Source: Bdellovibrionota bacterium (lineage in GTDB: Bacteria; Bdellovibrionota; UBA1018; CAIPTA01; JAALKR01). From it: DNA of 64,000 bases. The notes below the pieces were generated by a model. That model did not search any database. It was not told the origin of the DNA and saw only the letters and a program-made list of their open reading frames with translations. Location: the NCBI GenBank assembly GCA_965207455.1, contig CBDBMJ010000003.1, forward strand, positions 128,001 through 192,000. The letters are read 5' to 3'. Below are positions 1 through 64,000 of this stretch, one piece after another (positions within the stretch are counted from its first letter, which is position 1; each line of letters opens with the position of its first letter). Made by a program: the position numbers and the translations under genes.

Positions 1-2
1 CG

Positions 3-218
3 TTGATGATTGGCGACGAGATAAAAACACACCAATTTGCCTCTGCCCTGTATGAGATGGGAGTGTTTGCCACCGTGGTGGTTTTTCCTGCCGTGCCTGC
101 TGGTCAAGCCATGATTCGCACTAGCTATATGGCCAATCATACACAAAAGGAATTGGACTACGTTTTAGACATGTGCCAGAAACTCGGCAAGAAGTTCAAC
201 ATACTCACCCCTCAGTAG
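3..218 (+). CDS. C-terminal part of an alpha-oxoamine synthase (serine palmitoyltransferase/BioF/Kbl family), truncated by the window edge
   Basis: GVFATVVVFPAVPAGQAMIRTSYMANHT is the typical C-terminus of the family; abuts a bCerS-like gene. Confidence 0.75.
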   Translation: MMIGDEIKTHQFASALYEMGVFATVVVFPAVPAGQAMIRTSYMANHTQKELDYVLDMCQKLGKKFNILTPQ

Positions 219-1366
219 TGAATTTCCGCTTAGTCCAGTTTAGTCCAGCAAAAAACTCCAAAGAATTAAAGCGTTTTGTCTCCCTGCCTTGGTCGATCTA
301 TAAAAATCAAGCCAACTGGATTCCTCCTTTGCGCCTAAAGGTTTTGGAAGATCTGGACACAAAGAAAAATCCCTTCTACTGCCATGCCAGCATTCAGTTA
401 TGGAATGCCTACGACGGGAAGGAGCATGTGGGGCGTATTGCAGCCGTTAAAGATGAGCGATATAACGAAATTCACAAAAAGGAAATGGCGTTCTTTGGTT
501 TTTTCGAATCTGTCGATCGGACTGAGGTGGCAGAAGCCCTATTTACGGCAGTGGAGTCGTGGGCAAAACAGCAAAACCTTAGTGCCGTTCAAGGACCCGT
601 AAACCCCAGCTTAAACCACGCTGCGGGATTGCAGATCAATGCCTTTGAACGGGAGCCCTATATTATGACCACTCAAAATCCTCCCTACTATGAAAAGTTG
701 CTCACCCACTGTTCCTACCAAAAAGCAAAGGACTTATTCTGCCATGAATTTGATTTTGAAAATGATGATATTCCTGCGATAACAAAAAAAATATGCGAAC
801 GTATCCGTCGAAAAAATAAAGTTACTATTCGTTGTATTGACAAAAAAAATCTCAAGCAGGATATCAAGTACATCCAAGATATTTATAACGACGCTTGGGA
901 AGACAACTGGGGATTCGTACCACTGGACGACCATGAATTTGATTTTATGGCAAAGGGTATGAAAGATATTCTATGGTCAAACTTTTGCTTACTAGCAATG
1001 GTCAATGGAGAACATATGGCTATGGTACTCTCCCTACCGGACATCCACCAAGTCCAAAAGAAAATACCCAATGGAAAGCTCCTTCCCTTTGGCATTTTCA
1101 AACTCCTATCGAACCTGTGGCGACCAAATTCTGGATGCATCAACCAAACCCGTCAGCTCATTATAGGCATAAAATCCAAGTACCGATCCACGGGGGTGTT
1201 GACCTTACTTGCGTATGAGATATACCAACGATCCATAAATAGTAATATTCGTAGATCAGAGGTGGGGTGGATTCTGGAAAATAACCATCTGGCCAACAAA
1301 ACGGTGGAGCAGTATACGAGAAAGCCGCCCTATAAAACGTACCGAATCTACGAGAAAACACTCTAA
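218..1366 (+). CDS. GNAT-fold acyltransferase resembling bacterial ceramide synthase
   Basis: Motifs WIPPL, NPFY, GRIAA, FFGFFES, YNDAWEDNWGFVP, WILENN, YKTYRIY; in-frame GTG at 218 overlaps the upstream stop codon. Confidence 0.7.
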   Translation: MNFRLVQFSPAKNSKELKRFVSLPWSIYKNQANWIPPLRLKVLEDLDTKKNPFYCHASIQLWNAYDGKEHVGRIAAVKDERYNEIHKKEMAFFGFFESVDRTEVAEALFTAVESWAKQQNLSAVQGPVNPSLNHAAGLQINAFEREPYIMTTQNPPYYEKLLTHCSYQKAKDLFCHEFDFENDDIPAITKKICERIRRKNKVTIRCIDKKNLKQDIKYIQDIYNDAWEDNWGFVPLDDHEFDFMAKGMKDILWSNFCLLAMVNGEHMAMVLSLPDIHQVQKKIPNGKLLPFGIFKLLSNLWRPNSGCINQTRQLIIGIKSKYRSTGVLTLLAYEIYQRSINSNIRRSEVGWILENNHLANKTVEQYTRKPPYKTYRIYEKTL

Positions 1367-1405
1367 GGCTCCAAAATTTACTTCCTGTATGCTAGCCTTA
1401 AACTT

Positions 1406-1912
1406 ATGAAAGTAATGGGGATAGACCCGGGTTCCGTCTGTATGGGGCTTGGTTGTATTGAAAGCCAAGATAGAAGCCTTATGTATGTGGGTCACCGCTT
1501 GGTCAACGTAAAAATGAAAAAGGAAAGTTCGTGGGTTGAGCGTATTAGAATTATTTACTCTTCCGTCCAGGAGCAAATCAAACTTTGGCAGCCGGATTGT
1601 GTGGCTATTGAAAATGTATTTATGTCTCAGAATGCTAGTAGCGCCTTAAAACTAGGACAAGCCCGGGGAAGTGCCATTGCTGCTGTGGCCATGGCCAACC
1701 TTCCTCTCCACGAATATTCTCCACGGAGCATTAAACAGAGTGTGGCCTCCTACGGCAATGCCAATAAGCAGCAGGTCGCTTCCATGGTGGCCCTTCTCCT
1801 TGGCAACTCCCTCAAGCAACACTCCCTACAGGCCGATGTCTCCGACGCCCTAGCCACTGCCATTTGCCATACTCAACACCAAAGGCTATATTGTCAACAG
1901 GACGCTAGATAA
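1406..1912 (+). CDS. ruvC: Holliday junction resolvase RuvC
   Basis: GIDPG, AIENVF, LKLGQARG, DALATAICH; first gene of ruvCAB. Confidence 0.97.
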   Translation: MKVMGIDPGSVCMGLGCIESQDRSLMYVGHRLVNVKMKKESSWVERIRIIYSSVQEQIKLWQPDCVAIENVFMSQNASSALKLGQARGSAIAAVAMANLPLHEYSPRSIKQSVASYGNANKQQVASMVALLLGNSLKQHSLQADVSDALATAICHTQHQRLYCQQDAR

Positions 1913-2565
1913 TGATTGCACGCTTAAAAGGAATTTTAGAGGAGAACACTACGGACCAGGTGATTGTGGATGTGCATTCCGTGGGTTACTCCTTGAAAGT
2001 ACCTGAACGCATACGCCAGCAGCTTCCCCCCATTGGTTCCCCCATCACTTTTGAAATCTATACCCACATTCGAGAGGATGTTATGGATTTGTACGGTTTT
2101 GTGTGCAGCTTGGAGCGACGCTTGTTTATGCTACTGATTAGTGCCAATGGTGTGGGTCCTAAGATGGCTTTGAAAATTCTTTCCCATCTGGAGAGCGAGC
2201 AATTACTCCATGCCATTCAAACAAAAAATATGGGTTTGTTCACAGCGATTCCTGGTATTGGTCCTAAAAAAGTGGAGAAGTTACTTTTGGAGTTAAGTGA
2301 TAAATGCAAAAAGTCTTTTTCCTCTCTAATGACTGATCAAAAAGTCGCCCCTCTTTCTCCCCTGGGTGTTAATGGACTAGAGGTCAGTTTGACGGAAGCC
2401 CTAACCACTCTTGGCTACAAGGACATGGAAGCTCGACAAACGATCCGTTATGTATTGGAAGCCCACGACCCCAAAGAGAAATTTGAGCAAACACTCAAGC
2501 GTTGCCTCCAGCAAATTCGACGTGCTGGAAGTAATCGTAGCAACGAGGTAAGTAAATGGATTTAG
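1912..2565 (+). CDS. ruvA: Holliday junction DNA-binding subunit RuvA
   Basis: MIARLKG, HIRED..LYGF, GVGPKMA, IPGIGPK. Confidence 0.97.
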   Translation: MIARLKGILEENTTDQVIVDVHSVGYSLKVPERIRQQLPPIGSPITFEIYTHIREDVMDLYGFVCSLERRLFMLLISANGVGPKMALKILSHLESEQLLHAIQTKNMGLFTAIPGIGPKKVEKLLLELSDKCKKSFSSLMTDQKVAPLSPLGVNGLEVSLTEALTTLGYKDMEARQTIRYVLEAHDPKEKFEQTLKRCLQQIRRAGSNRSNEVSKWI

Positions 2566-3611
2566 AAATTCCCACAAATCCCAACCTTATAACAAAGAAA
2601 AATTCTCCAGAGGAGGGCAAGCAGGAGGTTAGGATTCGTCCTCAGTCCTTTGACCAGTTTATTGGACAAACGAAGGTGAAGGAAAATTTATTGTTATTTA
2701 TTCAGGCAGCGAAAAAGCGACAGGAGCCTTTGGATCATTGTCTACTGTCTGGTCCTCCGGGCTTGGGGAAAACTACTCTTGCCAATCTTATTGCTAAGGA
2801 AAAGGGAACTCAGCTCTTCACCTTAAGTGGGCCCGCACTGGATAAAAAGGGCGACATTGCTTCTATCCTCACCGACCTACTTCCTGGTGATATTTTATTT
2901 ATCGATGAAATCCACCGCATTCCCATCGCCATAGAGGAGGTTCTTTATTCCGCAATGGAGGACAGTCATTTAGATATTATTTTAGGGCAGGGACCTGGAG
3001 CGCGTTCTGTTCGTATTGATCTTTCTCCTTTTACTCTAGTGGGTGCCACCACACGTTCTGGTCTTCTATCTTCTCCCCTAAGGGATCGGTTTGGTATTCA
3101 CTTCAACTTGGAATTTTATAATCCCAAGGATCTCTCGAAAGTGGTGGATCAGGGAGCGCGCTTTTTAAATATTTCCATCACTCCGGATGGGGCCCGGGAG
3201 CTTTCCACCCGTTCTAGGGGAACTCCCCGAGTAGCTCTGAGGTTACTAAGAAGGGCCAGGGATTTTGCTCAAATTCAAAACAAAAGGGAAATCGACTTGG
3301 AGGTTGTTTGCGAGGCGCTCCAGCGCTTGGATGTGGACCATAAAGGACTCGACGCCATGGACAGAAAAATCCTGCTCACCATTATTGACCTATTTGATGG
3401 TGGACCGGTGGGACTGGACACCATTTCTGCAAGCATTGGTGAGGAGGCGCGAACGGTGGGGGAGGTATACGAGCCTTTTCTCCTCCAGCAGGGTCTGCTC
3501 CAGCGCACCCCAAGGGGAAGGGTGGCTGGCCCTCTTGCCTACCAGCATTTAAATAGGAAGCCCAAGGCCACTAATGGCACAAGATTCAGCACTGGAGGGG
3601 AAAAGGTTTAG
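2556..3611 (+). CDS. ruvB: Holliday junction helicase RuvB
   Basis: Walker A GPPGLGKT, FIDEIH, GATTR, LRDRFG, RTPRGR. Confidence 0.98.
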   Translation: MDLEIPTNPNLITKKNSPEEGKQEVRIRPQSFDQFIGQTKVKENLLLFIQAAKKRQEPLDHCLLSGPPGLGKTTLANLIAKEKGTQLFTLSGPALDKKGDIASILTDLLPGDILFIDEIHRIPIAIEEVLYSAMEDSHLDIILGQGPGARSVRIDLSPFTLVGATTRSGLLSSPLRDRFGIHFNLEFYNPKDLSKVVDQGARFLNISITPDGARELSTRSRGTPRVALRLLRRARDFAQIQNKREIDLEVVCEALQRLDVDHKGLDAMDRKILLTIIDLFDGGPVGLDTISASIGEEARTVGEVYEPFLLQQGLLQRTPRGRVAGPLAYQHLNRKPKATNGTRFSTGGEKV

Positions 3612-3651
3612 AAAAAAAAAGGTCACTTAATGAAGAAGCGGCATCAAAACC

Positions 3652-3679
3652 TTGACACCAGTCCAAACTACGAGATACT
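3652..3679 (+). promoter_or_regulatory. sigma70-type promoter of the tRNA pair
   Basis: TTGACA-16 nt-GATACT just upstream of tRNA-Lys. Confidence 0.5.
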
Positions 3680-3689
3680 CAATTTTTAG

Positions 3690-3766
3690 GGGCCAATAGC
3701 TCAGTTGGTTAGAGCATCTCCCTTTTAAGGAGAGGGTCGAAGGTTCGAGTCCTTCTTGGCTCACCA
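3690..3766 (+). tRNA. tRNA-Lys(UUU)
   Basis: Acceptor stem GGGCCAA/TTGGCTC, anticodon arm TCTCC-CTTTTAA-GGAGA, GTTCGAG T-loop, encoded CCA. Confidence 0.97.
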
Positions 3767-3776
3767 TAAAAATTAT

Positions 3777-3854
3777 GTTCCCATCGTCTAGCCTGGTCTA
3801 GGACATCTCCCTTTCACGGAGAAAACAGGGGTTCGAATCCCCTTGGGAATGCCA
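3777..3854 (+). tRNA. tRNA-Glu(UUC)
   Basis: Acceptor stem GTTCCCA/TGGGAAT, anticodon arm TCTCC-CTTTCAC-GGAGA, GTTCGAA T-loop, encoded CCA. Confidence 0.96.
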
Positions 3855-4183
3855 ACTACCCCAAACAAAAACATCCATCAAACCGAAAGCACCAACCCCC
3901 AATGTAATAAAAGCAAAGGGGATTCGAACACGAAGCAATGACCCGCGCTGGCTTTGAGCTGGCGAGGAGCTAGTGAGGGGAAAAAAATCACGAGGATTTT
4001 TTAAATTGCGTAGGAGAGCCTACGCAGCGAAATCCCTGGAGGGGATTTTGTGTAGTAGGTCGGCCCCTTGGGAATGCCAACTACCCCAAACAAAAACATC
4101 CATCAAACCGAAAGCACCAACCCCCAATGTAATAAAAGCAAAGGGGATTCGAACACGAAGCAATGACCCGCGCTGGCTTTGAG
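3839..4183. repeat. 120-bp direct repeat (3839-3958 and 4064-4183) beginning in the tRNA-Glu 3' end, with a hairpin-rich spacer
   Basis: Both copies read CCCCTTGGGAATGCCAACTACCCC...CGCGCTGGCTTTGAG. Confidence 0.95.
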
Positions 4184-4208
4184 TTAGCGCAGCGCGCACA
4201 CCATCAAG

Positions 4209-5264
4209 TTAGGAGAGTCCTAATTCATACCAGCTTCCACGACCTTTTCCACACAGCACCAGATGGTTTTTTCTAAGCAATGCCCTGAAATGTTCTTTCA
4301 GGGTGTTACGACTTACGCCGGTAATTTTAATCATATCAGCCATTGTGACTCGTCCATGTTGACGAGCATGATCCAGGATTTGCAGGGATAACTCTGGCAA
4401 GCTGGATGCGATTATTTTCTCCCGTTTAACCTTTTTGCCAAGGTTGCGGCTTTGCTGTAGCAAAATCTGTAGAAAATAAATTATCCAGGGTTGCCAATCG
4501 GGATTTTCAGTACGGATCGTGCCTTGTGTTTGTCGTAAGGCCAAGTAATAGGTATCTTTATTTTTTTCGATCACGCTTTCCAAAGAGCTATACGGCACAT
4601 AAGCATAGCCGGCGCGGAGTAAAAGCAATGTGGTTAAAACACGGCTTAATCGACCGTTCCCGTCTACAAACGGGTGAATCTCTAAAAACACCACAATAAA
4701 CACAGCAATTGTCAAAAGTGGGTGCAATGATTTAGTTTCCAGTGTTTCATTTGCCCAAGCGACAATCTCGCTCATTAGTGCCGGTGTTTCAAAAGGTGTG
4801 GCCGTTTCAAATACGACTCCAACCTGCTTACCCGTTTCATCAAAGGCAGCGACGTTATTGGATGATGTTTTATATTCTCCACAATGATGATTATCTTTTT
4901 CCACGTACTTTAAGAGATCACGATGGAGTTGTTTGATGTGATTTTCGCTCAGGTGAATATCTTCCCATGACTGAAATACCAATTCCATCACTTCGGCGTA
5001 ACCGGCCACTTCTTGTTCATTGCGTGTTCCAAAATATTTGATCTGCAAATTGGACAGCAATTTTTCCACTTCACGATCAGAAAGCTTACTGCCTTCAATG
5101 CGTGTGGAAGATCCGATACTTTCAATGGTAGCAACACGTCGCAGAGTGTCTAAGCGATCTGGCGCAAGCGTTCCTAAAGCACGCCAAGCTCCTTTAAATT
5201 CATCAATTTCAGCAATGAGCCCAAGGATCTTCTGCGTAATATTAAGTGTCTTTGTTTCTATCAT
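4209..5264 (-). CDS. Fic family protein with C-terminal winged HTH
   Basis: Intact HPFVDGNGRLSR motif; SSTRIEG; ends GKGRGSWY; likely start MIETK at 5264. Confidence 0.93.
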   Translation of the reverse strand: MIETKTLNITQKILGLIAEIDEFKGAWRALGTLAPDRLDTLRRVATIESIGSSTRIEGSKLSDREVEKLLSNLQIKYFGTRNEQEVAGYAEVMELVFQSWEDIHLSENHIKQLHRDLLKYVEKDNHHCGEYKTSSNNVAAFDETGKQVGVVFETATPFETPALMSEIVAWANETLETKSLHPLLTIAVFIVVFLEIHPFVDGNGRLSRVLTTLLLLRAGYAYVPYSSLESVIEKNKDTYYLALRQTQGTIRTENPDWQPWIIYFLQILLQQSRNLGKKVKREKIIASSLPELSLQILDHARQHGRVTMADMIKITGVSRNTLKEHFRALLRKNHLVLCGKGRGSWYELGLS

Positions 5265-5317
5265 ATACCCATTTATATACCCATAAACACCCATTTGTAC
5301 ACCCATAAACACCCATT
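5265..5317. promoter_or_regulatory. Five phased ACCCAT direct repeats directly upstream of fic (putative operator)
   Basis: ACCCAT at 5267, 5279, 5289, 5301 and 5311. Confidence 0.6.
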
Positions 5318-5443
5318 ACGAAAAAGCCCTAAATACGGGTCTCTAAAGTTATAATGCTAGGGCTGGAGCGGAAGCAAAAAGAAAAATATCAGATTAATTC
5401 AATAAAATCAAAGCGATACTGCTAAATAAAAATCAGACTATTT

Positions 5444-6370
5444 TTAAAATCCGCTGGTACAGCGAAACCCAATATTGTCTGCTGTTGTAGACGGGCTTTC
5501 CAATAAATTCACAGAAAAAATCCCCGGCCCTGAGTTACTGGATTCATCATAGGAGGCACCTCGAAAAACACCCTTGTTGCTCTCGTCAGGTGATATGAGA
5601 TAAGCATAGCCCAAGCCACCCCATGGATTATCGTTCAAGGTACTATAGTCTTCAGCAGGACCAAATTGATCTTTAGCTGTTCTCTCTGGTCCTCCACCAA
5701 GAGAGGCCCTTTCTGTGCGAATATCTTCTATTTGTGACACATAAGTAGAAGAACCATATTCCCCATCTGCAGCGTGGATCTCTTTTATCCACTCACTAAC
5801 ATTTCCAGAAAAATCCCAGATCACTTCCCCATTGGAAAGAACATGGGTACGACGATTTTTATGCCACTCACGAAGACTGCACTCCTGACCCGTTCCCTCA
5901 CAAGCCATGGTATCGTCGCTAGCGGCCGCTATCGCTGCTGTGGCTGAAGGACCAAAATAACCTCGATTGATTTCTTCCCCATCGATACCAACAACACCTG
6001 TCTTCCAATTTTGCCTAACTGATTCAATGTTTCTAGCGATAGCCTGCCACCGATCGTTGGTAATAAGATCATAGCCTTCTCCTAGGGCTTGGCACGCCTC
6101 CAGTGCTCCCTGTTGGGAAATGTTTGCCCAAGGAGTTCCTTCAGCTAAGGAGGAGGCTCGGGCAGTGGCTTCCTCCGCTTGTCCTTCTGGCTCTACTTTT
6201 TTCATTTCATACTTGGCAACACAAAAGGAAATGCTGGAATATTCTCCGAGCGGAGGCACCTGTATAAAATTTTCTGGGCAGGACAAACTTTTGCCACTAC
6301 AAGCCGTTAGCACAAAGCCGCAAGCCAGAAAAAAGATAACACGATATGTAAAACCATCCACAAGACCCAT
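5444..6370 (-). CDS. Lipoprotein with FGE-sulfatase/SUMF1-like (C-type lectin fold) domain
   Basis: Lipobox LTAC; CPENF, FCVAKYEMK, WDFSGNVSEW, terminal GFRC; paralog of 22802-23689. Confidence 0.75.
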   Translation of the reverse strand: MGLVDGFTYRVIFFLACGFVLTACSGKSLSCPENFIQVPPLGEYSSISFCVAKYEMKKVEPEGQAEEATARASSLAEGTPWANISQQGALEACQALGEGYDLITNDRWQAIARNIESVRQNWKTGVVGIDGEEINRGYFGPSATAAIAAASDDTMACEGTGQECSLREWHKNRRTHVLSNGEVIWDFSGNVSEWIKEIHAADGEYGSSTYVSQIEDIRTERASLGGGPERTAKDQFGPAEDYSTLNDNPWGGLGYAYLISPDESNKGVFRGASYDESSNSGPGIFSVNLLESPSTTADNIGFRCTSGF

Positions 6371-6481
6371 ACCCGTTATAATAAACTAATCCCAGAACAA
6401 TGACAATACATATCTTGACTCCCAGAGAGATCTGTGTGGAAATATAGTAAATTTCTAAGCGATATAACAAAGGAGAACACT

Positions 6482-6730
6482 ATGAGCGAACAGGATATGA
6501 ATGCAGAGTTAGAGAAACTTCGTCAAGAGAATGCACAACTTAAAAAAGCGGGTTCTAAAAGTAGGGATCTAAGCCTCAAGGTCAGCCAAAAGGGCGCTGT
6601 TTCTTTGTATGGAATGGGTCGATTCCCTGTGACGCTATACCAAGAACAATGGAGCCGAGTGCTGGATTTTTCCGACGAAATACGTTCTTTTATATCTGAA
6701 AACGAAGGCCAGTTGAAAACAAAAAACTAG
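6482..6730 (+). CDS. Small hypothetical protein with N-terminal coiled coil
   Basis: RBS AAGGAG; LKVSQKGAVSLYGMGRFPVTLY looks like a conserved uncharacterised family. Confidence 0.75.
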   Translation: MSEQDMNAELEKLRQENAQLKKAGSKSRDLSLKVSQKGAVSLYGMGRFPVTLYQEQWSRVLDFSDEIRSFISENEGQLKTKN

Positions 6731-6752
6731 GGTCTGCCATCTTCGAAACACG

Positions 6753-7295
6753 CTATTGCACAGTATAGTTAGAAAAATACGTTTCCATCACAGTGCCCGT
6801 TTTCAGTAATTTATTGATCCCCTTGGTAATGGAGTGACGAATTAAAGCGCTGGGTTCACTGTTCGTTAACTCCAAATAACTTTTCGACGCAATGACTGAG
6901 TGAATTAAATCTTCTATTTTCACCTGAATGGCTTCTACCTCTTCCAAGCAACGCTTGTTATTGCACCGTAAGGACACCTCTAAATTCGCATAGTGGAAAC
7001 GCTTCGATCCCCTTCTTCCCTTAAGATTCACATTCATCTCAGGGAGGGTTACGATATGAACCGTGTCTTCCACAAGAGCACCCATATCCACTTTTCTTTC
7101 TAAGTCTTTGGCTGCGTCCATTTCCTTAGACGGTTCCTGTTGATAAATAATTTGAGTATAGAAAATATAGGAAACCCCACCAAGAACGATAATGATATTG
7201 AAAAGGGCAAGAAAAAAAACGGGTGCGCTTAAGCCTAAAATAATAAAAGGCTTTTTTTCCTCTTCAGCGCTTTGAGAAATTTCAGTGTCTGCCAT
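6753..7295 (-). CDS. fliL: Flagellar basal body-associated FliL family protein
   Basis: N-terminal TM helix, MNVNL, ends YFSNYTVQ. Confidence 0.75.
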   Translation of the reverse strand: MADTEISQSAEEEKKPFIILGLSAPVFFLALFNIIIVLGGVSYIFYTQIIYQQEPSKEMDAAKDLERKVDMGALVEDTVHIVTLPEMNVNLKGRRGSKRFHYANLEVSLRCNNKRCLEEVEAIQVKIEDLIHSVIASKSYLELTNSEPSALIRHSITKGINKLLKTGTVMETYFSNYTVQ

Positions 7296-8400
7296 CCAGC
7301 TTTACTGCTTCAAAAGGTAAGTTTAGGTCATCAGCTACTTGTTTATAAGCCACCTTTCCATTATACACATTTACTCCTCGATACAAAGCCGAATCTCTTG
7401 CTATGGCTTCCTTAAAACCCAATTCCGCTAAGGATTGAGCATATTTCAAGGTACGGTTTGTAAGAGCGTAAGCGGATGTTTTCGCTACCGCGCTGGGCAT
7501 GTTTGTTACACCGTAATGGATCACTCCTTGCTCCCGGTAGGTGGGATTGGAGTGGGAAGTGGGTCGGATGGTTTCAATACAACCACCCTGGTCTATGGCA
7601 ACGTCCACAATTACGGAACCCTCCTCCATCGACGAAACCATCTCCTTAGTTACCAACTTAGGCGCCCGAGCGCCGGGAAGTAAAACAGTACCAATCAGAA
7701 GGTCCGCTTCCTTTACCGCATTTCCCACGTTGATGGGATTGGAGTACAGGGTGGAGATAGTGTTACCGAAAATCTCGTCTAAGTATTGCAGGCGGGTCAT
7801 GTTGATATCCAATAACGTAACTTGAGCTCCCATACCCATAGCGATCATCGCTGCATTTGTACCTGCTGTTCCCGCACCAAGAATAGAAACTTTTGCTCTC
7901 TTCACGCCGGGAACTCCAGAGAGGAGCACTCCTTTTCCGCCGCTATCCTTTTGCAAATAATGGGATCCAATTTGTGTAGCCATACGCCCTGCCACCTCGG
8001 ACATGGGTATAAGAAGGGGAAGGGATTTATCTTCCAACTGAATGGTTTCGTATGCAATAGCCGTCACACCTCTCTCCATCAGTTCCATGGTGAGTTTCCG
8101 CTCAGGGGCTAGGTGGAGGTATGTATAGAGGATATGACCCTCTCGTAGAAGGTCTAAGTCTTGTTGTATGGGTTCCTTAACTTTAATGATCATTTCCCCA
8201 TTGTGGAAAACCTCTTCTGCGGTAGCAAGCACTTGAGCACCCGCTTGTTCAAAATCCTCGTCGGTAATACTGGCAGCTATGCCAGCGTCCTTTTGTACAA
8301 ACACGGTATGTCCTTGGTTCACCAATGCTCGCACACCTCCAGGCACAAGCCCCACTCGGTTTTCGTTATTTTTTATTTCCTTTGGTACTCCTATTTTCAT
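7282..8400 (-). CDS. ald: Alanine dehydrogenase
   Basis: MKIGVPKEIKNNENRV, YLHLA, MSEVAGRMA, DVAIDQGGC. Confidence 0.97.
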   Translation of the reverse strand: MKIGVPKEIKNNENRVGLVPGGVRALVNQGHTVFVQKDAGIAASITDEDFEQAGAQVLATAEEVFHNGEMIIKVKEPIQQDLDLLREGHILYTYLHLAPERKLTMELMERGVTAIAYETIQLEDKSLPLLIPMSEVAGRMATQIGSHYLQKDSGGKGVLLSGVPGVKRAKVSILGAGTAGTNAAMIAMGMGAQVTLLDINMTRLQYLDEIFGNTISTLYSNPINVGNAVKEADLLIGTVLLPGARAPKLVTKEMVSSMEEGSVIVDVAIDQGGCIETIRPTSHSNPTYREQGVIHYGVTNMPSAVAKTSAYALTNRTLKYAQSLAELGFKEAIARDSALYRGVNVYNGKVAYKQVADDLNLPFEAVKLDGRH

Positions 8401-8416
8401 GTTCTCTTTCCTTTCG

Positions 8417-9259
8417 TTATGGTTGTACATATAAACGAAGTCCATCATAGGCTGGGACTATGCGTGGTGGCAATATTTTTCGAAATTTTTCATACTCCAA
8501 TTCATGGCTCATATGGGTAAATACGGTTTTTTTAGCGTTGATGCTGCGAGCATAATCCAGTGCTGCCTCCACATGCAAGTGGGTGGGGTGGGGGGCTACC
8601 CTGAGACAACTTAAAATAAGCAGGTCGAGATTTTTTAGTTTCCCAAGCGTTTGAGGAGAAATTTTATGACAGTCGGTGATGTAGGCCATGGTGCCAATGC
8701 GGTAACCAAGAACTTTCATTTTCCCATGGGCGACGGGCAGGGGTAGGATCTCTATTTTTTGTAGTTGGGTGTGGGAAGTGTGTTGGAGTCGGAAGGGTTT
8801 ATCGTCGGCCACCGGCTGTAGCTGTACCTTGGGGGAACTGCTTAAGTTTTTCAGGGAGGAGAAAATATAAGCGAATCGTCGTTGAATTGCTTCCAACACT
8901 TTCTTTTCACCATAAAAGGGAATCGCCCCGCCCTGATAAAAATTAAAGGGGCGTATGTCGTCAATACCATGGATATGATCCGCATGATCATGGGTGACAA
9001 GTACTGCGTCTAACCTTGGGTTGCGCGCAGGGAAAAAGCGTAGCACCTGTTGGCGCAAGTCAGGAGAAGTGTCGATCAATATGGAACCTTTCCCAGGACC
9101 CAATGGCTCCACAAGACAACTTGCCCGCAAGCGATTATTTTTTGGTTCCTGGAATTTTTTTTTCGTTTGTTGACCAATGATGGGCGAACCGAGGGAAGTT
9201 CCAGAACCCAAGATAGTAATGCGCATTTTTGGTTTACCTTGCCGCCGTTTTTGTGACAT
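8417..9259 (-). CDS. MBL-fold metallohydrolase (PhnP/YcfH-like)
   Basis: LGSGTS, IDTSPDLRQQ, THDHADHIHGIDD, THMSH, AYDGL. Confidence 0.9.
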   Translation of the reverse strand: MSQKRRQGKPKMRITILGSGTSLGSPIIGQQTKKKFQEPKNNRLRASCLVEPLGPGKGSILIDTSPDLRQQVLRFFPARNPRLDAVLVTHDHADHIHGIDDIRPFNFYQGGAIPFYGEKKVLEAIQRRFAYIFSSLKNLSSSPKVQLQPVADDKPFRLQHTSHTQLQKIEILPLPVAHGKMKVLGYRIGTMAYITDCHKISPQTLGKLKNLDLLILSCLRVAPHPTHLHVEAALDYARSINAKKTVFTHMSHELEYEKFRKILPPRIVPAYDGLRLYVQP

Positions 9260-9306
9260 AACATTCTTCTAGCACTTTGTGCGCGTATAGGAAATAGGAA
9301 GCCAAT

Positions 9307-10293
9307 ATGAATATTTTAGTAACGGGAGCCAGTGGTTTTGTGGGAAGCACCTTGAGTGAATCCTTATTTCGACAGGGGCACAAGGTACGCCTACTGATGC
9401 GAAAAGCCAGTTCCCTACGAAACCTGGACACCTCAAAGTTCTCCATTGTTTATGGCGACTTACGAGACCAAGACTCCCTCCACGAGGCAGTAACAGGAGT
9501 GGATATTATCTTCCATGTGGCTGGTGTGATTAGTGCGCCCCGAAAAGTAGGGTATTTTCAAAACAATACCCAAGGGACCGCTAATTTAGCCCAAGCCGCC
9601 CAGAAAAACCCCAACTTAAAATGTTTTGTGTATGTGAGTTCCCTAGCCGCAGGAGGTCCTGCCTCCAAAAATAAACCTTGCTCGGAAGAGGATATTCCAC
9701 AGCCCATCTCCGACTATGGCAGGAGCAAGCTAGCGGGCGAAGAGGCGTTGCGGAACCTAAACATACCGTCAGTATTCGTACGACCCCCCGCGGTGTATGG
9801 CCCCAAAGATAAAGGGTTGTTCCCTTTTTTCCAGCTAGCTAGCAGGGGTATCTCCCTTTCCCTTTCAGGTATTCGAGAAAAACCCGGAGGGTATAGCCTC
9901 ATTCATGTGGACGATTTAGTGCAATTTTTAATCACCGTGGGCACGTCCACTAAGGTCTGGTCCCCGGGTGAAGTATTCTATGTGGCTGAGGACAACATCT
10001 ATACCTGGGATCAAATGATGGCGTCCATGGCCCATGCCTTTCAAAAAAAAACTCTATCCATTCCCCTGCCCTTGGGCGTTCTCAAAGCTGCTGGAACTGT
10101 TCTGGGAACCTTGGGCCGCATCAGTGGCAAGCAATTTTTATTTAATCAAGATAAGGCCAAAGAGCTTTGCGTTTCCTATTGGACCTGCTCCAATACAAAG
10201 GCGAAAAAGGAATTAGGCTTCACACCTCAGTGGTCAATGGACTCTGGCTTTTCCCAGACGGCGCAATGGTATCGGGACCGGGCGTGGTTATAG
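9307..10293 (+). CDS. NAD-dependent epimerase/dehydratase (extended SDR), candidate ceramide reductase
   Basis: TGASGFVG, YGRSK, RPPAVYGP. Confidence 0.85.
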   Translation: MNILVTGASGFVGSTLSESLFRQGHKVRLLMRKASSLRNLDTSKFSIVYGDLRDQDSLHEAVTGVDIIFHVAGVISAPRKVGYFQNNTQGTANLAQAAQKNPNLKCFVYVSSLAAGGPASKNKPCSEEDIPQPISDYGRSKLAGEEALRNLNIPSVFVRPPAVYGPKDKGLFPFFQLASRGISLSLSGIREKPGGYSLIHVDDLVQFLITVGTSTKVWSPGEVFYVAEDNIYTWDQMMASMAHAFQKKTLSIPLPLGVLKAAGTVLGTLGRISGKQFLFNQDKAKELCVSYWTCSNTKAKKELGFTPQWSMDSGFSQTAQWYRDRAWL

Positions 10294-10660
10294 CCTTTCC
10301 TTTAAAATAAGCCCCAAACTTAATTTCCAGATTTGGACTATACACGTCTCCAATTAAAGTGCCACTCTCAGAAAGAGTTACTTTCACGGACGCATGGATA
10401 TTGGATCGGACAATTCCATCGATAATAATTTCAGCACAATGAATATCACCGTCTATACTAGCCGTTTCTCCCACCACAATAAGGCTATTGGGTAAACCTT
10501 TTATCTTCCCGTTAATATCTCCGTAGATTCTTGTAAAGCGGTCAAAAACAAAATTACCTTCAAGGCGAGTGCCTTGGCCAATCAAGGTGAGTTCGGACTC
10601 CATGGTAAAGGTCAATGGGTCATGGAGATTATCTATATTGTTACCCAGGTGTTCTGCCAT
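10220..10660 (-). CDS. Bactofilin (polymer-forming cytoskeletal protein)
   Basis: TLIGQGTRLEG, IVVGETASIDGDI, IIIDG, LEIKFGAYFKG beta-helix pattern. Confidence 0.88.
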   Translation of the reverse strand: MAEHLGNNIDNLHDPLTFTMESELTLIGQGTRLEGNFVFDRFTRIYGDINGKIKGLPNSLIVVGETASIDGDIHCAEIIIDGIVRSNIHASVKVTLSESGTLIGDVYSPNLEIKFGAYFKGKAITTPGPDTIAPSGKSQSPLTTEV

Positions 10661-10661
10661 C

Positions 10662-11375
10662 TTAAATTGCTTTCTGTACTTGTAGGGAGTTTAATATTTT
10701 ACCCGATGGTGAGAAAATTAAAATCTGAAAATGTAGCTCTTCCTCTGTTATGGACGGCGCTAGAAACTGGGCAGTTACGGATCGAAACCGGGCAATGCTA
10801 AACGTTTCCCCTTTTTTATAGTCGAAGAGTACGGACCCTATGGGCTGGAGCACTCCACTGGGATAGGCATAAATAGCATTTTTCGATTTAGCTATGGTGA
10901 GAATATAGCCCCGAGTGCGTTCTTTAGCACTGTTATTGGAAAGGTCGAATTTTAACAGCACCTCATCCGTCTCCCGGTTTTTTATCACCCTTGGATTGAT
11001 AATCTCCACGGCTTGATTTTCCAACAGCGCACTTTCTTTTCCAAAAAGATTTAAAGCGCCCACATCTTCCCGAAAACCCACTGTGGCAGGAGTATTCTTT
11101 CCCAAAGACAACTGCGCTTTTTCCAATTTCCCACTCAAGGCTACTATTTCCTGTAGCTGACGCTTATTCGTTTGGACTAAGCTATCTGTTTCAAAGGCAA
11201 TATAATTTTCATATATATACAGACCAGAGAAAAACAGAGCAGAAAGTAGTAGCGTTCCCAGTACAAAGCAAAGGAGGAGTATCTCTCGCTTGATCTTACT
11301 CATGGGCAGACGAAATGTGCGAGCAGCCCCATTGGATCGCATCAATACTAGAGTTAGGTCACTGGCAGCTTTCAA
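10662..11375 (-). CDS. Bitopic membrane protein upstream of bactofilin
   Basis: Short cytoplasmic N-terminus, one TM helix, short coiled coil, beta-rich C-terminal domain. Confidence 0.6.
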   Translation of the reverse strand: MKAASDLTLVLMRSNGAARTFRLPMSKIKREILLLCFVLGTLLLSALFFSGLYIYENYIAFETDSLVQTNKRQLQEIVALSGKLEKAQLSLGKNTPATVGFREDVGALNLFGKESALLENQAVEIINPRVIKNRETDEVLLKFDLSNNSAKERTRGYILTIAKSKNAIYAYPSGVLQPIGSVLFDYKKGETFSIARFRSVTAQFLAPSITEEELHFQILIFSPSGKILNSLQVQKAI

Positions 11376-11557
11376 AGGTATACCTCCATCTTACTTTAGG
11401 CTAGTTTTTCGCCCTAGGGATGTCAATAGTATACGCCTGTATGTATTTTATATCCACTCACACGATTTTATACTCTTACAAAAGAGTGTTTTGACAGTAC
11501 TCCCCAAATTCAGTACAATTTACTATAATGCTATAGCGTTTATCTACAGGAGGATTC

Positions 11558-13675
11558 ATGCGTATTCTTTGGCTCGGTGTAATAGACACAGTTTGGTCAG
11601 AAAAAGACGGCTGGGATAGTCTGCAAAAAAAAGTGGAACTTGTCCGTGTGGACACAACAGAAAAAGCTCGTGCCCAATGGAACGACACTTTTGACGCTAT
11701 AGTGATAGAGCCCGAAACAAAGGAAGCTATTGCACTACAAAAGGAAATTGCTTCCGGCGCTACGGGCGCCATTCGACCAATAATTATTGTTTCCAAAATC
11801 TGGTGTCAGATAGATTTTAACCAACACTCTGCCTCGGAACTCCCTGCCAATCACTATAGTTCTCTGCCCATGACCTTGGATAGCTTTATGGGGTTCTTGG
11901 AAAACTTGGGTGAGGCTCAGCAGGAAGTCCCCCAAGGAAGTGTTTCTCCGGATGCTTCTCCGGGTGTTTCTCCCACCGCTTCTCCTGCGGCTCCTCGAAA
12001 GCCATCGGATCTATTGCGATCTGCTGATGAAGCCGCTTCTTTTAATTATTCCTTTTCTGAGACTCCTCCCTCCCAAGCGCCATTAGGCAAAAAAGAAGGG
12101 TCGCCAAAGGAAACGTCCAAGGGGTCGCCAAAGGAAACACCAAATGAGTCCATAGATATTACAAAACTGGTAAAGGCCACTGTGCCTCCTAAAGACGATC
12201 CAGTGCCTACTCCAACAGCGCCAACAGAAGGTCTGCCACTACCACCGGCAGTGCCAACTCCCATGGAAGCTGCTCCACCACTAGCAGCACCCCCATCAGT
12301 GCCTCCAGTACCGGCAGTGCTGCCATCGCCACTACAAGCAGTACCACCAGTAACACCCCCATCAGCAGTACCTCCAACAACAATACCTGCCCAGCTTCCA
12401 GACGCACCCGCTCAGTCTTCTAAGCCCACTAGCGAAACTCCTGGGACTCCTGGAGAGTCCACAAAAATGCTGTTGAATAAAGTTTTCTCTGCCCTATCCT
12501 CTGCCGTGGGCAAGGGGGGGAAAACCACGGAATCTCTCCCTGAGGTTGGGGAGCAGAAAGCGCCACAAGCCCCTAGTTTGCCTCCTCTCGATACTAGCAA
12601 CAAAGTATTAAGTGATTATTTAAGCGTACGGGAGCATGAACTGGCTACTGCTTTAAAAGAGAAAGAGAAAATACGGCAGATGTATGCCTCTTTGGAGAAG
12701 AAAGCTGAAGATTTAAGAAAAGATCTATATGAACTGCAACACCAGAAGGGTTCTCTGGAGACAAACAATAGTAGTTTAAATAAAAAAATAGAGGAAAAAA
12801 ACCGTGAACTGGAAGAGCAAAAAGATCAATTGGAGTTTGAGAAAAGCAGTTTGACGGATAAGGTGAAGCTTTTAGAAGAAAAGTTAAATGCTACTCGAAT
12901 TCAGTACACGAGCCTAAAGGATCGGATACAAAAGGATATTCCTCTTATTCAGGAACGGGAAAAAGAATTGGAAAGTCACTTGGAGATTGTTAAGGGCGAT
13001 TTGAAGAACTTAACAAAAGAGCGGAACAATCAGGTGTTGGATCTCAAGAAAAAAATTACTGGCATGGAGAGGGATGTGAATATGGCTCACACTGAGCAGT
13101 TGGAGGCTGAGACTTCCAAGGAAAAATATGTGGACAGTATTTCCCGTGTCAACCGGGCCATTCAAATTGCTTTAGGTATTATTGAGGAGCAAGCCGCGGA
13201 AGAGAAAGAGGAGAGACAAGGGGAAAAGAAGGCAGCAACAAAAAAGAAAGCAGCAACAATAGAGGAAGAGCTTCTTCAAGATGCCTCAGAAAACAAGACG
13301 GGTGTGCCGAGCATAACCTCAGGTGACGAGGAAAAGGGTACAGCCCCTGAGGAGGCGTTGACAAAAGAGGAATTAGAACAAGCTGAGGCGGCTACACGGA
13401 TTTTCGATGGGAATGCAGCTCCAGAGGAGTCCCATCCTGCGGATCCGGTGCCAGGGCAGCCGCTACCAGAAGGCACACATGCAGGACAAGATGATGTTTT
13501 CGACGTCTCTTCTGAACACACTGATCACAATATCAAACCCCTTGCTGCTGATAGCGGTGACCAAGAGCAACCTTTGGAATTAGAGGTTGAGGATGAGTTC
13601 ATAGAGACAGTAGAGCCAGAGACCAATGACGAAACTAAAGTTATTGACTCCAAAGCAACAAAAGATATAAATTAA
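11558..13675 (+). CDS. Large protein: degenerate receiver-like N-terminus, Pro-rich linker, long coiled coil, acidic tail
   Basis: RBS AGGAGG; composition by segment; internal 24-bp repeat near 12098-12145. Confidence 0.7.
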   Translation: MRILWLGVIDTVWSEKDGWDSLQKKVELVRVDTTEKARAQWNDTFDAIVIEPETKEAIALQKEIASGATGAIRPIIIVSKIWCQIDFNQHSASELPANHYSSLPMTLDSFMGFLENLGEAQQEVPQGSVSPDASPGVSPTASPAAPRKPSDLLRSADEAASFNYSFSETPPSQAPLGKKEGSPKETSKGSPKETPNESIDITKLVKATVPPKDDPVPTPTAPTEGLPLPPAVPTPMEAAPPLAAPPSVPPVPAVLPSPLQAVPPVTPPSAVPPTTIPAQLPDAPAQSSKPTSETPGTPGESTKMLLNKVFSALSSAVGKGGKTTESLPEVGEQKAPQAPSLPPLDTSNKVLSDYLSVREHELATALKEKEKIRQMYASLEKKAEDLRKDLYELQHQKGSLETNNSSLNKKIEEKNRELEEQKDQLEFEKSSLTDKVKLLEEKLNATRIQYTSLKDRIQKDIPLIQEREKELESHLEIVKGDLKNLTKERNNQVLDLKKKITGMERDVNMAHTEQLEAETSKEKYVDSISRVNRAIQIALGIIEEQAAEEKEERQGEKKAATKKKAATIEEELLQDASENKTGVPSITSGDEEKGTAPEEALTKEELEQAEAATRIFDGNAAPEESHPADPVPGQPLPEGTHAGQDDVFDVSSEHTDHNIKPLAADSGDQEQPLELEVEDEFIETVEPETNDETKVIDSKATKDIN

Positions 13676-13683
13676 GCAAAGCC

Positions 13684-14532
13684 ATGGATTTGCACGCACA
13701 ATTATTAATAGATTTTTTATTACACTGTACAGGTATCAATGAATCGACTGCCATGAAGGAAGCTGTTCATCAATACTTGCGTGACCGTTTTGCGCCCAAG
13801 GTGCTGAAGGTGAGGGAAGGCTATATGCCTTTTTTTGAGGAAGGAACCATTTTCTACGAGTTCCAAAACAAGTACTTTTTTTGCCTAGAGATCAATCAAC
13901 CTGAGGTAATTGAAATATCAGGAACGGATCAGCCTCCGATGAGTGAAATGGAATTAAAGTCTTTAGAAAAAGCTATTGTTTCTTTTAAAGAGAAGTACCA
14001 AAAAATGAATGTGCTAAGAAGCCTAACTTATATTGATGATGTCACTGGTTTATACAATCAGCGCTATTTGGAGGCTGCCTTAGACCGGGAGCTTTCTTTG
14101 TCTAAGCGAAATAAAAATCCTTTTTCTGTTTTATTTTTGGACTTGGATCATTTTAAAGAAATAAACGACAGCCATGGGCATTTGGTGGGAAGTCGTGCTC
14201 TATGGGAGGTTGGCAAAGAAATAAAAAACACCGTTCGGGAATCGGATATTACTTTTCGCTTTGGTGGTGATGAGTTTGTTTGTATCCTTTCCAATACGGA
14301 TCAAACGGAAGCTATGGTGGTGGCTGAACGGGTACGAATTTGCATCAGCAATAAAAAATTTCTAACCACAGAAAATTTAAATGTTCGCCTATCTGTAAGC
14401 ATTGGTGTGGCTTCCTATCCAGACCATGCTCTTACCAGAGAGGATATTCTCAATGCAGCGGACAAAGCCCTATACGGAGTAAAAGAAAGTTCCAGGAATA
14501 AAGTGATTTTATCAAGGATCACTAAGCCCTAA
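13684..14532 (+). CDS. Diguanylate cyclase (GGDEF)
   Basis: DDVTGLYN, DLDHFKEINDSHGHLVG, RESD I-site five residues before GGDEF. Confidence 0.95.
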   Translation: MDLHAQLLIDFLLHCTGINESTAMKEAVHQYLRDRFAPKVLKVREGYMPFFEEGTIFYEFQNKYFFCLEINQPEVIEISGTDQPPMSEMELKSLEKAIVSFKEKYQKMNVLRSLTYIDDVTGLYNQRYLEAALDRELSLSKRNKNPFSVLFLDLDHFKEINDSHGHLVGSRALWEVGKEIKNTVRESDITFRFGGDEFVCILSNTDQTEAMVVAERVRICISNKKFLTTENLNVRLSVSIGVASYPDHALTREDILNAADKALYGVKESSRNKVILSRITKP

Positions 14533-15647
14533 TGGCGAAAAAAATAAAATTAATAGTGAGTGACTTTCATTTGGGGAAAGGTTGCTTCCTAAAGGATGGT
14601 ACTGCTAATATTCTGGAGGATTTTCAGTTTGCCTCCAAGTTTGTGGAATTTTTAAAATTTTATAGTAGTGACGACCATAAAGAAGCGCATGTGGAGCTTA
14701 TTATAAATGGAGATTTCTTAAACCTACTGCAAGGTGATTATTTAGGAGTACATTCCTATCTAATTACAGAAAAAAAAACCAACTATATGCTCCACTCCAT
14801 CATCGCTGGTCACCCGGAGGTCTTTCAGGCTCTTAAGTATTTTATGGAGCAACCCAACCATGAGATTGCTTATGTAATTGGCAACCACGATCAAGCTCTC
14901 CTATTCCCCGCTCCAAGAAGAATTTTATGTGATTATATCGGCAAGGATTTGCGTTTCTACGACACGTACTATGAATTCAGTGGTGTGCATATAGAGCACG
15001 GTCACCAGTACGAGTCCGTCAATAAATGCGACATTCAAAACTATGAAATACGAGATCCCATGTATCCTGAGCCGGTGTTAAATTTACCCTGGGCCTCTCT
15101 TTTCGTGGCAGGATACTTGCCTAAGATGAAAAAGAAACGTCCCTATGTGGATAAAATAAAGCCCTTTACTTCCTATATTCGCTGGGCTCTTATTCATGAC
15201 TTCTTTTTTGCCATTTATATGATTATCTATTCCTGTACCACCTTTTTAAAAATGTCTCTTTTACAAAGTAAATATCCTCTTTTAGATTTTCACCTCACCT
15301 TGGAAAGGCTCAAAGGACTCACCCTTTATCCTTCTTTTGTAAATATAGCTAGAAAACTACTGCAAAGAAAAAAGCAACTACATACTGTTATTTTCTCCCA
15401 TACCCATGTATTGCGCTATCGACAATGGGCTGGAGGACTGGAGTACTTTAATGTGGGCACATGGAATGAGTTTACTAATTTAGATATAGGAAACTTTGGC
15501 TTACAGCACTTCCTAACCTACGGATACATTGAGCAAGAAGACAATCAAAAACCACGCACCAGTCTCAAGGAATGGAAAGGAAGTTGGGAACCCTCAGTGG
15601 AAGCTTCCAGTGTGCCCAATATACCCAGTGGAAAAACCCCATTTTAA
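14532..15647 (+). CDS. Calcineurin-like metallophosphoesterase
   Basis: SDFHLG, NGD, GNHD, EHGH, SHTH. Confidence 0.88.
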   Translation: MAKKIKLIVSDFHLGKGCFLKDGTANILEDFQFASKFVEFLKFYSSDDHKEAHVELIINGDFLNLLQGDYLGVHSYLITEKKTNYMLHSIIAGHPEVFQALKYFMEQPNHEIAYVIGNHDQALLFPAPRRILCDYIGKDLRFYDTYYEFSGVHIEHGHQYESVNKCDIQNYEIRDPMYPEPVLNLPWASLFVAGYLPKMKKKRPYVDKIKPFTSYIRWALIHDFFFAIYMIIYSCTTFLKMSLLQSKYPLLDFHLTLERLKGLTLYPSFVNIARKLLQRKKQLHTVIFSHTHVLRYRQWAGGLEYFNVGTWNEFTNLDIGNFGLQHFLTYGYIEQEDNQKPRTSLKEWKGSWEPSVEASSVPNIPSGKTPF

Positions 15648-15669
15648 GTTTTTCAAAAGACTAGGGCGC

Positions 15670-16959
15670 ATGGATAGGGACTATAAAAAATTTTTCTCCT
15701 TAGCCCTGCCCAGTATTCTCACAAACCTAACGATTCCATTGGCTAGTATTGTTGATCTGGCTCTGCTGGGTCACTTCTCGGATGTAAAGCAACTAGGGGG
15801 TGTGGCTCTTGGTGCGATTATTCTAAACTCACTGTACTGGATATTTTCCTTCCTGCGAATGAGTACAACTGGTCTCACAAGCATCGCTTCAGGTGAGGGA
15901 AATAAGGAAGAAATAGTTTCTCTTTTTTTCCGCGCCCTATTTTTAAGTTTTGTTTTTGGACTACTATTCTGGATAGTGCAAACACCTTTAATCCATGCTT
16001 CCTTTTGGCTCTTGAGTGGCGAAGAGGTAGTAAAGTCTGTGGGTATAGGCTATACATACTATGGAATTTGGGGCATGCCCTTTACCTTAGCGGGATTTGC
16101 TATTATGGGTTGGCTTTTGGGCCGACAAAAGCCCCTCTGTATCCTATATTATTCCACTGCACTCAATGGATCCAATATTATCTTCGACTGGATTTTTATT
16201 TATAAGCTGGGTTGGGGTGCTCAAGGAGCAGGGCTAGCCACCATGATCGCAAGCATTCTTGCCTTTATCCTGGGTTTGTTTTTAGTGCGCTCCCAATGGA
16301 AGGGCTTACCAAAGATAAACCTGCCCGCTGTTTTTCAAAAGAGTAATTTAGAAAAATTTTTAAACCTAAGTGGAAATATTCTAGTTCGAACATTTTTATT
16401 GATGCTAACCTTTTCTTTTTTCATCAATGGCTCTGCTCGATTCAGCACAAACCTACTGGTTGCCAACACTATTCTTCTACGTCTTTTCTTCATGGCTTCC
16501 TATTTCAGTGATGGCTTTGCTTTCGCACTGGAAAGTGTAGTGGGAAAATATGATGCTAGTGGCGAACGGTCGAAAATGAAAAAAATATTTCATCTAGGTA
16601 TTTATTGTAACCTACTGGTGGCTGTCGTTTTTTGTGGTGCTTACCTATTTTTCAGTAATTTTGTGCTCTCCCTTTTAACCAAACACCAGGAAGTAATTGA
16701 AATAGCTCAAGCCTACCTGCCTTTTTCCTGTGCCGTGATCTTTGTGGGAAGTGTTGCATTTATTTTAGACGGCATGGCCATTGGCCTAGCTAAGGGAAGG
16801 GAAATGCGAAACTCCATGAGCCTTTCAGTGCTTCTTGGCTTCGTTCCGTTTTATATTTGGGCTTACACGGATAACTACCCTGAAGCCCTATGGTGGGGAA
16901 TGATACTATTTATGGCACTTCGATCCCTATCTTTATATAAATTTTTAAAAATACACTAA
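15670..16959 (+). CDS. MATE family efflux transporter (DinF-like)
   Basis: LALPSILTNLTIPL, FLRMSTTG, many TM helices. Confidence 0.92.
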   Translation: MDRDYKKFFSLALPSILTNLTIPLASIVDLALLGHFSDVKQLGGVALGAIILNSLYWIFSFLRMSTTGLTSIASGEGNKEEIVSLFFRALFLSFVFGLLFWIVQTPLIHASFWLLSGEEVVKSVGIGYTYYGIWGMPFTLAGFAIMGWLLGRQKPLCILYYSTALNGSNIIFDWIFIYKLGWGAQGAGLATMIASILAFILGLFLVRSQWKGLPKINLPAVFQKSNLEKFLNLSGNILVRTFLLMLTFSFFINGSARFSTNLLVANTILLRLFFMASYFSDGFAFALESVVGKYDASGERSKMKKIFHLGIYCNLLVAVVFCGAYLFFSNFVLSLLTKHQEVIEIAQAYLPFSCAVIFVGSVAFILDGMAIGLAKGREMRNSMSLSVLLGFVPFYIWAYTDNYPEALWWGMILFMALRSLSLYKFLKIH

Positions 16960-16964
16960 TTTTC

Positions 16965-17405
16965 TTGCACCCACTATATTTTCCACCCATACTTATACTT
17001 ATGATGATGTGTGCTGCTTCTTTTTGTTGGATGTCTTTTGGTCTTTTGGTGCTTTGGGTTTTAATTGCCTCTGGCCTTTTATTCTATACTTGGAATAAAG
17101 TTGTTTGTGCTCAATGGAGTGGGCGAAGTCCATTTCAATTTTACCACGCACTCCTAGTAGTACTCACGATATTAGCTTTCTGTTTACCTGCAAAATACAT
17201 GAAAAAACGTGGTGGACACTATGGGAAGCACTCATACAAAAGCAGGAGTTACCACGACGGCAGCACTACGGAAAAACATGGATACCGTGGAGACCATTCC
17301 GGCTGCAATCACGCTTGGAAAAACGGTAGCACCACAGAAAAACAAAAACACCGTAAAGAGCGCCGCATGCAGCGCCGTAATAATAAAGAAAATAAAAGCG
17401 AATAG
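16965..17405 (+). CDS. Hypothetical membrane protein with His/Lys-rich tail
   Basis: Hydrophobic N-terminal half; GSTTEK occurs twice; start uncertain. Confidence 0.5.
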   Translation: MHPLYFPPILILMMMCAASFCWMSFGLLVLWVLIASGLLFYTWNKVVCAQWSGRSPFQFYHALLVVLTILAFCLPAKYMKKRGGHYGKHSYKSRSYHDGSTTEKHGYRGDHSGCNHAWKNGSTTEKQKHRKERRMQRRNNKENKSE

Positions 17406-17406
17406 G

Positions 17407-17910
17407 CTATAAACGATAGCCCAGAGTTAGACCAAACCAAGCACCATTGGTTTGCCCCACAAAAATATACGGAGCCGCTCGAAATACAAAGTTGTTACGC
17501 TCGAACTCGTAGCCTATACCTGCGGACGCCGCCAAACCCGATCCCGTGACTAAGCCTGTACCCTGAGTATTGGAAGAACCAATGGATAGATTGGCCCCAG
17601 CACTAACAAAAAGGCGGCCTTTGCTAAAAGTGGAAAAATAGTAATTGGCGTAGAGAGGAAGGATGAGCAGCGCACCTTTGGTAGAACCCTGACCAACGGA
17701 GTAGGTGGAAAAACCAGCTCCTGCTTGCACATTGCTATTTACGGGCCAGTCGTAGTTTATACTATAGAGTCCACCCCGTCCCAGCATTTCAAAGGAAAGA
17801 ACGCCAGAGGAAGAGGAAGAGGAAGAGTCCCAAGAAGAGATGCCAGCCCCATGGGCGGGGGAAAAGGAGGTTGCGACGATAAACATACATACGAGTAATA
17901 TAGATTTCAT
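17407..17910 (-). CDS. Small outer-membrane beta-barrel-like protein
   Basis: Signal peptide, poly-Ser linker, amphipathic strands, ends GLTLGYRL. Confidence 0.7.
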   Translation of the reverse strand: MKSILLVCMFIVATSFSPAHGAGISSWDSSSSSSSGVLSFEMLGRGGLYSINYDWPVNSNVQAGAGFSTYSVGQGSTKGALLILPLYANYYFSTFSKGRLFVSAGANLSIGSSNTQGTGLVTGSGLAASAGIGYEFERNNFVFRAAPYIFVGQTNGAWFGLTLGYRL

Positions 17911-18137
17911 AACTTAGACTGTATGGGAGAGACGAGCTTTTGTCAAAATTTCACTCGATCCCTTCACTGGTCTCACAAACCAAATAACCGTGCCTTTCAG
18001 TCCATTAATGGCATATTTATGTTTTCCTTGAGATCGCACCCCGCATTAACCAAGCCATAACTCACTGTTCTCAAAGCCATTTTGGTGACGTTTTTTGTGA
18101 GTCAATTCGGCGCACAATAAAAAAATCGAAATAACTA

Positions 18138-18166
18138 TTGACATGATGCATAAATTAATGCATTAT
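18138..18166 (+). promoter_or_regulatory. sigma70-type promoter overlapped by ATGCAT boxes
   Basis: TTGACA-17 nt-CATTAT; ATGCAT-AAATTA-ATGCAT at 18146-18163. Confidence 0.6.
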
Positions 18167-18230
18167 GCACTCACTGACTAGAGGCATGGTGCAGCTAGAC
18201 AGGAAAAACAATTAATGAAGGAGAAAACTT

Positions 18231-18530
18231 ATGAAAAACATACTAACAATCACAGCAATGGCACTTGCCATGGCATTACCGACCATAGGACATACTTATG
18301 GTGATGACGAATGGACAAATGAGAATCTGTTTTGGCGAGAAGTAGCAGACAGGGACACTGGTACGGAACCGTGCATTGACGAGCTCAATCGTCACTTGAT
18401 GGTTGGTTTTTCAGCTGGGTTAACAGGACCCTTAGGCTTTCTTGCCCAAGTCTCCGGATTGGAAGACACAGGTAGAGAATACAAAGAATGTAAGAGAAAA
18501 TACGCTAATTGGTATTACTATTCGAAATGA
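18231..18530 (+). CDS. Small secreted hypothetical protein
   Basis: RBS AAGGAG, signal peptide, two Cys flanking a Gly-rich hydrophobic segment. Confidence 0.75.
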   Translation: MKNILTITAMALAMALPTIGHTYGDDEWTNENLFWREVADRDTGTEPCIDELNRHLMVGFSAGLTGPLGFLAQVSGLEDTGREYKECKRKYANWYYYSK

Positions 18531-18607
18531 TAATCAAACTAAGCCGATAAACTGTAATTTACTATAAATTTGGAAGCCTTCTTTAGAAATAAGGAAGGAT
18601 CCAAAAA

Positions 18608-18877
18608 TCACTCGATTATTTCCAGTATTGTACGCCTTTTCAGCTTCGTAGAAGCCCCATTAAGGATGGTGCGAATAGCACGAGCCGTACGACCTTGCTT
18701 GCCAATCATCTTGCCTAGGTCATCTTTCGAAACACTCAGTTCAATGACTGTAGTTTGCTCCCCTCGAACTTGACGCACCTTCACGTCCCCTGGACTATCC
18801 ACCAATGCCTCCGCAATGTGAGAAATCAGCTTGCCCAGTTCATCTATTTCCTGACTTTTACTTTCTTCTTCTCCCAT
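18608..18877 (-). CDS. khpA: KH-domain RNA-binding protein KhpA
   Basis: DDLGKMIGKQGRTARAIRTIL; follows rpsP. Confidence 0.93.
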   Translation of the reverse strand: MGEEESKSQEIDELGKLISHIAEALVDSPGDVKVRQVRGEQTTVIELSVSKDDLGKMIGKQGRTARAIRTILNGASTKLKRRTILEIIE

Positions 18878-18957
18878 GAATAACCCCCAACAATAACAAT
18901 AAACACAAGCCTGAAAAATTTAAGGCCAAGGTTAATCTCAGCGTTTTAACTATACTA

Positions 18958-19200
18958 TTATTTTGAACCGAATTTTAGAATTTGTACAACAGTTTCCGAG
19001 GGTTGCGCCCCTTTTGTGAGCCAGGCTTGGTACTTTTCCTTGTCGATATAGGCCTTATCCTGGCTTTTTTCCTTATGCGGATCATAAAAACCTAATGTTT
19101 CTAGTACCTTACCCTGATTTCGCTTGCGAGAGTCCAAGGCCACAATGTGGTAGTAAGGTTGCCCTTTTCTACCTTTTAACGTTAAACGAACTTTTACCAT
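18958..19200 (-). CDS. rpsP: 30S ribosomal protein S16
   Basis: MVKVRL, PYYHIVALDSR, LGFYDP, GAQPSETV. Confidence 0.96.
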   Translation of the reverse strand: MVKVRLTLKGRKGQPYYHIVALDSRKRNQGKVLETLGFYDPHKEKSQDKAYIDKEKYQAWLTKGAQPSETVVQILKFGSK

Positions 19201-19309
19201 ATAGGTCTTGTTTAATACAAAAAGCACAGGTACGCAAGCTCCTTAATGCTTTTTCAGCCTGTATCTCGAATAAGCTCTCACAAAAGCCCAGTCACGAAAA
19301 GGATCTCCC

Positions 19310-20608
19310 CTATAGATTATCAACGGAGATAGGCGTTTTGCTACAAGAAGCATTTCTCCCACCAATCGAACATATATCCGTAGTTGTGGCACCCAGTTCC
19401 CCATAGGCGTTCCCTCCCCAGCATTTTGCAGTTCCACCACTAATAAGTGCGCAAATGTGATCATCTTCAGTTTTGATTTCACTGGCATCGCTTAAACCTG
19501 AAACCGTAACTGGTGTATCGCTATCTGTTGTACTATTATTGCCCAGTTCTCCCCACTCATTCCTTCCCCAGCACTTCACAGTACCCGCTTCATCTATTTC
19601 CGTGGTGGCTGTATCATCTTCTAAAACTGCACAACTAAATCGATCTCCTAAAGCAAGTTGACTTGCATTATTTAAACCAGAAACCGTAACTGGTGTTGGG
19701 CTATCTGTTGTACTATTATCACCGAGTTGCCCGTTATCATTCTTTCCCCAGCATTTTACTGTACTGCCACTAATAATTGCGCAAGTGTGATCTACTCCTA
19801 TGGAGACTTGGGTTGCATTGGATAAGCCAGTAACCGTAACTGGCGCTGGACTACAGGCCTCATCATTACATGTATCTGTAGTCGTGGCACCTAACTGTCC
19901 AGATTCATTATACCCCCAGCATTTTACCGTGGCACCACTAACAACTGCACAAGCGTGCAAAGGTCCTGCGGACATTTGAGTGATACCGCTTAAGCTAGAC
20001 ACTGCAACGGGTGTTAGACTATTGCTTGCGCTACCTCTACCCAATTGTCCAGTGCCATTACCCCCCCAGCATTTTGCAGTATTATCCTTTAAAAGAGCGC
20101 AACTGTGGAACTCTCCTGCAAAAACTTTCTTGGCATTACTTAGGCCAGAAACCACAACTGGTGTTGTGCTTTTATCTCCCTCACTACCGCCACTGTTATT
20201 ACCCAGTTGACCATCCCTATTATTTCCCCAACACTTTACAGTACCGCCAATGATAAGTGCACAAGCGTGACCGTGTCCCAAAGAAATTTGACTTACACTG
20301 CTTACGCCGGAAACTGTAACCGCTGCTATGCTATCGGTTGTGCTGTCATTGCCCAGCTGACCAAACTCATTCTTTCCCCAGCATTTTACCGTGCCACCGC
20401 TAATAATTGAGCAGCTGTATTGAGTTCCTGTGGCAATTTGTGTGACAACAGTGCTTGGGTTTGGGTTTGGGTTTGGGTCTGGGTCTGGGCCTGGACTCGG
20501 GATCGGATCCGGTTCATCTGCTAGGTCCGTTATAGTTACTAACGGATCAGCACATGCACTCAACAAAAGAAAAAGAATTGCTGGTAAGATAAAAAGTTTT
20601 TTAAACAT
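19310..20608 (-). CDS. RCC1-repeat (beta-propeller) lipoprotein
   Basis: RBS AGGAGG, lipobox LSAC, PD/PN linker, seven KCWG.N..G[QE]LG repeats. Confidence 0.92.
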   Translation of the reverse strand: MFKKLFILPAILFLLLSACADPLVTITDLADEPDPIPSPGPDPDPNPNPNPSTVVTQIATGTQYSCSIISGGTVKCWGKNEFGQLGNDSTTDSIAAVTVSGVSSVSQISLGHGHACALIIGGTVKCWGNNRDGQLGNNSGGSEGDKSTTPVVVSGLSNAKKVFAGEFHSCALLKDNTAKCWGGNGTGQLGRGSASNSLTPVAVSSLSGITQMSAGPLHACAVVSGATVKCWGYNESGQLGATTTDTCNDEACSPAPVTVTGLSNATQVSIGVDHTCAIISGSTVKCWGKNDNGQLGDNSTTDSPTPVTVSGLNNASQLALGDRFSCAVLEDDTATTEIDEAGTVKCWGRNEWGELGNNSTTDSDTPVTVSGLSDASEIKTEDDHICALISGGTAKCWGGNAYGELGATTTDICSIGGRNASCSKTPISVDNL

Positions 20609-20641
20609 CGTCCTCCTATTACATACTATCAATTACTATGA

Positions 20642-20668
20642 GTATCGGTGAGCCAAAAGAAAACTTTA
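20642..20668 (-). promoter_or_regulatory. sigma28 (FliA)-like promoter of the RCC1 gene
   Basis: Minus strand TAAAGTTT-11 nt-ACCGATAC versus consensus TAAAGTTT-N11-GCCGATAA. Confidence 0.65.
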
Positions 20669-20946
20669 ATTTCCGTTACAATATTTCATGAATTTAGAAG
20701 AGCGTGTACAAGAAACCGGCTAAATCCCATCATTTGTTTTCCTCTCCGATTGATTAAAAAATCAATGCCCCATAAAAAGTAACAGCACTTTAAAAAGATA
20801 TTGTAGTTTTTTTATAAAATAAAAATTATTTATATCGACAAAATAAAACATTTTATAATTTAATCTTACCGACAGTCAACACTCATTTGTGGTCAAAAAA
20901 ATAATTGCAAGCGGTACGCACACTTTTAAAGTAAAAAATATTTATC

Positions 20947-22719
20947 TGTGAAACGGAAATAAGTGCATCATCCTTGCTCAAACTCCATTTTTATGGGTAT
21001 AGGAATCAAGCTACATCCATATTTATCTCTAAGTTACCCGTTCAGGCTACTTTAGCCTATGAATTTCACTGCTGTTTACTAAATTGAATAATAGAATCCA
21101 GAGAAAAAGGATTTTTCTAAAATTAATTCTGGGAATAGCTTAAAAATGATCTAACCGTACGCGGTGGAATGTATCTCTGTTGATAGGTCATCGAAAATCT
21201 TTATTAACTTTTTCTGAATCTCCTTTTTGAATGAGAGGATCAATCGCATAAAGTCAAAAGTTTTCATGATAGCAAAGGTTGTTTCTGTATACACGATAAT
21301 ATCAGGGTTTTTCTCCTCTGGTCGCTTTTGCCTGTATGTTTTTAATGTGAAATCATCAAGTGATTCACACTCTTCCGAGTTAAGAAAGAGATTGAAAAGG
21401 TTGTAAGCAATCGTTCCCATTACAACCCTAAAGACAACCTGGGTGTATTTTTTGGAAGGTAGTTTCTCTAGTCCCTGAAAGCACTTCATTTGGCGGTGAG
21501 ATTCTTCAATTTCTGTGCGCAAGTCATACGTGCTTAAAACTGCCTTTGCTGATTTATTTTTCCTAGTATCTGCAAAAATAATGTTTTCTTCCTCACCGTT
21601 TCTCTTTGTAAAATTAACTAATACACCACTTTTAAATACAGAAAACGATTTCCAGTCCAAATCGTCCTCCTTAAGTTCCTTTATTCTTTGTTTGTGTCTT
21701 GTGGGGTGAGGTGCCCATTTATTTTCTGCCAAAGCTTCAGCAACTGCGTATTTACTTACCTCTAAACTCTTTTTTAAGGGAATGCAGACATCAATTCCAC
21801 GATCCTGCTTTAAAGAGGTTATCCATTTGCTATCTAAAAAACCTCTATCCATGATTAAAACGGAATCTCTTTCAAAATTAAAGTTCTTTACCAGTTCTCT
21901 TCCAAGGGGAAGGTCATGCTCATTGATAGGGGAAAATTTCATTGCACGAATAATTCCCTTTCGGTCGATGATTTCTTGAATCCAGACAACCTTATATCCA
22001 TACTCAGAATTATTCTCCGCATTTTTTAAAACTCCAGCACCTTGAAAACTTTCGAAAAGATGTTTTGGAATATGTAACTTAGTTCCATCAATAATATAGT
22101 GATGAGTTCTTCCAACCGACTGCTCTTTGAATATATTATTTAGGATACCATTAAACCAATCTACTATATCCCCTGCCTTAGTTGATAGTAAGACGTGTTT
22201 TAGAGTCTCTCCATGAAATGCAACCTCTCTAGGGTACTTATTTTTTCTATTAAACCCATCTTCCAGCACTTTAGCTGAGTATCCTAATTTAGCTATTAGC
22301 TCTGCTGAATTTAACATATAAGGTGCTGAAACTAACGAGTGTTCATCATTTAGCCGTTGAATAATCTGCGCTAATAAAAGAAACTCAATAGGAACTTCAT
22401 ATCTTTTTCTTGGATCAGGAAAGGACTTTAATACATCCTGCAAGAACCCTTCATCGAGAGCATATTTGGCAATGGAATCGACCGGCATTTTTTGACTTAT
22501 TCTAACAGACTCTATAATGCCTTTCTTCAGTGATTCAATCGTCTTTTTCTTATCATTTTTTATTATTGGTAGATCAGGAAACATTCTAAAAGGTTAAATT
22601 ATTTTTGATCAAAACGCATGATTATTTTTCATACACGGTATTGGGGTTCAAATGAAGAATTTTTCAACACCGTTTCTTGTATTTATTTTTTCTTTGACAC
22701 GAATTCTCTCCGTTTCACA
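20947..22719 (-). mobile_element. IS4-family insertion sequence (about 1.77 kb)
   Basis: Terminal inverted repeats TGTGAAACGGA (20947-20957) and TCCGTTTCACA (22709-22719) enclose a DDE transposase; no target duplication seen. Confidence 0.75.
21151..22584 (-). CDS. DDE transposase, IS4 family
   Basis: IIDGT, IMDRGF, and YDLRTEIEESHRQMK matching the Y-2-R-3-E-6-K (YREK) signature. Confidence 0.9.
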   Translation of the reverse strand: MFPDLPIIKNDKKKTIESLKKGIIESVRISQKMPVDSIAKYALDEGFLQDVLKSFPDPRKRYEVPIEFLLLAQIIQRLNDEHSLVSAPYMLNSAELIAKLGYSAKVLEDGFNRKNKYPREVAFHGETLKHVLLSTKAGDIVDWFNGILNNIFKEQSVGRTHHYIIDGTKLHIPKHLFESFQGAGVLKNAENNSEYGYKVVWIQEIIDRKGIIRAMKFSPINEHDLPLGRELVKNFNFERDSVLIMDRGFLDSKWITSLKQDRGIDVCIPLKKSLEVSKYAVAEALAENKWAPHPTRHKQRIKELKEDDLDWKSFSVFKSGVLVNFTKRNGEEENIIFADTRKNKSAKAVLSTYDLRTEIEESHRQMKCFQGLEKLPSKKYTQVVFRVVMGTIAYNLFNLFLNSEECESLDDFTLKTYRQKRPEEKNPDIIVYTETTFAIMKTFDFMRLILSFKKEIQKKLIKIFDDLSTEIHSTAYG

Positions 22720-22801
22720 ACTTTCTAGTTGTGTGTCAAAAAAAATAATATTAATATATTTATTGGACCATATAAAAAGAATATAAGAAGAGATCTAAAC
22801 C

Positions 22802-23689
22802 ATGCGCTTACTATACATATTTTTTATTCTATCTGTTACCGGTTGTGCGGATTACAGAAAACTAAACGGGTGTCCTGAAAACTTTGTTGCTGTACCTGGC
22901 TTAGCTGGATATTCAGCGGGCTTTTGTGTTTCCAAATATGAAATGAAACAGGTAGATGGAACTGGTCAAGCCATATCACAACCTAAAACAGCACCGTGGA
23001 ACAATCTAACCCATGCTACTGCCCTCGCTGCTTGTAGAGCTATGGGAGAAGGCTATGATTTAATCACAAACGACGAGTGGCAAGTGCTGGCTAGAAACAT
23101 TGAGTTTGTACGATGGAATTGGTCTGGAAGAACTATTGGATCTGCCGGTGGTATTAACCGGGGAATATTTAGTTTCAATAGCCAGCCTCTTGAGGCCTCT
23201 GATGATGATAATGAGGCTTGTTTTAAGGTTCCAAACCTCACAGGTTCCTGCGATGCGAACACTTGGCACCCTAATCGACGAACACATATCCTTCCTAATG
23301 CTCAGATTATTTGGGATGTGGCAGGAAATAGTGCCTCTTTTGTACGCGGTGCTGTTAAAAAAAATCTTGATTATGATGAGGATAGCACTGATTATGTATC
23401 GCAAATAACAGACGCAAGCTACAGCCAGACGGCTGGTCTAATAATAGGAGAAATAACAGGTGTGGAAAGAACGGCCAAAGGGCATTTTGGTTCTGCAGGA
23501 GATTATAGTGAATTAGATACAGATCCTTTTGGAGGATTGGGTCTAGCATCGAAACTGAATCGTGATAACTATGACTTTATGACCCGAGGTGGTCTTCCAA
23601 GATATCGTGTCGGTGCTATTTTTAGTATGGACAAGGTTGATGGAAGCATTCATCATCAAACTGGTTTTCGGTGTGTGTATCATCGATAA
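22802..23689 (+). CDS. Lipoprotein with FGE-sulfatase/SUMF1-like domain
   Basis: Lipobox VTGC; CPENF, FCVSKYEMK, GYDLITNDEWQ, WDVAGN, GFRC; paralog of 5444-6370. Confidence 0.75.
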   Translation: MRLLYIFFILSVTGCADYRKLNGCPENFVAVPGLAGYSAGFCVSKYEMKQVDGTGQAISQPKTAPWNNLTHATALAACRAMGEGYDLITNDEWQVLARNIEFVRWNWSGRTIGSAGGINRGIFSFNSQPLEASDDDNEACFKVPNLTGSCDANTWHPNRRTHILPNAQIIWDVAGNSASFVRGAVKKNLDYDEDSTDYVSQITDASYSQTAGLIIGEITGVERTAKGHFGSAGDYSELDTDPFGGLGLASKLNRDNYDFMTRGGLPRYRVGAIFSMDKVDGSIHHQTGFRCVYHR

Positions 23690-23717
23690 TTAGGGATCTT
23701 CGTGAGTATGGCTTTTT

Positions 23718-25046
23718 TCATCTGCCTAGAAATTTCTTGAGTAAACCCGATTTTGTCATTTGTTTTAACATCCGGTTGGTATCCGTATATTTTTTCACCA
23801 TACGATTGACATCACTCACATGAGTGCCACTCCCTAAAGCAATCCGTACTCGACGGGAACCATTGAGAATCTTGTGGTTACGTCGCTCCCGTTTCGTCAT
23901 GGATAAAATAATGGCTTCCATTTGTTTAAGTTCTTGTTCTGGGTTTGCATCTTTGAGTCGAGAGGATAGTTGCTGACCGCCTGGGAGCATTTTCAGCATA
24001 CCGCTCACGGAACCTAACTTTTTCATCATTTTCATTTGTTGCAAAAAATCTTCTAGTGTAAAGGCGCCACTAGTAGCCTTTTCAAAACTTGCCTGTGCGT
24101 CCTCTTCGCTCACCACCTCTTGGACTTTTTCCACGAGACTTACCACATCGCCCATATCGAGAATACGGTCGGCTAGTCGCTTGGGTGAGAACAGTTCCAA
24201 GGCATCCACGCTTTCTCCCATTCCCACAAACTGTATGGGAACGCCGGTGAGGTATTTAATAGAAAGAGCAGCTCCTCCTCGAGCATCGCCATCTAATTTA
24301 GTAAGAATCACACCCGTTAGTGGAATATGTTCTTGGAAAGTTTGCACCACATTCACTGCATCTTGACCCATCATGGAGTCGGCAACAAAAAGGCTAGCAT
24401 GGGGCTGTACAACTTTTTTTATGGCCGACACTTCATCCATGAGTTCCGTATCGATAGCCAATCGTCCGGCGGTATCAAAAATCACCACATCCACCACTTG
24501 TTTTTTCGCTTCTTTAATGGCAGCTTTAGAAATTTTTGCTGGGCTTTTGCTAAGATCGCTGTCGAAACAAGGAACTCCCACCTTGCTTGCCATCTGTTGG
24601 AGTTGTTCTTTAGCAGCAGGACGACGATTATCCAACGGTACTAAAAGCACGGACTTCTTTTGTTTTTTCAAGTGACCGGCTAACTTCGCTGCCGACGTTG
24701 TCTTTCCCGATCCCTGCAAACCCACCAACAATACGGAAACGGGGGGCACGGCCTTGAGGTCGAAAGAAATTTCCTCGTCACTGCCTCCCAAGAAGCGAAC
24801 AAGAGAGTCATGAACAATCTTTATCAACTGCTGACCTGGGCTTATATTTTTTAATAGGTCTTGGCTTAAAGCCTCCTGTTCCACCCCATGGAGAAACTCT
24901 TTGACAACTTTAAAGTGTACGTCTGCCTCTAGGAGCGCTAGGCGAATACCTCTTAGGGTATCCTTGAGATCCTTTTCCGTAATTTTTCCCGTGCGACCAA
25001 AGGTGCGGATGGGCTTTAAAAGCTTTTCGGTCAAGGCATCAAACAC
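23718..25046 (-). CDS. ffh: Signal recognition particle protein Ffh
   Basis: ALLEADV, GLQGSGKTT, DTAGR, TKLDGDARGGAALS; GTG start at 25046. Confidence 0.98.
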   Translation of the reverse strand: MFDALTEKLLKPIRTFGRTGKITEKDLKDTLRGIRLALLEADVHFKVVKEFLHGVEQEALSQDLLKNISPGQQLIKIVHDSLVRFLGGSDEEISFDLKAVPPVSVLLVGLQGSGKTTSAAKLAGHLKKQKKSVLLVPLDNRRPAAKEQLQQMASKVGVPCFDSDLSKSPAKISKAAIKEAKKQVVDVVIFDTAGRLAIDTELMDEVSAIKKVVQPHASLFVADSMMGQDAVNVVQTFQEHIPLTGVILTKLDGDARGGAALSIKYLTGVPIQFVGMGESVDALELFSPKRLADRILDMGDVVSLVEKVQEVVSEEDAQASFEKATSGAFTLEDFLQQMKMMKKLGSVSGMLKMLPGGQQLSSRLKDANPEQELKQMEAIILSMTKRERRNHKILNGSRRVRIALGSGTHVSDVNRMVKKYTDTNRMLKQMTKSGLLKKFLGR

Positions 25047-25212
25047 GTTTTTTTTCCCGTATATTTTATGGAGTTGCCATAGTCTACAATGCCACCATGG
25101 GCTTGTCCATATTCTATACATCTTTCCAGTAGCAATAAATTAGACAGCTCAACGCTGTTTATCCTGTTTGAACTCCCTGATTTCCAAGGGTTTTCCCTGT
25201 GTCAAATACCTC

Positions 25213-25242
25213 TTGACTATACGCCAAATACTGTATTAAAAT
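25213..25242 (+). promoter_or_regulatory. Possible sigma70 promoter of the secreted-protein operon
   Basis: TTGACT-18 nt-TAAAAT. Confidence 0.4.
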
Positions 25243-25288
25243 AGTAGTATATAGGTTTCTCAACCATAACCTTGCGGGGGGTTTATTT

Positions 25289-26733
25289 ATGAAAATTAGA
25301 AAAAAACACTCTTTTATACCCTTATTTTACTGGCGACAAGTACTAGGCACTGCCCTAGTCTTTACCCTCGCACTAACAATGTTGCCAAGTGTAGCTAGTG
25401 GCACTTGCGGTACTCAAGGCACACCTGCTTGTCCAAGCCTCAAAAACCCAGCTAGCCCAGCAAGTGGAACAGATTCAATCGGTGTAGCAGATGAAACAAA
25501 TTCAGTAGCAGCAAAAGCAAAAGCATTACAAAAAAGACAGCAAGAAGTAGCAGCAGAATTAGAACTTTGTCCGGAAACAGCACCTGCTGGTTTTGGTGCT
25601 TTCATTGATTTTATTTGGCCAGACCATTGTAATGTGTTTCATAGAGCAGCAGAAGCAGTAAATGCTCAGCTAACACCCGCATGTGCGGGTCCAACATGTA
25701 AAGCAAGTGCTGTTGAAGCAACTGAGGGGCTAAGAACTTCTGCAGAAATCTATAAATGGTCACAACGCTCTGGAATCATAGCAGCAGGAGCAGTGATAGC
25801 TTCAGACGGTTTTCAAGGAGTGGCAATGACAAGGATTCTTTAGAGTCATCTGCTAAGATGCATAAAATAGCTGGCAGTGCTTCTATTGCAGCAGGAGCAG
25901 TGGATGCTGCCTTATCTCTAAAAGCATGGAATTCCGAACGGCAAAAAGTGAATAGCATTAACTGTATATCTCCCACCACAGGTCTGCCAGTACCATCTTG
26001 TACGGCTGGAAAGGCCGCAGCGATCGAAAAAATCAACGAAGCAATTAGCGAGGCTGCTTTCATGAGTACAGCCAAAATAACTGCTGGGTCGATTGCTATA
26101 AAAATAGGAAGCGATTCTGCTAAGAGTGCTAATGACCTAGGTGATATTCCCGAACCCAAATCCGAACCTGGTGGACCCGGAATTATACCTAAACCCGAAC
26201 CTAGACCCGACAATAATGCCAAGTATGACGAAGCTTCATCAGGAAGCGCTTCTGCAATGAAAAAGGAGGATTTTCCCGAGAATGCTAGTGGTTCTTCCCG
26301 GGCAGCAATTGGACAGTCAACAAGTCAACTGGCAGCAAGTGAGAGGACAGTGGGTGAAGAAGATATTTCAATTTCTACTGTTGCTGCCGATTCCAACAAC
26401 TCAGGCTCTCCGGGTTATGGACAAGCATCCATAGGTTCTGGCGGCTTTACCAGTGGCGTGGATGGTGGCTCACAAGGAAACACTTCAGTGGGTTCTGCCA
26501 ATGGTGTAATGGATATAGGTAGTTCCGATGGTGGTTTTGGAAAAATTATAAATTCTCTTGCCGGCGATAATGGAGAATCAGGCAAAAAAAATCATATTTC
26601 TATCGCTCAATCAAGAGCTGCCTATGGGCAATCTCTAAAGTTAGGATCAGGAAGAAACTCTTCCTCTATTTTTGAACGTGTCCACAGCGCTATTAAAAGA
26701 AATATGAAGGAAGGATCTGTTTATGGAGATTAG
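25289..26733 (+). pseudogene. Secreted Gly/Ser-rich protein, frameshifted near 25810 (ORFs 25289-25843 and 25756-26733); paralog of 26723-28330
   Basis: Both ORFs align consecutively to the downstream paralog; one extra T in the TTTT run at 25810-25813 restores the frame. Confidence 0.8.
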
Positions 26734-28330
26734 AAAAAAACACTCTTTTATACCCTTATTTTACTGGCGACAAGTACTAGGCACTGCCCTAGTCTTTACC
26801 CTCGCACTAACAATGTTGCCAAACGTGGCTAAAGGAACATCAACATTTTCAGATAATGGCACTCTATTGGTAAAGGAACGCCGGTGTGAGAAAAAGCGTA
26901 CTCGGCAGGGATTTAAAAACGTTTGCTTTGATTACTTCAGGGAGGCAACACCAGAAGAAATCGCAGCTTTTAGAGGAGAAAATACCAGCGCAGTAGCTGA
27001 TAAGGGAATAGGTGTAGCAGACGGATCAGGTGGACCAAGTTTAGATACAACAGGGCCAGTAAGGCCAGCATCGGGGGAATCGCAAGCAAAAGCAAATGCA
27101 CAAATAGATCAAAGAAACGCAGATTTAACGGCAAAAAACGAACAACAAGCGCTAGCAAAAGAACAAGCACTTTGTCCAGACACAGCGCCTACTGGTTTTG
27201 GTGCTTTCATTGATTTTATTTGGCCAGACCATTGTAATGTGTTTCATAGAGCAGCAGAAGCAGTAAATGCTCAGCTAACACCCGCATGTGCGGGTCCAAC
27301 ATGTAAAGCAAGTGCTGTTGAAGCAACTGAGGGGCTGCGCACTTCTGCAGAAATCTATAAATGGTCAAATCGTGCTGGAATTGTGGCAGCAGGGGCAGTG
27401 GTAGCTTCAGAGGCTTTCAATAGTGGCAATGACAAGGATTCTTTAGAGGCATCTGCTAAGATGTATAGGGTAGCTGGTGGTGCTGCTGTTGCAGCAGGAT
27501 CTGTGGATATTGCTTTATCTCTAAAAGCATGGATGTCTGAGCAGGAAAAAGTGAACAGCATTAACTGTATATCCCCCAGCACAGGCCAACCGGACGCAGC
27601 TTGTACCGCTGGAAAAGATGCAGCGAACGTAAAAATCGACGAAGCAATTATGGAAGCTTCTCTCATGGGTAGCGCTAAAATAGTTGGTGGCTTGGGCGCT
27701 ATAAAATTAGGAAGTGATTCTGCTAAGAGTGCTAACAACCTGAGTTCAGTAAAGTCCTCCGCTCCTCCTACAAAAGTTGACCCTGGCAAGCATTACGGTA
27801 GAGATAATGAATTTGACAAAACCTCAACAGGAGGAGCTTCTGTAGCTCAAGAGGAAAAATTTCCCGACTTTAGCAGTTCATCACAGGCAGCAAGTAAAAG
27901 AGATGCTGGAGGTATTCCTACTGCCGCTTCCGACAAGTCAGACTCTCCCGGAAATTATGGACAGTCGGCATCCACGGGTTCCAGTGGATCCCTCGGTGGG
28001 TCGAATATAGATGACTCGCAAGGGAACGCTTCCAGTGGTTTTATAAAAATATCTAAGGGAGGAACATCTTGGTCTGGCGGAGGTCGTGGTCTTGCCAATG
28101 GCGTAATGGATATGAGTGGATCTGATGGTGGTTTTGGAAACATTATGAGCTCTCTTATGGGTGGCAGTCAAAAACCAGAAAACAATAACTATGTTTCTAT
28201 TGCTCAAGCCAAAGCCGACTATAAGCGCTCCCTACAGTCAGGCAAGGGTGGAAGTTCTCTATCTATTTTTGATCGCATCCACAGTGCTATCAAAAGAAAT
28301 ATGAAGGAGGGAAGCCTTTCTCCGAGGTAA
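26723..28330 (+). CDS. Secreted Cys-containing, Ala/Gly-rich protein with conserved C-terminal motif
   Basis: Signal peptide; hydrophobic Ala/Gly helices; ends SIFDRIHSAIKRNMKEGSL. Confidence 0.8.
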   Translation: MEIRKKHSFIPLFYWRQVLGTALVFTLALTMLPNVAKGTSTFSDNGTLLVKERRCEKKRTRQGFKNVCFDYFREATPEEIAAFRGENTSAVADKGIGVADGSGGPSLDTTGPVRPASGESQAKANAQIDQRNADLTAKNEQQALAKEQALCPDTAPTGFGAFIDFIWPDHCNVFHRAAEAVNAQLTPACAGPTCKASAVEATEGLRTSAEIYKWSNRAGIVAAGAVVASEAFNSGNDKDSLEASAKMYRVAGGAAVAAGSVDIALSLKAWMSEQEKVNSINCISPSTGQPDAACTAGKDAANVKIDEAIMEASLMGSAKIVGGLGAIKLGSDSAKSANNLSSVKSSAPPTKVDPGKHYGRDNEFDKTSTGGASVAQEEKFPDFSSSSQAASKRDAGGIPTAASDKSDSPGNYGQSASTGSSGSLGGSNIDDSQGNASSGFIKISKGGTSWSGGGRGLANGVMDMSGSDGGFGNIMSSLMGGSQKPENNNYVSIAQAKADYKRSLQSGKGGSSLSIFDRIHSAIKRNMKEGSLSPR

Positions 28331-28333
28331 ATT

Positions 28334-29680
28334 ATGTTTCAAAATCCATTGTCAATAATTAGCATATCTTTGTTATTCGCCTTAGGCGGAAGCAATCTCC
28401 TATATGCTAAAAGTAGCCAGGGGTGTTTTAAAGAGAACAGTGATTGCCAGAAACATTTCAAAAAAATTAAAGCATGTTTGAACGTTCCTAAAACAAGTGC
28501 ATCGTTAGTAAGAGCAGGATGCAAAAAAATAAGTACAGGCTTTCAGGATGCAACTAAATGGGATAATATTTTAGAGGCGCTCAAAACAAGTAGAAACACA
28601 AATCTTGCAGACATAACTGCCTCTTCTTCGGGGCAAAAGGATCAAAACGCTGCATGTGTGGAGCTTAACAAAAACTCATCTCAGGAAATGAAATCAGCTA
28701 TTGCTAATTTAAAGGCGGCTTTTGAGAAAATAAATAAAGGCAAAAAACTTATAGATAAAGGGATAGCAAAACTCAGTGCACAGCAAGCTGCAAATCCAAA
28801 AGAAATCAAGAAGTACCAGGAATATTCCACTGCTGCGGAAAATATAAAGAGCCAAATCAAGAAAGAAATCAGAGAGTACTCCAGTCTCTCTAAAAATTTC
28901 AACAGCAATCAAGGAAAATGTGAACAAAATGAAAGCTCCACAAGCTCGCTAAAAAAACTTTATGAAAAAGAAAAGGAATTTAAAAAAGGCAAAGGAGGTC
29001 TTATATATGCTATGGGCAAGCAGCTACACTCTTTGGCCAAAGCTCGCAATAAAAGCATTAGCGGAAGCTCAGGGGCTAATCTTCTTTCAGATGCCGACAT
29101 AAAACTACCTCCACTCCCCACTCTTGAATGGGATGAAGAAACAGAGGAAGCCCAAGCATCTTCAGATTTCACTACTTCTCTTGCAGGGAGGGCTGGAAAT
29201 AAAAATATGGACAAGATTTTAAGTTCTAGCGAAGAATCGAATCCCAATACAAGTGGTGCTTCCACAGGTTTTCGTCACTCTAGTACACCCTCTGGAGGAA
29301 CTGCCATACCTCCATCTACAGCAAGCTCCACACCATCTGCAACAGGATCCACACAATCCTCATCCGTAATTGATAGCAAAATTGAAGTTGGCGCTATTTT
29401 GGAAAATGAAGAGTCCAATCTTTTCGCTTCGATCGCTTGGTCTGGCGGTGGTGGTGGGCTTGGTAATGGAATAGCTGGCAGCATAGATCCCAGTTTTAAA
29501 AATTTCTTTAACGATCAGCCCAAGAAAAATAATCGTACATATTCCAGCTATACTAGTGACTCTTCTCCAGATAGGCATTTAGCCGAACGAAAGGAAACGA
29601 AAGATGAAACAAGAGATTCTTTATTTGACCGCATACACCTCCAAATTTCATTGCTCTATGAGCAAGGCGAGGTTCGGTAA
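28334..29680 (+). CDS. Secreted coiled-coil protein with the same C-terminal motif
   Basis: Signal peptide; Cys pairs; Ser-rich linker; ends SLFDRIHLQISLLYEQGEV. Confidence 0.8.
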   Translation: MFQNPLSIISISLLFALGGSNLLYAKSSQGCFKENSDCQKHFKKIKACLNVPKTSASLVRAGCKKISTGFQDATKWDNILEALKTSRNTNLADITASSSGQKDQNAACVELNKNSSQEMKSAIANLKAAFEKINKGKKLIDKGIAKLSAQQAANPKEIKKYQEYSTAAENIKSQIKKEIREYSSLSKNFNSNQGKCEQNESSTSSLKKLYEKEKEFKKGKGGLIYAMGKQLHSLAKARNKSISGSSGANLLSDADIKLPPLPTLEWDEETEEAQASSDFTTSLAGRAGNKNMDKILSSSEESNPNTSGASTGFRHSSTPSGGTAIPPSTASSTPSATGSTQSSSVIDSKIEVGAILENEESNLFASIAWSGGGGGLGNGIAGSIDPSFKNFFNDQPKKNNRTYSSYTSDSSPDRHLAERKETKDETRDSLFDRIHLQISLLYEQGEVR

Positions 29681-29700
29681 TTTTTAGAAAGGAAAAGAAA

Positions 29701-31185
29701 ATGCTAAACTCAAAATACATTACATTTGCTCTATTTATGGGATTTCTATTTGCATTTCCTGCTTGGAACAATCCATCTCTAGCAGCTACAGAAAAGGAAG
29801 AGTGTGAGGAGAAGGATGGTAAGTATTGGGATGAAGATGATGAGGAATGTAAAAAGAAAAGAGCGAGAAGCAGGTGCAGTAAAAACACTGATAAATATAG
29901 TTCTGCTTGCGAAAAGGCAAGGGAAGCGATAGTTGATGCTAAAGATCGCCGTAAAATAGCCCAAGCTGCTGATCTGGCAACTGCGACTACCATTGGAATA
30001 ATCAACGCAAATAATTTTAGGCCTTACGATGAAAAAGCTAGTATCAGGCAACAAAAAACTGCTTTAACAGTAACTGGAATCAGCATGGCAGCAAAGGTTG
30101 CAAACAATCTGTGGAGTGTGAGAGAACTCGATAAGGCAGCAGAGGAAGCTGAACGTGAAAGCACTAAGGTAGAGGGATTAAGAGAAAATTATAACCAAGC
30201 TCGTAGTCGAGCTCGACAAGCAAATTCTAACTCAATAGTAAATGCTGCGTTCGATGAACATTTAGATGAAAGCGAAACTATGAACGAACTATATAGAAAA
30301 AGTGCTCAAACGGCTCACGGCTCTATCCCCCTTACTGAAAAAAAGCACACTAATTTTGTGGGCGCTCTATCGACTGACGCAAAAGAGATCATTAATAAGG
30401 GTGGTGACAGCGTAAGTGCTTTTGGACGAAACGCCACACGTGCAAGGGATCAATTGAATAGTGCCAGAAGAGCTGCTGAAAATGCATCTGACGGGTCTAT
30501 GGCTGAGACTCTTCTGAACTCAGTAGTCTTAGCTACGATTCCCATAGGTCTAAGCAGTTTAAACAGACTAGAAAAAAGTCTTGAACCAGTACCACTATCA
30601 TCTGAGATAGAATTTGGTGAGAGACGTACTGTTGCTTCTACTGCTCCCGGGGATGACTTTATCAGCCTAGGTGATCTTGGTGGTGATGATAGATACGATG
30701 GCAGCGGTATTCCTGCTGGAGCGAGGCGAGGAATTGAAGCTAAAAATTCATTTCCAACGATAGAGCCAGATAAATCTGCTGCCAATAACCAAGGATTTGG
30801 TGCAGGTGTTGCTGGCGCTCCCGGCGGGGGCGGACTTGCTGGCGGTGCCAACGCTGATCCCAACTCTAATGATAATAATGATTTTGGCTATACGGGGAGT
30901 GGAAAAATTGATTATCGACCAAGCAGTGGCGCTAAAGGGCTAAACTCTGGGTTTTCCAATGCTCCCAGCAAAGCGAGTGCAATGCAAGAAGCTTTGAAAT
31001 CCTTATTGGGTGGCAAAGGGGAAAAGGATAAAAACAGTCTTTCCTTTGGAGAGAACAAGGACAGAACCTTAGCCAGTAGAAGCGGAACTAATAGTGCTAC
31101 GGATATTGGGGAGAAAAACGGGCGTACGATTTTCCAGCGCGTGCAGTCTGCGTATGAAAGAGCGCAACTGAGTGGTTCTATTTAG
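29701..31185 (+). CDS. Secreted helical protein with the same C-terminal motif
   Basis: Signal peptide; Cys pairs; Gly-rich linker; ends TIFQRVQSAYERAQLSGSI. Confidence 0.8.
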   Translation: MLNSKYITFALFMGFLFAFPAWNNPSLAATEKEECEEKDGKYWDEDDEECKKKRARSRCSKNTDKYSSACEKAREAIVDAKDRRKIAQAADLATATTIGIINANNFRPYDEKASIRQQKTALTVTGISMAAKVANNLWSVRELDKAAEEAERESTKVEGLRENYNQARSRARQANSNSIVNAAFDEHLDESETMNELYRKSAQTAHGSIPLTEKKHTNFVGALSTDAKEIINKGGDSVSAFGRNATRARDQLNSARRAAENASDGSMAETLLNSVVLATIPIGLSSLNRLEKSLEPVPLSSEIEFGERRTVASTAPGDDFISLGDLGGDDRYDGSGIPAGARRGIEAKNSFPTIEPDKSAANNQGFGAGVAGAPGGGGLAGGANADPNSNDNNDFGYTGSGKIDYRPSSGAKGLNSGFSNAPSKASAMQEALKSLLGGKGEKDKNSLSFGENKDRTLASRSGTNSATDIGEKNGRTIFQRVQSAYERAQLSGSI

Positions 31186-33179
31186 AGATCCCTCTGACTA
31201 GAGGCTCCCTCTAGCAAAATTTCTGCTATATCTTTCACCACCACAGTTTCCTGTTGTTCTTCTGTTTTTATGCCGTCGGTAATCATGGTTGTGCAGAATG
31301 GACAGTTTAAGGCCACTGTTTTTGTTTTCGTGGCAAGGAGTTCTTGGGTTCGTTCCACGTTAATTCGCTTGCCTGTTGTTTCTTCCATAAAAATCCTAGC
31401 GCCTCCAGCACCACAGCAAAGTCCTGACTTGCGATTTCGTTTCACTTCTTCGATTTTCACACCAGCGGCCTTTAGTAAATCTCTGGGAGCTTCGTACACA
31501 CCATTCCAGCGTCCCATATAGCAGGAATCATGGTAGGTAACCGTTGTGTCTTGGTTTTTTGTTGGAATTTTTCCCTGTTTAACCAAGTCCAGAAGAAATG
31601 CGGAGTGGTGGACCACATTGTATTGGGCGCCAAAGGCTGGGTATTCATTTTTCAATGTATTGAAGCAGTGGGGGCAAGCAGCGAGTATGGTTCGGGGTTG
31701 GTATTTGCGGAGTGTTTTCACATTTTCTTGGATAAGCATTTGGGCTAGGTATTCATTGCCTGCACGTCGAGCAGGATCTCCGTTGCATTTTTCTTCCTTT
31801 CCCAGTATTGCAAAATCCACACCTGCCATTTGGAGAAGTTTCACAATGGCAGTGGCTACTTTTTTTGCTCTATCGTCGAAGGATCCAGCACAACCCACAT
31901 AATAGAGCACTGAAGCCTTGGGGTGATCTGCCATTTGCTGTACGCCGAGGTCTGCGCACCAGTCTGCTCGTGTGTCGTGGGGGAAGGCCCAGGGGGCGAA
32001 ATTATTTTCTAGGTTTTTAAATACGGTTTGTAATTCACTGGGAAATTCAGATTTCATTTGCACAAGATTTCTTCGAAGTTCAAAGATTGGATTCAATTGC
32101 TCAATTTTCACTGGGCAGTTTGTCTCACAGGCACGACAACTGGTACAAGCCCAGAGGACTTCGGGAGAAATTTCCCGACCTATACCAACAATTGCAGGCA
32201 GTGCCTTTTCTCCTTTTTTCAATATTATGGAGGCATTCTCCAAAAGTTCTTCCTTCAAGTCACGGATTATTTTCATGGGAGAGAGGGACTTTCCCGTAAT
32301 TGTTGCTGGACAAGCTTCCTCGCAACGACCACATTCCGTGCAAGAGTACACGTCCAGTATATTTTTCCAGCTCAGTTCCGATATATTTCCCAGACCATAG
32401 CTTTCCACGGACTCATCTTCAAAATTTGTTTTTGGTAACGGCTTTGCCAGTTCCAGTCGTTGAAAAAATACATTGGGAGCCGCTGTGAGTATATGGAGGT
32501 GTTTCGAGTTAGGAATATAGGCAAGAAAGCCAAAGACCATAAGAAGGTGGGTCCAATAAAAAAACTCCAGTCCAATAAAAGCTTGCATGGAAGAAAGTTC
32601 CATTAGCCCTTGGGCAAAGAATGAGGAGAAAATAAAGTATTCATTTAAAACACTTTGTGGGTAGGAAATAATTCGAAAAACATTAAAGCCTAAAAGGGTA
32701 AGCATAAGCATGGCTGTAAATACAAGTATGAGTTTTGCGTCCAAGCTATTTTTTAAATGAGGAGGACGAAGAATTAGCCTACGGTAAAACCCAAAGACCA
32801 CACCTAAAAGTACGCCCACTATGGCAAAGTCAGCCATCCATAGATACGCACCGTAGAGATTTATGGAAAGTATTCCTAAGTTTATTCCAAAACATCCCTC
32901 TATCACCATTTCCACCGTACCAATGGTAATAATTAAAAAGCCCCAAAAAATAAATGTGTGGGCTAGGCCCACAGTGAATTTATCCCGTCGAACAGAACGT
33001 TGCCAGATAACTTCTATGAGAAAATTTAGTAAACGTTTGGGTATTTCCTGAATACTTGGTCCCGGAGATTTCGCAGCTGCCATCAATAGGTATAATTTTC
33101 TTGTTTGGAAAAAGAAATATGCAGATGCGCTACAAAAGGTCAGTACCACAAGCAAGGGTTTGATTACTGCTATATACAT
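31182..33179 (-). CDS. Membrane Fe-S oxidoreductase with CCG domains (FadF/HdrD-like, ETF-linked)
   Basis: TM N-terminus, CTECGRCEEACP, CTSCRACETNCP, YHDSC, CCGAGG; follows etfBA. Confidence 0.92.
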   Translation of the reverse strand: MYIAVIKPLLVVLTFCSASAYFFFQTRKLYLLMAAAKSPGPSIQEIPKRLLNFLIEVIWQRSVRRDKFTVGLAHTFIFWGFLIITIGTVEMVIEGCFGINLGILSINLYGAYLWMADFAIVGVLLGVVFGFYRRLILRPPHLKNSLDAKLILVFTAMLMLTLLGFNVFRIISYPQSVLNEYFIFSSFFAQGLMELSSMQAFIGLEFFYWTHLLMVFGFLAYIPNSKHLHILTAAPNVFFQRLELAKPLPKTNFEDESVESYGLGNISELSWKNILDVYSCTECGRCEEACPATITGKSLSPMKIIRDLKEELLENASIILKKGEKALPAIVGIGREISPEVLWACTSCRACETNCPVKIEQLNPIFELRRNLVQMKSEFPSELQTVFKNLENNFAPWAFPHDTRADWCADLGVQQMADHPKASVLYYVGCAGSFDDRAKKVATAIVKLLQMAGVDFAILGKEEKCNGDPARRAGNEYLAQMLIQENVKTLRKYQPRTILAACPHCFNTLKNEYPAFGAQYNVVHHSAFLLDLVKQGKIPTKNQDTTVTYHDSCYMGRWNGVYEAPRDLLKAAGVKIEEVKRNRKSGLCCGAGGARIFMEETTGKRINVERTQELLATKTKTVALNCPFCTTMITDGIKTEEQQETVVVKDIAEILLEGASSQRDL

Positions 33180-33185
33180 GGACTC

Positions 33186-34157
33186 TTATAAAAACTCTTT
33201 TCCATCTTTGGTCAATTGCGGTGCAAGCTCAAACAGATCGGCCACCACTCCATAGTCTGCTTTTTGAAAAATAGGTGCACCAGGATCCGTATTAATAGCC
33301 ACAATTACCTTGGACGTGCGCATGCCCGCTAAATGTTGTATGGCACCGCTAATGCCAAAAGCCAAATACAGCTCAGGAGATACGGTTTTACCTGTTTGTC
33401 CCACTTGATCCTTATGGGGGCGATAGCCTGCATCCACGGCAGCTCGGGAAGCTCCAACGGTGGCTCCCAGCACTTTAGCCAGATCTTCGAGTATTTGAAA
33501 GTTTTCTTTGCTTTTTAAGGATCGTCCTCCGGAAACAATTCGTTGTGCCTCTGTTAAGTCCACGATGTTGACATTTTCTCCCTCCACTCGATCTAGGACT
33601 TTTGTGGCAACGGGGCCCGGGTCTATGGGGGATACTTGCGTTTGTGGTGTGTGGGTTTGCGTGTTTTTTTCTTTCATTCCTAAGGAGTTCGGTCGAACAG
33701 TGGCCAAGTATGGCTTAGCACCTTGAAACTCCACGCGAGCATAACATTTTCCTGAATACAGGGCACGAGTGGCTCCTAGAGTATTGCCGTCAAAACTTAA
33801 ATCCACGCAATCGCTGGCCATTCCTGCGTCCAACTGTGCTGCCATTCGAGGGAAAAAATCTTTTGTACAAGCGCTCACACTGGAAAGAATCATATCCACG
33901 TCTAGGGATTTCGCCATAGCGGTTAATGCGTTAGCAAAACCTTCGGGGGAATAGCTCTCCAGCCCGTCGTGCTCAAGCAGGTGTAGGGTGTGGGGGGAGT
34001 ATTCTTGGATTTGAGCTTGCGCATTTTTGGTCGCCTTTCCCACAAGTACTCCATGGAGTTCCACTCCATTCCAAGTGGCCACATGGGAGAGTAGTTCCAT
34101 GGAACTTTTCTTTAGTTCGTCGTTCGTATGCTCGCAAAAAACAAGTGCTTTTTTCAT
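33186..34157 (-). CDS. etfA: Electron transfer flavoprotein alpha subunit
   Basis: VSGGRS, GASRAAVDAG, QVGQTGK, GISGAIQHLAGM. Confidence 0.96.
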   Translation of the reverse strand: MKKALVFCEHTNDELKKSSMELLSHVATWNGVELHGVLVGKATKNAQAQIQEYSPHTLHLLEHDGLESYSPEGFANALTAMAKSLDVDMILSSVSACTKDFFPRMAAQLDAGMASDCVDLSFDGNTLGATRALYSGKCYARVEFQGAKPYLATVRPNSLGMKEKNTQTHTPQTQVSPIDPGPVATKVLDRVEGENVNIVDLTEAQRIVSGGRSLKSKENFQILEDLAKVLGATVGASRAAVDAGYRPHKDQVGQTGKTVSPELYLAFGISGAIQHLAGMRTSKVIVAINTDPGAPIFQKADYGVVADLFELAPQLTKDGKEFL

Positions 34158-34930
34158 AGCGCTTTCGCCTCTTCTCGCAAGCGAGTCAATAACTCTTTGG
34201 ATTGCGTGGGTATGTCTCCTTCGATCATCTGGCAACTTTTTCGTTCAGGTGGGAGAGTGAAGTTAAAGTATTTTAATTTTATGTCGCTGGCGTTTAAGCC
34301 TAAGTCGTCTAGGGAGACTTTTCGTATTTCCTTTTTCTTCGCTTTCATAATATTGGGCAAAGAGGCGTAACGGGGTTCGTTCATTCCTTTTTGGACCGCG
34401 ATAAGACAGGGAGTGGGCACAACGTACTTTTCTATTACACCGCCCTCTATTTCCCGATCCACTTTCAGGGAGGAGGGATCGCTGTAGTCTATGCGAAGTA
34501 CAATTGTAACAGCGGGTAGGTTTAGAAAGGAGCCCATGGCTTGGGTGACTTGGGCAGCATCGTCGTCGATAGCTTGTTTTCCTGTAAAAATAAGATGGGG
34601 ACTGCCTTCTTTTTCCACGGTTTTCGCCAATGCTTTTGCAGCGAGATAGGAGTCAGCGTTTTCGGGGAGTTCCACATGGATAGCTTGGTCGCAACCCATG
34701 GCAAGGGCTGTGCGCAAGCAACTGGAGACCCTGTCAGGCCCTCCACTTAGCACTGTCACTGTAGCTGTGGGATTTCCTTCCTTAAAGCGTAGGGCTTCTT
34801 CCACGGCAAATTCGTCGTAAGGACACAGTATCCACTTGAGGTTTTCCCCTTGAACTCCGTTCCCGTCCGATCGAATCTGTATTCGGGCTTCTGTGTCCGG
34901 TACCTGCTTTACACAAACAAAAATATTCAT
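34154..34930 (-). CDS. etfB: Electron transfer flavoprotein beta subunit
   Basis: VCVKQVPDT, DEFAVEEAL, GKQAIDDD, NEPRYASL. Confidence 0.96.
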   Translation of the reverse strand: MNIFVCVKQVPDTEARIQIRSDGNGVQGENLKWILCPYDEFAVEEALRFKEGNPTATVTVLSGGPDRVSSCLRTALAMGCDQAIHVELPENADSYLAAKALAKTVEKEGSPHLIFTGKQAIDDDAAQVTQAMGSFLNLPAVTIVLRIDYSDPSSLKVDREIEGGVIEKYVVPTPCLIAVQKGMNEPRYASLPNIMKAKKKEIRKVSLDDLGLNASDIKLKYFNFTLPPERKSCQMIEGDIPTQSKELLTRLREEAKAL

Positions 34931-34992
34931 TTCAACCAAACTTTGTAGCATAAAAAAGTATCCCGTGGGACGAGATATTTATTTTTCTAAAT

Positions 34993-35202
34993 TTATCTAT
35001 ATGCATCATCTTTTTTCTCATCCAATCCCGGTAGGTAGTTGGGGTCGGTTCTTGGGCATTTGAGGTCGTAGACAGAGCACTGAAGTGCGGGAATTTTAGG
35101 TTTTTCTGGAATAATAGCAAATTGGGGAGGGGCTTTTACGCCGCAACCAGTCATCATAAGTCCCCATAGGATGAAAAATGTGCTGTTTAAGAGTTTTTTC
35201 AT
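34993..35202 (-). CDS. Small lipoprotein (LptM/YifL-like CG.K.P motif)
   Basis: Lipobox MTGC followed by GVKAPP. Confidence 0.6.
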   Translation of the reverse strand: MKKLLNSTFFILWGLMMTGCGVKAPPQFAIIPEKPKIPALQCSVYDLKCPRTDPNYLPGLDEKKDDAYR

Positions 35203-35214
35203 TCCCCAGTTGTA

Positions 35215-36243
35215 CTAGAATTTTAGAGCTGTGCCAACCATGAATCCGGTATTCCCAAAGTCGACGCGCAGATCAATGGTTCGACTAAGTACTAGGGCGC
35301 TACCCAGGCCAAAAGTCAGGCGGTTTTCTTCCAAAAAATACAAGTATTCGCTGGAGAGCTTTCCCTCGGCGGACAAAAAGTTATGTTCATATCCCACATA
35401 CAGGTAGGAGAAAAACAGATCATTCCATTCCTGGTTATAATACAGTCGTGCAAAGGCAGGAAATACTTCTACGCCCGTAAATTGTTCACCGTCAGGTAGA
35501 GACGTGTCTTTTACTCTAAATTTATATATACCCAATCCCACTTCCATGGAGAGGCGCAGTGGAATTTTCCTTTTAATCCACAGGTAGAAATTAAAGTTAT
35601 GGATATAGCTAAGCCACGTTCCACTATAAATTGTGCTGGGATTCGCGTCAGGGGATTTAATTTTCAAGGGAATATTTGTATTCTGGAACCCTCCTAACCC
35701 AATATTAATACTGTGATCTTTTTTATACTGAGGTTTAGGAAACCTGGGCCTTAGGGTAGTTTCTGGATTATATTCTATTCCGTCTGGATCGGGCTCATAC
35801 TCCCTTCCCTCCTTTGTGAAAAAGGGCTCACTACCTGGATTTTCATCTAGGTCGTCCACCAGTACTTCATCATCGGCAGACAATACGCCATCTGGAAGTT
35901 GAGGAACATCCGGCAAAGGGATGCCATAGAGCATATTATAGGCCTCTCCCTTATAGAGTATTTCCTTGGAGTATGTGGCCACAATATAAACAGCCGACTG
36001 ATCGGGGAAAAGTTTAATCACCCGTGCAGCCACAATTTTTTTATCTCTTCGTCGAATCAATATGGCTTCATTTATGACCAGCCCTATTCGTTTCCCCACA
36101 TTGATCATCAGAGTAAGGCCTGTGGAGCTTTTTTCTAAAATAAGGACTTCGCTTCGCTTTGCGCTACTTTCTTCTACCCATAGGAGCATGACTAAAGGTA
36201 TGATAAGAAAAAATAGAGTTTTTCTTCGTGTCTGGTTTACCAT
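35215..36243 (-). CDS. Exported protein with probable C-terminal outer-membrane beta-barrel
   Basis: Signal peptide, acidic linker, amphipathic strands, terminal Phe. Confidence 0.6.
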   Translation of the reverse strand: MVNQTRRKTLFFLIIPLVMLLWVEESSAKRSEVLILEKSSTGLTLMINVGKRIGLVINEAILIRRRDKKIVAARVIKLFPDQSAVYIVATYSKEILYKGEAYNMLYGIPLPDVPQLPDGVLSADDEVLVDDLDENPGSEPFFTKEGREYEPDPDGIEYNPETTLRPRFPKPQYKKDHSINIGLGGFQNTNIPLKIKSPDANPSTIYSGTWLSYIHNFNFYLWIKRKIPLRLSMEVGLGIYKFRVKDTSLPDGEQFTGVEVFPAFARLYYNQEWNDLFFSYLYVGYEHNFLSAEGKLSSEYLYFLEENRLTFGLGSALVLSRTIDLRVDFGNTGFMVGTALKF

Positions 36244-36299
36244 TCTTGTTACAGAATAAGAGGGACAGCCCAGGAAGTCAATTATTAGGGGAAGGTAAC

Positions 36300-37334
36300 G
36301 TGAAAGCAAGCAATGAAACCATCGCCCAGTCCCTCTTAAACACCAAGCACCTAAACTGTGCTAGCCTGCCCACCCCTATCCATCGCCTCAACCGACTCTC
36401 GGAAGAGCTGGGAGTGGATTTGCATATAAAGCGCGACGATGTCACTGATTTTATTTTAGGTGGTAACAAGGTACGCAAATTAAACTTTCTTTTTCAAGAG
36501 GCTCTCGACAAGGGGAGCACTTGTGTGATCACCTGTGGAGGTATTCAGTCCAATCATTGTAGGGCTGTGGCTGCCCTTGCTGCCCGCCTTGGCTTGGATT
36601 GTGTTTTGCTCCTTGCGGGGCAACCGCAAGTTATTCAGGGCAATTTACTTTTGAGCCATCTATTTTCTGCGGAAATTCACTATGTGAGCAAGGAGGAGTA
36701 TGAGGAGAAAAGTTTACTCCTACGAAAGTTAGCCTCTCAGGTAAGGGACCGGGGTGGTAAGCCCTATATTATTCCTGAGGGTGGATCCAATACGCTGGGC
36801 ATGATGGGTTATATACATATGTGGCAAGAGTTAGAGGCGCAGTTGGGCACGGAGGATATTCCAAAAAGTTTTGATTCTATTGTGAGTGCCACAGGAAGTG
36901 GGGGCACACAGGGTGGTTTAATTTTAGGAAAAATGGGATCGAAATCCCCTATTGCTACTATGCGAGTGGTGGGAGTAAATGTTTGTTACGACAAGAAAAA
37001 AACATTTCAATTGATAAAAGATCTCCTTTGGAAGTCTATTACTCAAAATCAATGGCCCTATTCTTTTCTTCATTCGGACATTGACTTGCTCGACGGTTTT
37101 ATCGGCAAAGGATATGGAAAAACAACTCCTGAAGAATTACGCTTTATTCATAAAGTGGCTCGTACCGAGGGTGTTTTACTGGACCCCACCTATTCGGGAA
37201 AAGCTTTTCTGGGACTCTACGAGACTCTTAAAAAAGATAAGCACGCCTTTGGAAAATCCATTCTATTTCTTCACACAGGTGGTGCCTTTGCTAATTTCAT
37301 CCATGAAAGAGAGTGGCAGGAGATTGTGGGATGA
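36300..37334 (+). CDS. D-cysteine desulfhydrase/ACC deaminase family PLP enzyme
   Basis: IKRDD, GGNKVRKL, GGIQSNH, GSGGT, LDPTYSGKA, HTGG. Confidence 0.92.
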   Translation: MKASNETIAQSLLNTKHLNCASLPTPIHRLNRLSEELGVDLHIKRDDVTDFILGGNKVRKLNFLFQEALDKGSTCVITCGGIQSNHCRAVAALAARLGLDCVLLLAGQPQVIQGNLLLSHLFSAEIHYVSKEEYEEKSLLLRKLASQVRDRGGKPYIIPEGGSNTLGMMGYIHMWQELEAQLGTEDIPKSFDSIVSATGSGGTQGGLILGKMGSKSPIATMRVVGVNVCYDKKKTFQLIKDLLWKSITQNQWPYSFLHSDIDLLDGFIGKGYGKTTPEELRFIHKVARTEGVLLDPTYSGKAFLGLYETLKKDKHAFGKSILFLHTGGAFANFIHEREWQEIVG

Positions 37335-38317
37335 GAGCAAGCTCGAAAAATTTTTTCTCGATTTTTTTTTTCTCCCTATTTTTCTCGATTTTTTTTATTG
37401 CCTTCGCCTTTGACTACAGCCATGCATCTGAACTAAGGGCAGATCAGGTCAGCGATTTCTTTTTAGCGGGAACAAAGCTTCTCAAGGAGAAGAAGTATCC
37501 TCAGGCAATAAAAGAATTTGAAGCGGCTGCACAGGAAAACCCTAAGCACGTGGCTACTTATTTGGGTTGGGCACGGGGATTGGTTCTATCCCGAAAGCGA
37601 AAAGTTGGTTTGGAAAAACTCTCCCAGGCTATGGCGATAGCAAAAAATACAGAAGACCGGAAGAAAATCCGAAAGCAGTATGGTATTTTTTCTGAGATTT
37701 TTTATACAAACAAAACTTTCCAAAAGTACCAGGACGGCTTAAATTCATTGAAGGTAAAAAAGCTTCGCGAGGCTTTGCAAAATTTCGAGAAAGCCCTCGC
37801 CAAGGATCCCTTCAATGTTCTAATTTTACTCACCTATGGACAAACGCTGCGGGGACTAGACGAATGGGGCGCGGCGGTAAAAGCATTAGAGCAGGCATTT
37901 ACCTTAAACCCCTATAAAAGAGAACTTCGTTTTCAATTAAGCCTTACTTTGCTCCATCGCAAGCCCAAGCAATCTTTAAAGGTCATGAAGCCTATTATAA
38001 GATCCAAAAATGCTCGAACAAAAGATATTATTTTATACGCTAGAGTGTTGGGGCAGTTGGGAAAATTAAAACAAGCCATTAAATTTTTAGAAGAAAATAG
38101 GGACAAGAGGAAAACAGAAATTCATGCTTTATACTGGCTGGGGAAACTATACTCTCAAACGACAAATGGAAGTTGGCAAGCAAGGAAATACCTCACCATA
38201 TTTCTACGCCAAGAGAGACGACTGAAAACCCCATCCCTTACCGCACTCCGCGAGGATGGGGAAAAAACCCTATCTGCCGTAAACAAACATTTAGGCTTAG
38301 AGCCAGCTAGTAAATAA
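37331..38317 (+). CDS. Exported tetratricopeptide-repeat protein
   Basis: Hydrophobic N-terminus and repeated TPR-like helical pairs. Confidence 0.8.
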   Translation: MRASSKNFFSIFFFSLFFSIFFIAFAFDYSHASELRADQVSDFFLAGTKLLKEKKYPQAIKEFEAAAQENPKHVATYLGWARGLVLSRKRKVGLEKLSQAMAIAKNTEDRKKIRKQYGIFSEIFYTNKTFQKYQDGLNSLKVKKLREALQNFEKALAKDPFNVLILLTYGQTLRGLDEWGAAVKALEQAFTLNPYKRELRFQLSLTLLHRKPKQSLKVMKPIIRSKNARTKDIILYARVLGQLGKLKQAIKFLEENRDKRKTEIHALYWLGKLYSQTTNGSWQARKYLTIFLRQERRLKTPSLTALREDGEKTLSAVNKHLGLEPASK

Positions 38318-38415
38318 CTGTTACAGGGTATTCCCTCCAATTATTTCCTCAAAAAAACAATCAATCCTTAATATTCTACGAAAATGGACGATAGGTATTG
38401 TAGGGAGACATAGTT

Positions 38416-39093
38416 ATGAAAAATATATTTGTAGTTTTGCTTTTTACGTTCTTTTACATCAGTTGTGCTTCACTTACCGGTCCAGTGGGGGATAATAACA
38501 TGGATTACGAAATGGATGATGCTCCTGAAGCAGAAGAAATTGCGGACATAGAGGGAGAAGAGGAAGAGCTGGAAGAGGAAATGGCTGAGATGGAAGAAAT
38601 TTCTCCAGATGAAAAAATGGCCAGCTATAAAGTGCGCAAGGGCGATACGTTAATGAAGATTGCGCATCATCTCTATGGAGATGTAAGTCGTTGGCGAGAT
38701 ATTCTTTCTTGGAATCAAGACATTATTTCCAAAAGTACTGACCTTTCCATTGGTTCACAATTAAAGTTCGTGGACACGAATCGATTTTATGTAAAGAAAT
38801 TAAAGCATTCCTACTTAATCCAAGAAGGAAATACCTTGGGTGGTATTGCTGCTCGTCTCTATGGACAATTCAGCAAATGGCAAAAACTACAGAATTACAA
38901 CTCTCGCTTGATTAGGGATCCAAATATTATCTACGCTGGATTTCTACTCTATTACAGCATTAGTAAGCAAGAATTAAAAGCGGCGAAAGGTGTGAAAATT
39001 AGTTCTCGCTCTAAGCGGCGCCTTCCCTCGAAGGTAAAGAGAATAAATCGTTCGCCTGCGGGTTTCAATAAGAAGTCAGCACCTAGTAAATAG
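38416..39093 (+). CDS. Lipoprotein with two LysM domains
   Basis: Lipobox ISC; YKVRKGDTLMKIA and YLIQEGNTLGGIA. Confidence 0.9.
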   Translation: MKNIFVVLLFTFFYISCASLTGPVGDNNMDYEMDDAPEAEEIADIEGEEEELEEEMAEMEEISPDEKMASYKVRKGDTLMKIAHHLYGDVSRWRDILSWNQDIISKSTDLSIGSQLKFVDTNRFYVKKLKHSYLIQEGNTLGGIAARLYGQFSKWQKLQNYNSRLIRDPNIIYAGFLLYYSISKQELKAAKGVKISSRSKRRLPSKVKRINRSPAGFNKKSAPSK

Positions 39094-39096
39094 GCA

Positions 39097-39129
39097 AGTT
39101 GCCCTTGCTAGGATCTAGCAAAGGCAATT
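39097..39129. terminator. Hairpin between convergent genes; related copies at 42213-42248 and 45813-45843
   Basis: TTGCCCTTGCTAG-GAT-CTAGCAAAGGCAA. Confidence 0.65.
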
Positions 39130-39146
39130 GATGGTAAACAGTTATT

Positions 39147-39743
39147 TTATTTTTTTGTGAAGCTTACCAGTAATGTAGTAAATTCATACTCCTCACCACT
39201 GATGATTATCTTATCCTTCACTATTCCGTTCAGGGGTAGCCCTTGGGTCGACCAACGATCCATCTCTTGTCCTATAGAGACTAAGATTACTCTTCTGTAT
39301 GTAGTTCTAAATGTTCCCGCAGGAACAGTGACTTCTACACCATCCTTTTGTTTAATAATTTTAGTGCTAATATCAGGAATCGCTCTCTTCTCTCCGTTCA
39401 CTCTGTATTCCTCTATTACACCTGTATCTCGATTGATCCTTACTATTTCTTCCTGATTTATAAGACCTTTAGATTCTATATGATAGAAAATAGAATTACC
39501 CTCCTCACTATGCACGAAACTCCTCACATGAATAGAGTCTTTACCATCAAGCTTGATAAGATAAATGGCTTCATCGCCCACCTTCCAGTCCTTTACATCT
39601 TGAGTAGCAAGCGTGGAGATTAACGCTGTTTTCATGGTTTGCGCAAGCTGCTTAGACAAATTAGGCTGAGCACCAGCGATAGTTGAACTTACTAAGCAGC
39701 CTGAGATTAGTAACGAAAATAGAGTTAATTTTAATTTTTTCAT
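39147..39743 (-). CDS. Secreted VPAG-motif protein (DUF3108-like), copy 1 of 4
   Basis: Signal peptide, DWKVGDE, INRDTG, VTVPAGTF, ends LVSFTKK. Confidence 0.8.
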   Translation of the reverse strand: MKKLKLTLFSLLISGCLVSSTIAGAQPNLSKQLAQTMKTALISTLATQDVKDWKVGDEAIYLIKLDGKDSIHVRSFVHSEEGNSIFYHIESKGLINQEEIVRINRDTGVIEEYRVNGEKRAIPDISTKIIKQKDGVEVTVPAGTFRTTYRRVILVSIGQEMDRWSTQGLPLNGIVKDKIIISGEEYEFTTLLVSFTKK

Positions 39744-39870
39744 AATGTTTCCTTTCAATTAGTTTGTTATGGTTTATATACATGCTAGACTAGCATTGAT
39801 ACACATCTTTTGCTGATGTGTCAGGAAATGTCAGACAATACAAATTTAATAACTCTGGAGGGTTGATAAA

Positions 39871-41616
39871 ATGAAATTTCAATGTAAAAAATATATTCTT
39901 GCTATAACGATAGTTGGTGTTTGTCTTTTATTAGGCAATATTGCACAAACAAATACAAATAAATATATACAAATGTTAGATACTAAAGAGCGCGTGTTGG
40001 GGGAAGCTATCGTAAAGTTTCGCCAAAAAGAAAGTCACACAACACAGGAAAAAATTCAAGCGACACAGAAAATGGAAAATATACTTCTTTCCATGGGAGT
40101 TTCCTCTTTTAAAAAATTTGCAACAGACAACCGGTTTTTCAAAGTTACATTGAGTAATGACAGGGACATGGCTCGCTTTCTAAAAGAGGCCAACAGAAAT
40201 CCAGAAATATCTTACACAGAGCCCAATTACATCTATAGATCAATCGGCTATCGAGACTCAGAGATTACTCCTAATGATCCGAATTTTCAGAAGCAATGGG
40301 CCTTACACAATACTGGTCAAGAGGATCCGCGGGGACAGGTGGGAATTGCTGGCGCAGACATAGGTGCATTAGAAGCCTGGAAAATAACCAAAGGTTCTAA
40401 AGATATAATAGTGGCAGTACTCGATACGGGCGTAGACTATAATCACAGAGACCTTTACACCAATATATACCGCAATCATGGAGAGATTGGGGATGGCAAG
40501 CAAACCAATGGCATTGATGATGATGGCAATGGCTTCATCGATGATTATATAGGATGGAATTTTTTCCATTCTAGTAACAATCCCATGGATAATAGTGTTC
40601 ACGGCACCCATTGCGCTGGAATAATCGGTGCAGAGGGTAATAATGACAAAGGCATAGTTGGCGTTTCATGGAATGTGCGCATTTTGCCTATTAAATTTAT
40701 GAGCCAACACGGAGTTGGAACAGTTGTAGGCGCTGCTCAAGCTATACAATACGCCACAAAAATGGGTGCCCATATTATGAACAACTCTTGGGGCGGACAT
40801 GAACATTCTCAAGCAATCCTAGACGCTATTAAAGAAGCCAAGGAAGCAGGAATTTTATTTGTGGCTGCCGCTGGAAATGAGACTCAGAATAGCGATACTA
40901 TTCCCCATTATCCATCTAGTTATCCAGAAGAAAATATCATATCTGTAGCAGCAACAGATAACTCCGATTATTTAAGTTCTTTTAGTAACTGGGGCAGGGA
41001 GCTTGTGGATATTGCAGCACCTGGAAGTAATATCTACAGTACAGTTCCAAACAATAAATATGCTAGCTATAGCGGAACGTCTATGGCTACCCCCCATGTG
41101 GCAGGGGCTGCGGCCTTGTTATGGAGTGTGAATAAAGAGATGACTGCAATAGAGATAAAAGATCGATTGCTTCGCTCCAGAGATACACGGTTAGCTCTAT
41201 CTCGTAAAATCCTGTCCAGTGGTCGACTAAATATCAATAATGCGATCCGTGGCATTTTCCCTGATCAAGTTCGAATTCCAAAAGAAAATGAATGGATAGA
41301 TGGTGATGCCATTGAGCCTGTTGAATCTTCCCATCCGTATGAAGGCAATTCTTCCCAAAAATGGGTAATTCATGGTCCAGAGAATGCGAAATTTATGCGA
41401 GTTCATTTCTCCCGATTGGAATTGGAAGAGAAGTTCGACTTTGTACATATTCTTGATAGTAAAGGGAATCGTATGGATGTTATTTCTGGTACATCCCTCA
41501 ATGGCACTACCTCATGGTTTGTAGTGGGAAATGAAATAACTATAAAACTTAAAACAGATTTTTCCGGAGCAGAATGGGGCTTTGCTATTAACAAATTTCA
41601 GTACATCGCACAATAG
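39871..41616 (+). CDS. Secreted S8 subtilase with propeptide and C-terminal CUB-like domain, copy 1
   Basis: DTG, HGTHCAG, GTSMATPHV triad; ESSHPY...FDFV...LKTDFS..WGF. Confidence 0.93.
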   Translation: MKFQCKKYILAITIVGVCLLLGNIAQTNTNKYIQMLDTKERVLGEAIVKFRQKESHTTQEKIQATQKMENILLSMGVSSFKKFATDNRFFKVTLSNDRDMARFLKEANRNPEISYTEPNYIYRSIGYRDSEITPNDPNFQKQWALHNTGQEDPRGQVGIAGADIGALEAWKITKGSKDIIVAVLDTGVDYNHRDLYTNIYRNHGEIGDGKQTNGIDDDGNGFIDDYIGWNFFHSSNNPMDNSVHGTHCAGIIGAEGNNDKGIVGVSWNVRILPIKFMSQHGVGTVVGAAQAIQYATKMGAHIMNNSWGGHEHSQAILDAIKEAKEAGILFVAAAGNETQNSDTIPHYPSSYPEENIISVAATDNSDYLSSFSNWGRELVDIAAPGSNIYSTVPNNKYASYSGTSMATPHVAGAAALLWSVNKEMTAIEIKDRLLRSRDTRLALSRKILSSGRLNINNAIRGIFPDQVRIPKENEWIDGDAIEPVESSHPYEGNSSQKWVIHGPENAKFMRVHFSRLELEEKFDFVHILDSKGNRMDVISGTSLNGTTSWFVVGNEITIKLKTDFSGAEWGFAINKFQYIAQ

Positions 41617-41736
41617 GGATTATTTCATCCTTTTTTGAAGCTCTCTAGCGATGTAAAAAGTCTGTGCCCATCACTAGTTTTCATTAAATTAAGACAGTTA
41701 TGGATCCAAGGGATCAGCTAAAGAAGTCGTACAAAC

Positions 41737-42211
41737 TGTTCATGACCCTCATTTGAGCTAGACACCTCCTAACCGAGGAGATGCAGTATGCAGAAATATC
41801 GAAAAAACCATTGGTGAGATTTCGCTGCAAAATCAAATTTTTAAAACAGCAAATGAAATTCTCAAAAAAAAACAGCGACGAGGAAAGTTCAGCTCGCCAA
41901 AGAAGTCATCCAGGAAATAGGTGCTGATATGAAGAAATCTATTATTTGTAAAACTTTAGAAGTTTCGCGCTCATCAATTTATTGGAAGCCGAAAGGAAAA
42001 ACTGTAACAATAAGGTAACTGCGAAAAGACCAACCTATGGACAGAAAAGGATTATGTATCAGACTGCGTTGATTCAAAGACAACCTTGAGAATGCTGAAA
42101 GGTTGGTTTAAAGATTATAATAAAGAGGCTCCACATTCAGGACTTGGAATGATGAGTCCTTTGGAGTATAAAAAATTAACCGAGGTGTCTCGTCAAATGG
42201 AGACCAAAGCA
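41737..42211 (+). mobile_element. Internally deleted IS3-family remnant (475 bp)
   Basis: TG...CA ends with imperfect inverted repeats, AAAC duplication on both sides, transposase fragments ICKTLEVSRSS and DYNKEAPHSGLGMMSPLEY. Confidence 0.8.
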
Positions 42212-42262
42212 AAACTGCCTTTGCTATATTAATCTAGCAAGGGCAGTTGGCAATAAAAATGG

Positions 42263-42868
42263 TTATTTTACTTTTGTGAAACTTACCAGCGATAAAGTAA
42301 CTGTAGGGCCACCGGCTTTTGTTTTCATTTGTACTATTCCTTCCATGGCAGTGTCTCTTTCGTTTATCCAAAATTCTAATATTTCCTTTTGTCCATTAGT
42401 CATAGATTTTGCTTTTACATAAACAGTATGGAACTCTCCTGCAGGAACAATGATTTCTCCGCCATCGGCTTGTTCAATAACTTCGATGTTGCTCTCAGGG
42501 GGAGTCTTCGCTTGTCCGTCTTCTATATATTCCTCTATTTCACCTGTATCTCGATTGATTTTTGCTTTTACTTCCTTTTTTGTGGATACTGTAATTTCCG
42601 TATGAACCCAAACAGAGTTGCCGATTTCACTGTGCACAAAACTCCTCATACGACCTATTTTGCCAGCAAGTCCGGCATCGATAACAAAGATAACCTCATC
42701 GCCTACCTTCCAGTCGATTGAGCGCTGGATAGCAAGATTGGAGATTAGTTGTGTTTTCACAGCTTGTATAAGTTGCTTAGAGAAATTAAGCTGAGCACCA
42801 ACGATGATTGGACTCACTAAGCAGCCTAAGATTAGTAACGAACATAGAGTTAAACTTAATTTTTTCAT
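42263..42868 (-). CDS. Secreted VPAG-motif protein, copy 2
   Basis: DWKVGDE, INRDTG, IIVPAGEF. Confidence 0.8.
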   Translation of the reverse strand: MKKLSLTLCSLLILGCLVSPIIVGAQLNFSKQLIQAVKTQLISNLAIQRSIDWKVGDEVIFVIDAGLAGKIGRMRSFVHSEIGNSVWVHTEITVSTKKEVKAKINRDTGEIEEYIEDGQAKTPPESNIEVIEQADGGEIIVPAGEFHTVYVKAKSMTNGQKEILEFWINERDTAMEGIVQMKTKAGGPTVTLSLVSFTKVK

Positions 42869-43037
42869 AATATTTCCTTTCAATTAGTTTGTTATAATTT
42901 AGTTCACAGTACAGTTTTAATCCTAGTACTGGACTATAGAGCTAATCAAGTAAATTTTGTGGAAAATTTAGAATTTAGTGAAATCAGTGGAAAAAAGAAT
43001 TAATACCACAGGAATAGACCGGGCGCAAAATGGTTAC

Positions 43038-43655
43038 TTATTTTTTTGTGAAGTTCAGCAGTGACGTAGTAATAATGGTAATCTCACCATTGGATTTTAC
43101 TGTCGTCTTACGTCGTACCAGTCCTCTCATGGTAGTGTCTCTTTGGTTTAGCCAAAATTCAAACTTTCGTTCTGCACTATCACCCTTCTTGGATTTCGCC
43201 TTTATATAAACAGTATGAAATTCTCCTGCAGGAACGGTGATTTTTCCACCGTCGGCTTGAACAATAATTTCAAGAGGATCCACATAAGGAGTGGCTACTT
43301 GTCCGTCCTCTAAATATTCCTCTATTTTAGCTGTATCTCGATTAATTTTTGTTCTTACTTCCCTGTTTACAAGGCCTGTAATTTGCATATGAATCCAAAT
43401 GGAGTCACCCACTTCGCTGTGTACAAACTCCTTTATACGAACTGCTTCAAGATCTCCAATCATAACAACAAAGTTGGCCTCATCGCCTACTTTCCAATCA
43501 ATTAAACGGCGAAGAGCAAACGTGGGGATTAAATTTATTTCAAGGGCTTGCATGAGCTGCTTGGATAAATTAGGTTGTGCGCCGGACGGAATGGAACTTA
43601 CTAGACAGCCTAAGGCTAGTAACGAACACAGGGTTAAACTTAATTTTTTCATCAT
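43038..43655 (-). CDS. Secreted VPAG-motif protein, copy 3
   Basis: DWKVGDE, INRDTA, ITVPAGEF. Confidence 0.8.
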   Translation of the reverse strand: MMKKLSLTLCSLLALGCLVSSIPSGAQPNLSKQLMQALEINLIPTFALRRLIDWKVGDEANFVVMIGDLEAVRIKEFVHSEVGDSIWIHMQITGLVNREVRTKINRDTAKIEEYLEDGQVATPYVDPLEIIVQADGGKITVPAGEFHTVYIKAKSKKGDSAERKFEFWLNQRDTTMRGLVRRKTTVKSNGEITIITTSLLNFTKK

Positions 43656-43783
43656 GATATTTCCTTTCGATTAGTTTATTCCGGTTTATATAATTATGTT
43701 ATACTAGCACTGAATACACATCTTGCTGATGTGTCAGGCAATGTTAGATAATACAAAATTAATAACTCTGGAGGGTTGCTAAA

Positions 43784-45502
43784 ATGAAATTTCAATATAA
43801 AAAATATATTCTTACTATAACGATAGTTGGTGTTTGTCTTTTATTAGGCAATATTGCTCAAACGAATACAAATAAATATATACAAATGTTAGATACTGAA
43901 GAGCGCGTATTGGGAGAGGCTATAGTAAAGTTTCACCAAAAAGGAGACCATGTGATGCAGGTAATGGGGAACACATTGCTTTCCATGGGAGTTTCGTCTT
44001 TTAAAGTGTTTGCAACAGATAATCGATTTTTCAAGGTTACATTGAATAACGACAAAGATATGGCCCGTTTTTTAAAAGAGGCCAACAAAAATTTAGAAAT
44101 ATCTTATGCAGAGCCTAATTATATCTATAAAGCAACCGGCTATCAAAACTCAAAAGCTATTCCCAACGATATAGGTTTTCAGAAGCAATGGGCTTTACAC
44201 AATACCGGTCAAGAAGCGGCAGGGCACGTGGGAATTGTTGGTGCAGATATAGATGCATTACAAGCCTGGAAAATAACCAAAGGTTCTAAAGATATAATAG
44301 TGGCAGTAATCGATACGGGCGTGGACTATAATCACACAGACCTTGCTGCTAACATATACCGGAATCCCGGAGAAAATGGAGATGGCAAGGAAACCAATGG
44401 CATTGATGATGATGGCAATGGTTTTATTGATGATCACGTAGGCTGGAATTTTAGTGCTTCTAATAATGATCCCATAGATAAAAATGGTCATGGCACTCAT
44501 TGCGCTGGAGTAATCGGTGCAGAAGGTGATAATGACAAAGGCATAGTTGGCGTTTCATGGAATGTGAGCATCTTACCCATTAAGTTTCTTGGGCTAATAG
44601 GAGGAACAACTGAACATGCCGTTCAATCTATACAGTACGCTACAAAAATGGGTGTTCATATTATGAGTAACTCTTGGGGTGGGGGCTTTTTTTCTCAAGC
44701 AACCAAGGATGCTATTGAGGAAGCTAAAGAAGCAGGTATTTTATTTGTGGCTGGCGCTGGAAATAATGCCAGTAATAACGGTGTTAACCCCTTTTATCCA
44801 GCCAGTTATCTAGAAGAAAATATCATATCTGTAGCAGCAACAAATAACTCCGATTATTTAAGTTCTTTTAGTAACTGGGGCAGGGAGCTTGTGGATATTG
44901 CAGCACCTGGAAGTAATATCTACAGTACAGTTCCAAACAATAAATATGCTAGCTATAGCGGAACGTCTATGGCTACCCCCCATGTGGCAGGGGCTGCGGC
45001 CTTGTTATGGAGTGTGAATAAAGAGATGACTGCAATAGAGATAAAAGATCGATTGCTTCGCTCCAGAGATACACGGTTAGCTCTATCTCGTAAAATCCTG
45101 TCCAGTGGTCGACTAAATATCAATAATGCGATCCGTGGCATTTTCCCTGATCAAGTTCGAATTCCAGAAGAAAATGAATGGATAGATGGAGAACTTGTTG
45201 AGCCTGTTGAATCTGCTCATCCGTATACAGATCGCCTTTCCCAAAAATGGGTGATTCGTGGTCCAGAGAATGCGAAATTTATGCGAGTTCATTTCTCCCG
45301 ATTGGAATTGGAAGAAAAGTTCGATTTTATACATATTCTTGATAGTAAAGGAAATCGTATGGATGTTATTTCTGGTACATCCCCCAATGGCACCAACTCA
45401 TGGTTTGTGCTGGGAAATGAAATAACCATAGAGCTTAAAACAGATTTTTTCGGAACGAGATGGGGCTTTGCTATTAATAAATTTCAGTACACTACACAAT
45501 AG
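43784..45502 (+). CDS. Secreted S8 subtilase with CUB-like domain, copy 2
   Basis: Same triad motifs; close paralog of 39871-41616. Confidence 0.93.
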   Translation: MKFQYKKYILTITIVGVCLLLGNIAQTNTNKYIQMLDTEERVLGEAIVKFHQKGDHVMQVMGNTLLSMGVSSFKVFATDNRFFKVTLNNDKDMARFLKEANKNLEISYAEPNYIYKATGYQNSKAIPNDIGFQKQWALHNTGQEAAGHVGIVGADIDALQAWKITKGSKDIIVAVIDTGVDYNHTDLAANIYRNPGENGDGKETNGIDDDGNGFIDDHVGWNFSASNNDPIDKNGHGTHCAGVIGAEGDNDKGIVGVSWNVSILPIKFLGLIGGTTEHAVQSIQYATKMGVHIMSNSWGGGFFSQATKDAIEEAKEAGILFVAGAGNNASNNGVNPFYPASYLEENIISVAATNNSDYLSSFSNWGRELVDIAAPGSNIYSTVPNNKYASYSGTSMATPHVAGAAALLWSVNKEMTAIEIKDRLLRSRDTRLALSRKILSSGRLNINNAIRGIFPDQVRIPEENEWIDGELVEPVESAHPYTDRLSQKWVIRGPENAKFMRVHFSRLELEEKFDFIHILDSKGNRMDVISGTSPNGTNSWFVLGNEITIELKTDFFGTRWGFAINKFQYTTQ

Positions 45503-45847
45503 AGCTGAGGGTAAAAAAATATTTTCCTACTTTTCAGACAATGAATATACAAGTGCGTAAGGTTGTTTTCCGCTTATTCCTTCGGGCACATTAAAGCCTT
45601 TGGCCGTGAGAGCTCCCTATGTTTATGTTGGAAAGGTCACTTGCTAATTTCATGTTGCTCGTATAACCAGCAATTCATTTATTTGTAAAAAAATAAAGCA
45701 TTCAATTATCTTAGACACCGCAATGCACTTGGAATATGATTCAGTAGTTGTGCGCCTTAAGTCGAGAGAGACCACTGCCAAGAATACAAGAAAGTTAGGG
45801 CAGTCGCACAAATGCCCTTGCTAGTATTGGTATAGCAAAGGCAATTG

Positions 45848-45880
45848 GCGATAAGCGATAAGCGATAAGCGATAAGCGAT
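45848..45880. repeat. 7-bp tandem repeat (GCGATAA), four full copies plus GCGAT
   Basis: Read directly from the sequence. Confidence 0.9.
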
Positions 45881-45885
45881 GATCT

Positions 45886-46491
45886 CTATTTTATTTTTGT
45901 GAAACTCACCAGCGATAAGGTAATTTTAAAACCACTAGCTTTTGTTTTTAGTTGTACCATTCCTTCCATGGTAGTGTCTCTTTGGTTTAGCCAAAGTTCT
46001 AACACTTGCTCTCGCCCATTAGTCGTGGATTTCGCTTTTATGTAGACAGTGTGGAATGTTCCTGCAGGAACGGTGATTTCTCCGCCGTCGGCTTGATCAA
46101 TAACTTCAAGAGAGCTATCAGGAGGAGTCTTTGCTTGTCCGTCTTCTATATATTCCTCTACTTCACCTGTATCTCGATTGATTTTTGCTTTTACTACCTT
46201 ATTCATCTGGCCTGTAATTTCCGTATGCAGCCAGATGGAGTTGCCGACTTCACTGTGTACAAACTTCTTCATACGACCTACTTCGCCAAAAAATCCAGCC
46301 TTAATAACAAAGTTGGCCTCATCGCCTACTTTCCAATCAATTAAACGCTGGATAGCAAAATTAGGGATTACACTTGTTTCCAGGGTTTGTATGAGCTGTT
46401 TCGGTAAATTAGGCTGCGCGCTAGATGGAACGGGACTTACTAGACAGCCTAAGACTAGTAGCGAACACAGGGTTAAACTTAATTTTTTCAT
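45886..46491 (-). CDS. Secreted VPAG-motif protein, copy 4
   Basis: DWKVGDE, INRDTG, ITVPAGTF. Confidence 0.8.
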   Translation of the reverse strand: MKKLSLTLCSLLVLGCLVSPVPSSAQPNLPKQLIQTLETSVIPNFAIQRLIDWKVGDEANFVIKAGFFGEVGRMKKFVHSEVGNSIWLHTEITGQMNKVVKAKINRDTGEVEEYIEDGQAKTPPDSSLEVIDQADGGEITVPAGTFHTVYIKAKSTTNGREQVLELWLNQRDTTMEGMVQLKTKASGFKITLSLVSFTKIK

Positions 46492-46607
46492 GATATTTCC
46501 TTTCGGTTAGTTTGTTATACAAAAATAAGACACATTACGTTTCTATTAATAACACTGAATCCACGTCATTTGCTTTTTTGTCAGGTCATGTTAGGCTTTT
46601 CCATACG

Positions 46608-47429
46608 ATGTTAGACTTCCTTACAATAAAGCCTGCGAAAGCATCCCTGATCCTACTTTTTTGTTTTTTCTGCGCATCCTGCAGCCATGGCCCGCAAATT
46701 TCTCCCTTTCCCTATGTTTTGAGTCGTTCCGAGGTGGCTGTGCTCAAGCAAGCGATACGCAAGAAAGTGGAACGTCGCTACTCCTTGTTACAGGACAAGC
46801 AGGTGGGACGTTATGTTAATACCATTGGCCAGTCCATTATTGCTCGTAATCCGCAAATGCCTCCCCTGCCCTATATCTTTAAAGTTTTACAGGACCGATC
46901 CTTTCATATTTTTTCCCTACCCGGCGGCGTTGTATACATTACCACGGGAGCCATCCGTGCCTTTACCTCTGAGGGTATCTTGGCCGCAGCCCTAGCCCAC
47001 GAACTTGCTCACCAAGAAAAGGGTCATTTTTTGCTCGTGTGGAAGCAGCGTGTGGAGAAAGGTGCCTCTCCGGAAAAAATCACTGCTTCACTTCTTGCCC
47101 ACGTCCAACCCAACTTATTCCAAAAGGATGGGCTATTTTATTACGGAAACGCTTTAGAAAAAGAAGCGGACGAGAAGACCCTGACACTCCTATACCAAGC
47201 AGGTTTCGATCCTCGATTTTTTCTTAGCTACTTGAATCTATTGGATCGCCTAAGTGCAAAGAAAAAACAACAACTCTACCTTCAGTCCTCTCTCCACCCC
47301 CCTACCAAGGATCGCCTGTCTTGGACGCAAAAATTCTCACGCACGTTCTTGCCGAAGAAGTATAAAAAGAGAAGTTATGCTACCCTTAAAGATATCCAAC
47401 GTCGTTTAAAAAAAAGCAGGAAGCCATAG
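46608..47429 (+). CDS. M48 family metallopeptidase, probable lipoprotein
   Basis: FSLPGG, LAHELAH, EKEAD, GFDP, HPP...R. Confidence 0.85.
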   Translation: MLDFLTIKPAKASLILLFCFFCASCSHGPQISPFPYVLSRSEVAVLKQAIRKKVERRYSLLQDKQVGRYVNTIGQSIIARNPQMPPLPYIFKVLQDRSFHIFSLPGGVVYITTGAIRAFTSEGILAAALAHELAHQEKGHFLLVWKQRVEKGASPEKITASLLAHVQPNLFQKDGLFYYGNALEKEADEKTLTLLYQAGFDPRFFLSYLNLLDRLSAKKKQQLYLQSSLHPPTKDRLSWTQKFSRTFLPKKYKKRSYATLKDIQRRLKKSRKP

Positions 47430-48449
47430 ATGGAAGCGTATAAAAATATATTAAAAACAAGCTGCTCAGCAATTCTCTCCAATACAAAAGTCGATGGCTT
47501 CACTATAGAGCCCTTAGCAGGTGATGCTTCTTCTCGTCGATATTTCCGGATATGCCACACCTCTGGCCAAGAAAAAAGCTTTGTGCTGGTCCTGGGAGAT
47601 AAATTCCTTCCCCAAGAAAATTCCTTTCTTCGAATCCAAGACTTACTAAGCAGCAACGGAGTGAATGTGCCCACGATACTAGCCGTACTAGAAGAAGAGG
47701 GGGCGATCCTCCAAGAAGATTTAGGTGGTACAAATATGCTCCAAGCCATGAGCACATCTCCCATGATGACCTCCTCGGAGATTTTCCATTTTTTCCAAAA
47801 ACCCCTGGACCTTATGTTTCGCATCCATGGAGCCAAACCCAAGAATAAAAATCAAGAGAAAGCTTTCCTGCGTGCTTTCGACGAAAAACTATTCCTATGG
47901 GAAGTGAATTTCACCATAGAGCATTTTTTCACAAAGTACTTGGGAAGGAAAATGAAGGAGCAGGACAGGAATAGTATTTATGAGGATTTTAGGAATATCT
48001 GTGGTCATTTATTAAAAGAGCCTCAGGTATTTGTTCACAGAGATTTCCATACAAAAAACATTATGTTTACAGAGGACAAGCGCTATGTGAGCATTGATTT
48101 TCAAGATGGATGCATGGGACCTCCACACTATGATCTTGCTTCCCTCTTAAGAGATTCCTATTACTCCCTGTCGGAAGAAAATGTATACAAATTATTGGAA
48201 TACTATATGGACCTTTGGGATACATCTGAAAAACTAGACAGAGTTCACTGTAGGCGTATTTTTGACTTAATGAGTATTCAACGTAACTTTAAAGCTATCG
48301 GCAGTTTTGCTTCCTTCTATACTCGAAGGGGCGACATCCGTTATCTGCACTTTATTGGAAACACCTTTCAAAATGTTCAAACGAATTTAACAAAATTTCC
48401 TGAATATAAAAACCTCCAAGAGCTTTTGCTCCACTACTATCATCTATAA
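47430..48449 (+). CDS. amgK: Anomeric MurNAc/GlcNAc kinase AmgK-like phosphotransferase
   Basis: LAGDASSRRYFR, HRDFH..N, DFQD, YDLASLLRD; precedes a murU-like gene. Confidence 0.8.
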   Translation: MEAYKNILKTSCSAILSNTKVDGFTIEPLAGDASSRRYFRICHTSGQEKSFVLVLGDKFLPQENSFLRIQDLLSSNGVNVPTILAVLEEEGAILQEDLGGTNMLQAMSTSPMMTSSEIFHFFQKPLDLMFRIHGAKPKNKNQEKAFLRAFDEKLFLWEVNFTIEHFFTKYLGRKMKEQDRNSIYEDFRNICGHLLKEPQVFVHRDFHTKNIMFTEDKRYVSIDFQDGCMGPPHYDLASLLRDSYYSLSEENVYKLLEYYMDLWDTSEKLDRVHCRRIFDLMSIQRNFKAIGSFASFYTRRGDIRYLHFIGNTFQNVQTNLTKFPEYKNLQELLLHYYHL

Positions 48450-48462
48450 TGATTCATAGATT

Positions 48463-49209
48463 ATGCGTGTACTTATATTAGCAGCAGGTTACGGAACAAG
48501 ATTGAAGCCTCTAACCAATACTTGTCCCAAGGCTTTGGTGGAAGTGGGAGGCAGGCCCATGCTTTCCTACACACTGGATCTTCTGGAGAAATATAAAATA
48601 AAAGATGCGCTTATAAACATACACCACTTTGGAGAACAGGTTTTAGAATTTGTGGAGCAAGAAAATAAAAAACGAAAGATTCATATCCACATTCAGGATG
48701 AAAGGGATACGTTATTGGGTTCCGGTGGTTCCATTGCCAAAGCAAAGGACTGGCTATTTGAAAAAGATCCCTTTGCTTTGATTTGGAATCCCGACGGATT
48801 GATCTTTCCCAATTTAGATCAACTCACCTCCGCTCATGCAAGCAACCACAAAGAAGGTGCCCTTGCCACACTAAACGTGTTGGAACATAACGATGTGGGA
48901 ACACGCTATAAAAGTGTTTCCATGATAAGAAACAAGATCTGTGGTTTTGGACGGAAAACACCTCTCAAAGGAGAGATTCTGCTCCATTTTGCTGGCGGCT
49001 ATCTTTTATCCCAACGAGCAACAGAACTCCTCCCTCCTCCTAAAGAAGTAGCCCATGTGGGTAGCGCTATTTGGTTCCCTCTTATGAAGCAAGGGAAAAT
49101 TAGAGGGGAACTGTATTCAGGCCTGTACCAAGATCTGGGATCCTATTCCGACATTGAAATTGCCAACAACCGTATTCGCGCAGGAGAGTTTAGGGGCCAA
49201 TTAAGATAA
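48463..49209 (+). CDS. murU: MurNAc-1-P uridylyltransferase MurU-like nucleotidyltransferase
   Basis: ILAAGYGTRLKPLT...PKALV; adjacent to amgK. Confidence 0.75.
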   Translation: MRVLILAAGYGTRLKPLTNTCPKALVEVGGRPMLSYTLDLLEKYKIKDALINIHHFGEQVLEFVEQENKKRKIHIHIQDERDTLLGSGGSIAKAKDWLFEKDPFALIWNPDGLIFPNLDQLTSAHASNHKEGALATLNVLEHNDVGTRYKSVSMIRNKICGFGRKTPLKGEILLHFAGGYLLSQRATELLPPPKEVAHVGSAIWFPLMKQGKIRGELYSGLYQDLGSYSDIEIANNRIRAGEFRGQLR

Positions 49210-49226
49210 ACCGCTGAAATAAACCG

Positions 49227-50192
49227 CTAAAATAAATACACTGCCAGGGCTTTCTTTTGAATAGAAAACCCCACTGTTTTACCTTTTGGCATATCTTTCA
49301 GTATATTTTTAACGGGCACTCCATCCAACTCCAAGCACGCCGTACCTTTATTCCCCTTCATCTGTGTGAGAAGAACTTTTGTTACATCTTTAGTGATGGC
49401 TGTGAAAAATTCCTGTCCTTCCAGCCAAAGTTTAGGGATGTCCATAATTAAATCGGAGAAATTATCATTGGGAAGCACAAGTAAGTGTAGTTTTCCGTCG
49501 TCAAGTTTTCCCTGGGGGCATATTTTCATACCATTGGCACCATGGGATCCATTTCCAATAAATAGGTTGAAAATAGATCGATTCTTTAAAATCATTTTTT
49601 TTCCCTCCTCAATACTCACCCGGGGAGCTTTGTACCTGGACATGGCATCTAGGACCGTAAGTCCGTATGCAAGTCCACTATGAACGGTAATGATACTTTT
49701 AGGAAGCCTATCCATTATCATCCCTGAAACTCCGTAACTCGCCATATTTAAAAAGTAACGTTTACTGCCATTATATTCCATCACTCCAAGGTCCACCTTT
49801 GTTGCCTTTCTTTTCTTTGCCATTCCCACACAAAGAGCAATCCTATCCTTTGTTTTCCAATGGCGTGGAGAAAAGGAGTTCAAAAATCCTTGATTAAAAC
49901 CGCTGGTAGCGCAAATCCCTATATTTGGTATTGTTTTGATCTTGAGCGCCATGAGTACATTCACCACATGGTGGAGTGTGGTGTCGTCTCCCACGATAAA
50001 TATACTTTTCAAGGTGCGCAGTTTTTTGGGAGAGAGTACGGTTTTAAGTTTATGTTGATTCCGTATGAAAACAACCTCACACTCTCCCAGAACTGAAAAT
50101 AGGGCCGCCTTATAGGCCGGCCAGCGATAACGAACCTTTTCAAAATCTGCTCGAGGATCCACAAGGAATAGGTGAGGGCTATTTTTTTCCAT
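49227..50192 (-). CDS. Diacylglycerol/lipid kinase family protein with degenerate motifs
   Basis: VGDDTTLHHVVN (canonical GGDGT), VDLG, YFLNMASYG, LDDGKL, ELDG. Confidence 0.7.
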   Translation of the reverse strand: MEKNSPHLFLVDPRADFEKVRYRWPAYKAALFSVLGECEVVFIRNQHKLKTVLSPKKLRTLKSIFIVGDDTTLHHVVNVLMALKIKTIPNIGICATSGFNQGFLNSFSPRHWKTKDRIALCVGMAKKRKATKVDLGVMEYNGSKRYFLNMASYGVSGMIMDRLPKSIITVHSGLAYGLTVLDAMSRYKAPRVSIEEGKKMILKNRSIFNLFIGNGSHGANGMKICPQGKLDDGKLHLLVLPNDNFSDLIMDIPKLWLEGQEFFTAITKDVTKVLLTQMKGNKGTACLELDGVPVKNILKDMPKGKTVGFSIQKKALAVYLF

Positions 50193-50877
50193 TCTGTGTA
50201 GCCTCTAGTTGTTTAGATAGGCGATTGCTTTTTTTTTGTAAGCTTTTAAAATTTTTATTCCATTTTTTCCATTCCTTTGTTTGAAAATATAAACTAGCAC
50301 TTACTTTTTTTATTTCTTTCGTATGCATCGCAATCTCTTTTTTTATTTCTTGGGCTTTCATTTGAGCCGTATCTCTTGTGCTTCTCCATTCAATTCGTCG
50401 CTCTATAATTTTACTCAAGCCCTCCTCAGAGACCTCGGAGCTTTCCATGAGCGCTTCTGCCACTGCCTCTAGAGCGCCTAATTTCTGTTTTGTTTTCACA
50501 ATATTTCTGCGCACCTGAACCAATTCCCGTCGATTTTTTGTAATGGCTTTTTGGAAATCCTTTCTTGCCACCTCCGCTTCATCTATCCGATTGCCGTAGT
50601 CTCGGGCAAGCCCTTTTAAGCGCTTCATCTCATTTTTTTTCTCACCGATAGACTCCCAGAGTACTGCTGCCTTTGCCTTTCGTTCTGCTATTTTTGTTTC
50701 CAAATCTTCCTTTTTCTCTCGCGTTTCCGTCATTTGAGTTTCAATAAGCAAAAGAGATTTTTGTAAAGACTCTGTAGAGAAAAACCCGTAACTGGGCAAC
50801 GCTAGGCTGGGCAGCGCTAGACCAAGCAACAAGACTAATAAATAAGGTGCGGAACGCATGCTTAGGGCTCTCTCCAT
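50179..50877 (-). CDS. Exported coiled-coil protein
   Basis: Signal peptide and heptad repeats. Confidence 0.65.
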   Translation of the reverse strand: MERALSMRSAPYLLVLLLGLALPSLALPSYGFFSTESLQKSLLLIETQMTETREKKEDLETKIAERKAKAAVLWESIGEKKNEMKRLKGLARDYGNRIDEAEVARKDFQKAITKNRRELVQVRRNIVKTKQKLGALEAVAEALMESSEVSEEGLSKIIERRIEWRSTRDTAQMKAQEIKKEIAMHTKEIKKVSASLYFQTKEWKKWNKNFKSLQKKSNRLSKQLEATQNGKK

Positions 50878-51482
50878 TTCTTACTTAAAATTCTATCATA
50901 ATACGTCTGGTAGTGCGGTTTGATCCAGTCTTGAGGACCTATAAATCTACTGTCAATGGTAAAGGATGGATGGATAAGAAAAGACTCAGGGTATTGGGTC
51001 ACCCCATATAAAGAGGAAACCTTGCCCGTGGAATCCAAAAGAATCGTTGCGTATTTTGTAATCGCTCTTAGTTTGGGGTAGTTGGTAAAAAAACGTTCCA
51101 GAACTGCTCTGTCTTTATCCATGCTAACGGCAAGAATTTTCAGTTTTTTCTCCCTCTTGCCAAGAGCAATCAGTATGGCAAGCTCCTTAATACAGGGGGC
51201 GCACCAGGTAGCCCAAAAATGCAGCAATATGGCTTGGCCCTTACATTGCTCTAACGAAAATATCTCGGATGGCTGGGAGATTGTGGGGAGGGTAAAGTTC
51301 ATGGCTGGTTTGCCGATAGCCCCCACTACACGCATCGCATCAATCGGGCTGGGCTCATGGTCTGGATCCCATTGCTGGGAAAACCATAGGTAAGAGGCAG
51401 CTCCCAAAACAACTATGGGCATCATCCTCAAAAGAGCAGCAGAAAACTTGACGATACACGATCTTTTTGACATTACTCCCAT
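50862..51482 (-). CDS. TlpA/ResA thioredoxin-like protein
   Basis: TM anchor; FWATWCAPC; YPESFLI. Confidence 0.9.
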   Translation of the reverse strand: MGVMSKRSCIVKFSAALLRMMPIVVLGAASYLWFSQQWDPDHEPSPIDAMRVVGAIGKPAMNFTLPTISQPSEIFSLEQCKGQAILLHFWATWCAPCIKELAILIALGKREKKLKILAVSMDKDRAVLERFFTNYPKLRAITKYATILLDSTGKVSSLYGVTQYPESFLIHPSFTIDSRFIGPQDWIKPHYQTYYDRILSKKWREP

Positions 51483-51577
51483 ACTACCTGATACCGTGCC
51501 TTTTTTATCATAGTTTGACCCCTTTTGGCACTTGAGGCGATAATAAGTGTTGGACCGAAAAATACTGAGGCTTTATT

Positions 51578-52960
51578 GTGTATGAACTAAATAAATCTCC
51601 CACAAATACCGAAACGAAAGAAGGTGGTATGACTGCCCCAGAGGTTTCTATGAATCAAAAAGGAATAAATAAACAAGGCAATTTTTCCTTCCTATTTTCC
51701 CGTGAGCAGGAGTTTATTTTCGACTTTCTTTGCCAATGCTTACACTCTCCAGAACAAGCGTATTTTATACTAAGGGACGTTGCCGTTATTGCTAAAAAGC
51801 GTTTTGCCAAAGACTCCTACCAACGCTACGCTAGGATTTGGTTATTTCAAATTGCCCTAGAACAATTGGAGGCCCATGCACACACATCAGAAAAACTCCA
51901 TCACCACGGACCGCTAACGGAGTTAACCCTAAGAGAGCGTGCAATTTTAATACTATACGACCGTGTCCTATTACCTAAAAAAAATATAGCCACTATCTTG
52001 GGCATTAGCCTCGGTGGCGTGGATATGCTGTTACTGCGGGCACGGGAAAACCTAGTGCGGAACCTTTTTGGGGGGGAACTCTTTCGTTTTTCCCCTGGAG
52101 AGAAATCCAATTTCCTGCGCGATCGTATTTTACTCAATCAAGTACTGGATGGAGAATCTAAGAGAGATATTACCAACAACAGGGCTAAACAGTATTACCA
52201 AAGCTTACAAAAAGCTCAGAGCTATATGGTGGAACTACCCTCCTATTCCACTCCTCAAGTGCTGTCCATAACACAAGCAAACAAAGCTATTGCCGGCCCC
52301 TCTAGCTGGTTAAAAAGTTTCAAAAATTCTTCTCATCGACCAATTTCTTGGCAGTATAAATTAATGATAGAGGGCTTGGCTTTTTTCCTAGTGGGAGTTT
52401 GCACCATATTTATTCTTCCCATCCTGCTAGCAAAATTTAACGGAAACCACCAGGATGCAAAAAAAGTGGCACACGCGCGCTCCTTAGTGGTGGGTAAGGC
52501 AAAGGGTGCGGATAGTAAGCTAGCGCGAGGCATAGCATCGATTGCCTCACCAACTAGGGATAGGCTTATTGCAGAAGCAGAACAAGACGAATTTGAAAAT
52601 ATCGACTTCCCATCGGGTCACGACTATCGTCCTGGAACAGCCCCCATAGCCCCTTCACGAAGAAACGCTGCCGTCTACCGCTTGATTATAACCAGTGAGT
52701 CTCCTAAAAAGATGATCCCCACCATTCGATCTCTATTTGCCATAGCAAAGGTAAAAGAAAAATCTAAGTCGGGGGAGCTCTTACCCGGCGGAGCATTTTT
52801 CGACGGAATTACCACAGAGGCGCAATATCAATATATTTACAAAGAGCTACAAAAGCATGGCAAGACAAGTGTATACCTCAGTGGCAGGGGTTTGAGTTCC
52901 CGCACTAAGCGAAGGGCCAACCAACGTACTCGAGTGATCATTTGGGTCCAGCAAATATAG
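51578..52960 (+). CDS. ECF sigma-like domain fused to a TM helix and extracytoplasmic domain
   Basis: WLFQIA (region 2-like), LTLRERAILIL...IATILGISLGGV...RARENL (region 4-like), one TM helix; start uncertain. Confidence 0.6.
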   Translation: MYELNKSPTNTETKEGGMTAPEVSMNQKGINKQGNFSFLFSREQEFIFDFLCQCLHSPEQAYFILRDVAVIAKKRFAKDSYQRYARIWLFQIALEQLEAHAHTSEKLHHHGPLTELTLRERAILILYDRVLLPKKNIATILGISLGGVDMLLLRARENLVRNLFGGELFRFSPGEKSNFLRDRILLNQVLDGESKRDITNNRAKQYYQSLQKAQSYMVELPSYSTPQVLSITQANKAIAGPSSWLKSFKNSSHRPISWQYKLMIEGLAFFLVGVCTIFILPILLAKFNGNHQDAKKVAHARSLVVGKAKGADSKLARGIASIASPTRDRLIAEAEQDEFENIDFPSGHDYRPGTAPIAPSRRNAAVYRLIITSESPKKMIPTIRSLFAIAKVKEKSKSGELLPGGAFFDGITTEAQYQYIYKELQKHGKTSVYLSGRGLSSRTKRRANQRTRVIIWVQQI

Positions 52961-52979
52961 GATTCTTTAAAAGACAAGG

Positions 52980-54041
52980 TCACGTTCCTGTTGGCCATAT
53001 CTTATCTAAGAATTCATCAAACTTTTTTATATCAGTTGTAAGGGTAACTTCCGTGCCTTTCTTTTTTCCCTCTTTAAATTCTTTTTCAATGCTTTTATTA
53101 ATCTCTTGTGCTATTTTTTTAGCACCTTTTTTGTCCGGCTGAAAAAAGGAAAGTAGATCCTCTTCTTTCGCTCCTTTATCTATGGAGGCTAAATTCCTCT
53201 TAGCTGGTTCCTGTAAGGAAGTTCTTAATCTCTTATGGTCCCTTACCACAGATTCAAAAAGTTCCTCGTCGATTTCCCGTTTACTACTATGAACGAGACT
53301 CCCCTTCTCATCCCTCTTCAGTGAAAATGCTTCATCGTAAATGTCCGTTGTTGTTCCTTTCTCATACCGGTCCCCTTTTAAATCAATAGATTTTGATTTA
53401 TAAAAATCCTCTCTCTTATACTGAGCGCCTACCTTTCCATCAGCGTATCTCGACATAAAGGCTCTATATTCCTTTACTAAATCTTCATCCAATTCCTTGA
53501 GCCTTTCCGTATCGTCGGTAAAAGAATCCTCGTCAAAACGAAAGTGTTGGCGTTTTTTATTTTCTTGCTTGGCCACATTTTGATTGTCTCCTGGCGGTGC
53601 TCCTGACCGTGCTGTATTTAATTTATCATTGTTCGCATCCTTAACGGAACGAAGAGTTTCCCTAGACGTATTAAGGCTAAGATGTATGTCTCGTGCTCGC
53701 CTTCCAAGCTTGTAGTGTAGAGATGCATTGAGAGCAGCCTTTTGATCCTCCTCCTTGCAATTCTCTGGATCTTTAATGCATTTTTCCACTCTCTTGCGAT
53801 GTTCAGTTTTACTCACTTCCTGAAAACTCTCTTTATGATTCTTAAAATAATGGATTAAAACTGAATTCAGTTCACGGGCAGCTTCAAAGGCACAGGCTTG
53901 CCCACAGTGAATGGATTGGGATATTTCCTTTGCTTCTTTTTCTTTGTCTCCGTCTTCGGCTTTGGCTCCCGTACTTTCAGAAAATGATTCCAGAGGCCAT
54001 AGGCAACAAAAAATAAGTAGCACAAAGACTCCTCTTTTCAT
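52980..54041 (-). CDS. Exported hypothetical protein
   Basis: Signal peptide, Cys pairs, highly charged. Confidence 0.65.
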   Translation of the reverse strand: MKRGVFVLLIFCCLWPLESFSESTGAKAEDGDKEKEAKEISQSIHCGQACAFEAARELNSVLIHYFKNHKESFQEVSKTEHRKRVEKCIKDPENCKEEDQKAALNASLHYKLGRRARDIHLSLNTSRETLRSVKDANNDKLNTARSGAPPGDNQNVAKQENKKRQHFRFDEDSFTDDTERLKELDEDLVKEYRAFMSRYADGKVGAQYKREDFYKSKSIDLKGDRYEKGTTTDIYDEAFSLKRDEKGSLVHSSKREIDEELFESVVRDHKRLRTSLQEPAKRNLASIDKGAKEEDLLSFFQPDKKGAKKIAQEINKSIEKEFKEGKKKGTEVTLTTDIKKFDEFLDKIWPTGT

Positions 54042-54688
54042 TTAATCACCCCAGCAATACGGCGCAGGATATTCTTCTTACCGGTTCCACCGATCACACC
54101 TCCGCTGACGATAAGGCGGAATGCCTCTTGCACCGTAATCTCTAAATCTTTCGTGTCACTCACAGGCACAATAAGAAAAAACCCGCTTGTGGGATTGGGT
54201 GTTGTGGGTACAAAGATGGAGTAGACATCCTCTTTCGGCTTATCTTTGTTGGAATAGGTGTTTGTTACAAAAGCTAAAGTATGGAGTCCTTTCCGGGGAT
54301 ACTCAATCAATATAACTTTTCGAAAGGCATCGTTTCGATTCATAAAAACGCCTTCCAAGAACTGACGAATGGCTGCGTACAAGGAGCGAAGAATGGGGAT
54401 TTTTCTTATGATTCTTTCTGGAATATTGATGAGTCGTTTGCCTAAAAAGTTTCGTGTTAGTAGTCCCACAAGAATTATTATTACTACACTAATGAACATA
54501 CCGAGGCCGGGTATATTGTGTCCGATAAGACTGATGGGGCGGATCTGCTGAGGTAATAAATCAAATAAAAAAGTGTCCGTGAAATTCAAAACCATAAAAA
54601 ATATATAAATGGTTGCAATAAAGGGAATAAGGGATAAAAAGCCCACCACTAGATTTTGAAATAAAAAACGTTTGAATTTTTCCCACAT
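54038..54688 (-). CDS. DUF502 membrane protein
   Basis: IPGLG, IEYPRKG, FVPTTPNPTSGF. Confidence 0.9.
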   Translation of the reverse strand: MWEKFKRFLFQNLVVGFLSLIPFIATIYIFFMVLNFTDTFLFDLLPQQIRPISLIGHNIPGLGMFISVVIIILVGLLTRNFLGKRLINIPERIIRKIPILRSLYAAIRQFLEGVFMNRNDAFRKVILIEYPRKGLHTLAFVTNTYSNKDKPKEDVYSIFVPTTPNPTSGFFLIVPVSDTKDLEITVQEAFRLIVSGGVIGGTGKKNILRRIAGVIK

Positions 54689-54763
54689 AGTATTCAGTCC
54701 CGTATGAAAATTATAGCAGTTCTTGCTTTACATATATAGAGGATGATTGTAAGGGTATAGTGT

Positions 54764-55744
54764 ATGGAAATGTTCACGGAAATGGCTATTCGTTATGACG
54801 GTAAGGATCTATCTATTCTAGATCAACGTCAATTACCCCACAAAGAAGTTTGGTTACCTGTTAATGAACCACAGGATATGACCCTTGCCATAAAAAACTT
54901 AAGCGTTCGAGGTGCTCCCCTTATAGCAATCGCTGCTTGTCTTAACCTTGCCCTCTACCGAGAGCGAGGAGCTAGCCTTGCAGACACCCTAAGTGCTGCG
55001 AAGTTATTGCGAGAGGCACGCCCAACGGCTGTGAATCTTGCTACAGCCATAGACCGGATATTGGCCGAAGACCCAGACCTCTCCCCAAAAGCACTTATGA
55101 AAATAGCTGCTACAATTATGGTAACGGAAGCCCAAAGTTGCACTTCCATTGCCCAACATGGCTCCACATTAGTCCACGAGGGTGATTCCATCCTCACCCA
55201 TTGTAATACGGGAAGTTTAGCCACTGTCGGCGTGGGAACCGCTTTGGGAGTCATTCGCTTGGCGTGGGAGCAGGGAAAAAATATTCATGTGTATGTGGAC
55301 GAGACCCGTCCCCTTCTACAGGGAGCTCGCCTCACTGCCTGGGAATTGCAAAAGGCCCAGATTCCCCACACCCTTATTTGCGACAATATGGCAGCCGAGC
55401 TTATGAGAAAAGGCAAAATCCAGCGTGTAATCGTCGGTGCGGATCGAATTGCCCAAAACGGAGACTTTGCTAACAAAATTGGTACCTACTCCTTGGCAGT
55501 GCAAAGCCAGTACCATGGAATAGATTTTCACTGTGCGGCACCAAGCAGCACTTTGGACCGAAACTGTCCCTCGGCAGAAGGCATTCCCATTGAGGAGCGG
55601 AAGCCTGAGGAAGTACTCATGCAGTGGAGTCCTGCGTCCACCCCTGTTTGGAACCCCGCTTTTGACATCACCCCTGGAAAACTAGTCACCAGTTTTATCT
55701 TAGATTCTGGTATATATACAAAAGAACAAATTAAAGATTTTTAG
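54764..55744 (+). CDS. mtnA: Methylthioribose-1-phosphate isomerase
   Basis: LDQRQLP, VRGAP, RPTAVNL, THCNTGSLAT, ETRPLLQGARLTAWEL. Confidence 0.95.
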   Translation: MEMFTEMAIRYDGKDLSILDQRQLPHKEVWLPVNEPQDMTLAIKNLSVRGAPLIAIAACLNLALYRERGASLADTLSAAKLLREARPTAVNLATAIDRILAEDPDLSPKALMKIAATIMVTEAQSCTSIAQHGSTLVHEGDSILTHCNTGSLATVGVGTALGVIRLAWEQGKNIHVYVDETRPLLQGARLTAWELQKAQIPHTLICDNMAAELMRKGKIQRVIVGADRIAQNGDFANKIGTYSLAVQSQYHGIDFHCAAPSSTLDRNCPSAEGIPIEERKPEEVLMQWSPASTPVWNPAFDITPGKLVTSFILDSGIYTKEQIKDF

Positions 55745-55759
55745 AAAGGAGTACATATT

Positions 55760-56614
55760 ATGTGGGCAATTATCGGTGGATCGGGTTTTGAGGCTTTTGA
55801 GGCTTTTGAAAAAGTAGATGTCCTGGAAAGGACTACACCCTTTGGAGAGGCTTCCTCTGGGCTACAAAAAATACGACTAAAAACAGGCACAGGTCATGAG
55901 GAATGTTTATTCCTGCCTCGCCACGGGAGTCGCCATGAACTACTCCCTTCTGAAGTAAATTTTCGGGCCAATCTATTCGCCTTAAAAAACCATGGTGCCA
56001 CTCGAATACTGGCTTTTTCTGCCGTCGGCAGTCTCCAGGAAGAGCTAGCACCGGGAGATTTAGTGATTCCCCACCAATACGTGGATCGCACCAAATCCCT
56101 TAGGAAGGCCACCTTTTGCGGACAGGGTGTGGTGGGACACGTCTCCCTAGCTCGCCCCATTTGGGAGGAAGCCATGGAGAGTCTGTTAGGTATGAAAGGT
56201 AACTTTAATTTTAAAGTGCATGGGAAAAAAACATACGTTTGTGTGGAGGGACCCTATTTTTCCACAAAAGCCGAGTCCCATAGCTACCGGGATTTAGGAG
56301 CGGATATTATCGGTATGACGGCTTTCCCAGAGTACGCCTTAGCTCGAGAGGCTGGCCTTAGCTACCTACCCTGTTGTTTTGTGACAGACTACGATTGCTG
56401 GAACGAGGACAAACCCCACGTCACTCTTGAGACCGTGCTAGAGGTAATGAAAAACAATAATGCCAAAGCCTTTCAAACACTCATAAAAATAGTAGAGTCA
56501 AATTTTCCTGAATCCGAGGGCTGTCGCACTGGAGGACTGCAAACAGGACTCATGAATCCCCCAGAAAGTTTAAACGACGAGCAAAGGAAATGGGTGGGCG
56601 TTTTACGACGCTAG
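55760..56614 (+). CDS. mtnP: Methylthioadenosine phosphorylase
   Basis: IIGGSG, PRHG, AVGSL, EGP.FSTKAES, VTDYDCW; follows mtnA. Confidence 0.9.
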   Translation: MWAIIGGSGFEAFEAFEKVDVLERTTPFGEASSGLQKIRLKTGTGHEECLFLPRHGSRHELLPSEVNFRANLFALKNHGATRILAFSAVGSLQEELAPGDLVIPHQYVDRTKSLRKATFCGQGVVGHVSLARPIWEEAMESLLGMKGNFNFKVHGKKTYVCVEGPYFSTKAESHSYRDLGADIIGMTAFPEYALAREAGLSYLPCCFVTDYDCWNEDKPHVTLETVLEVMKNNNAKAFQTLIKIVESNFPESEGCRTGGLQTGLMNPPESLNDEQRKWVGVLRR

Positions 56615-56623
56615 CATTTCATC

Positions 56624-57337
56624 ATGTACTCCGTAATAAACGAAGAGCTAATGCGAATGGGTTCCCTTTGGGCAGAAGTTCTCTTTAAAATAGGCATGGC
56701 CCTAATCTGTGGCTCCATCATTGGCGGAGAAAGGGAGAAAAAAAGCAAACCAGCTGGCCTACGCACCAACATACTTATTTGTCTGGGCTCCACAATGTTT
56801 ACTATGTTGTCCTTAATTACAGCAGAGTCTGTGGCCATACAAGGCGGCTGGGGGGCAGACCCCGGGCGTATTGCTGCTCAAATCGTTACAGGTATTGGTT
56901 TTCTCGGTGGTGGTATGATTATCCAATCCCGGGGTTCCATATCCGGACTCACCAGTGCTGCCACAATTTGGGTTGTCGCTGCCATTGGCGTTTGCATTGG
57001 CTTGGGCTATACTATATTGGCCTTTATTTGTACTCTGGTCGTTTTTTTCACCCTCTACTCCCTTGGCCATGTGGATCGAAGAGTGTTTGGAAAAACCAGA
57101 CATCACCTCTGTGAGATCTTTATTGATATTGATCAAGACAAGGCACGCACAGAGGTAGTGAAAATTTTCTCTTATATGGACATTGAAATTGAAGAGTTTG
57201 AGGTGAACGAAAAGGGCACTCAGTGCATAGTGAAAGTAGCATACATGTGCCCAGATCAAATGCACCTGCGTATACAGGCAGGTATTTGGTCGGTATTGGG
57301 CGTACAGCGAGTAGAGACAAAAAATATTTTATGGTAG
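56624..57337 (+). CDS. MgtC/SapB family membrane protein
   Basis: ERE...AGLRT, DPGRIAAQIVTGIGFLGGG, GLTSAATIW. Confidence 0.93.
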   Translation: MYSVINEELMRMGSLWAEVLFKIGMALICGSIIGGEREKKSKPAGLRTNILICLGSTMFTMLSLITAESVAIQGGWGADPGRIAAQIVTGIGFLGGGMIIQSRGSISGLTSAATIWVVAAIGVCIGLGYTILAFICTLVVFFTLYSLGHVDRRVFGKTRHHLCEIFIDIDQDKARTEVVKIFSYMDIEIEEFEVNEKGTQCIVKVAYMCPDQMHLRIQAGIWSVLGVQRVETKNILW

Positions 57338-57604
57338 TACTAGGTTCCGAAATTCTTTACCCGGTCGAAATTTAGGAAGCACAGTAGCTGGCACTTCCAT
57401 CGTCTCACCTGTTTGCGGGTTTCGTCCCCTACGCGATTTCCTGTGAGAGGTGGTAAATGTACCAAAGCCAACCAAAGTTACATCATCCTTACTTTTTACC
57501 TTTTGCTTGATAGTGGTCAGAATATTATTGAGTACCTCTTCCACATCTCCTTTCGTCAATCGGGTCTGGTTGGAGACCGCTTCTACTAGTTGTGCTTTAT
57601 TCAT
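57329..57604 (-). CDS. hup: DNA-binding protein HU
   Basis: MNKAQLVEAV, VGFGTF, GRNPQTG, PKFRPGK. Confidence 0.9.
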   Translation of the reverse strand: MNKAQLVEAVSNQTRLTKGDVEEVLNNILTTIKQKVKSKDDVTLVGFGTFTTSHRKSRRGRNPQTGETMEVPATVLPKFRPGKEFRNLVLP

Positions 57605-57742
57605 AGTTTTTTCTCCCTGTTTATGTGTTGCGATATAGTAATAGTAGGGTATACGAGAACTGTCAATATTTTTCTTAATCCTTGTCTCTAACTTGGGGAG
57701 TGATACAATATAAGTACAGGTTTATAGAGGGGATTTTAGAAT

Positions 57743-58024
57743 ATGACAAAAGCAGACCTTATTTCGGTCGTGGCAGAAAAAGGCGAACTTCATTACAAGC
57801 AATCCGAGGTGGTAGTGAATTTAATTTTCGACATGATGGTTAAGGCCCTAGAGGAGAACAGCCGCATTGAGATTCGAGGTTTTGGCTCCTTTGTGAATCG
57901 AGAGTATAGTTCCTACAAAGGAAGAAACCCTAAAACAGGCGAAATAGTTCATGTTTCTGCTAAACGTGCACCCTTTTTTAAAGTTGGCAAAGAGCTCAAA
58001 GAGCGAATCAACAGCCCCAAATAG
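57743..58024 (+). CDS. ihfB: Integration host factor beta-like subunit
   Basis: IEIRGFGSF, GRNPKTG, PFFKVGKELKERIN. Confidence 0.85.
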   Translation: MTKADLISVVAEKGELHYKQSEVVVNLIFDMMVKALEENSRIEIRGFGSFVNREYSSYKGRNPKTGEIVHVSAKRAPFFKVGKELKERINSPK

Positions 58025-58097
58025 CCAGCCGCAAAAAAACAACCAGCCCATAAACAAAAACGGACACTGTTTTAAGCCAAATACTTACATTAGGGTT

Positions 58098-59456
58098 CTA
58101 AAAGTTTATGCTCCACCTTATGCGGATTACCTTATGTCGAGAATACGCCCGTGCCGGATCAGTAGCCCCATGAAATTTTCTGTCCTCTATTTCCCTTTCA
58201 AGCGCCACTTCCGATCTCTTTCCAACAGGCAGTAATACTCCATAAGTTAATAACCGCTCATCCATATTGTTTGCCTTCCAATAGTCAAACTTTAAAAAAA
58301 GCTCAAGTGGATATGCTGTAACCAATGAAGCATGAACACCGAATACCTTAGCCACGTCTGATTTTACCTCTGATTCCCCTAGCCTCCACTGTCTATATTG
58401 AGGACCCAAATAAGGGGTGAGATCTATACCGCTATTAAAGACATCCGTAAAAGTTTTCTGCAAAAGGACATGAATAGATCGGTGATTATAATGATCCATG
58501 CCTTTTTCATCATCACCTTCCTGATAAATCCCAGCAGCAGTTACTACAGCCCAGCCAGCCAGAACATCTTTAGTCACTACCCCAAAGTTTCCAGTGAGTT
58601 TTCTATAGCCTGGATCTTTATCACCCTGCTTAGACTTAGTCGTGTAATAGGTCACTTCCAAAAACAGCTTATTTTTATCAGTAATATTACAATTTACCGA
58701 ACCACGTATTCTATATACACTTTGTTCAACGGTAGCACCAACCCTAGCTCTAAGATTTATGGAGGCATCTACCTTCCCGGTCAGATCAAATTCATTGCAT
58801 TGCCCTCCCCTGGAATCAACACCTGCTACTGTTTCCTCAACTTTTGCATCTGCTTCTGAACGTTCAAATTCAAATTCAGTTACTCTCAGGTAACCTAAAG
58901 CTGCAATGGCTCCAGACTCTGGATACGAGGACATCTCTTCCTCCATCTTCTTTGCTAGCACTATGGTTCCATTATTAGCCCCCTTGGCCTGCATAGAAGC
59001 TCCCGATGCTAACAAAAGCTGCACCATGGGTTCACACATTGAATCCAAACTTTTATATATTGCTGTTTCATCCTCACTATCCTGAAGATCCACAAGGTCA
59101 CGCCTCTTAGATAGGTATTCAGCAAAGGCCTTGAGAGCCCTCTCGTTCACCTTACCGTTAGAATAAAAGTTGTACTTTGGAGACTGCCTGCTAGCCATTT
59201 GGCTAACTGCCGCTACGTCACAACTTTCTGCGGATTCCATAAGAAGGTTTTTCCTTTTCATTGGAGTATAGCCAGATGTGGGGGCATAATAAGCATTAGC
59301 ACTCGCCTTTATTCCAAAAAGCTTCAGATCTAAGGACGAGAGCTTCTTTTCTTCTGCCATCGATACGGTAGAGACTAGGCTAGAGCAGAGAACGACAAAT
59401 AAAGATTGTAAGCTCCATTTGTATATTGTTGTTTGTTGTTGTTTTGTCATATTCAT
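58098..59456 (-). CDS. Exported protein with probable C-terminal beta-barrel
   Basis: Signal peptide, helical N-terminal part, amphipathic strands, terminal Phe. Confidence 0.6.
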   Translation of the reverse strand: MNMTKQQQTTIYKWSLQSLFVVLCSSLVSTVSMAEEKKLSSLDLKLFGIKASANAYYAPTSGYTPMKRKNLLMESAESCDVAAVSQMASRQSPKYNFYSNGKVNERALKAFAEYLSKRRDLVDLQDSEDETAIYKSLDSMCEPMVQLLLASGASMQAKGANNGTIVLAKKMEEEMSSYPESGAIAALGYLRVTEFEFERSEADAKVEETVAGVDSRGGQCNEFDLTGKVDASINLRARVGATVEQSVYRIRGSVNCNITDKNKLFLEVTYYTTKSKQGDKDPGYRKLTGNFGVVTKDVLAGWAVVTAAGIYQEGDDEKGMDHYNHRSIHVLLQKTFTDVFNSGIDLTPYLGPQYRQWRLGESEVKSDVAKVFGVHASLVTAYPLELFLKFDYWKANNMDERLLTYGVLLPVGKRSEVALEREIEDRKFHGATDPARAYSRHKVIRIRWSINF

Positions 59457-59492
59457 ATTTTATTTTTTATATTAAGCATCCTAATGCAGCGT

Positions 59493-59521
59493 ACTATAGC
59501 GGCAATAATGCATAATGTCAA
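59493..59521 (-). promoter_or_regulatory. Near-consensus sigma70 promoter with an ATGCAT box
   Basis: Minus strand TTGACA-TTATGCATTATTGCCGC-TATAGT. Confidence 0.75.
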
Positions 59522-59657
59522 TTCTTTTAGCAAAGAGTTTAATAAAAAAAAGTACCAAGGAAACAACTGTAAGAACAGTGCATTAGAGCCGGGTTCTGTT
59601 AGAACCCAGCTCCGGGAAGAATAAAAACGGGCATTATCAGACTAAAAAAGTTGCCTA

Positions 59658-61058
59658 TTAATGCGTGCCGTGGGTGTGCTCAGGACTCGAATGAATTTCA
59701 AACGAATCATATAGTGGCACGGTAAGGAGTTGGTTAATTTCTTCCCCTTCCAGTATAGCAAGGGTTCCCCACTGTTGTGTGGTTATACCTTGTTGTTCCA
59801 CAACCCCAGCATCTGTAAGTCTTAGGAGTTGTCCCTTCCATTTAGCAAAGTTCCGCACACCACTGGGCCAAAGCATATTTGTTTTGGTGATTTTATCTGT
59901 AAGGGCGTGGAACTTATGGACCTCTCCTGAGTTTGTGAGAACAAATAGCCCTTGTTCTCCATTAGGAGCAACGGTAACAAGCCTTTCGGCTCCCCAGATA
60001 CTTCCAAGGGAACGCGACCATCTACCATCGGGAAAGCGATAGCTGAATAGTTCTCCGGATTCGTTGATTACAACAAGGAAGCGTACATGCCCCACATCGA
60101 ATTCTTCCACGTCTAGGGTATTGTCTATCTGTTTTTCGCTTATATGAAAAAGTTTATAGTAGGAGTAATCATCTCCTATGCTTGCTTCCCCCTGATCCTT
60201 AGAATACAGGTCTAGGGCTAGGGAGTTATGAATATTATCAACGGAGAAAAGGCTAGCTCCAAAAGATGTTCTTTTCAATGTCCTTCCCTGGGCTATAGGA
60301 CCCAGTCTTTGAAGGGAATTTTCTCCATCCAGCAATATTGGTTGGGAGCTATTTTCAGGAAGCATTAAAAGAGCTTCTCTTTGAGAAACGGGGGTATTAT
60401 TAAATACAAAGTTAGAGCGACCCAAAGCCATTAAGCGAGCCATACTTTTATAAACGGGATGAAAATTTTCTCCTCGCAAAACAACCATGGCATAGTACTC
60501 CATTTCTACAGCATGGGATCCACCATACTCTATGCTCCGATCGCAACCGGATTGTCGGCTTCTCGAGTACGGTCCTTTCGTACAAGCAATATGGCGGTAA
60601 CCAGCGGTGTGACGGGCTTCATGAATAAATACACCCACACGCCCTAGGGAAGAAAGTGCGGCCCAGCCATTTTGCATCGTAAAGTAGCCGAAGGAATTAT
60701 AGGCTGTGGCGTGGGGAATATCGTGACCACGGCGTACTCCTCTTGTCATTCTAGTGGACCAATTATAATAATTATCCGAAGACACAAAGCCATTTGTAAA
60801 AACATTTTCCTCATTACCTGCAAAAGTTCCTTTTTCAATTAAGTAAAGGTCGTCGAAAAGTTTTTTTGTGTCTACCTCGGAATTACAATACTCCAGCCCT
60901 CCAAAACTTCTGGTATTAATATTAAAGTCCCGGACATAACGTCGAGCCACTTCAGCACGAATACAGGGGAAGTCGTCCCCTCGAAATGGCAGTGTTTCCA
61001 CTGCGATTACATTGTTTGTGAGTAAAAAAGCCCCTATTAGCGTCATCCATTGAATCAT
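59658..61058 (-). CDS. Secreted protein with HExxH zincin-like motif and beta-rich C-terminal domain
   Basis: RBS AGGAGG, signal peptide, FIHEARHTAGYRH, Cys pairs. Confidence 0.65.
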   Translation of the reverse strand: MIQWMTLIGAFLLTNNVIAVETLPFRGDDFPCIRAEVARRYVRDFNINTRSFGGLEYCNSEVDTKKLFDDLYLIEKGTFAGNEENVFTNGFVSSDNYYNWSTRMTRGVRRGHDIPHATAYNSFGYFTMQNGWAALSSLGRVGVFIHEARHTAGYRHIACTKGPYSRSRQSGCDRSIEYGGSHAVEMEYYAMVVLRGENFHPVYKSMARLMALGRSNFVFNNTPVSQREALLMLPENSSQPILLDGENSLQRLGPIAQGRTLKRTSFGASLFSVDNIHNSLALDLYSKDQGEASIGDDYSYYKLFHISEKQIDNTLDVEEFDVGHVRFLVVINESGELFSYRFPDGRWSRSLGSIWGAERLVTVAPNGEQGLFVLTNSGEVHKFHALTDKITKTNMLWPSGVRNFAKWKGQLLRLTDAGVVEQQGITTQQWGTLAILEGEEINQLLTVPLYDSFEIHSSPEHTHGTH

Positions 61059-61294
61059 ATTATCCTCCTTAATTTATCTACACTTCTAGTTAATTATAGG
61101 AAAAAAGCTTTGGGAAAAGATACTAACAAAAGCTTACTGACTATATTGCGCCACACTGTAATGAGTCTTAGAGGGTTCCAGTACGTAATTCACCGACTAA
61201 AGTTATTTTCTACTGGAAATGTACCCCCCTTCTATTTTATTCTTTACTTAGGGATTTCATTTATTTAGAGATTTTAACTGAGGAATTTTATAGA

Positions 61295-62458
61295 ATGGAA
61301 AATCTTTCACGATTTCCTCTAAAAGGAATGAACATGGCACCTATCTTAAAGGATGGGGACATCCTACTGCTATCTATGCAAACAAAAGATTCTCCAAGGC
61401 TGTGTAAGGAGGGAGATCTCATGCTTTCGCAGTCGGATGTGGGTTGGACGATCCACCGCCTTCTGTCTAAAGATAGAAAAAAAATATTTAAGATCGATTC
61501 TTCCCTTTGCTTCGACGTAGAGGATCCCGAAAAATATGAAAGTACGATTGTGGGTTTCCAACGCAATAACTTGACCTATTTCTGGGGACAAGAGGGTTTC
61601 CCTTGGCAAAAAAACATTGCCCGGCTTTCTGGTGCTCTCACAAAATCCAACAACAAAATTCTCCATTGGTTTTACCTGCGCCTCATGAAGTGGATCCAAT
61701 ATTTTCTGCTAGCATTTGTAGTGAAGAAAATGATCGTAAAGAGTAAATGGAGCGAGCCCATTGCTCCTCCCTCACTGGAGCTTTTTGAAAAAATAGATAC
61801 GCTCTTTTTAGGGCAACAAATACGGTATTGGACAATCAATGCTCCTGATTTTATGAACCAATCGAGCCTGCACCTATATGTGGATCCAAAACACTGGGAA
61901 GAGTCCATGGGCCTACTGGAGCAAATGGGAGGAACGGAACAACAAGCGCGTAGGGGAATATTTCAATTTGCTTCACACCAGTTGGTAACTCTCCATAAGG
62001 AACTTTTTCATGCTATGCCCATAGATTTGCTCTTTCAAAAAAATTCAAGGAGCACTTGCTTACACTCCATTCACTGGGCGCTGGAGCCCTGTGCAGAGGA
62101 TCGATTCGTATTGCTTTGTGGGCAAATACGGTACTTTTTTGATCCCACGCATCCCGACCCAAAAAACTTTTTACATAACATGGCACTGGTATTGGAAAAA
62201 GAACATGCCTTGGACTGGACCTACGTCCGGTTGCGTGCCCAGCAGTTACGCCTACAAAACTCTGTTGCTGTGGTGCTGTCTCTTTTGCGTCACCATTCCA
62301 GCAGCCCGTCCATAAAAATAGGGTATTTTCCCACTCGTCTCTTGGCTCCTTACTTTTTTTCTCCTGCAAGGTATGTGGTTAGTGGGAAGAGTGTGGAGAG
62401 TTACTGTAAGCGCCCTGGGCTTTCTGCCATTAATCGGGTATTGCTGTGGAGCTTTTAA
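61295..62458 (+). CDS. S24/S26 peptidase-like domain fused to a degenerate nucleotidyltransferase-like domain
   Basis: GMNMAPILKDGD...IHRL; LHLYVDP, LH.ELF, LDWTYVRLRA. Confidence 0.5.
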   Translation: MENLSRFPLKGMNMAPILKDGDILLLSMQTKDSPRLCKEGDLMLSQSDVGWTIHRLLSKDRKKIFKIDSSLCFDVEDPEKYESTIVGFQRNNLTYFWGQEGFPWQKNIARLSGALTKSNNKILHWFYLRLMKWIQYFLLAFVVKKMIVKSKWSEPIAPPSLELFEKIDTLFLGQQIRYWTINAPDFMNQSSLHLYVDPKHWEESMGLLEQMGGTEQQARRGIFQFASHQLVTLHKELFHAMPIDLLFQKNSRSTCLHSIHWALEPCAEDRFVLLCGQIRYFFDPTHPDPKNFLHNMALVLEKEHALDWTYVRLRAQQLRLQNSVAVVLSLLRHHSSSPSIKIGYFPTRLLAPYFFSPARYVVSGKSVESYCKRPGLSAINRVLLWSF

Positions 62459-62478
62459 GTTCTATGGCGAGGGCTTAA

Positions 62479-63081
62479 TTAGCGCCGATCGTTTAAAGCG
62501 CTTTGTCCCAAGCTTTTGTGGTGATTGCGATGCACAGAAAGTTTTTCCCGGTTTTCCTGCTCTTCCTTACAAGCAATACATAGTTCTGCTGTCGTTCGTG
62601 CTATTAAGCGAAGGGAATCAATGAGTTCGCCGCACTCCACACACTCGCCGTAGGTATTCTCCTTGATACGAGCCAATGCCTGATCCACTTTCCTGAGGTA
62701 CAGTTTTTCCCGGTTACCAAGGCGAGCGCTCATACTTTTTTCCACTTCGCTGGAGGCAAGGTCTGCTTCGTCGGAACGATCGTCCTGATCTGTGCTTAAA
62801 TCTGGCTTCATCAGTGTTTTATTCAAAATTTCTTCTTTATCTCTTAGCAGGAGAATCTCTGCGCACCTTGCAACTTGCTTCTTGGTGAGGAAGTGGCTTT
62901 TTTCCTTGACGAGAAGTTTGATCTCTTCTTCGGTGAAGCGCTCAATTTGTCTTTTAGTAAGGCGTTTGACTTCTTCTTCTTTGAAGCGTTTAATTCTTTC
63001 TTCTGTAGGAAGTACGAGTTGTTTTTTGATTTTTTTGGGACTCTTGTGTGTTGCTGCCCGGCTTACTTTCTTTTTTGTCAT
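62479..63081 (-). CDS. dksA: DksA/TraR family regulator with repetitive basic N-terminal extension
   Basis: DEADLA tip motif; CVECG...CIAC zinc finger. Confidence 0.88.
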   Translation of the reverse strand: MTKKKVSRAATHKSPKKIKKQLVLPTEERIKRFKEEEVKRLTKRQIERFTEEEIKLLVKEKSHFLTKKQVARCAEILLLRDKEEILNKTLMKPDLSTDQDDRSDEADLASSEVEKSMSARLGNREKLYLRKVDQALARIKENTYGECVECGELIDSLRLIARTTAELCIACKEEQENREKLSVHRNHHKSLGQSALNDRR

Positions 63082-63295
63082 AAATGCTTTCTCCGTTTTT
63101 GTTTTTTTTTGTGGTTCTTATGTGTAGTTAAAAAAACACGTTAAAACCGCAGTGTAAGAATACATTAAGATAAATTATACACTAATGTGGGAAGTCAGTT
63201 CAAATATTTTTTTTGAAAGGGAGCGCCCATTGCCTTGCGATATTTATGATGCGCATGTTTTTTCACTCTGCGCCTATCTTTTTATAAATTTTAAA

Positions 63296-64000
63296 TTACA
63301 TGGGAAGAAAGGATTTTTTCGACGATAGTTTTTCACAGGCACCAAGAAAGGGACCCCTATAAACTTCTTTTTCCATCCATTCTTTCTCTGAGTCTAAACT
63401 TTCTTCTGCAATCTTTTTATACCAGTAACGACGTTCGGGATTCCAACTATAGCCTTGTTTTTTTAAAAGATCCTTGCTTTGAAAAGGTGCGTTTAACGCT
63501 TTCATATAAACCATGGTTTTTTTTGCTCTGTCCAATAATTCCTGAAAATAGGGCTTTCCCGTCCGAATATCCGTCTTTAATAAAAGATTGAGTGTGGCAT
63601 TCACATCCTCCACTGCTCGGTGGGAGCGGACAAAAAATCCGTGCAACATGATCAGTATTTCTAATTTTCGGGACGACAAGCCTTTAGCTTTCCAATCCAC
63701 TTGAGTGAGGGAGCAAGCCCAAAGAGCCTCGGTGGTTATTTTTTTTTCAATAAACGGCCGATCAAATGCGGCATTATGGGCAATGATGAGATCCGACTGT
63801 TGGAAGAATGTGTGCACTTTTTCCCAGTCAATTGATTTTCCTGATAGCATTTCGTCGCTTAGGCCCGTTATATCCTGCACCTCTTGAGAAAGAGGCGTGC
63901 CGGGGTCTTCCAATTCGTTATAGGATTCGTTCACGCTCACAACTTCTCCCGTAGAGGCGTGGTATTGAAACTGACGCAAGCCAATCTCAATAATCACATC
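63296..64000 (-). CDS. DEDDh 3'-5' exonuclease (DNA polymerase III epsilon-like), N-terminus outside the window
   Basis: IIEIG, ITGL, IAHNAAFDRPF, HRAVED. Confidence 0.88.
   Translation of the reverse strand, partial: DVIIEIGLRQFQYHASTGEVVSVNESYNELEDPGTPLSQEVQDITGLSDEMLSGKSIDWEKVHTFFQQSDLIIAHNAAFDRPFIEKKITTEALWACSLTQVDWKAKGLSSRKLEILIMLHGFFVRSHRAVEDVNATLNLLLKTDIRTGKPYFQELLDRAKKTMVYMKALNAPFQSKDLLKKQGYSWNPERRYWYKKIAEESLDSEKEWMEKEVYRGPFLGACEKLSSKKSFLPM

Follow-up and report, generated by a model that had tools for sequence, protein, structure and literature searches.

A conserved C-terminal tail on predicted secreted proteins of Bdellovibrionota and its candidate link to the Tad machinery

The T9SS C-terminal domain (CTD) is a β-sandwich of 70–80 amino acids (TIGR04183/PF18962), and PEP-CTERM tails comprise a motif, a transmembrane helix, and a basic cluster at the C-terminus. 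The tail-bearing proteins analyzed here (hereafter, carriers) resemble both in joining a predicted signal peptide to a conserved C-terminal region that follows a linker. The first-pass annotation of this locus drew on that likeness. The parallel fails for the cargo: the carriers have a single architecture and no diverse enzymatic cargo, and none of them showed a domain typical of enzymes or adhesins. Identity with either tail was also rejected. NCBIfam and Pfam gave no T9SS CTD match and the modeled tail is one helix with no β-sandwich; the four tails of the cluster lack both the hydrophobic 19-mer and the NCBIfam match of a PEP-CTERM/exosortase-type tail.

Type IVb pili export proteins of another kind. 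TcpF and CofJ have an N-terminal export signal, with one substrate per pilus (PMC10120004). They share with the carriers Sec export (predicted for the carriers), a gene near a minor pilin (in some carrier lineages), and a disordered stretch bearing a short segment at one terminus, which in TcpF and CofJ is proposed to load the protein at the pilus tip. The carriers differ in that the conserved segment is C-terminal, the N-terminal parts failing to align across types, in their number (2–16 proteins per genome), and in the candidate pilus, which is Tad (type IVc). Two sources present the Bdellovibrio Tad machine as essential, its cargo as unknown, and the means by which Bdellovibrio and its kin grip, breach, and kill prey as open (PMC12428579; bioRxiv 10.64898/2026.07.08.737194); in the latter, Tad depletion stops prolonged attachment, rounding, and invasion.

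A cluster of four tail-bearing proteins

The window is a 64,000-nucleotide stretch of contig CBDBMJ010000003.1, within which the following features were annotated.

23718..25121, minus strand: ffh-like ORF (SRP protein), divergent from the cluster; recognized by eye
25213..25242, plus strand: Sigma70-like hexamer pair 5′ of gene 1; pattern match only
25289..26733, plus strand: gene 1 (type B), paired with gene 2 by recent duplication; broken into two ORFs, probably by assembly error
26665..26721, plus strand: gene 1 tail; motif match
26723..28330, plus strand: gene 2 (type B, 535 aa), with signal-like N-terminus, Cys-containing core, G/S linker, and tail
27296..27760, plus strand: predicted bundle of three long helices in gene 2 (aa 192–346) with Gly/Ala-rich apolar stretches; from a model
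28070..28156, plus strand: gene 2 upstream sub-motifs, WSGGG.GL.NG and a short predicted amphipathic helix
28262..28318, plus strand: gene 2 tail; predicted helix at aa 515–528
28334..29680, plus strand: gene 3 (type C, 448 aa), with signal-like N-terminus and coiled-coil-like core
29618..29674, plus strand: gene 3 tail, the weakest match of the four
29701..31185, plus strand: gene 4 (type A, 494 aa), closing the cluster here and in relatives; core a distant homolog of genes 1 and 2
31126..31182, plus strand: gene 4 tail, running to the stop codon

All four tails, as well as the recurring upstream sub-motifs, are present as first quoted. Genes 1 and 2 have a mean column identity of 81% and represent a recent tandem duplication, so the independent tails in this set of linked genes number three rather than four. 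In the assembly, gene 1 is divided between ORFs at 25289–25843 and 25756–26733 by two bases in excess of the gene 2 sequence near 25800–25825. The sole contig spanning 25800–25825 in sequencing run X1, which may be the source sample, lacks two single bases (depth 13); gene 1 is therefore probably intact and the frameshift an assembly error. Two apparent joints in the same run would fit a truncated third paralog elsewhere in the genome rather than a rearrangement.

The cores were reported to be dissimilar between genes 3 and 4 and the duplicated pair, which is borne out for gene 3 only. Its core was not linked to the other types by profile comparison, and it lacks the internal hydrophobic helix present in genes 1, 2, and 4. 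A third family bridges the gene 4 core and the core that genes 1 and 2 have in common (hhalign 93% and 79%, compared with 21% directly). A hydrophobic, Sec-signal-like N-terminal stretch occurs in genes 2, 3, and 4, and gene 1 is nearly identical to gene 2 in that region; signal-peptide calls throughout this work follow a crude hydropathy rule. Synteny of the cluster, including divergence from ffh, is kept in 7/7 order-level relatives fetched, and three further tail proteins are encoded elsewhere in the genome.

An AlphaFold model of gene 2, built on a four-row alignment (mean pLDDT 53), shows a helical core, a disordered linker, and the tail as a separate helix. The core recalls ClyA-family α-pore toxins (Hbl, Ahl, Smh, Mak, and XaxAB), which share with the carriers divergent-paralog operons and, as modeled for the carriers, long helical bundles and apolar hairpins, but lack the long disordered linker and the tail. 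The model aligned to AhlB with a Z-score of 10.7 (rmsd 5.2, 192 aligned residues), under the threshold for helical bundles. Foldseek returned no match at E ≤ 0.001, the best ClyA-type match having an E of 0.2, and Pfam found no ClyA-family match in the cluster proteins.

Definition and spread of the tail

The pattern first proposed matches exactly four of 6,214 six-frame ORFs in the genome, all ≤22 amino acids from the stop, and has no match in 100 shuffles of 1,848 ORFs, a comparison that is circular because the pattern was derived from these four tails. For a non-circular test, the tail HMM was rebuilt from 68 of its 74 rows, none from this genome. It scored genes 1, 2, 4, and 3 at 25.0, 23.2, 14.7, and 7.7 bits, respectively. 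The best reversed-ORF decoy reached 7.3 bits (scored with the full 74-row model), barely below gene 3, whose tail is thus marginal when taken alone; the closest tail to it is that of its positional counterpart in genome G001. All four proteins, including gene 3 with its marginal score, bear the motif within about 35 amino acids of the C-terminus.

More generally, the tail reads [SN][IL]F-x-[RM]-[VI]-x-x-[RAK]-[YH] and is predicted to form a basic amphipathic helix, with a median hydrophobic moment of 0.51 and a net positive charge in 172/189 cases. Over 189 tails, F is conserved at 97% and Y at 76%, whereas the closing G[SE][VLI] does not hold throughout (G, 41%). Two proposed checks, strict C-terminal position and co-occurrence with signal peptides, agree with the original description: the tail lies ≤60 residues from the C-terminus in 189 of 195 complete matching ORFs, and signal-peptide-like N-termini are enriched among carriers by the hydropathy rule (158/189, versus 470/1,049 control ORFs). 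Cys counts are even in 156/189. This set of 189 may include a few spurious ORFs (e.g., in L181).

No named family accounts for these proteins. Pfam and NCBIfam searches of the four cluster proteins gave nothing meaningful, and 84/85 carriers had no Pfam domain at E ≤ 1e-4, the single match being DUF3011. Full-length searches with single proteins were nearly blind: gene 4 matched only itself, gene 2 retrieved 8 matches from 1.84 billion representatives (four from this genome), and the ESM Atlas gave no usable match for gene 4 or Bd0150. The openly readable text of the literature searched contains no description of the tail or its protein family; a flagellin C-terminal motif (bioRxiv 10.64898/2026.06.08.730854) was considered and is unrelated.

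Carrier sequences are highly divergent, forming 93 BLAST clusters among 198 proteins, and their cores fall into at least eight groups without hhalign links, behind which the motif persists after a low-complexity linker. In 109/123 cases, the tail most similar to a given one belongs to a carrier of the same core group (shuffled mean, 16.7); tails thus descend together with their proteins and are not swapped between them. The notion of a modular tail on unrelated cargo therefore holds insofar as several core families are unlinked by profiles, but not in the sense of free exchange, given that tails follow cores within one architecture. These carriers could well constitute an undescribed, phylum-wide Bdellovibrionota set defined by a predicted signal peptide and one conserved, predicted amphipathic C-terminal helix, a proposal we hold tentatively.

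The tail profile was positive in 51/127 genomes of the class (E ≤ 0.05), 55/201 of the phylum (E ≤ 0.01), and 30/31 of the Bdellovibrio family, f20 (best E ≤ 0.0022 in each). The first tail models had missed that family (1/34 in the phylum scan, and mostly chance matches in another). Matches in two other families were rejected: those in f22 (2/14 genomes, weak) did not resemble carriers, and those in f18 (10/28 genomes) lay in frames of ≤132 amino acids, except for one internal match. Family f18, in which 17/17 genomes encode TadG and the protein X described below, has no convincing tail.

Predation-essential relatives and candidate partners

Bd0150 was reached from the cluster tails by stepwise iteration of short profiles, the first f20 matches scoring just 9–14 bits. 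An f20 carrier falls in the 90% cluster with Q6MRD7, which is Bd0150. Gene order in f20 runs from a Tad pilin gene to a second carrier with a W-variant tail and then the Bd0150-type carrier; Bd0149, encoded behind the Tad pilin Bd0148, was reached by this synteny. Like the cluster proteins, Bd0149 and Bd0150 combine a signal-like N-terminus, Cys pairs, helices rich in Gly/Ala, and a G/S linker with the tail pattern at the same position, but none of the four cluster cores shows detectable homology to Bd0150 (hhalign 0.1% for type B with the Bd0150 family). Two other tail proteins of this genome (C1:1036449 and C1:1037691) share core homology with the Bd0150 family (E of 5e-5 and 5.6e-4), providing a link independent of the tail.

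Transposon sequencing found Bd0148, Bd0149, Bd0150, and Bd1079 essential for predation, with fitness values on V. cholerae of 0.003, 0.040, 0.003, and 0.002, respectively; Bd0149 and Bd0150 are listed as uncharacterized (PMC6561027 and its supplement). Because Bd0150 closes its run of genes, its phenotype is not explained by polarity. Table 2 of the same study groups it with tadC as attachment-defective, at odds with its pooled attachment score of 0.88. About 104 genes were predation-essential (PMC6561027), making shared essentiality weak evidence of partnership. Bd0149 and Bd0150 are induced in attack phase, and in the proteome both drop by about 0.6 log2 units (about 1.5-fold) within 30 min of prey contact, whereas Bd0148 and Bd1079 remain flat. 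So small a drop could reflect turnover.

Gene neighborhoods suggest two candidate partners, TadG and a cluster neighbor, X, of which Bd1079 is the likely counterpart. This genome encodes TadG, X (C1:195302-196081), and a Tad-like locus, with TadG and X on a different contig from the cluster; each of the two is single-copy in most genomes. Tail genes follow TadG, here the minor pilin, in 5/5 f20 genomes fetched and in 4/10 other downstream stretches, but not in this genome, and 0/8 TadG loci of its class and family f21 have one within 5 kb. X has tail genes as neighbors in G236, G140, G292, G131, and G145 as well as in 6 order-level relatives; G131 has a single run comprising TadG, X, and two tail genes. 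X is not an obligatory neighbor, as 0/20 X-centered loci had a tail gene within 5 kb.

The signal-like N-terminus and C-terminal hydrophobic helix (a membrane anchor) of X predict a periplasmic location. Its model (pLDDT 83) matched PsbP best by Foldseek (E 1e-7), followed by SciW (E 6e-5) and EagT6 (E about 1.8e-4). X thus resembles the T6SS Eag (DUF1795) chaperones in having a PsbP/Mog1/DcrB-like fold and being encoded beside proteins with apolar helices. Eag chaperones are cytoplasmic, unlike X as predicted, and X has no Pfam match, including to DUF1795. Eag chaperones are described as binding transmembrane helices, not tails. Complex prediction with a TadG ortholog (aa 38–733), the X domain, and a 54-aa Bd0150-type tail gave a tail score of 0.90 in three runs; controls scored 0.00 and 0.02 with the tail replaced and 0.71 with TadG replaced, the last inside the required margin of 0.20, and the prediction is therefore given no weight in either direction.

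Possible roles of the tail

We tentatively favor, at somewhat less than even confidence, a reading in which the tail is a putative periplasmic docking or export signal that hands likely membrane-active attack proteins to the Tad machinery at prey contact. Direct support exists for the motif, its position, and its spread, and published data establish that predation requires Bd0149 and Bd0150. Carriers would be Sec-exported and folded with disulfides in the periplasm, as signal-like N-termini and even Cys counts suggest. The tail, kept off the core by the disordered G/S linker, would then be bound by a dedicated reader, for which gene neighborhood, fold, and shared essentiality nominate two proteins: X, which is Bd1079-like, has a PsbP/Eag fold, and is predicted to be anchored in the inner membrane, and TadG, the Bd0148-like tip pilin. 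By analogy with TcpF, Tad-driven export might follow at the invasive pole. Most speculatively, differing subunits of a cluster may co-assemble, with their Gly/Ala-rich helices engaging the prey envelope. A more specific version, which we consider doubtful, casts the tail as an address label for a secretion route specific to predators. In this version, Bd1079, as an Eag-like periplasmic reader anchored in the membrane, would capture tail-bearing subunits able to insert into membranes and load them onto the Tad pilus, for delivery to the prey envelope, where they would build a contact or entry pore.

Co-assembly need not involve a reader. The tails of two to seven cluster members might bundle together and nucleate one hetero-oligomer, such as a pore or contact complex; carriers usually occur as clusters of divergent paralogs whose order is fixed, each type has tails of its own that are inherited with it, and tripartite α-pore toxins contribute 8/50 fold-match rows. 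We nevertheless regard this as unlikely: many carriers are solitary genes, the net basic charge of 172/189 tails disfavors self-bundling, and the fold Z-scores (best such, 10.7) are under the tool's helical-bundle threshold, with a designed bundle ranking first. It is rather unlikely, too, that the carriers never leave the periplasm and, docked through their tails, serve the Tad machine itself as parts or regulators. The operon with TadG in the Bdellovibrio family, the near-zero fitness on loss that Tad genes also show, and the tabulated pairing of Bd0150 with tadC (Table 2, PMC6561027) would all fit; the extreme divergence and lineage-specific duplication of carriers (93 BLAST clusters/198 proteins) better suit prey-facing proteins, X and TadG being mostly single-copy, and carrier abundance falls after contact while that of TadG does not.

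Simple amphipathic anchors usually accept any bulky residue. Throughout the phylum, the F of the tail is instead nearly invariant and Y is preferred at +7, which suggests a specific pocket and makes it improbable that the tail tethers proteins to the predator envelope by binding membrane or LPS with no protein reader, even though a basic, amphipathic segment some 15 residues long that follows a flexible linker would suit such a role. That the tail has no special role, being simply the end at which an old family of paralogs stayed conserved, is very improbable; types A and B are distant homologs and tails follow cores, but the tail outlasts all other similarity, with at least eight unlinked core groups keeping the motif.

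Whatever its role, the tail gathers scattered hypothetical, predation-essential genes into one recognizable set across the phylum, its HMM allows such genes to be listed in any predator genome, and the set points to Bd1079 and Bd0148 as candidate partners. Were the address-label reading true, it would name the long-sought Bdellovibrio Tad cargo and give Tad systems their first export signal at the C-terminus. An export role for the tail, if real, could also let chosen proteins be directed through the apparatus with which the predator attacks. Because the published transposon study assayed mutants of Bd0149, Bd0150, and Bd1079, complementation with tail-deleted alleles is feasible.

The tail as a conserved C-terminal motif

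The four-gene tail cluster is compact, with junctions comprising an overlap of 11 bases followed by gaps of 3 and 20 bases.

25289-31185, co-oriented: genes 1-4, divergent from an ffh-like gene, with a convergent oxidoreductase-like gene at the far end

Two additional bases, absent from its duplicate, gene 2, break gene 1 into two ORFs. In sequencing run X1, the sole contig covering this site is short of two single bases, so the assembly is probably at fault, bearing in mind that X1 is possibly the source sample and that contigs drop variants. Elsewhere in the window, an RCC1-repeat lipoprotein and a DDE transposase (19310-22584) interrupt an ffh to rpsP/KH-like block that is compact in relatives. 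Predicted exported proteins of ~205 (four copies, minus strand) and ~575 amino acids (two copies, plus strand) alternate at 39147-46491. A paralogous pair of predicted lipoproteins (5444-6370 and 22802-23689) shares the start CP.NF...FCV.KYEMK; a Pfam search with the second gave no match.

The four tails and upstream sub-motifs quoted in the first-pass annotation were all located in the window, and the pattern drawn from these tails matched genes 1-4 only among 6,214 ORFs. With rows from the source genome withheld, a tail model clearly detected gene 1 (25.0 bits), gene 2 (23.2 bits), and gene 4 (14.7 bits); gene 3 was marginal (7.7 bits versus 7.3 for the best reversed decoy). The proposed strict C-terminal position and association with signal peptides both held. 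Among 195 non-redundant complete ORFs from all loci gathered (≥250 amino acids, tail match ≥8 bits), the tail lay within 60 residues of the end in 189, most loci having been chosen for a tail match regardless of where it sat and later models having been seeded with C-terminal matches. In these 189 carriers, the median distance to the C-terminus was 23 residues. Signal-like N-termini occurred in 158 carriers (470 of 1,049 control ORFs), a G/S-rich stretch preceded the tail in 136 (62 of 1,049 controls), and 156 had an even number of cysteines. The consensus is [SN]-[IL]-F-x-[RM]-[VI]-x-x-[RAK]-[YH], although a W variant also exists. We regard the tail as almost certainly a real conserved motif. 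At three loci (L057, L058, and L063), an additional W[SA]T..NRA-like motif ends some carriers and neighbors, either after the tail or in its place.

Distribution and core families

A search with gene 2 found matches in 3 of 41 genomes. All seven order-level relatives fetched (G001, G002, G003, G004, G005, G007, and G010) carry a run of three to seven tail genes divergent from ffh. In six, a type A gene (the type of gene 4) closes the run, and close behind it lie the conserved gene X and a gene resembling lytic transglycosylases. The contig of the seventh, G005, stops before this block. The counterpart block in the source genome lies at C1:194792-197418 (C1 and C3 are its contigs). A predicted outer-membrane barrel gene (C1:196132-197418; L011:4149-5528; weak PF13557 match, E 0.001) separates the tail cluster from X in several relatives and adjoins X in family f21; it is a possible further component.

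More broadly, a 12-row tail model matched 51 of 127 class genomes (E ≤ 0.05) and a 47-row model matched 55 of 201 phylum genomes (E ≤ 0.01). A 74-row model gave three weak C-terminal matches (9-14 bits) in f20, the family that includes Bdellovibrio; a 21-row model seeded with these matched 30 of 31 f20 genomes, a sample that includes one seed genome. Searches of families f18 and f22 with tail models returned no convincing carrier. The source genome encodes three further carriers:

C1:1036449, carrier
C1:1037691, carrier
C1:1123343, carrier

A second cluster (C1:1036449-1040595) comprises two Bd0150-family carriers and then two more predicted exported proteins, and a lone carrier (C1:1123343-1124533) lies upstream of kdsB/pyrG-like genes. 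A third gene 2 paralog (C3:312.8-313.8 kb, C3:312800-313850; L009:7815-8840) ends before the tail, a natural tail-less variant, and adjoins two insertion sequences. A 407-residue protein (C1:200565-201788), encoded upstream of a LysM lytic-transglycosylase-like gene, has a tail-like segment 157 residues from its end, maybe by chance. In G347, a Bd0150-family carrier (L216:7516-8664) sits within a flagellar operon, flanked by fliI-like and fliJ-like genes.

Pfam returned no match for 84 of 85 carriers, and neither the tail nor the cores are covered by any model in Pfam or NCBIfam, in line with the initial view, which recognized no named family in the tail. BLAST divided 198 proteins into 93 core clusters. 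Upon profile comparison of 13 groups, only four pairs exceeded 20% in the matrix: c3-c6 (94%), c2-type A (93%), c0-c11 (88%), and c2-type B (79%; type B comprises genes 1 and 2). Given these c2 links and a direct type A-type B match of 21% over 131 collinear columns, gene 4 is, at the profile level, distantly related to genes 1 and 2. The same comparison linked neither gene 3 nor the Bd0150 family to genes 1, 2, and 4. In 109 of 123 cases, a tail's closest counterpart belonged to a protein of the same core family, against a mean of 16.7 and a maximum of 32 after shuffling; kin are not independent in this test. The suggestion of a modular tail on unrelated cargo thus survives in part: profile comparison leaves several core families unlinked, but gene 4 is akin to genes 1 and 2, and tails follow core family. 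The carriers share a single architecture and form an old set that diverges fast; the tail is not a label passed around among enzymes.

Predation phenotypes and candidate tail readers

In the genus Bdellovibrio, a Tad pilin gene is followed by a second carrier and then a carrier that clusters at 90% with Q6MRD7. The latter is Bd0150 according to a proteome supplement, and the Tad-domain protein is Bd0148 (PMC12546842). Bd0149 and Bd1079 (the X counterpart, between M16 peptidase Bd1078 and LysR Bd1080) were assigned by synteny only. Reported fitness on planktonic V. cholerae was 0.003 for Bd0148, 0.040 for Bd0149, 0.003 for Bd0150, and 0.002 for Bd1079, all four being predation-essential in Tn-seq (PMC6561027). 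In the same source, pooled attachment, rounding, and prey survival were 0.88, 0.18, and 83% for Bd0150, which Table 2 nonetheless lists as attachment-defective, and 0.93, 0.48, and 43% for Bd0149. The bd0149 promoter is an attack-phase promoter of the FliA type (bioRxiv 10.1101/2025.05.17.654431). By 30 min, Bd0149 moved from 6.80 to 6.20 and Bd0150 from 6.57 to 5.98, with Bd0148 and Bd1079 unmoved; we read this as a ~1.5-fold fall because the scale differences match the log2 fold changes in the supplement (PMC12546842). Two host-independent, biofilm-forming strains carry Bd0149 G256V (PMC11323537). Prolonged attachment and invasion need Tad, according to a 2026 preprint that terms tadG "lone" and whose main text is silent on carrier genes (bioRxiv 10.64898/2026.07.08.737194). 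The tail-protein set very probably serves predation. In G211, the TadG ortholog is in two ORFs (L256:10309-12602) though predation-essential, possibly a sequencing error.

X and the Tad tip pilin TadG (Bd0148-like) are candidate readers of the tail, present in 194 and 197 of 201 phylum genomes, respectively. The source genome has both, and a Tad-like locus identified by eye from ORF starts (C3:466-482 kb).

C1:195302-196081 (L304:5303-6160), X, Bd1079 counterpart by synteny

X has no Pfam family. Its predicted structure is a PsbP/Mog1-type domain followed by a hydrophobic helix at the C-terminus, which would anchor it in the membrane. In fold it resembles PsbP, DcrB, and two T6SS chaperones, SciW and EagT6. 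Some databases tag X as LPXTG-anchored, a label at odds with a diderm, and our literature search found no paper naming Bd1079. Viewed from tail loci, X adjoins tail genes in six order-level relatives and in G236, G140, G292, G131, and G145; among 20 X-centered loci, none had an adjoining tail gene. For TadG, an adjoining tail gene was present in all five f20 genomes fetched, in G131, and in 4 of 10 further downstream stretches; none of the 8 loci from the source class and f21 had one, nor did any of the 3 f18 loci. This neighborhood is patchy but suggestive, and the single run that TadG, two tail genes, and X form in G131 hints at a shared ancestral operon.

Proposed function of the tail and carriers

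We favor, tentatively, a mechanism in which the tail would be a docking or export signal for Tad-dependent deployment of attack proteins. That it is a protein-docking signal at all is somewhat probable; a Tad route falls a little short of even odds. The export signal of TcpF is a short terminal segment that binds the tip pilin (PMC10120004), and the tail may act alike by analogy; being C-terminal, however, the tail falls outside that class, and it belongs to neither the T9SS nor the PEP-CTERM class. Terminal sorting signals in general are already a known kind, and our literature search did not find this tail or its protein set described. Among the alternatives, a helix for co-assembly of the carriers is unlikely, even with tails that follow core family, and it is a little more doubtful still that the carriers are a resident part of the Tad machine, whose tip pilin gene adjoins theirs in some lineages. 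A lipid anchor, which the predicted amphipathic helix might form, appears improbable, and a neutral remnant very improbable for a motif this conserved. The docking/export reading makes an open question on bacterial predation directly testable by genetics in an organism that is tractable.

In the gene 2 model (four-row alignment, mean pLDDT 53), residues 192-346 form three long helices (block pLDDT 65-91); the linker is disordered, and the tail forms a helix of its own. Foldseek returned nothing significant with this model; a wider fold search gave generic bundles, with ClyA-family toxin chains accounting for 8 among the 50 matches listed. AhlB aligned at Z 10.7 (rmsd 5.2, 192 residues), below the tool's bundle threshold of about 13. 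Pore formation by the carrier cores is possible but rather unlikely. A bolder and more doubtful reading would make the tail an address label, by which an Eag-like periplasmic reader (Bd1079) loads membrane-inserting carriers on the Tad pilus for a pore in the prey envelope. Uncharged Gly/Ala-rich 18-mers occur in most core groups and are mostly absent from type C (gene 3) and group c4; by the same rule gene 4 has none, yet it contains one hydrophobic 19-mer.
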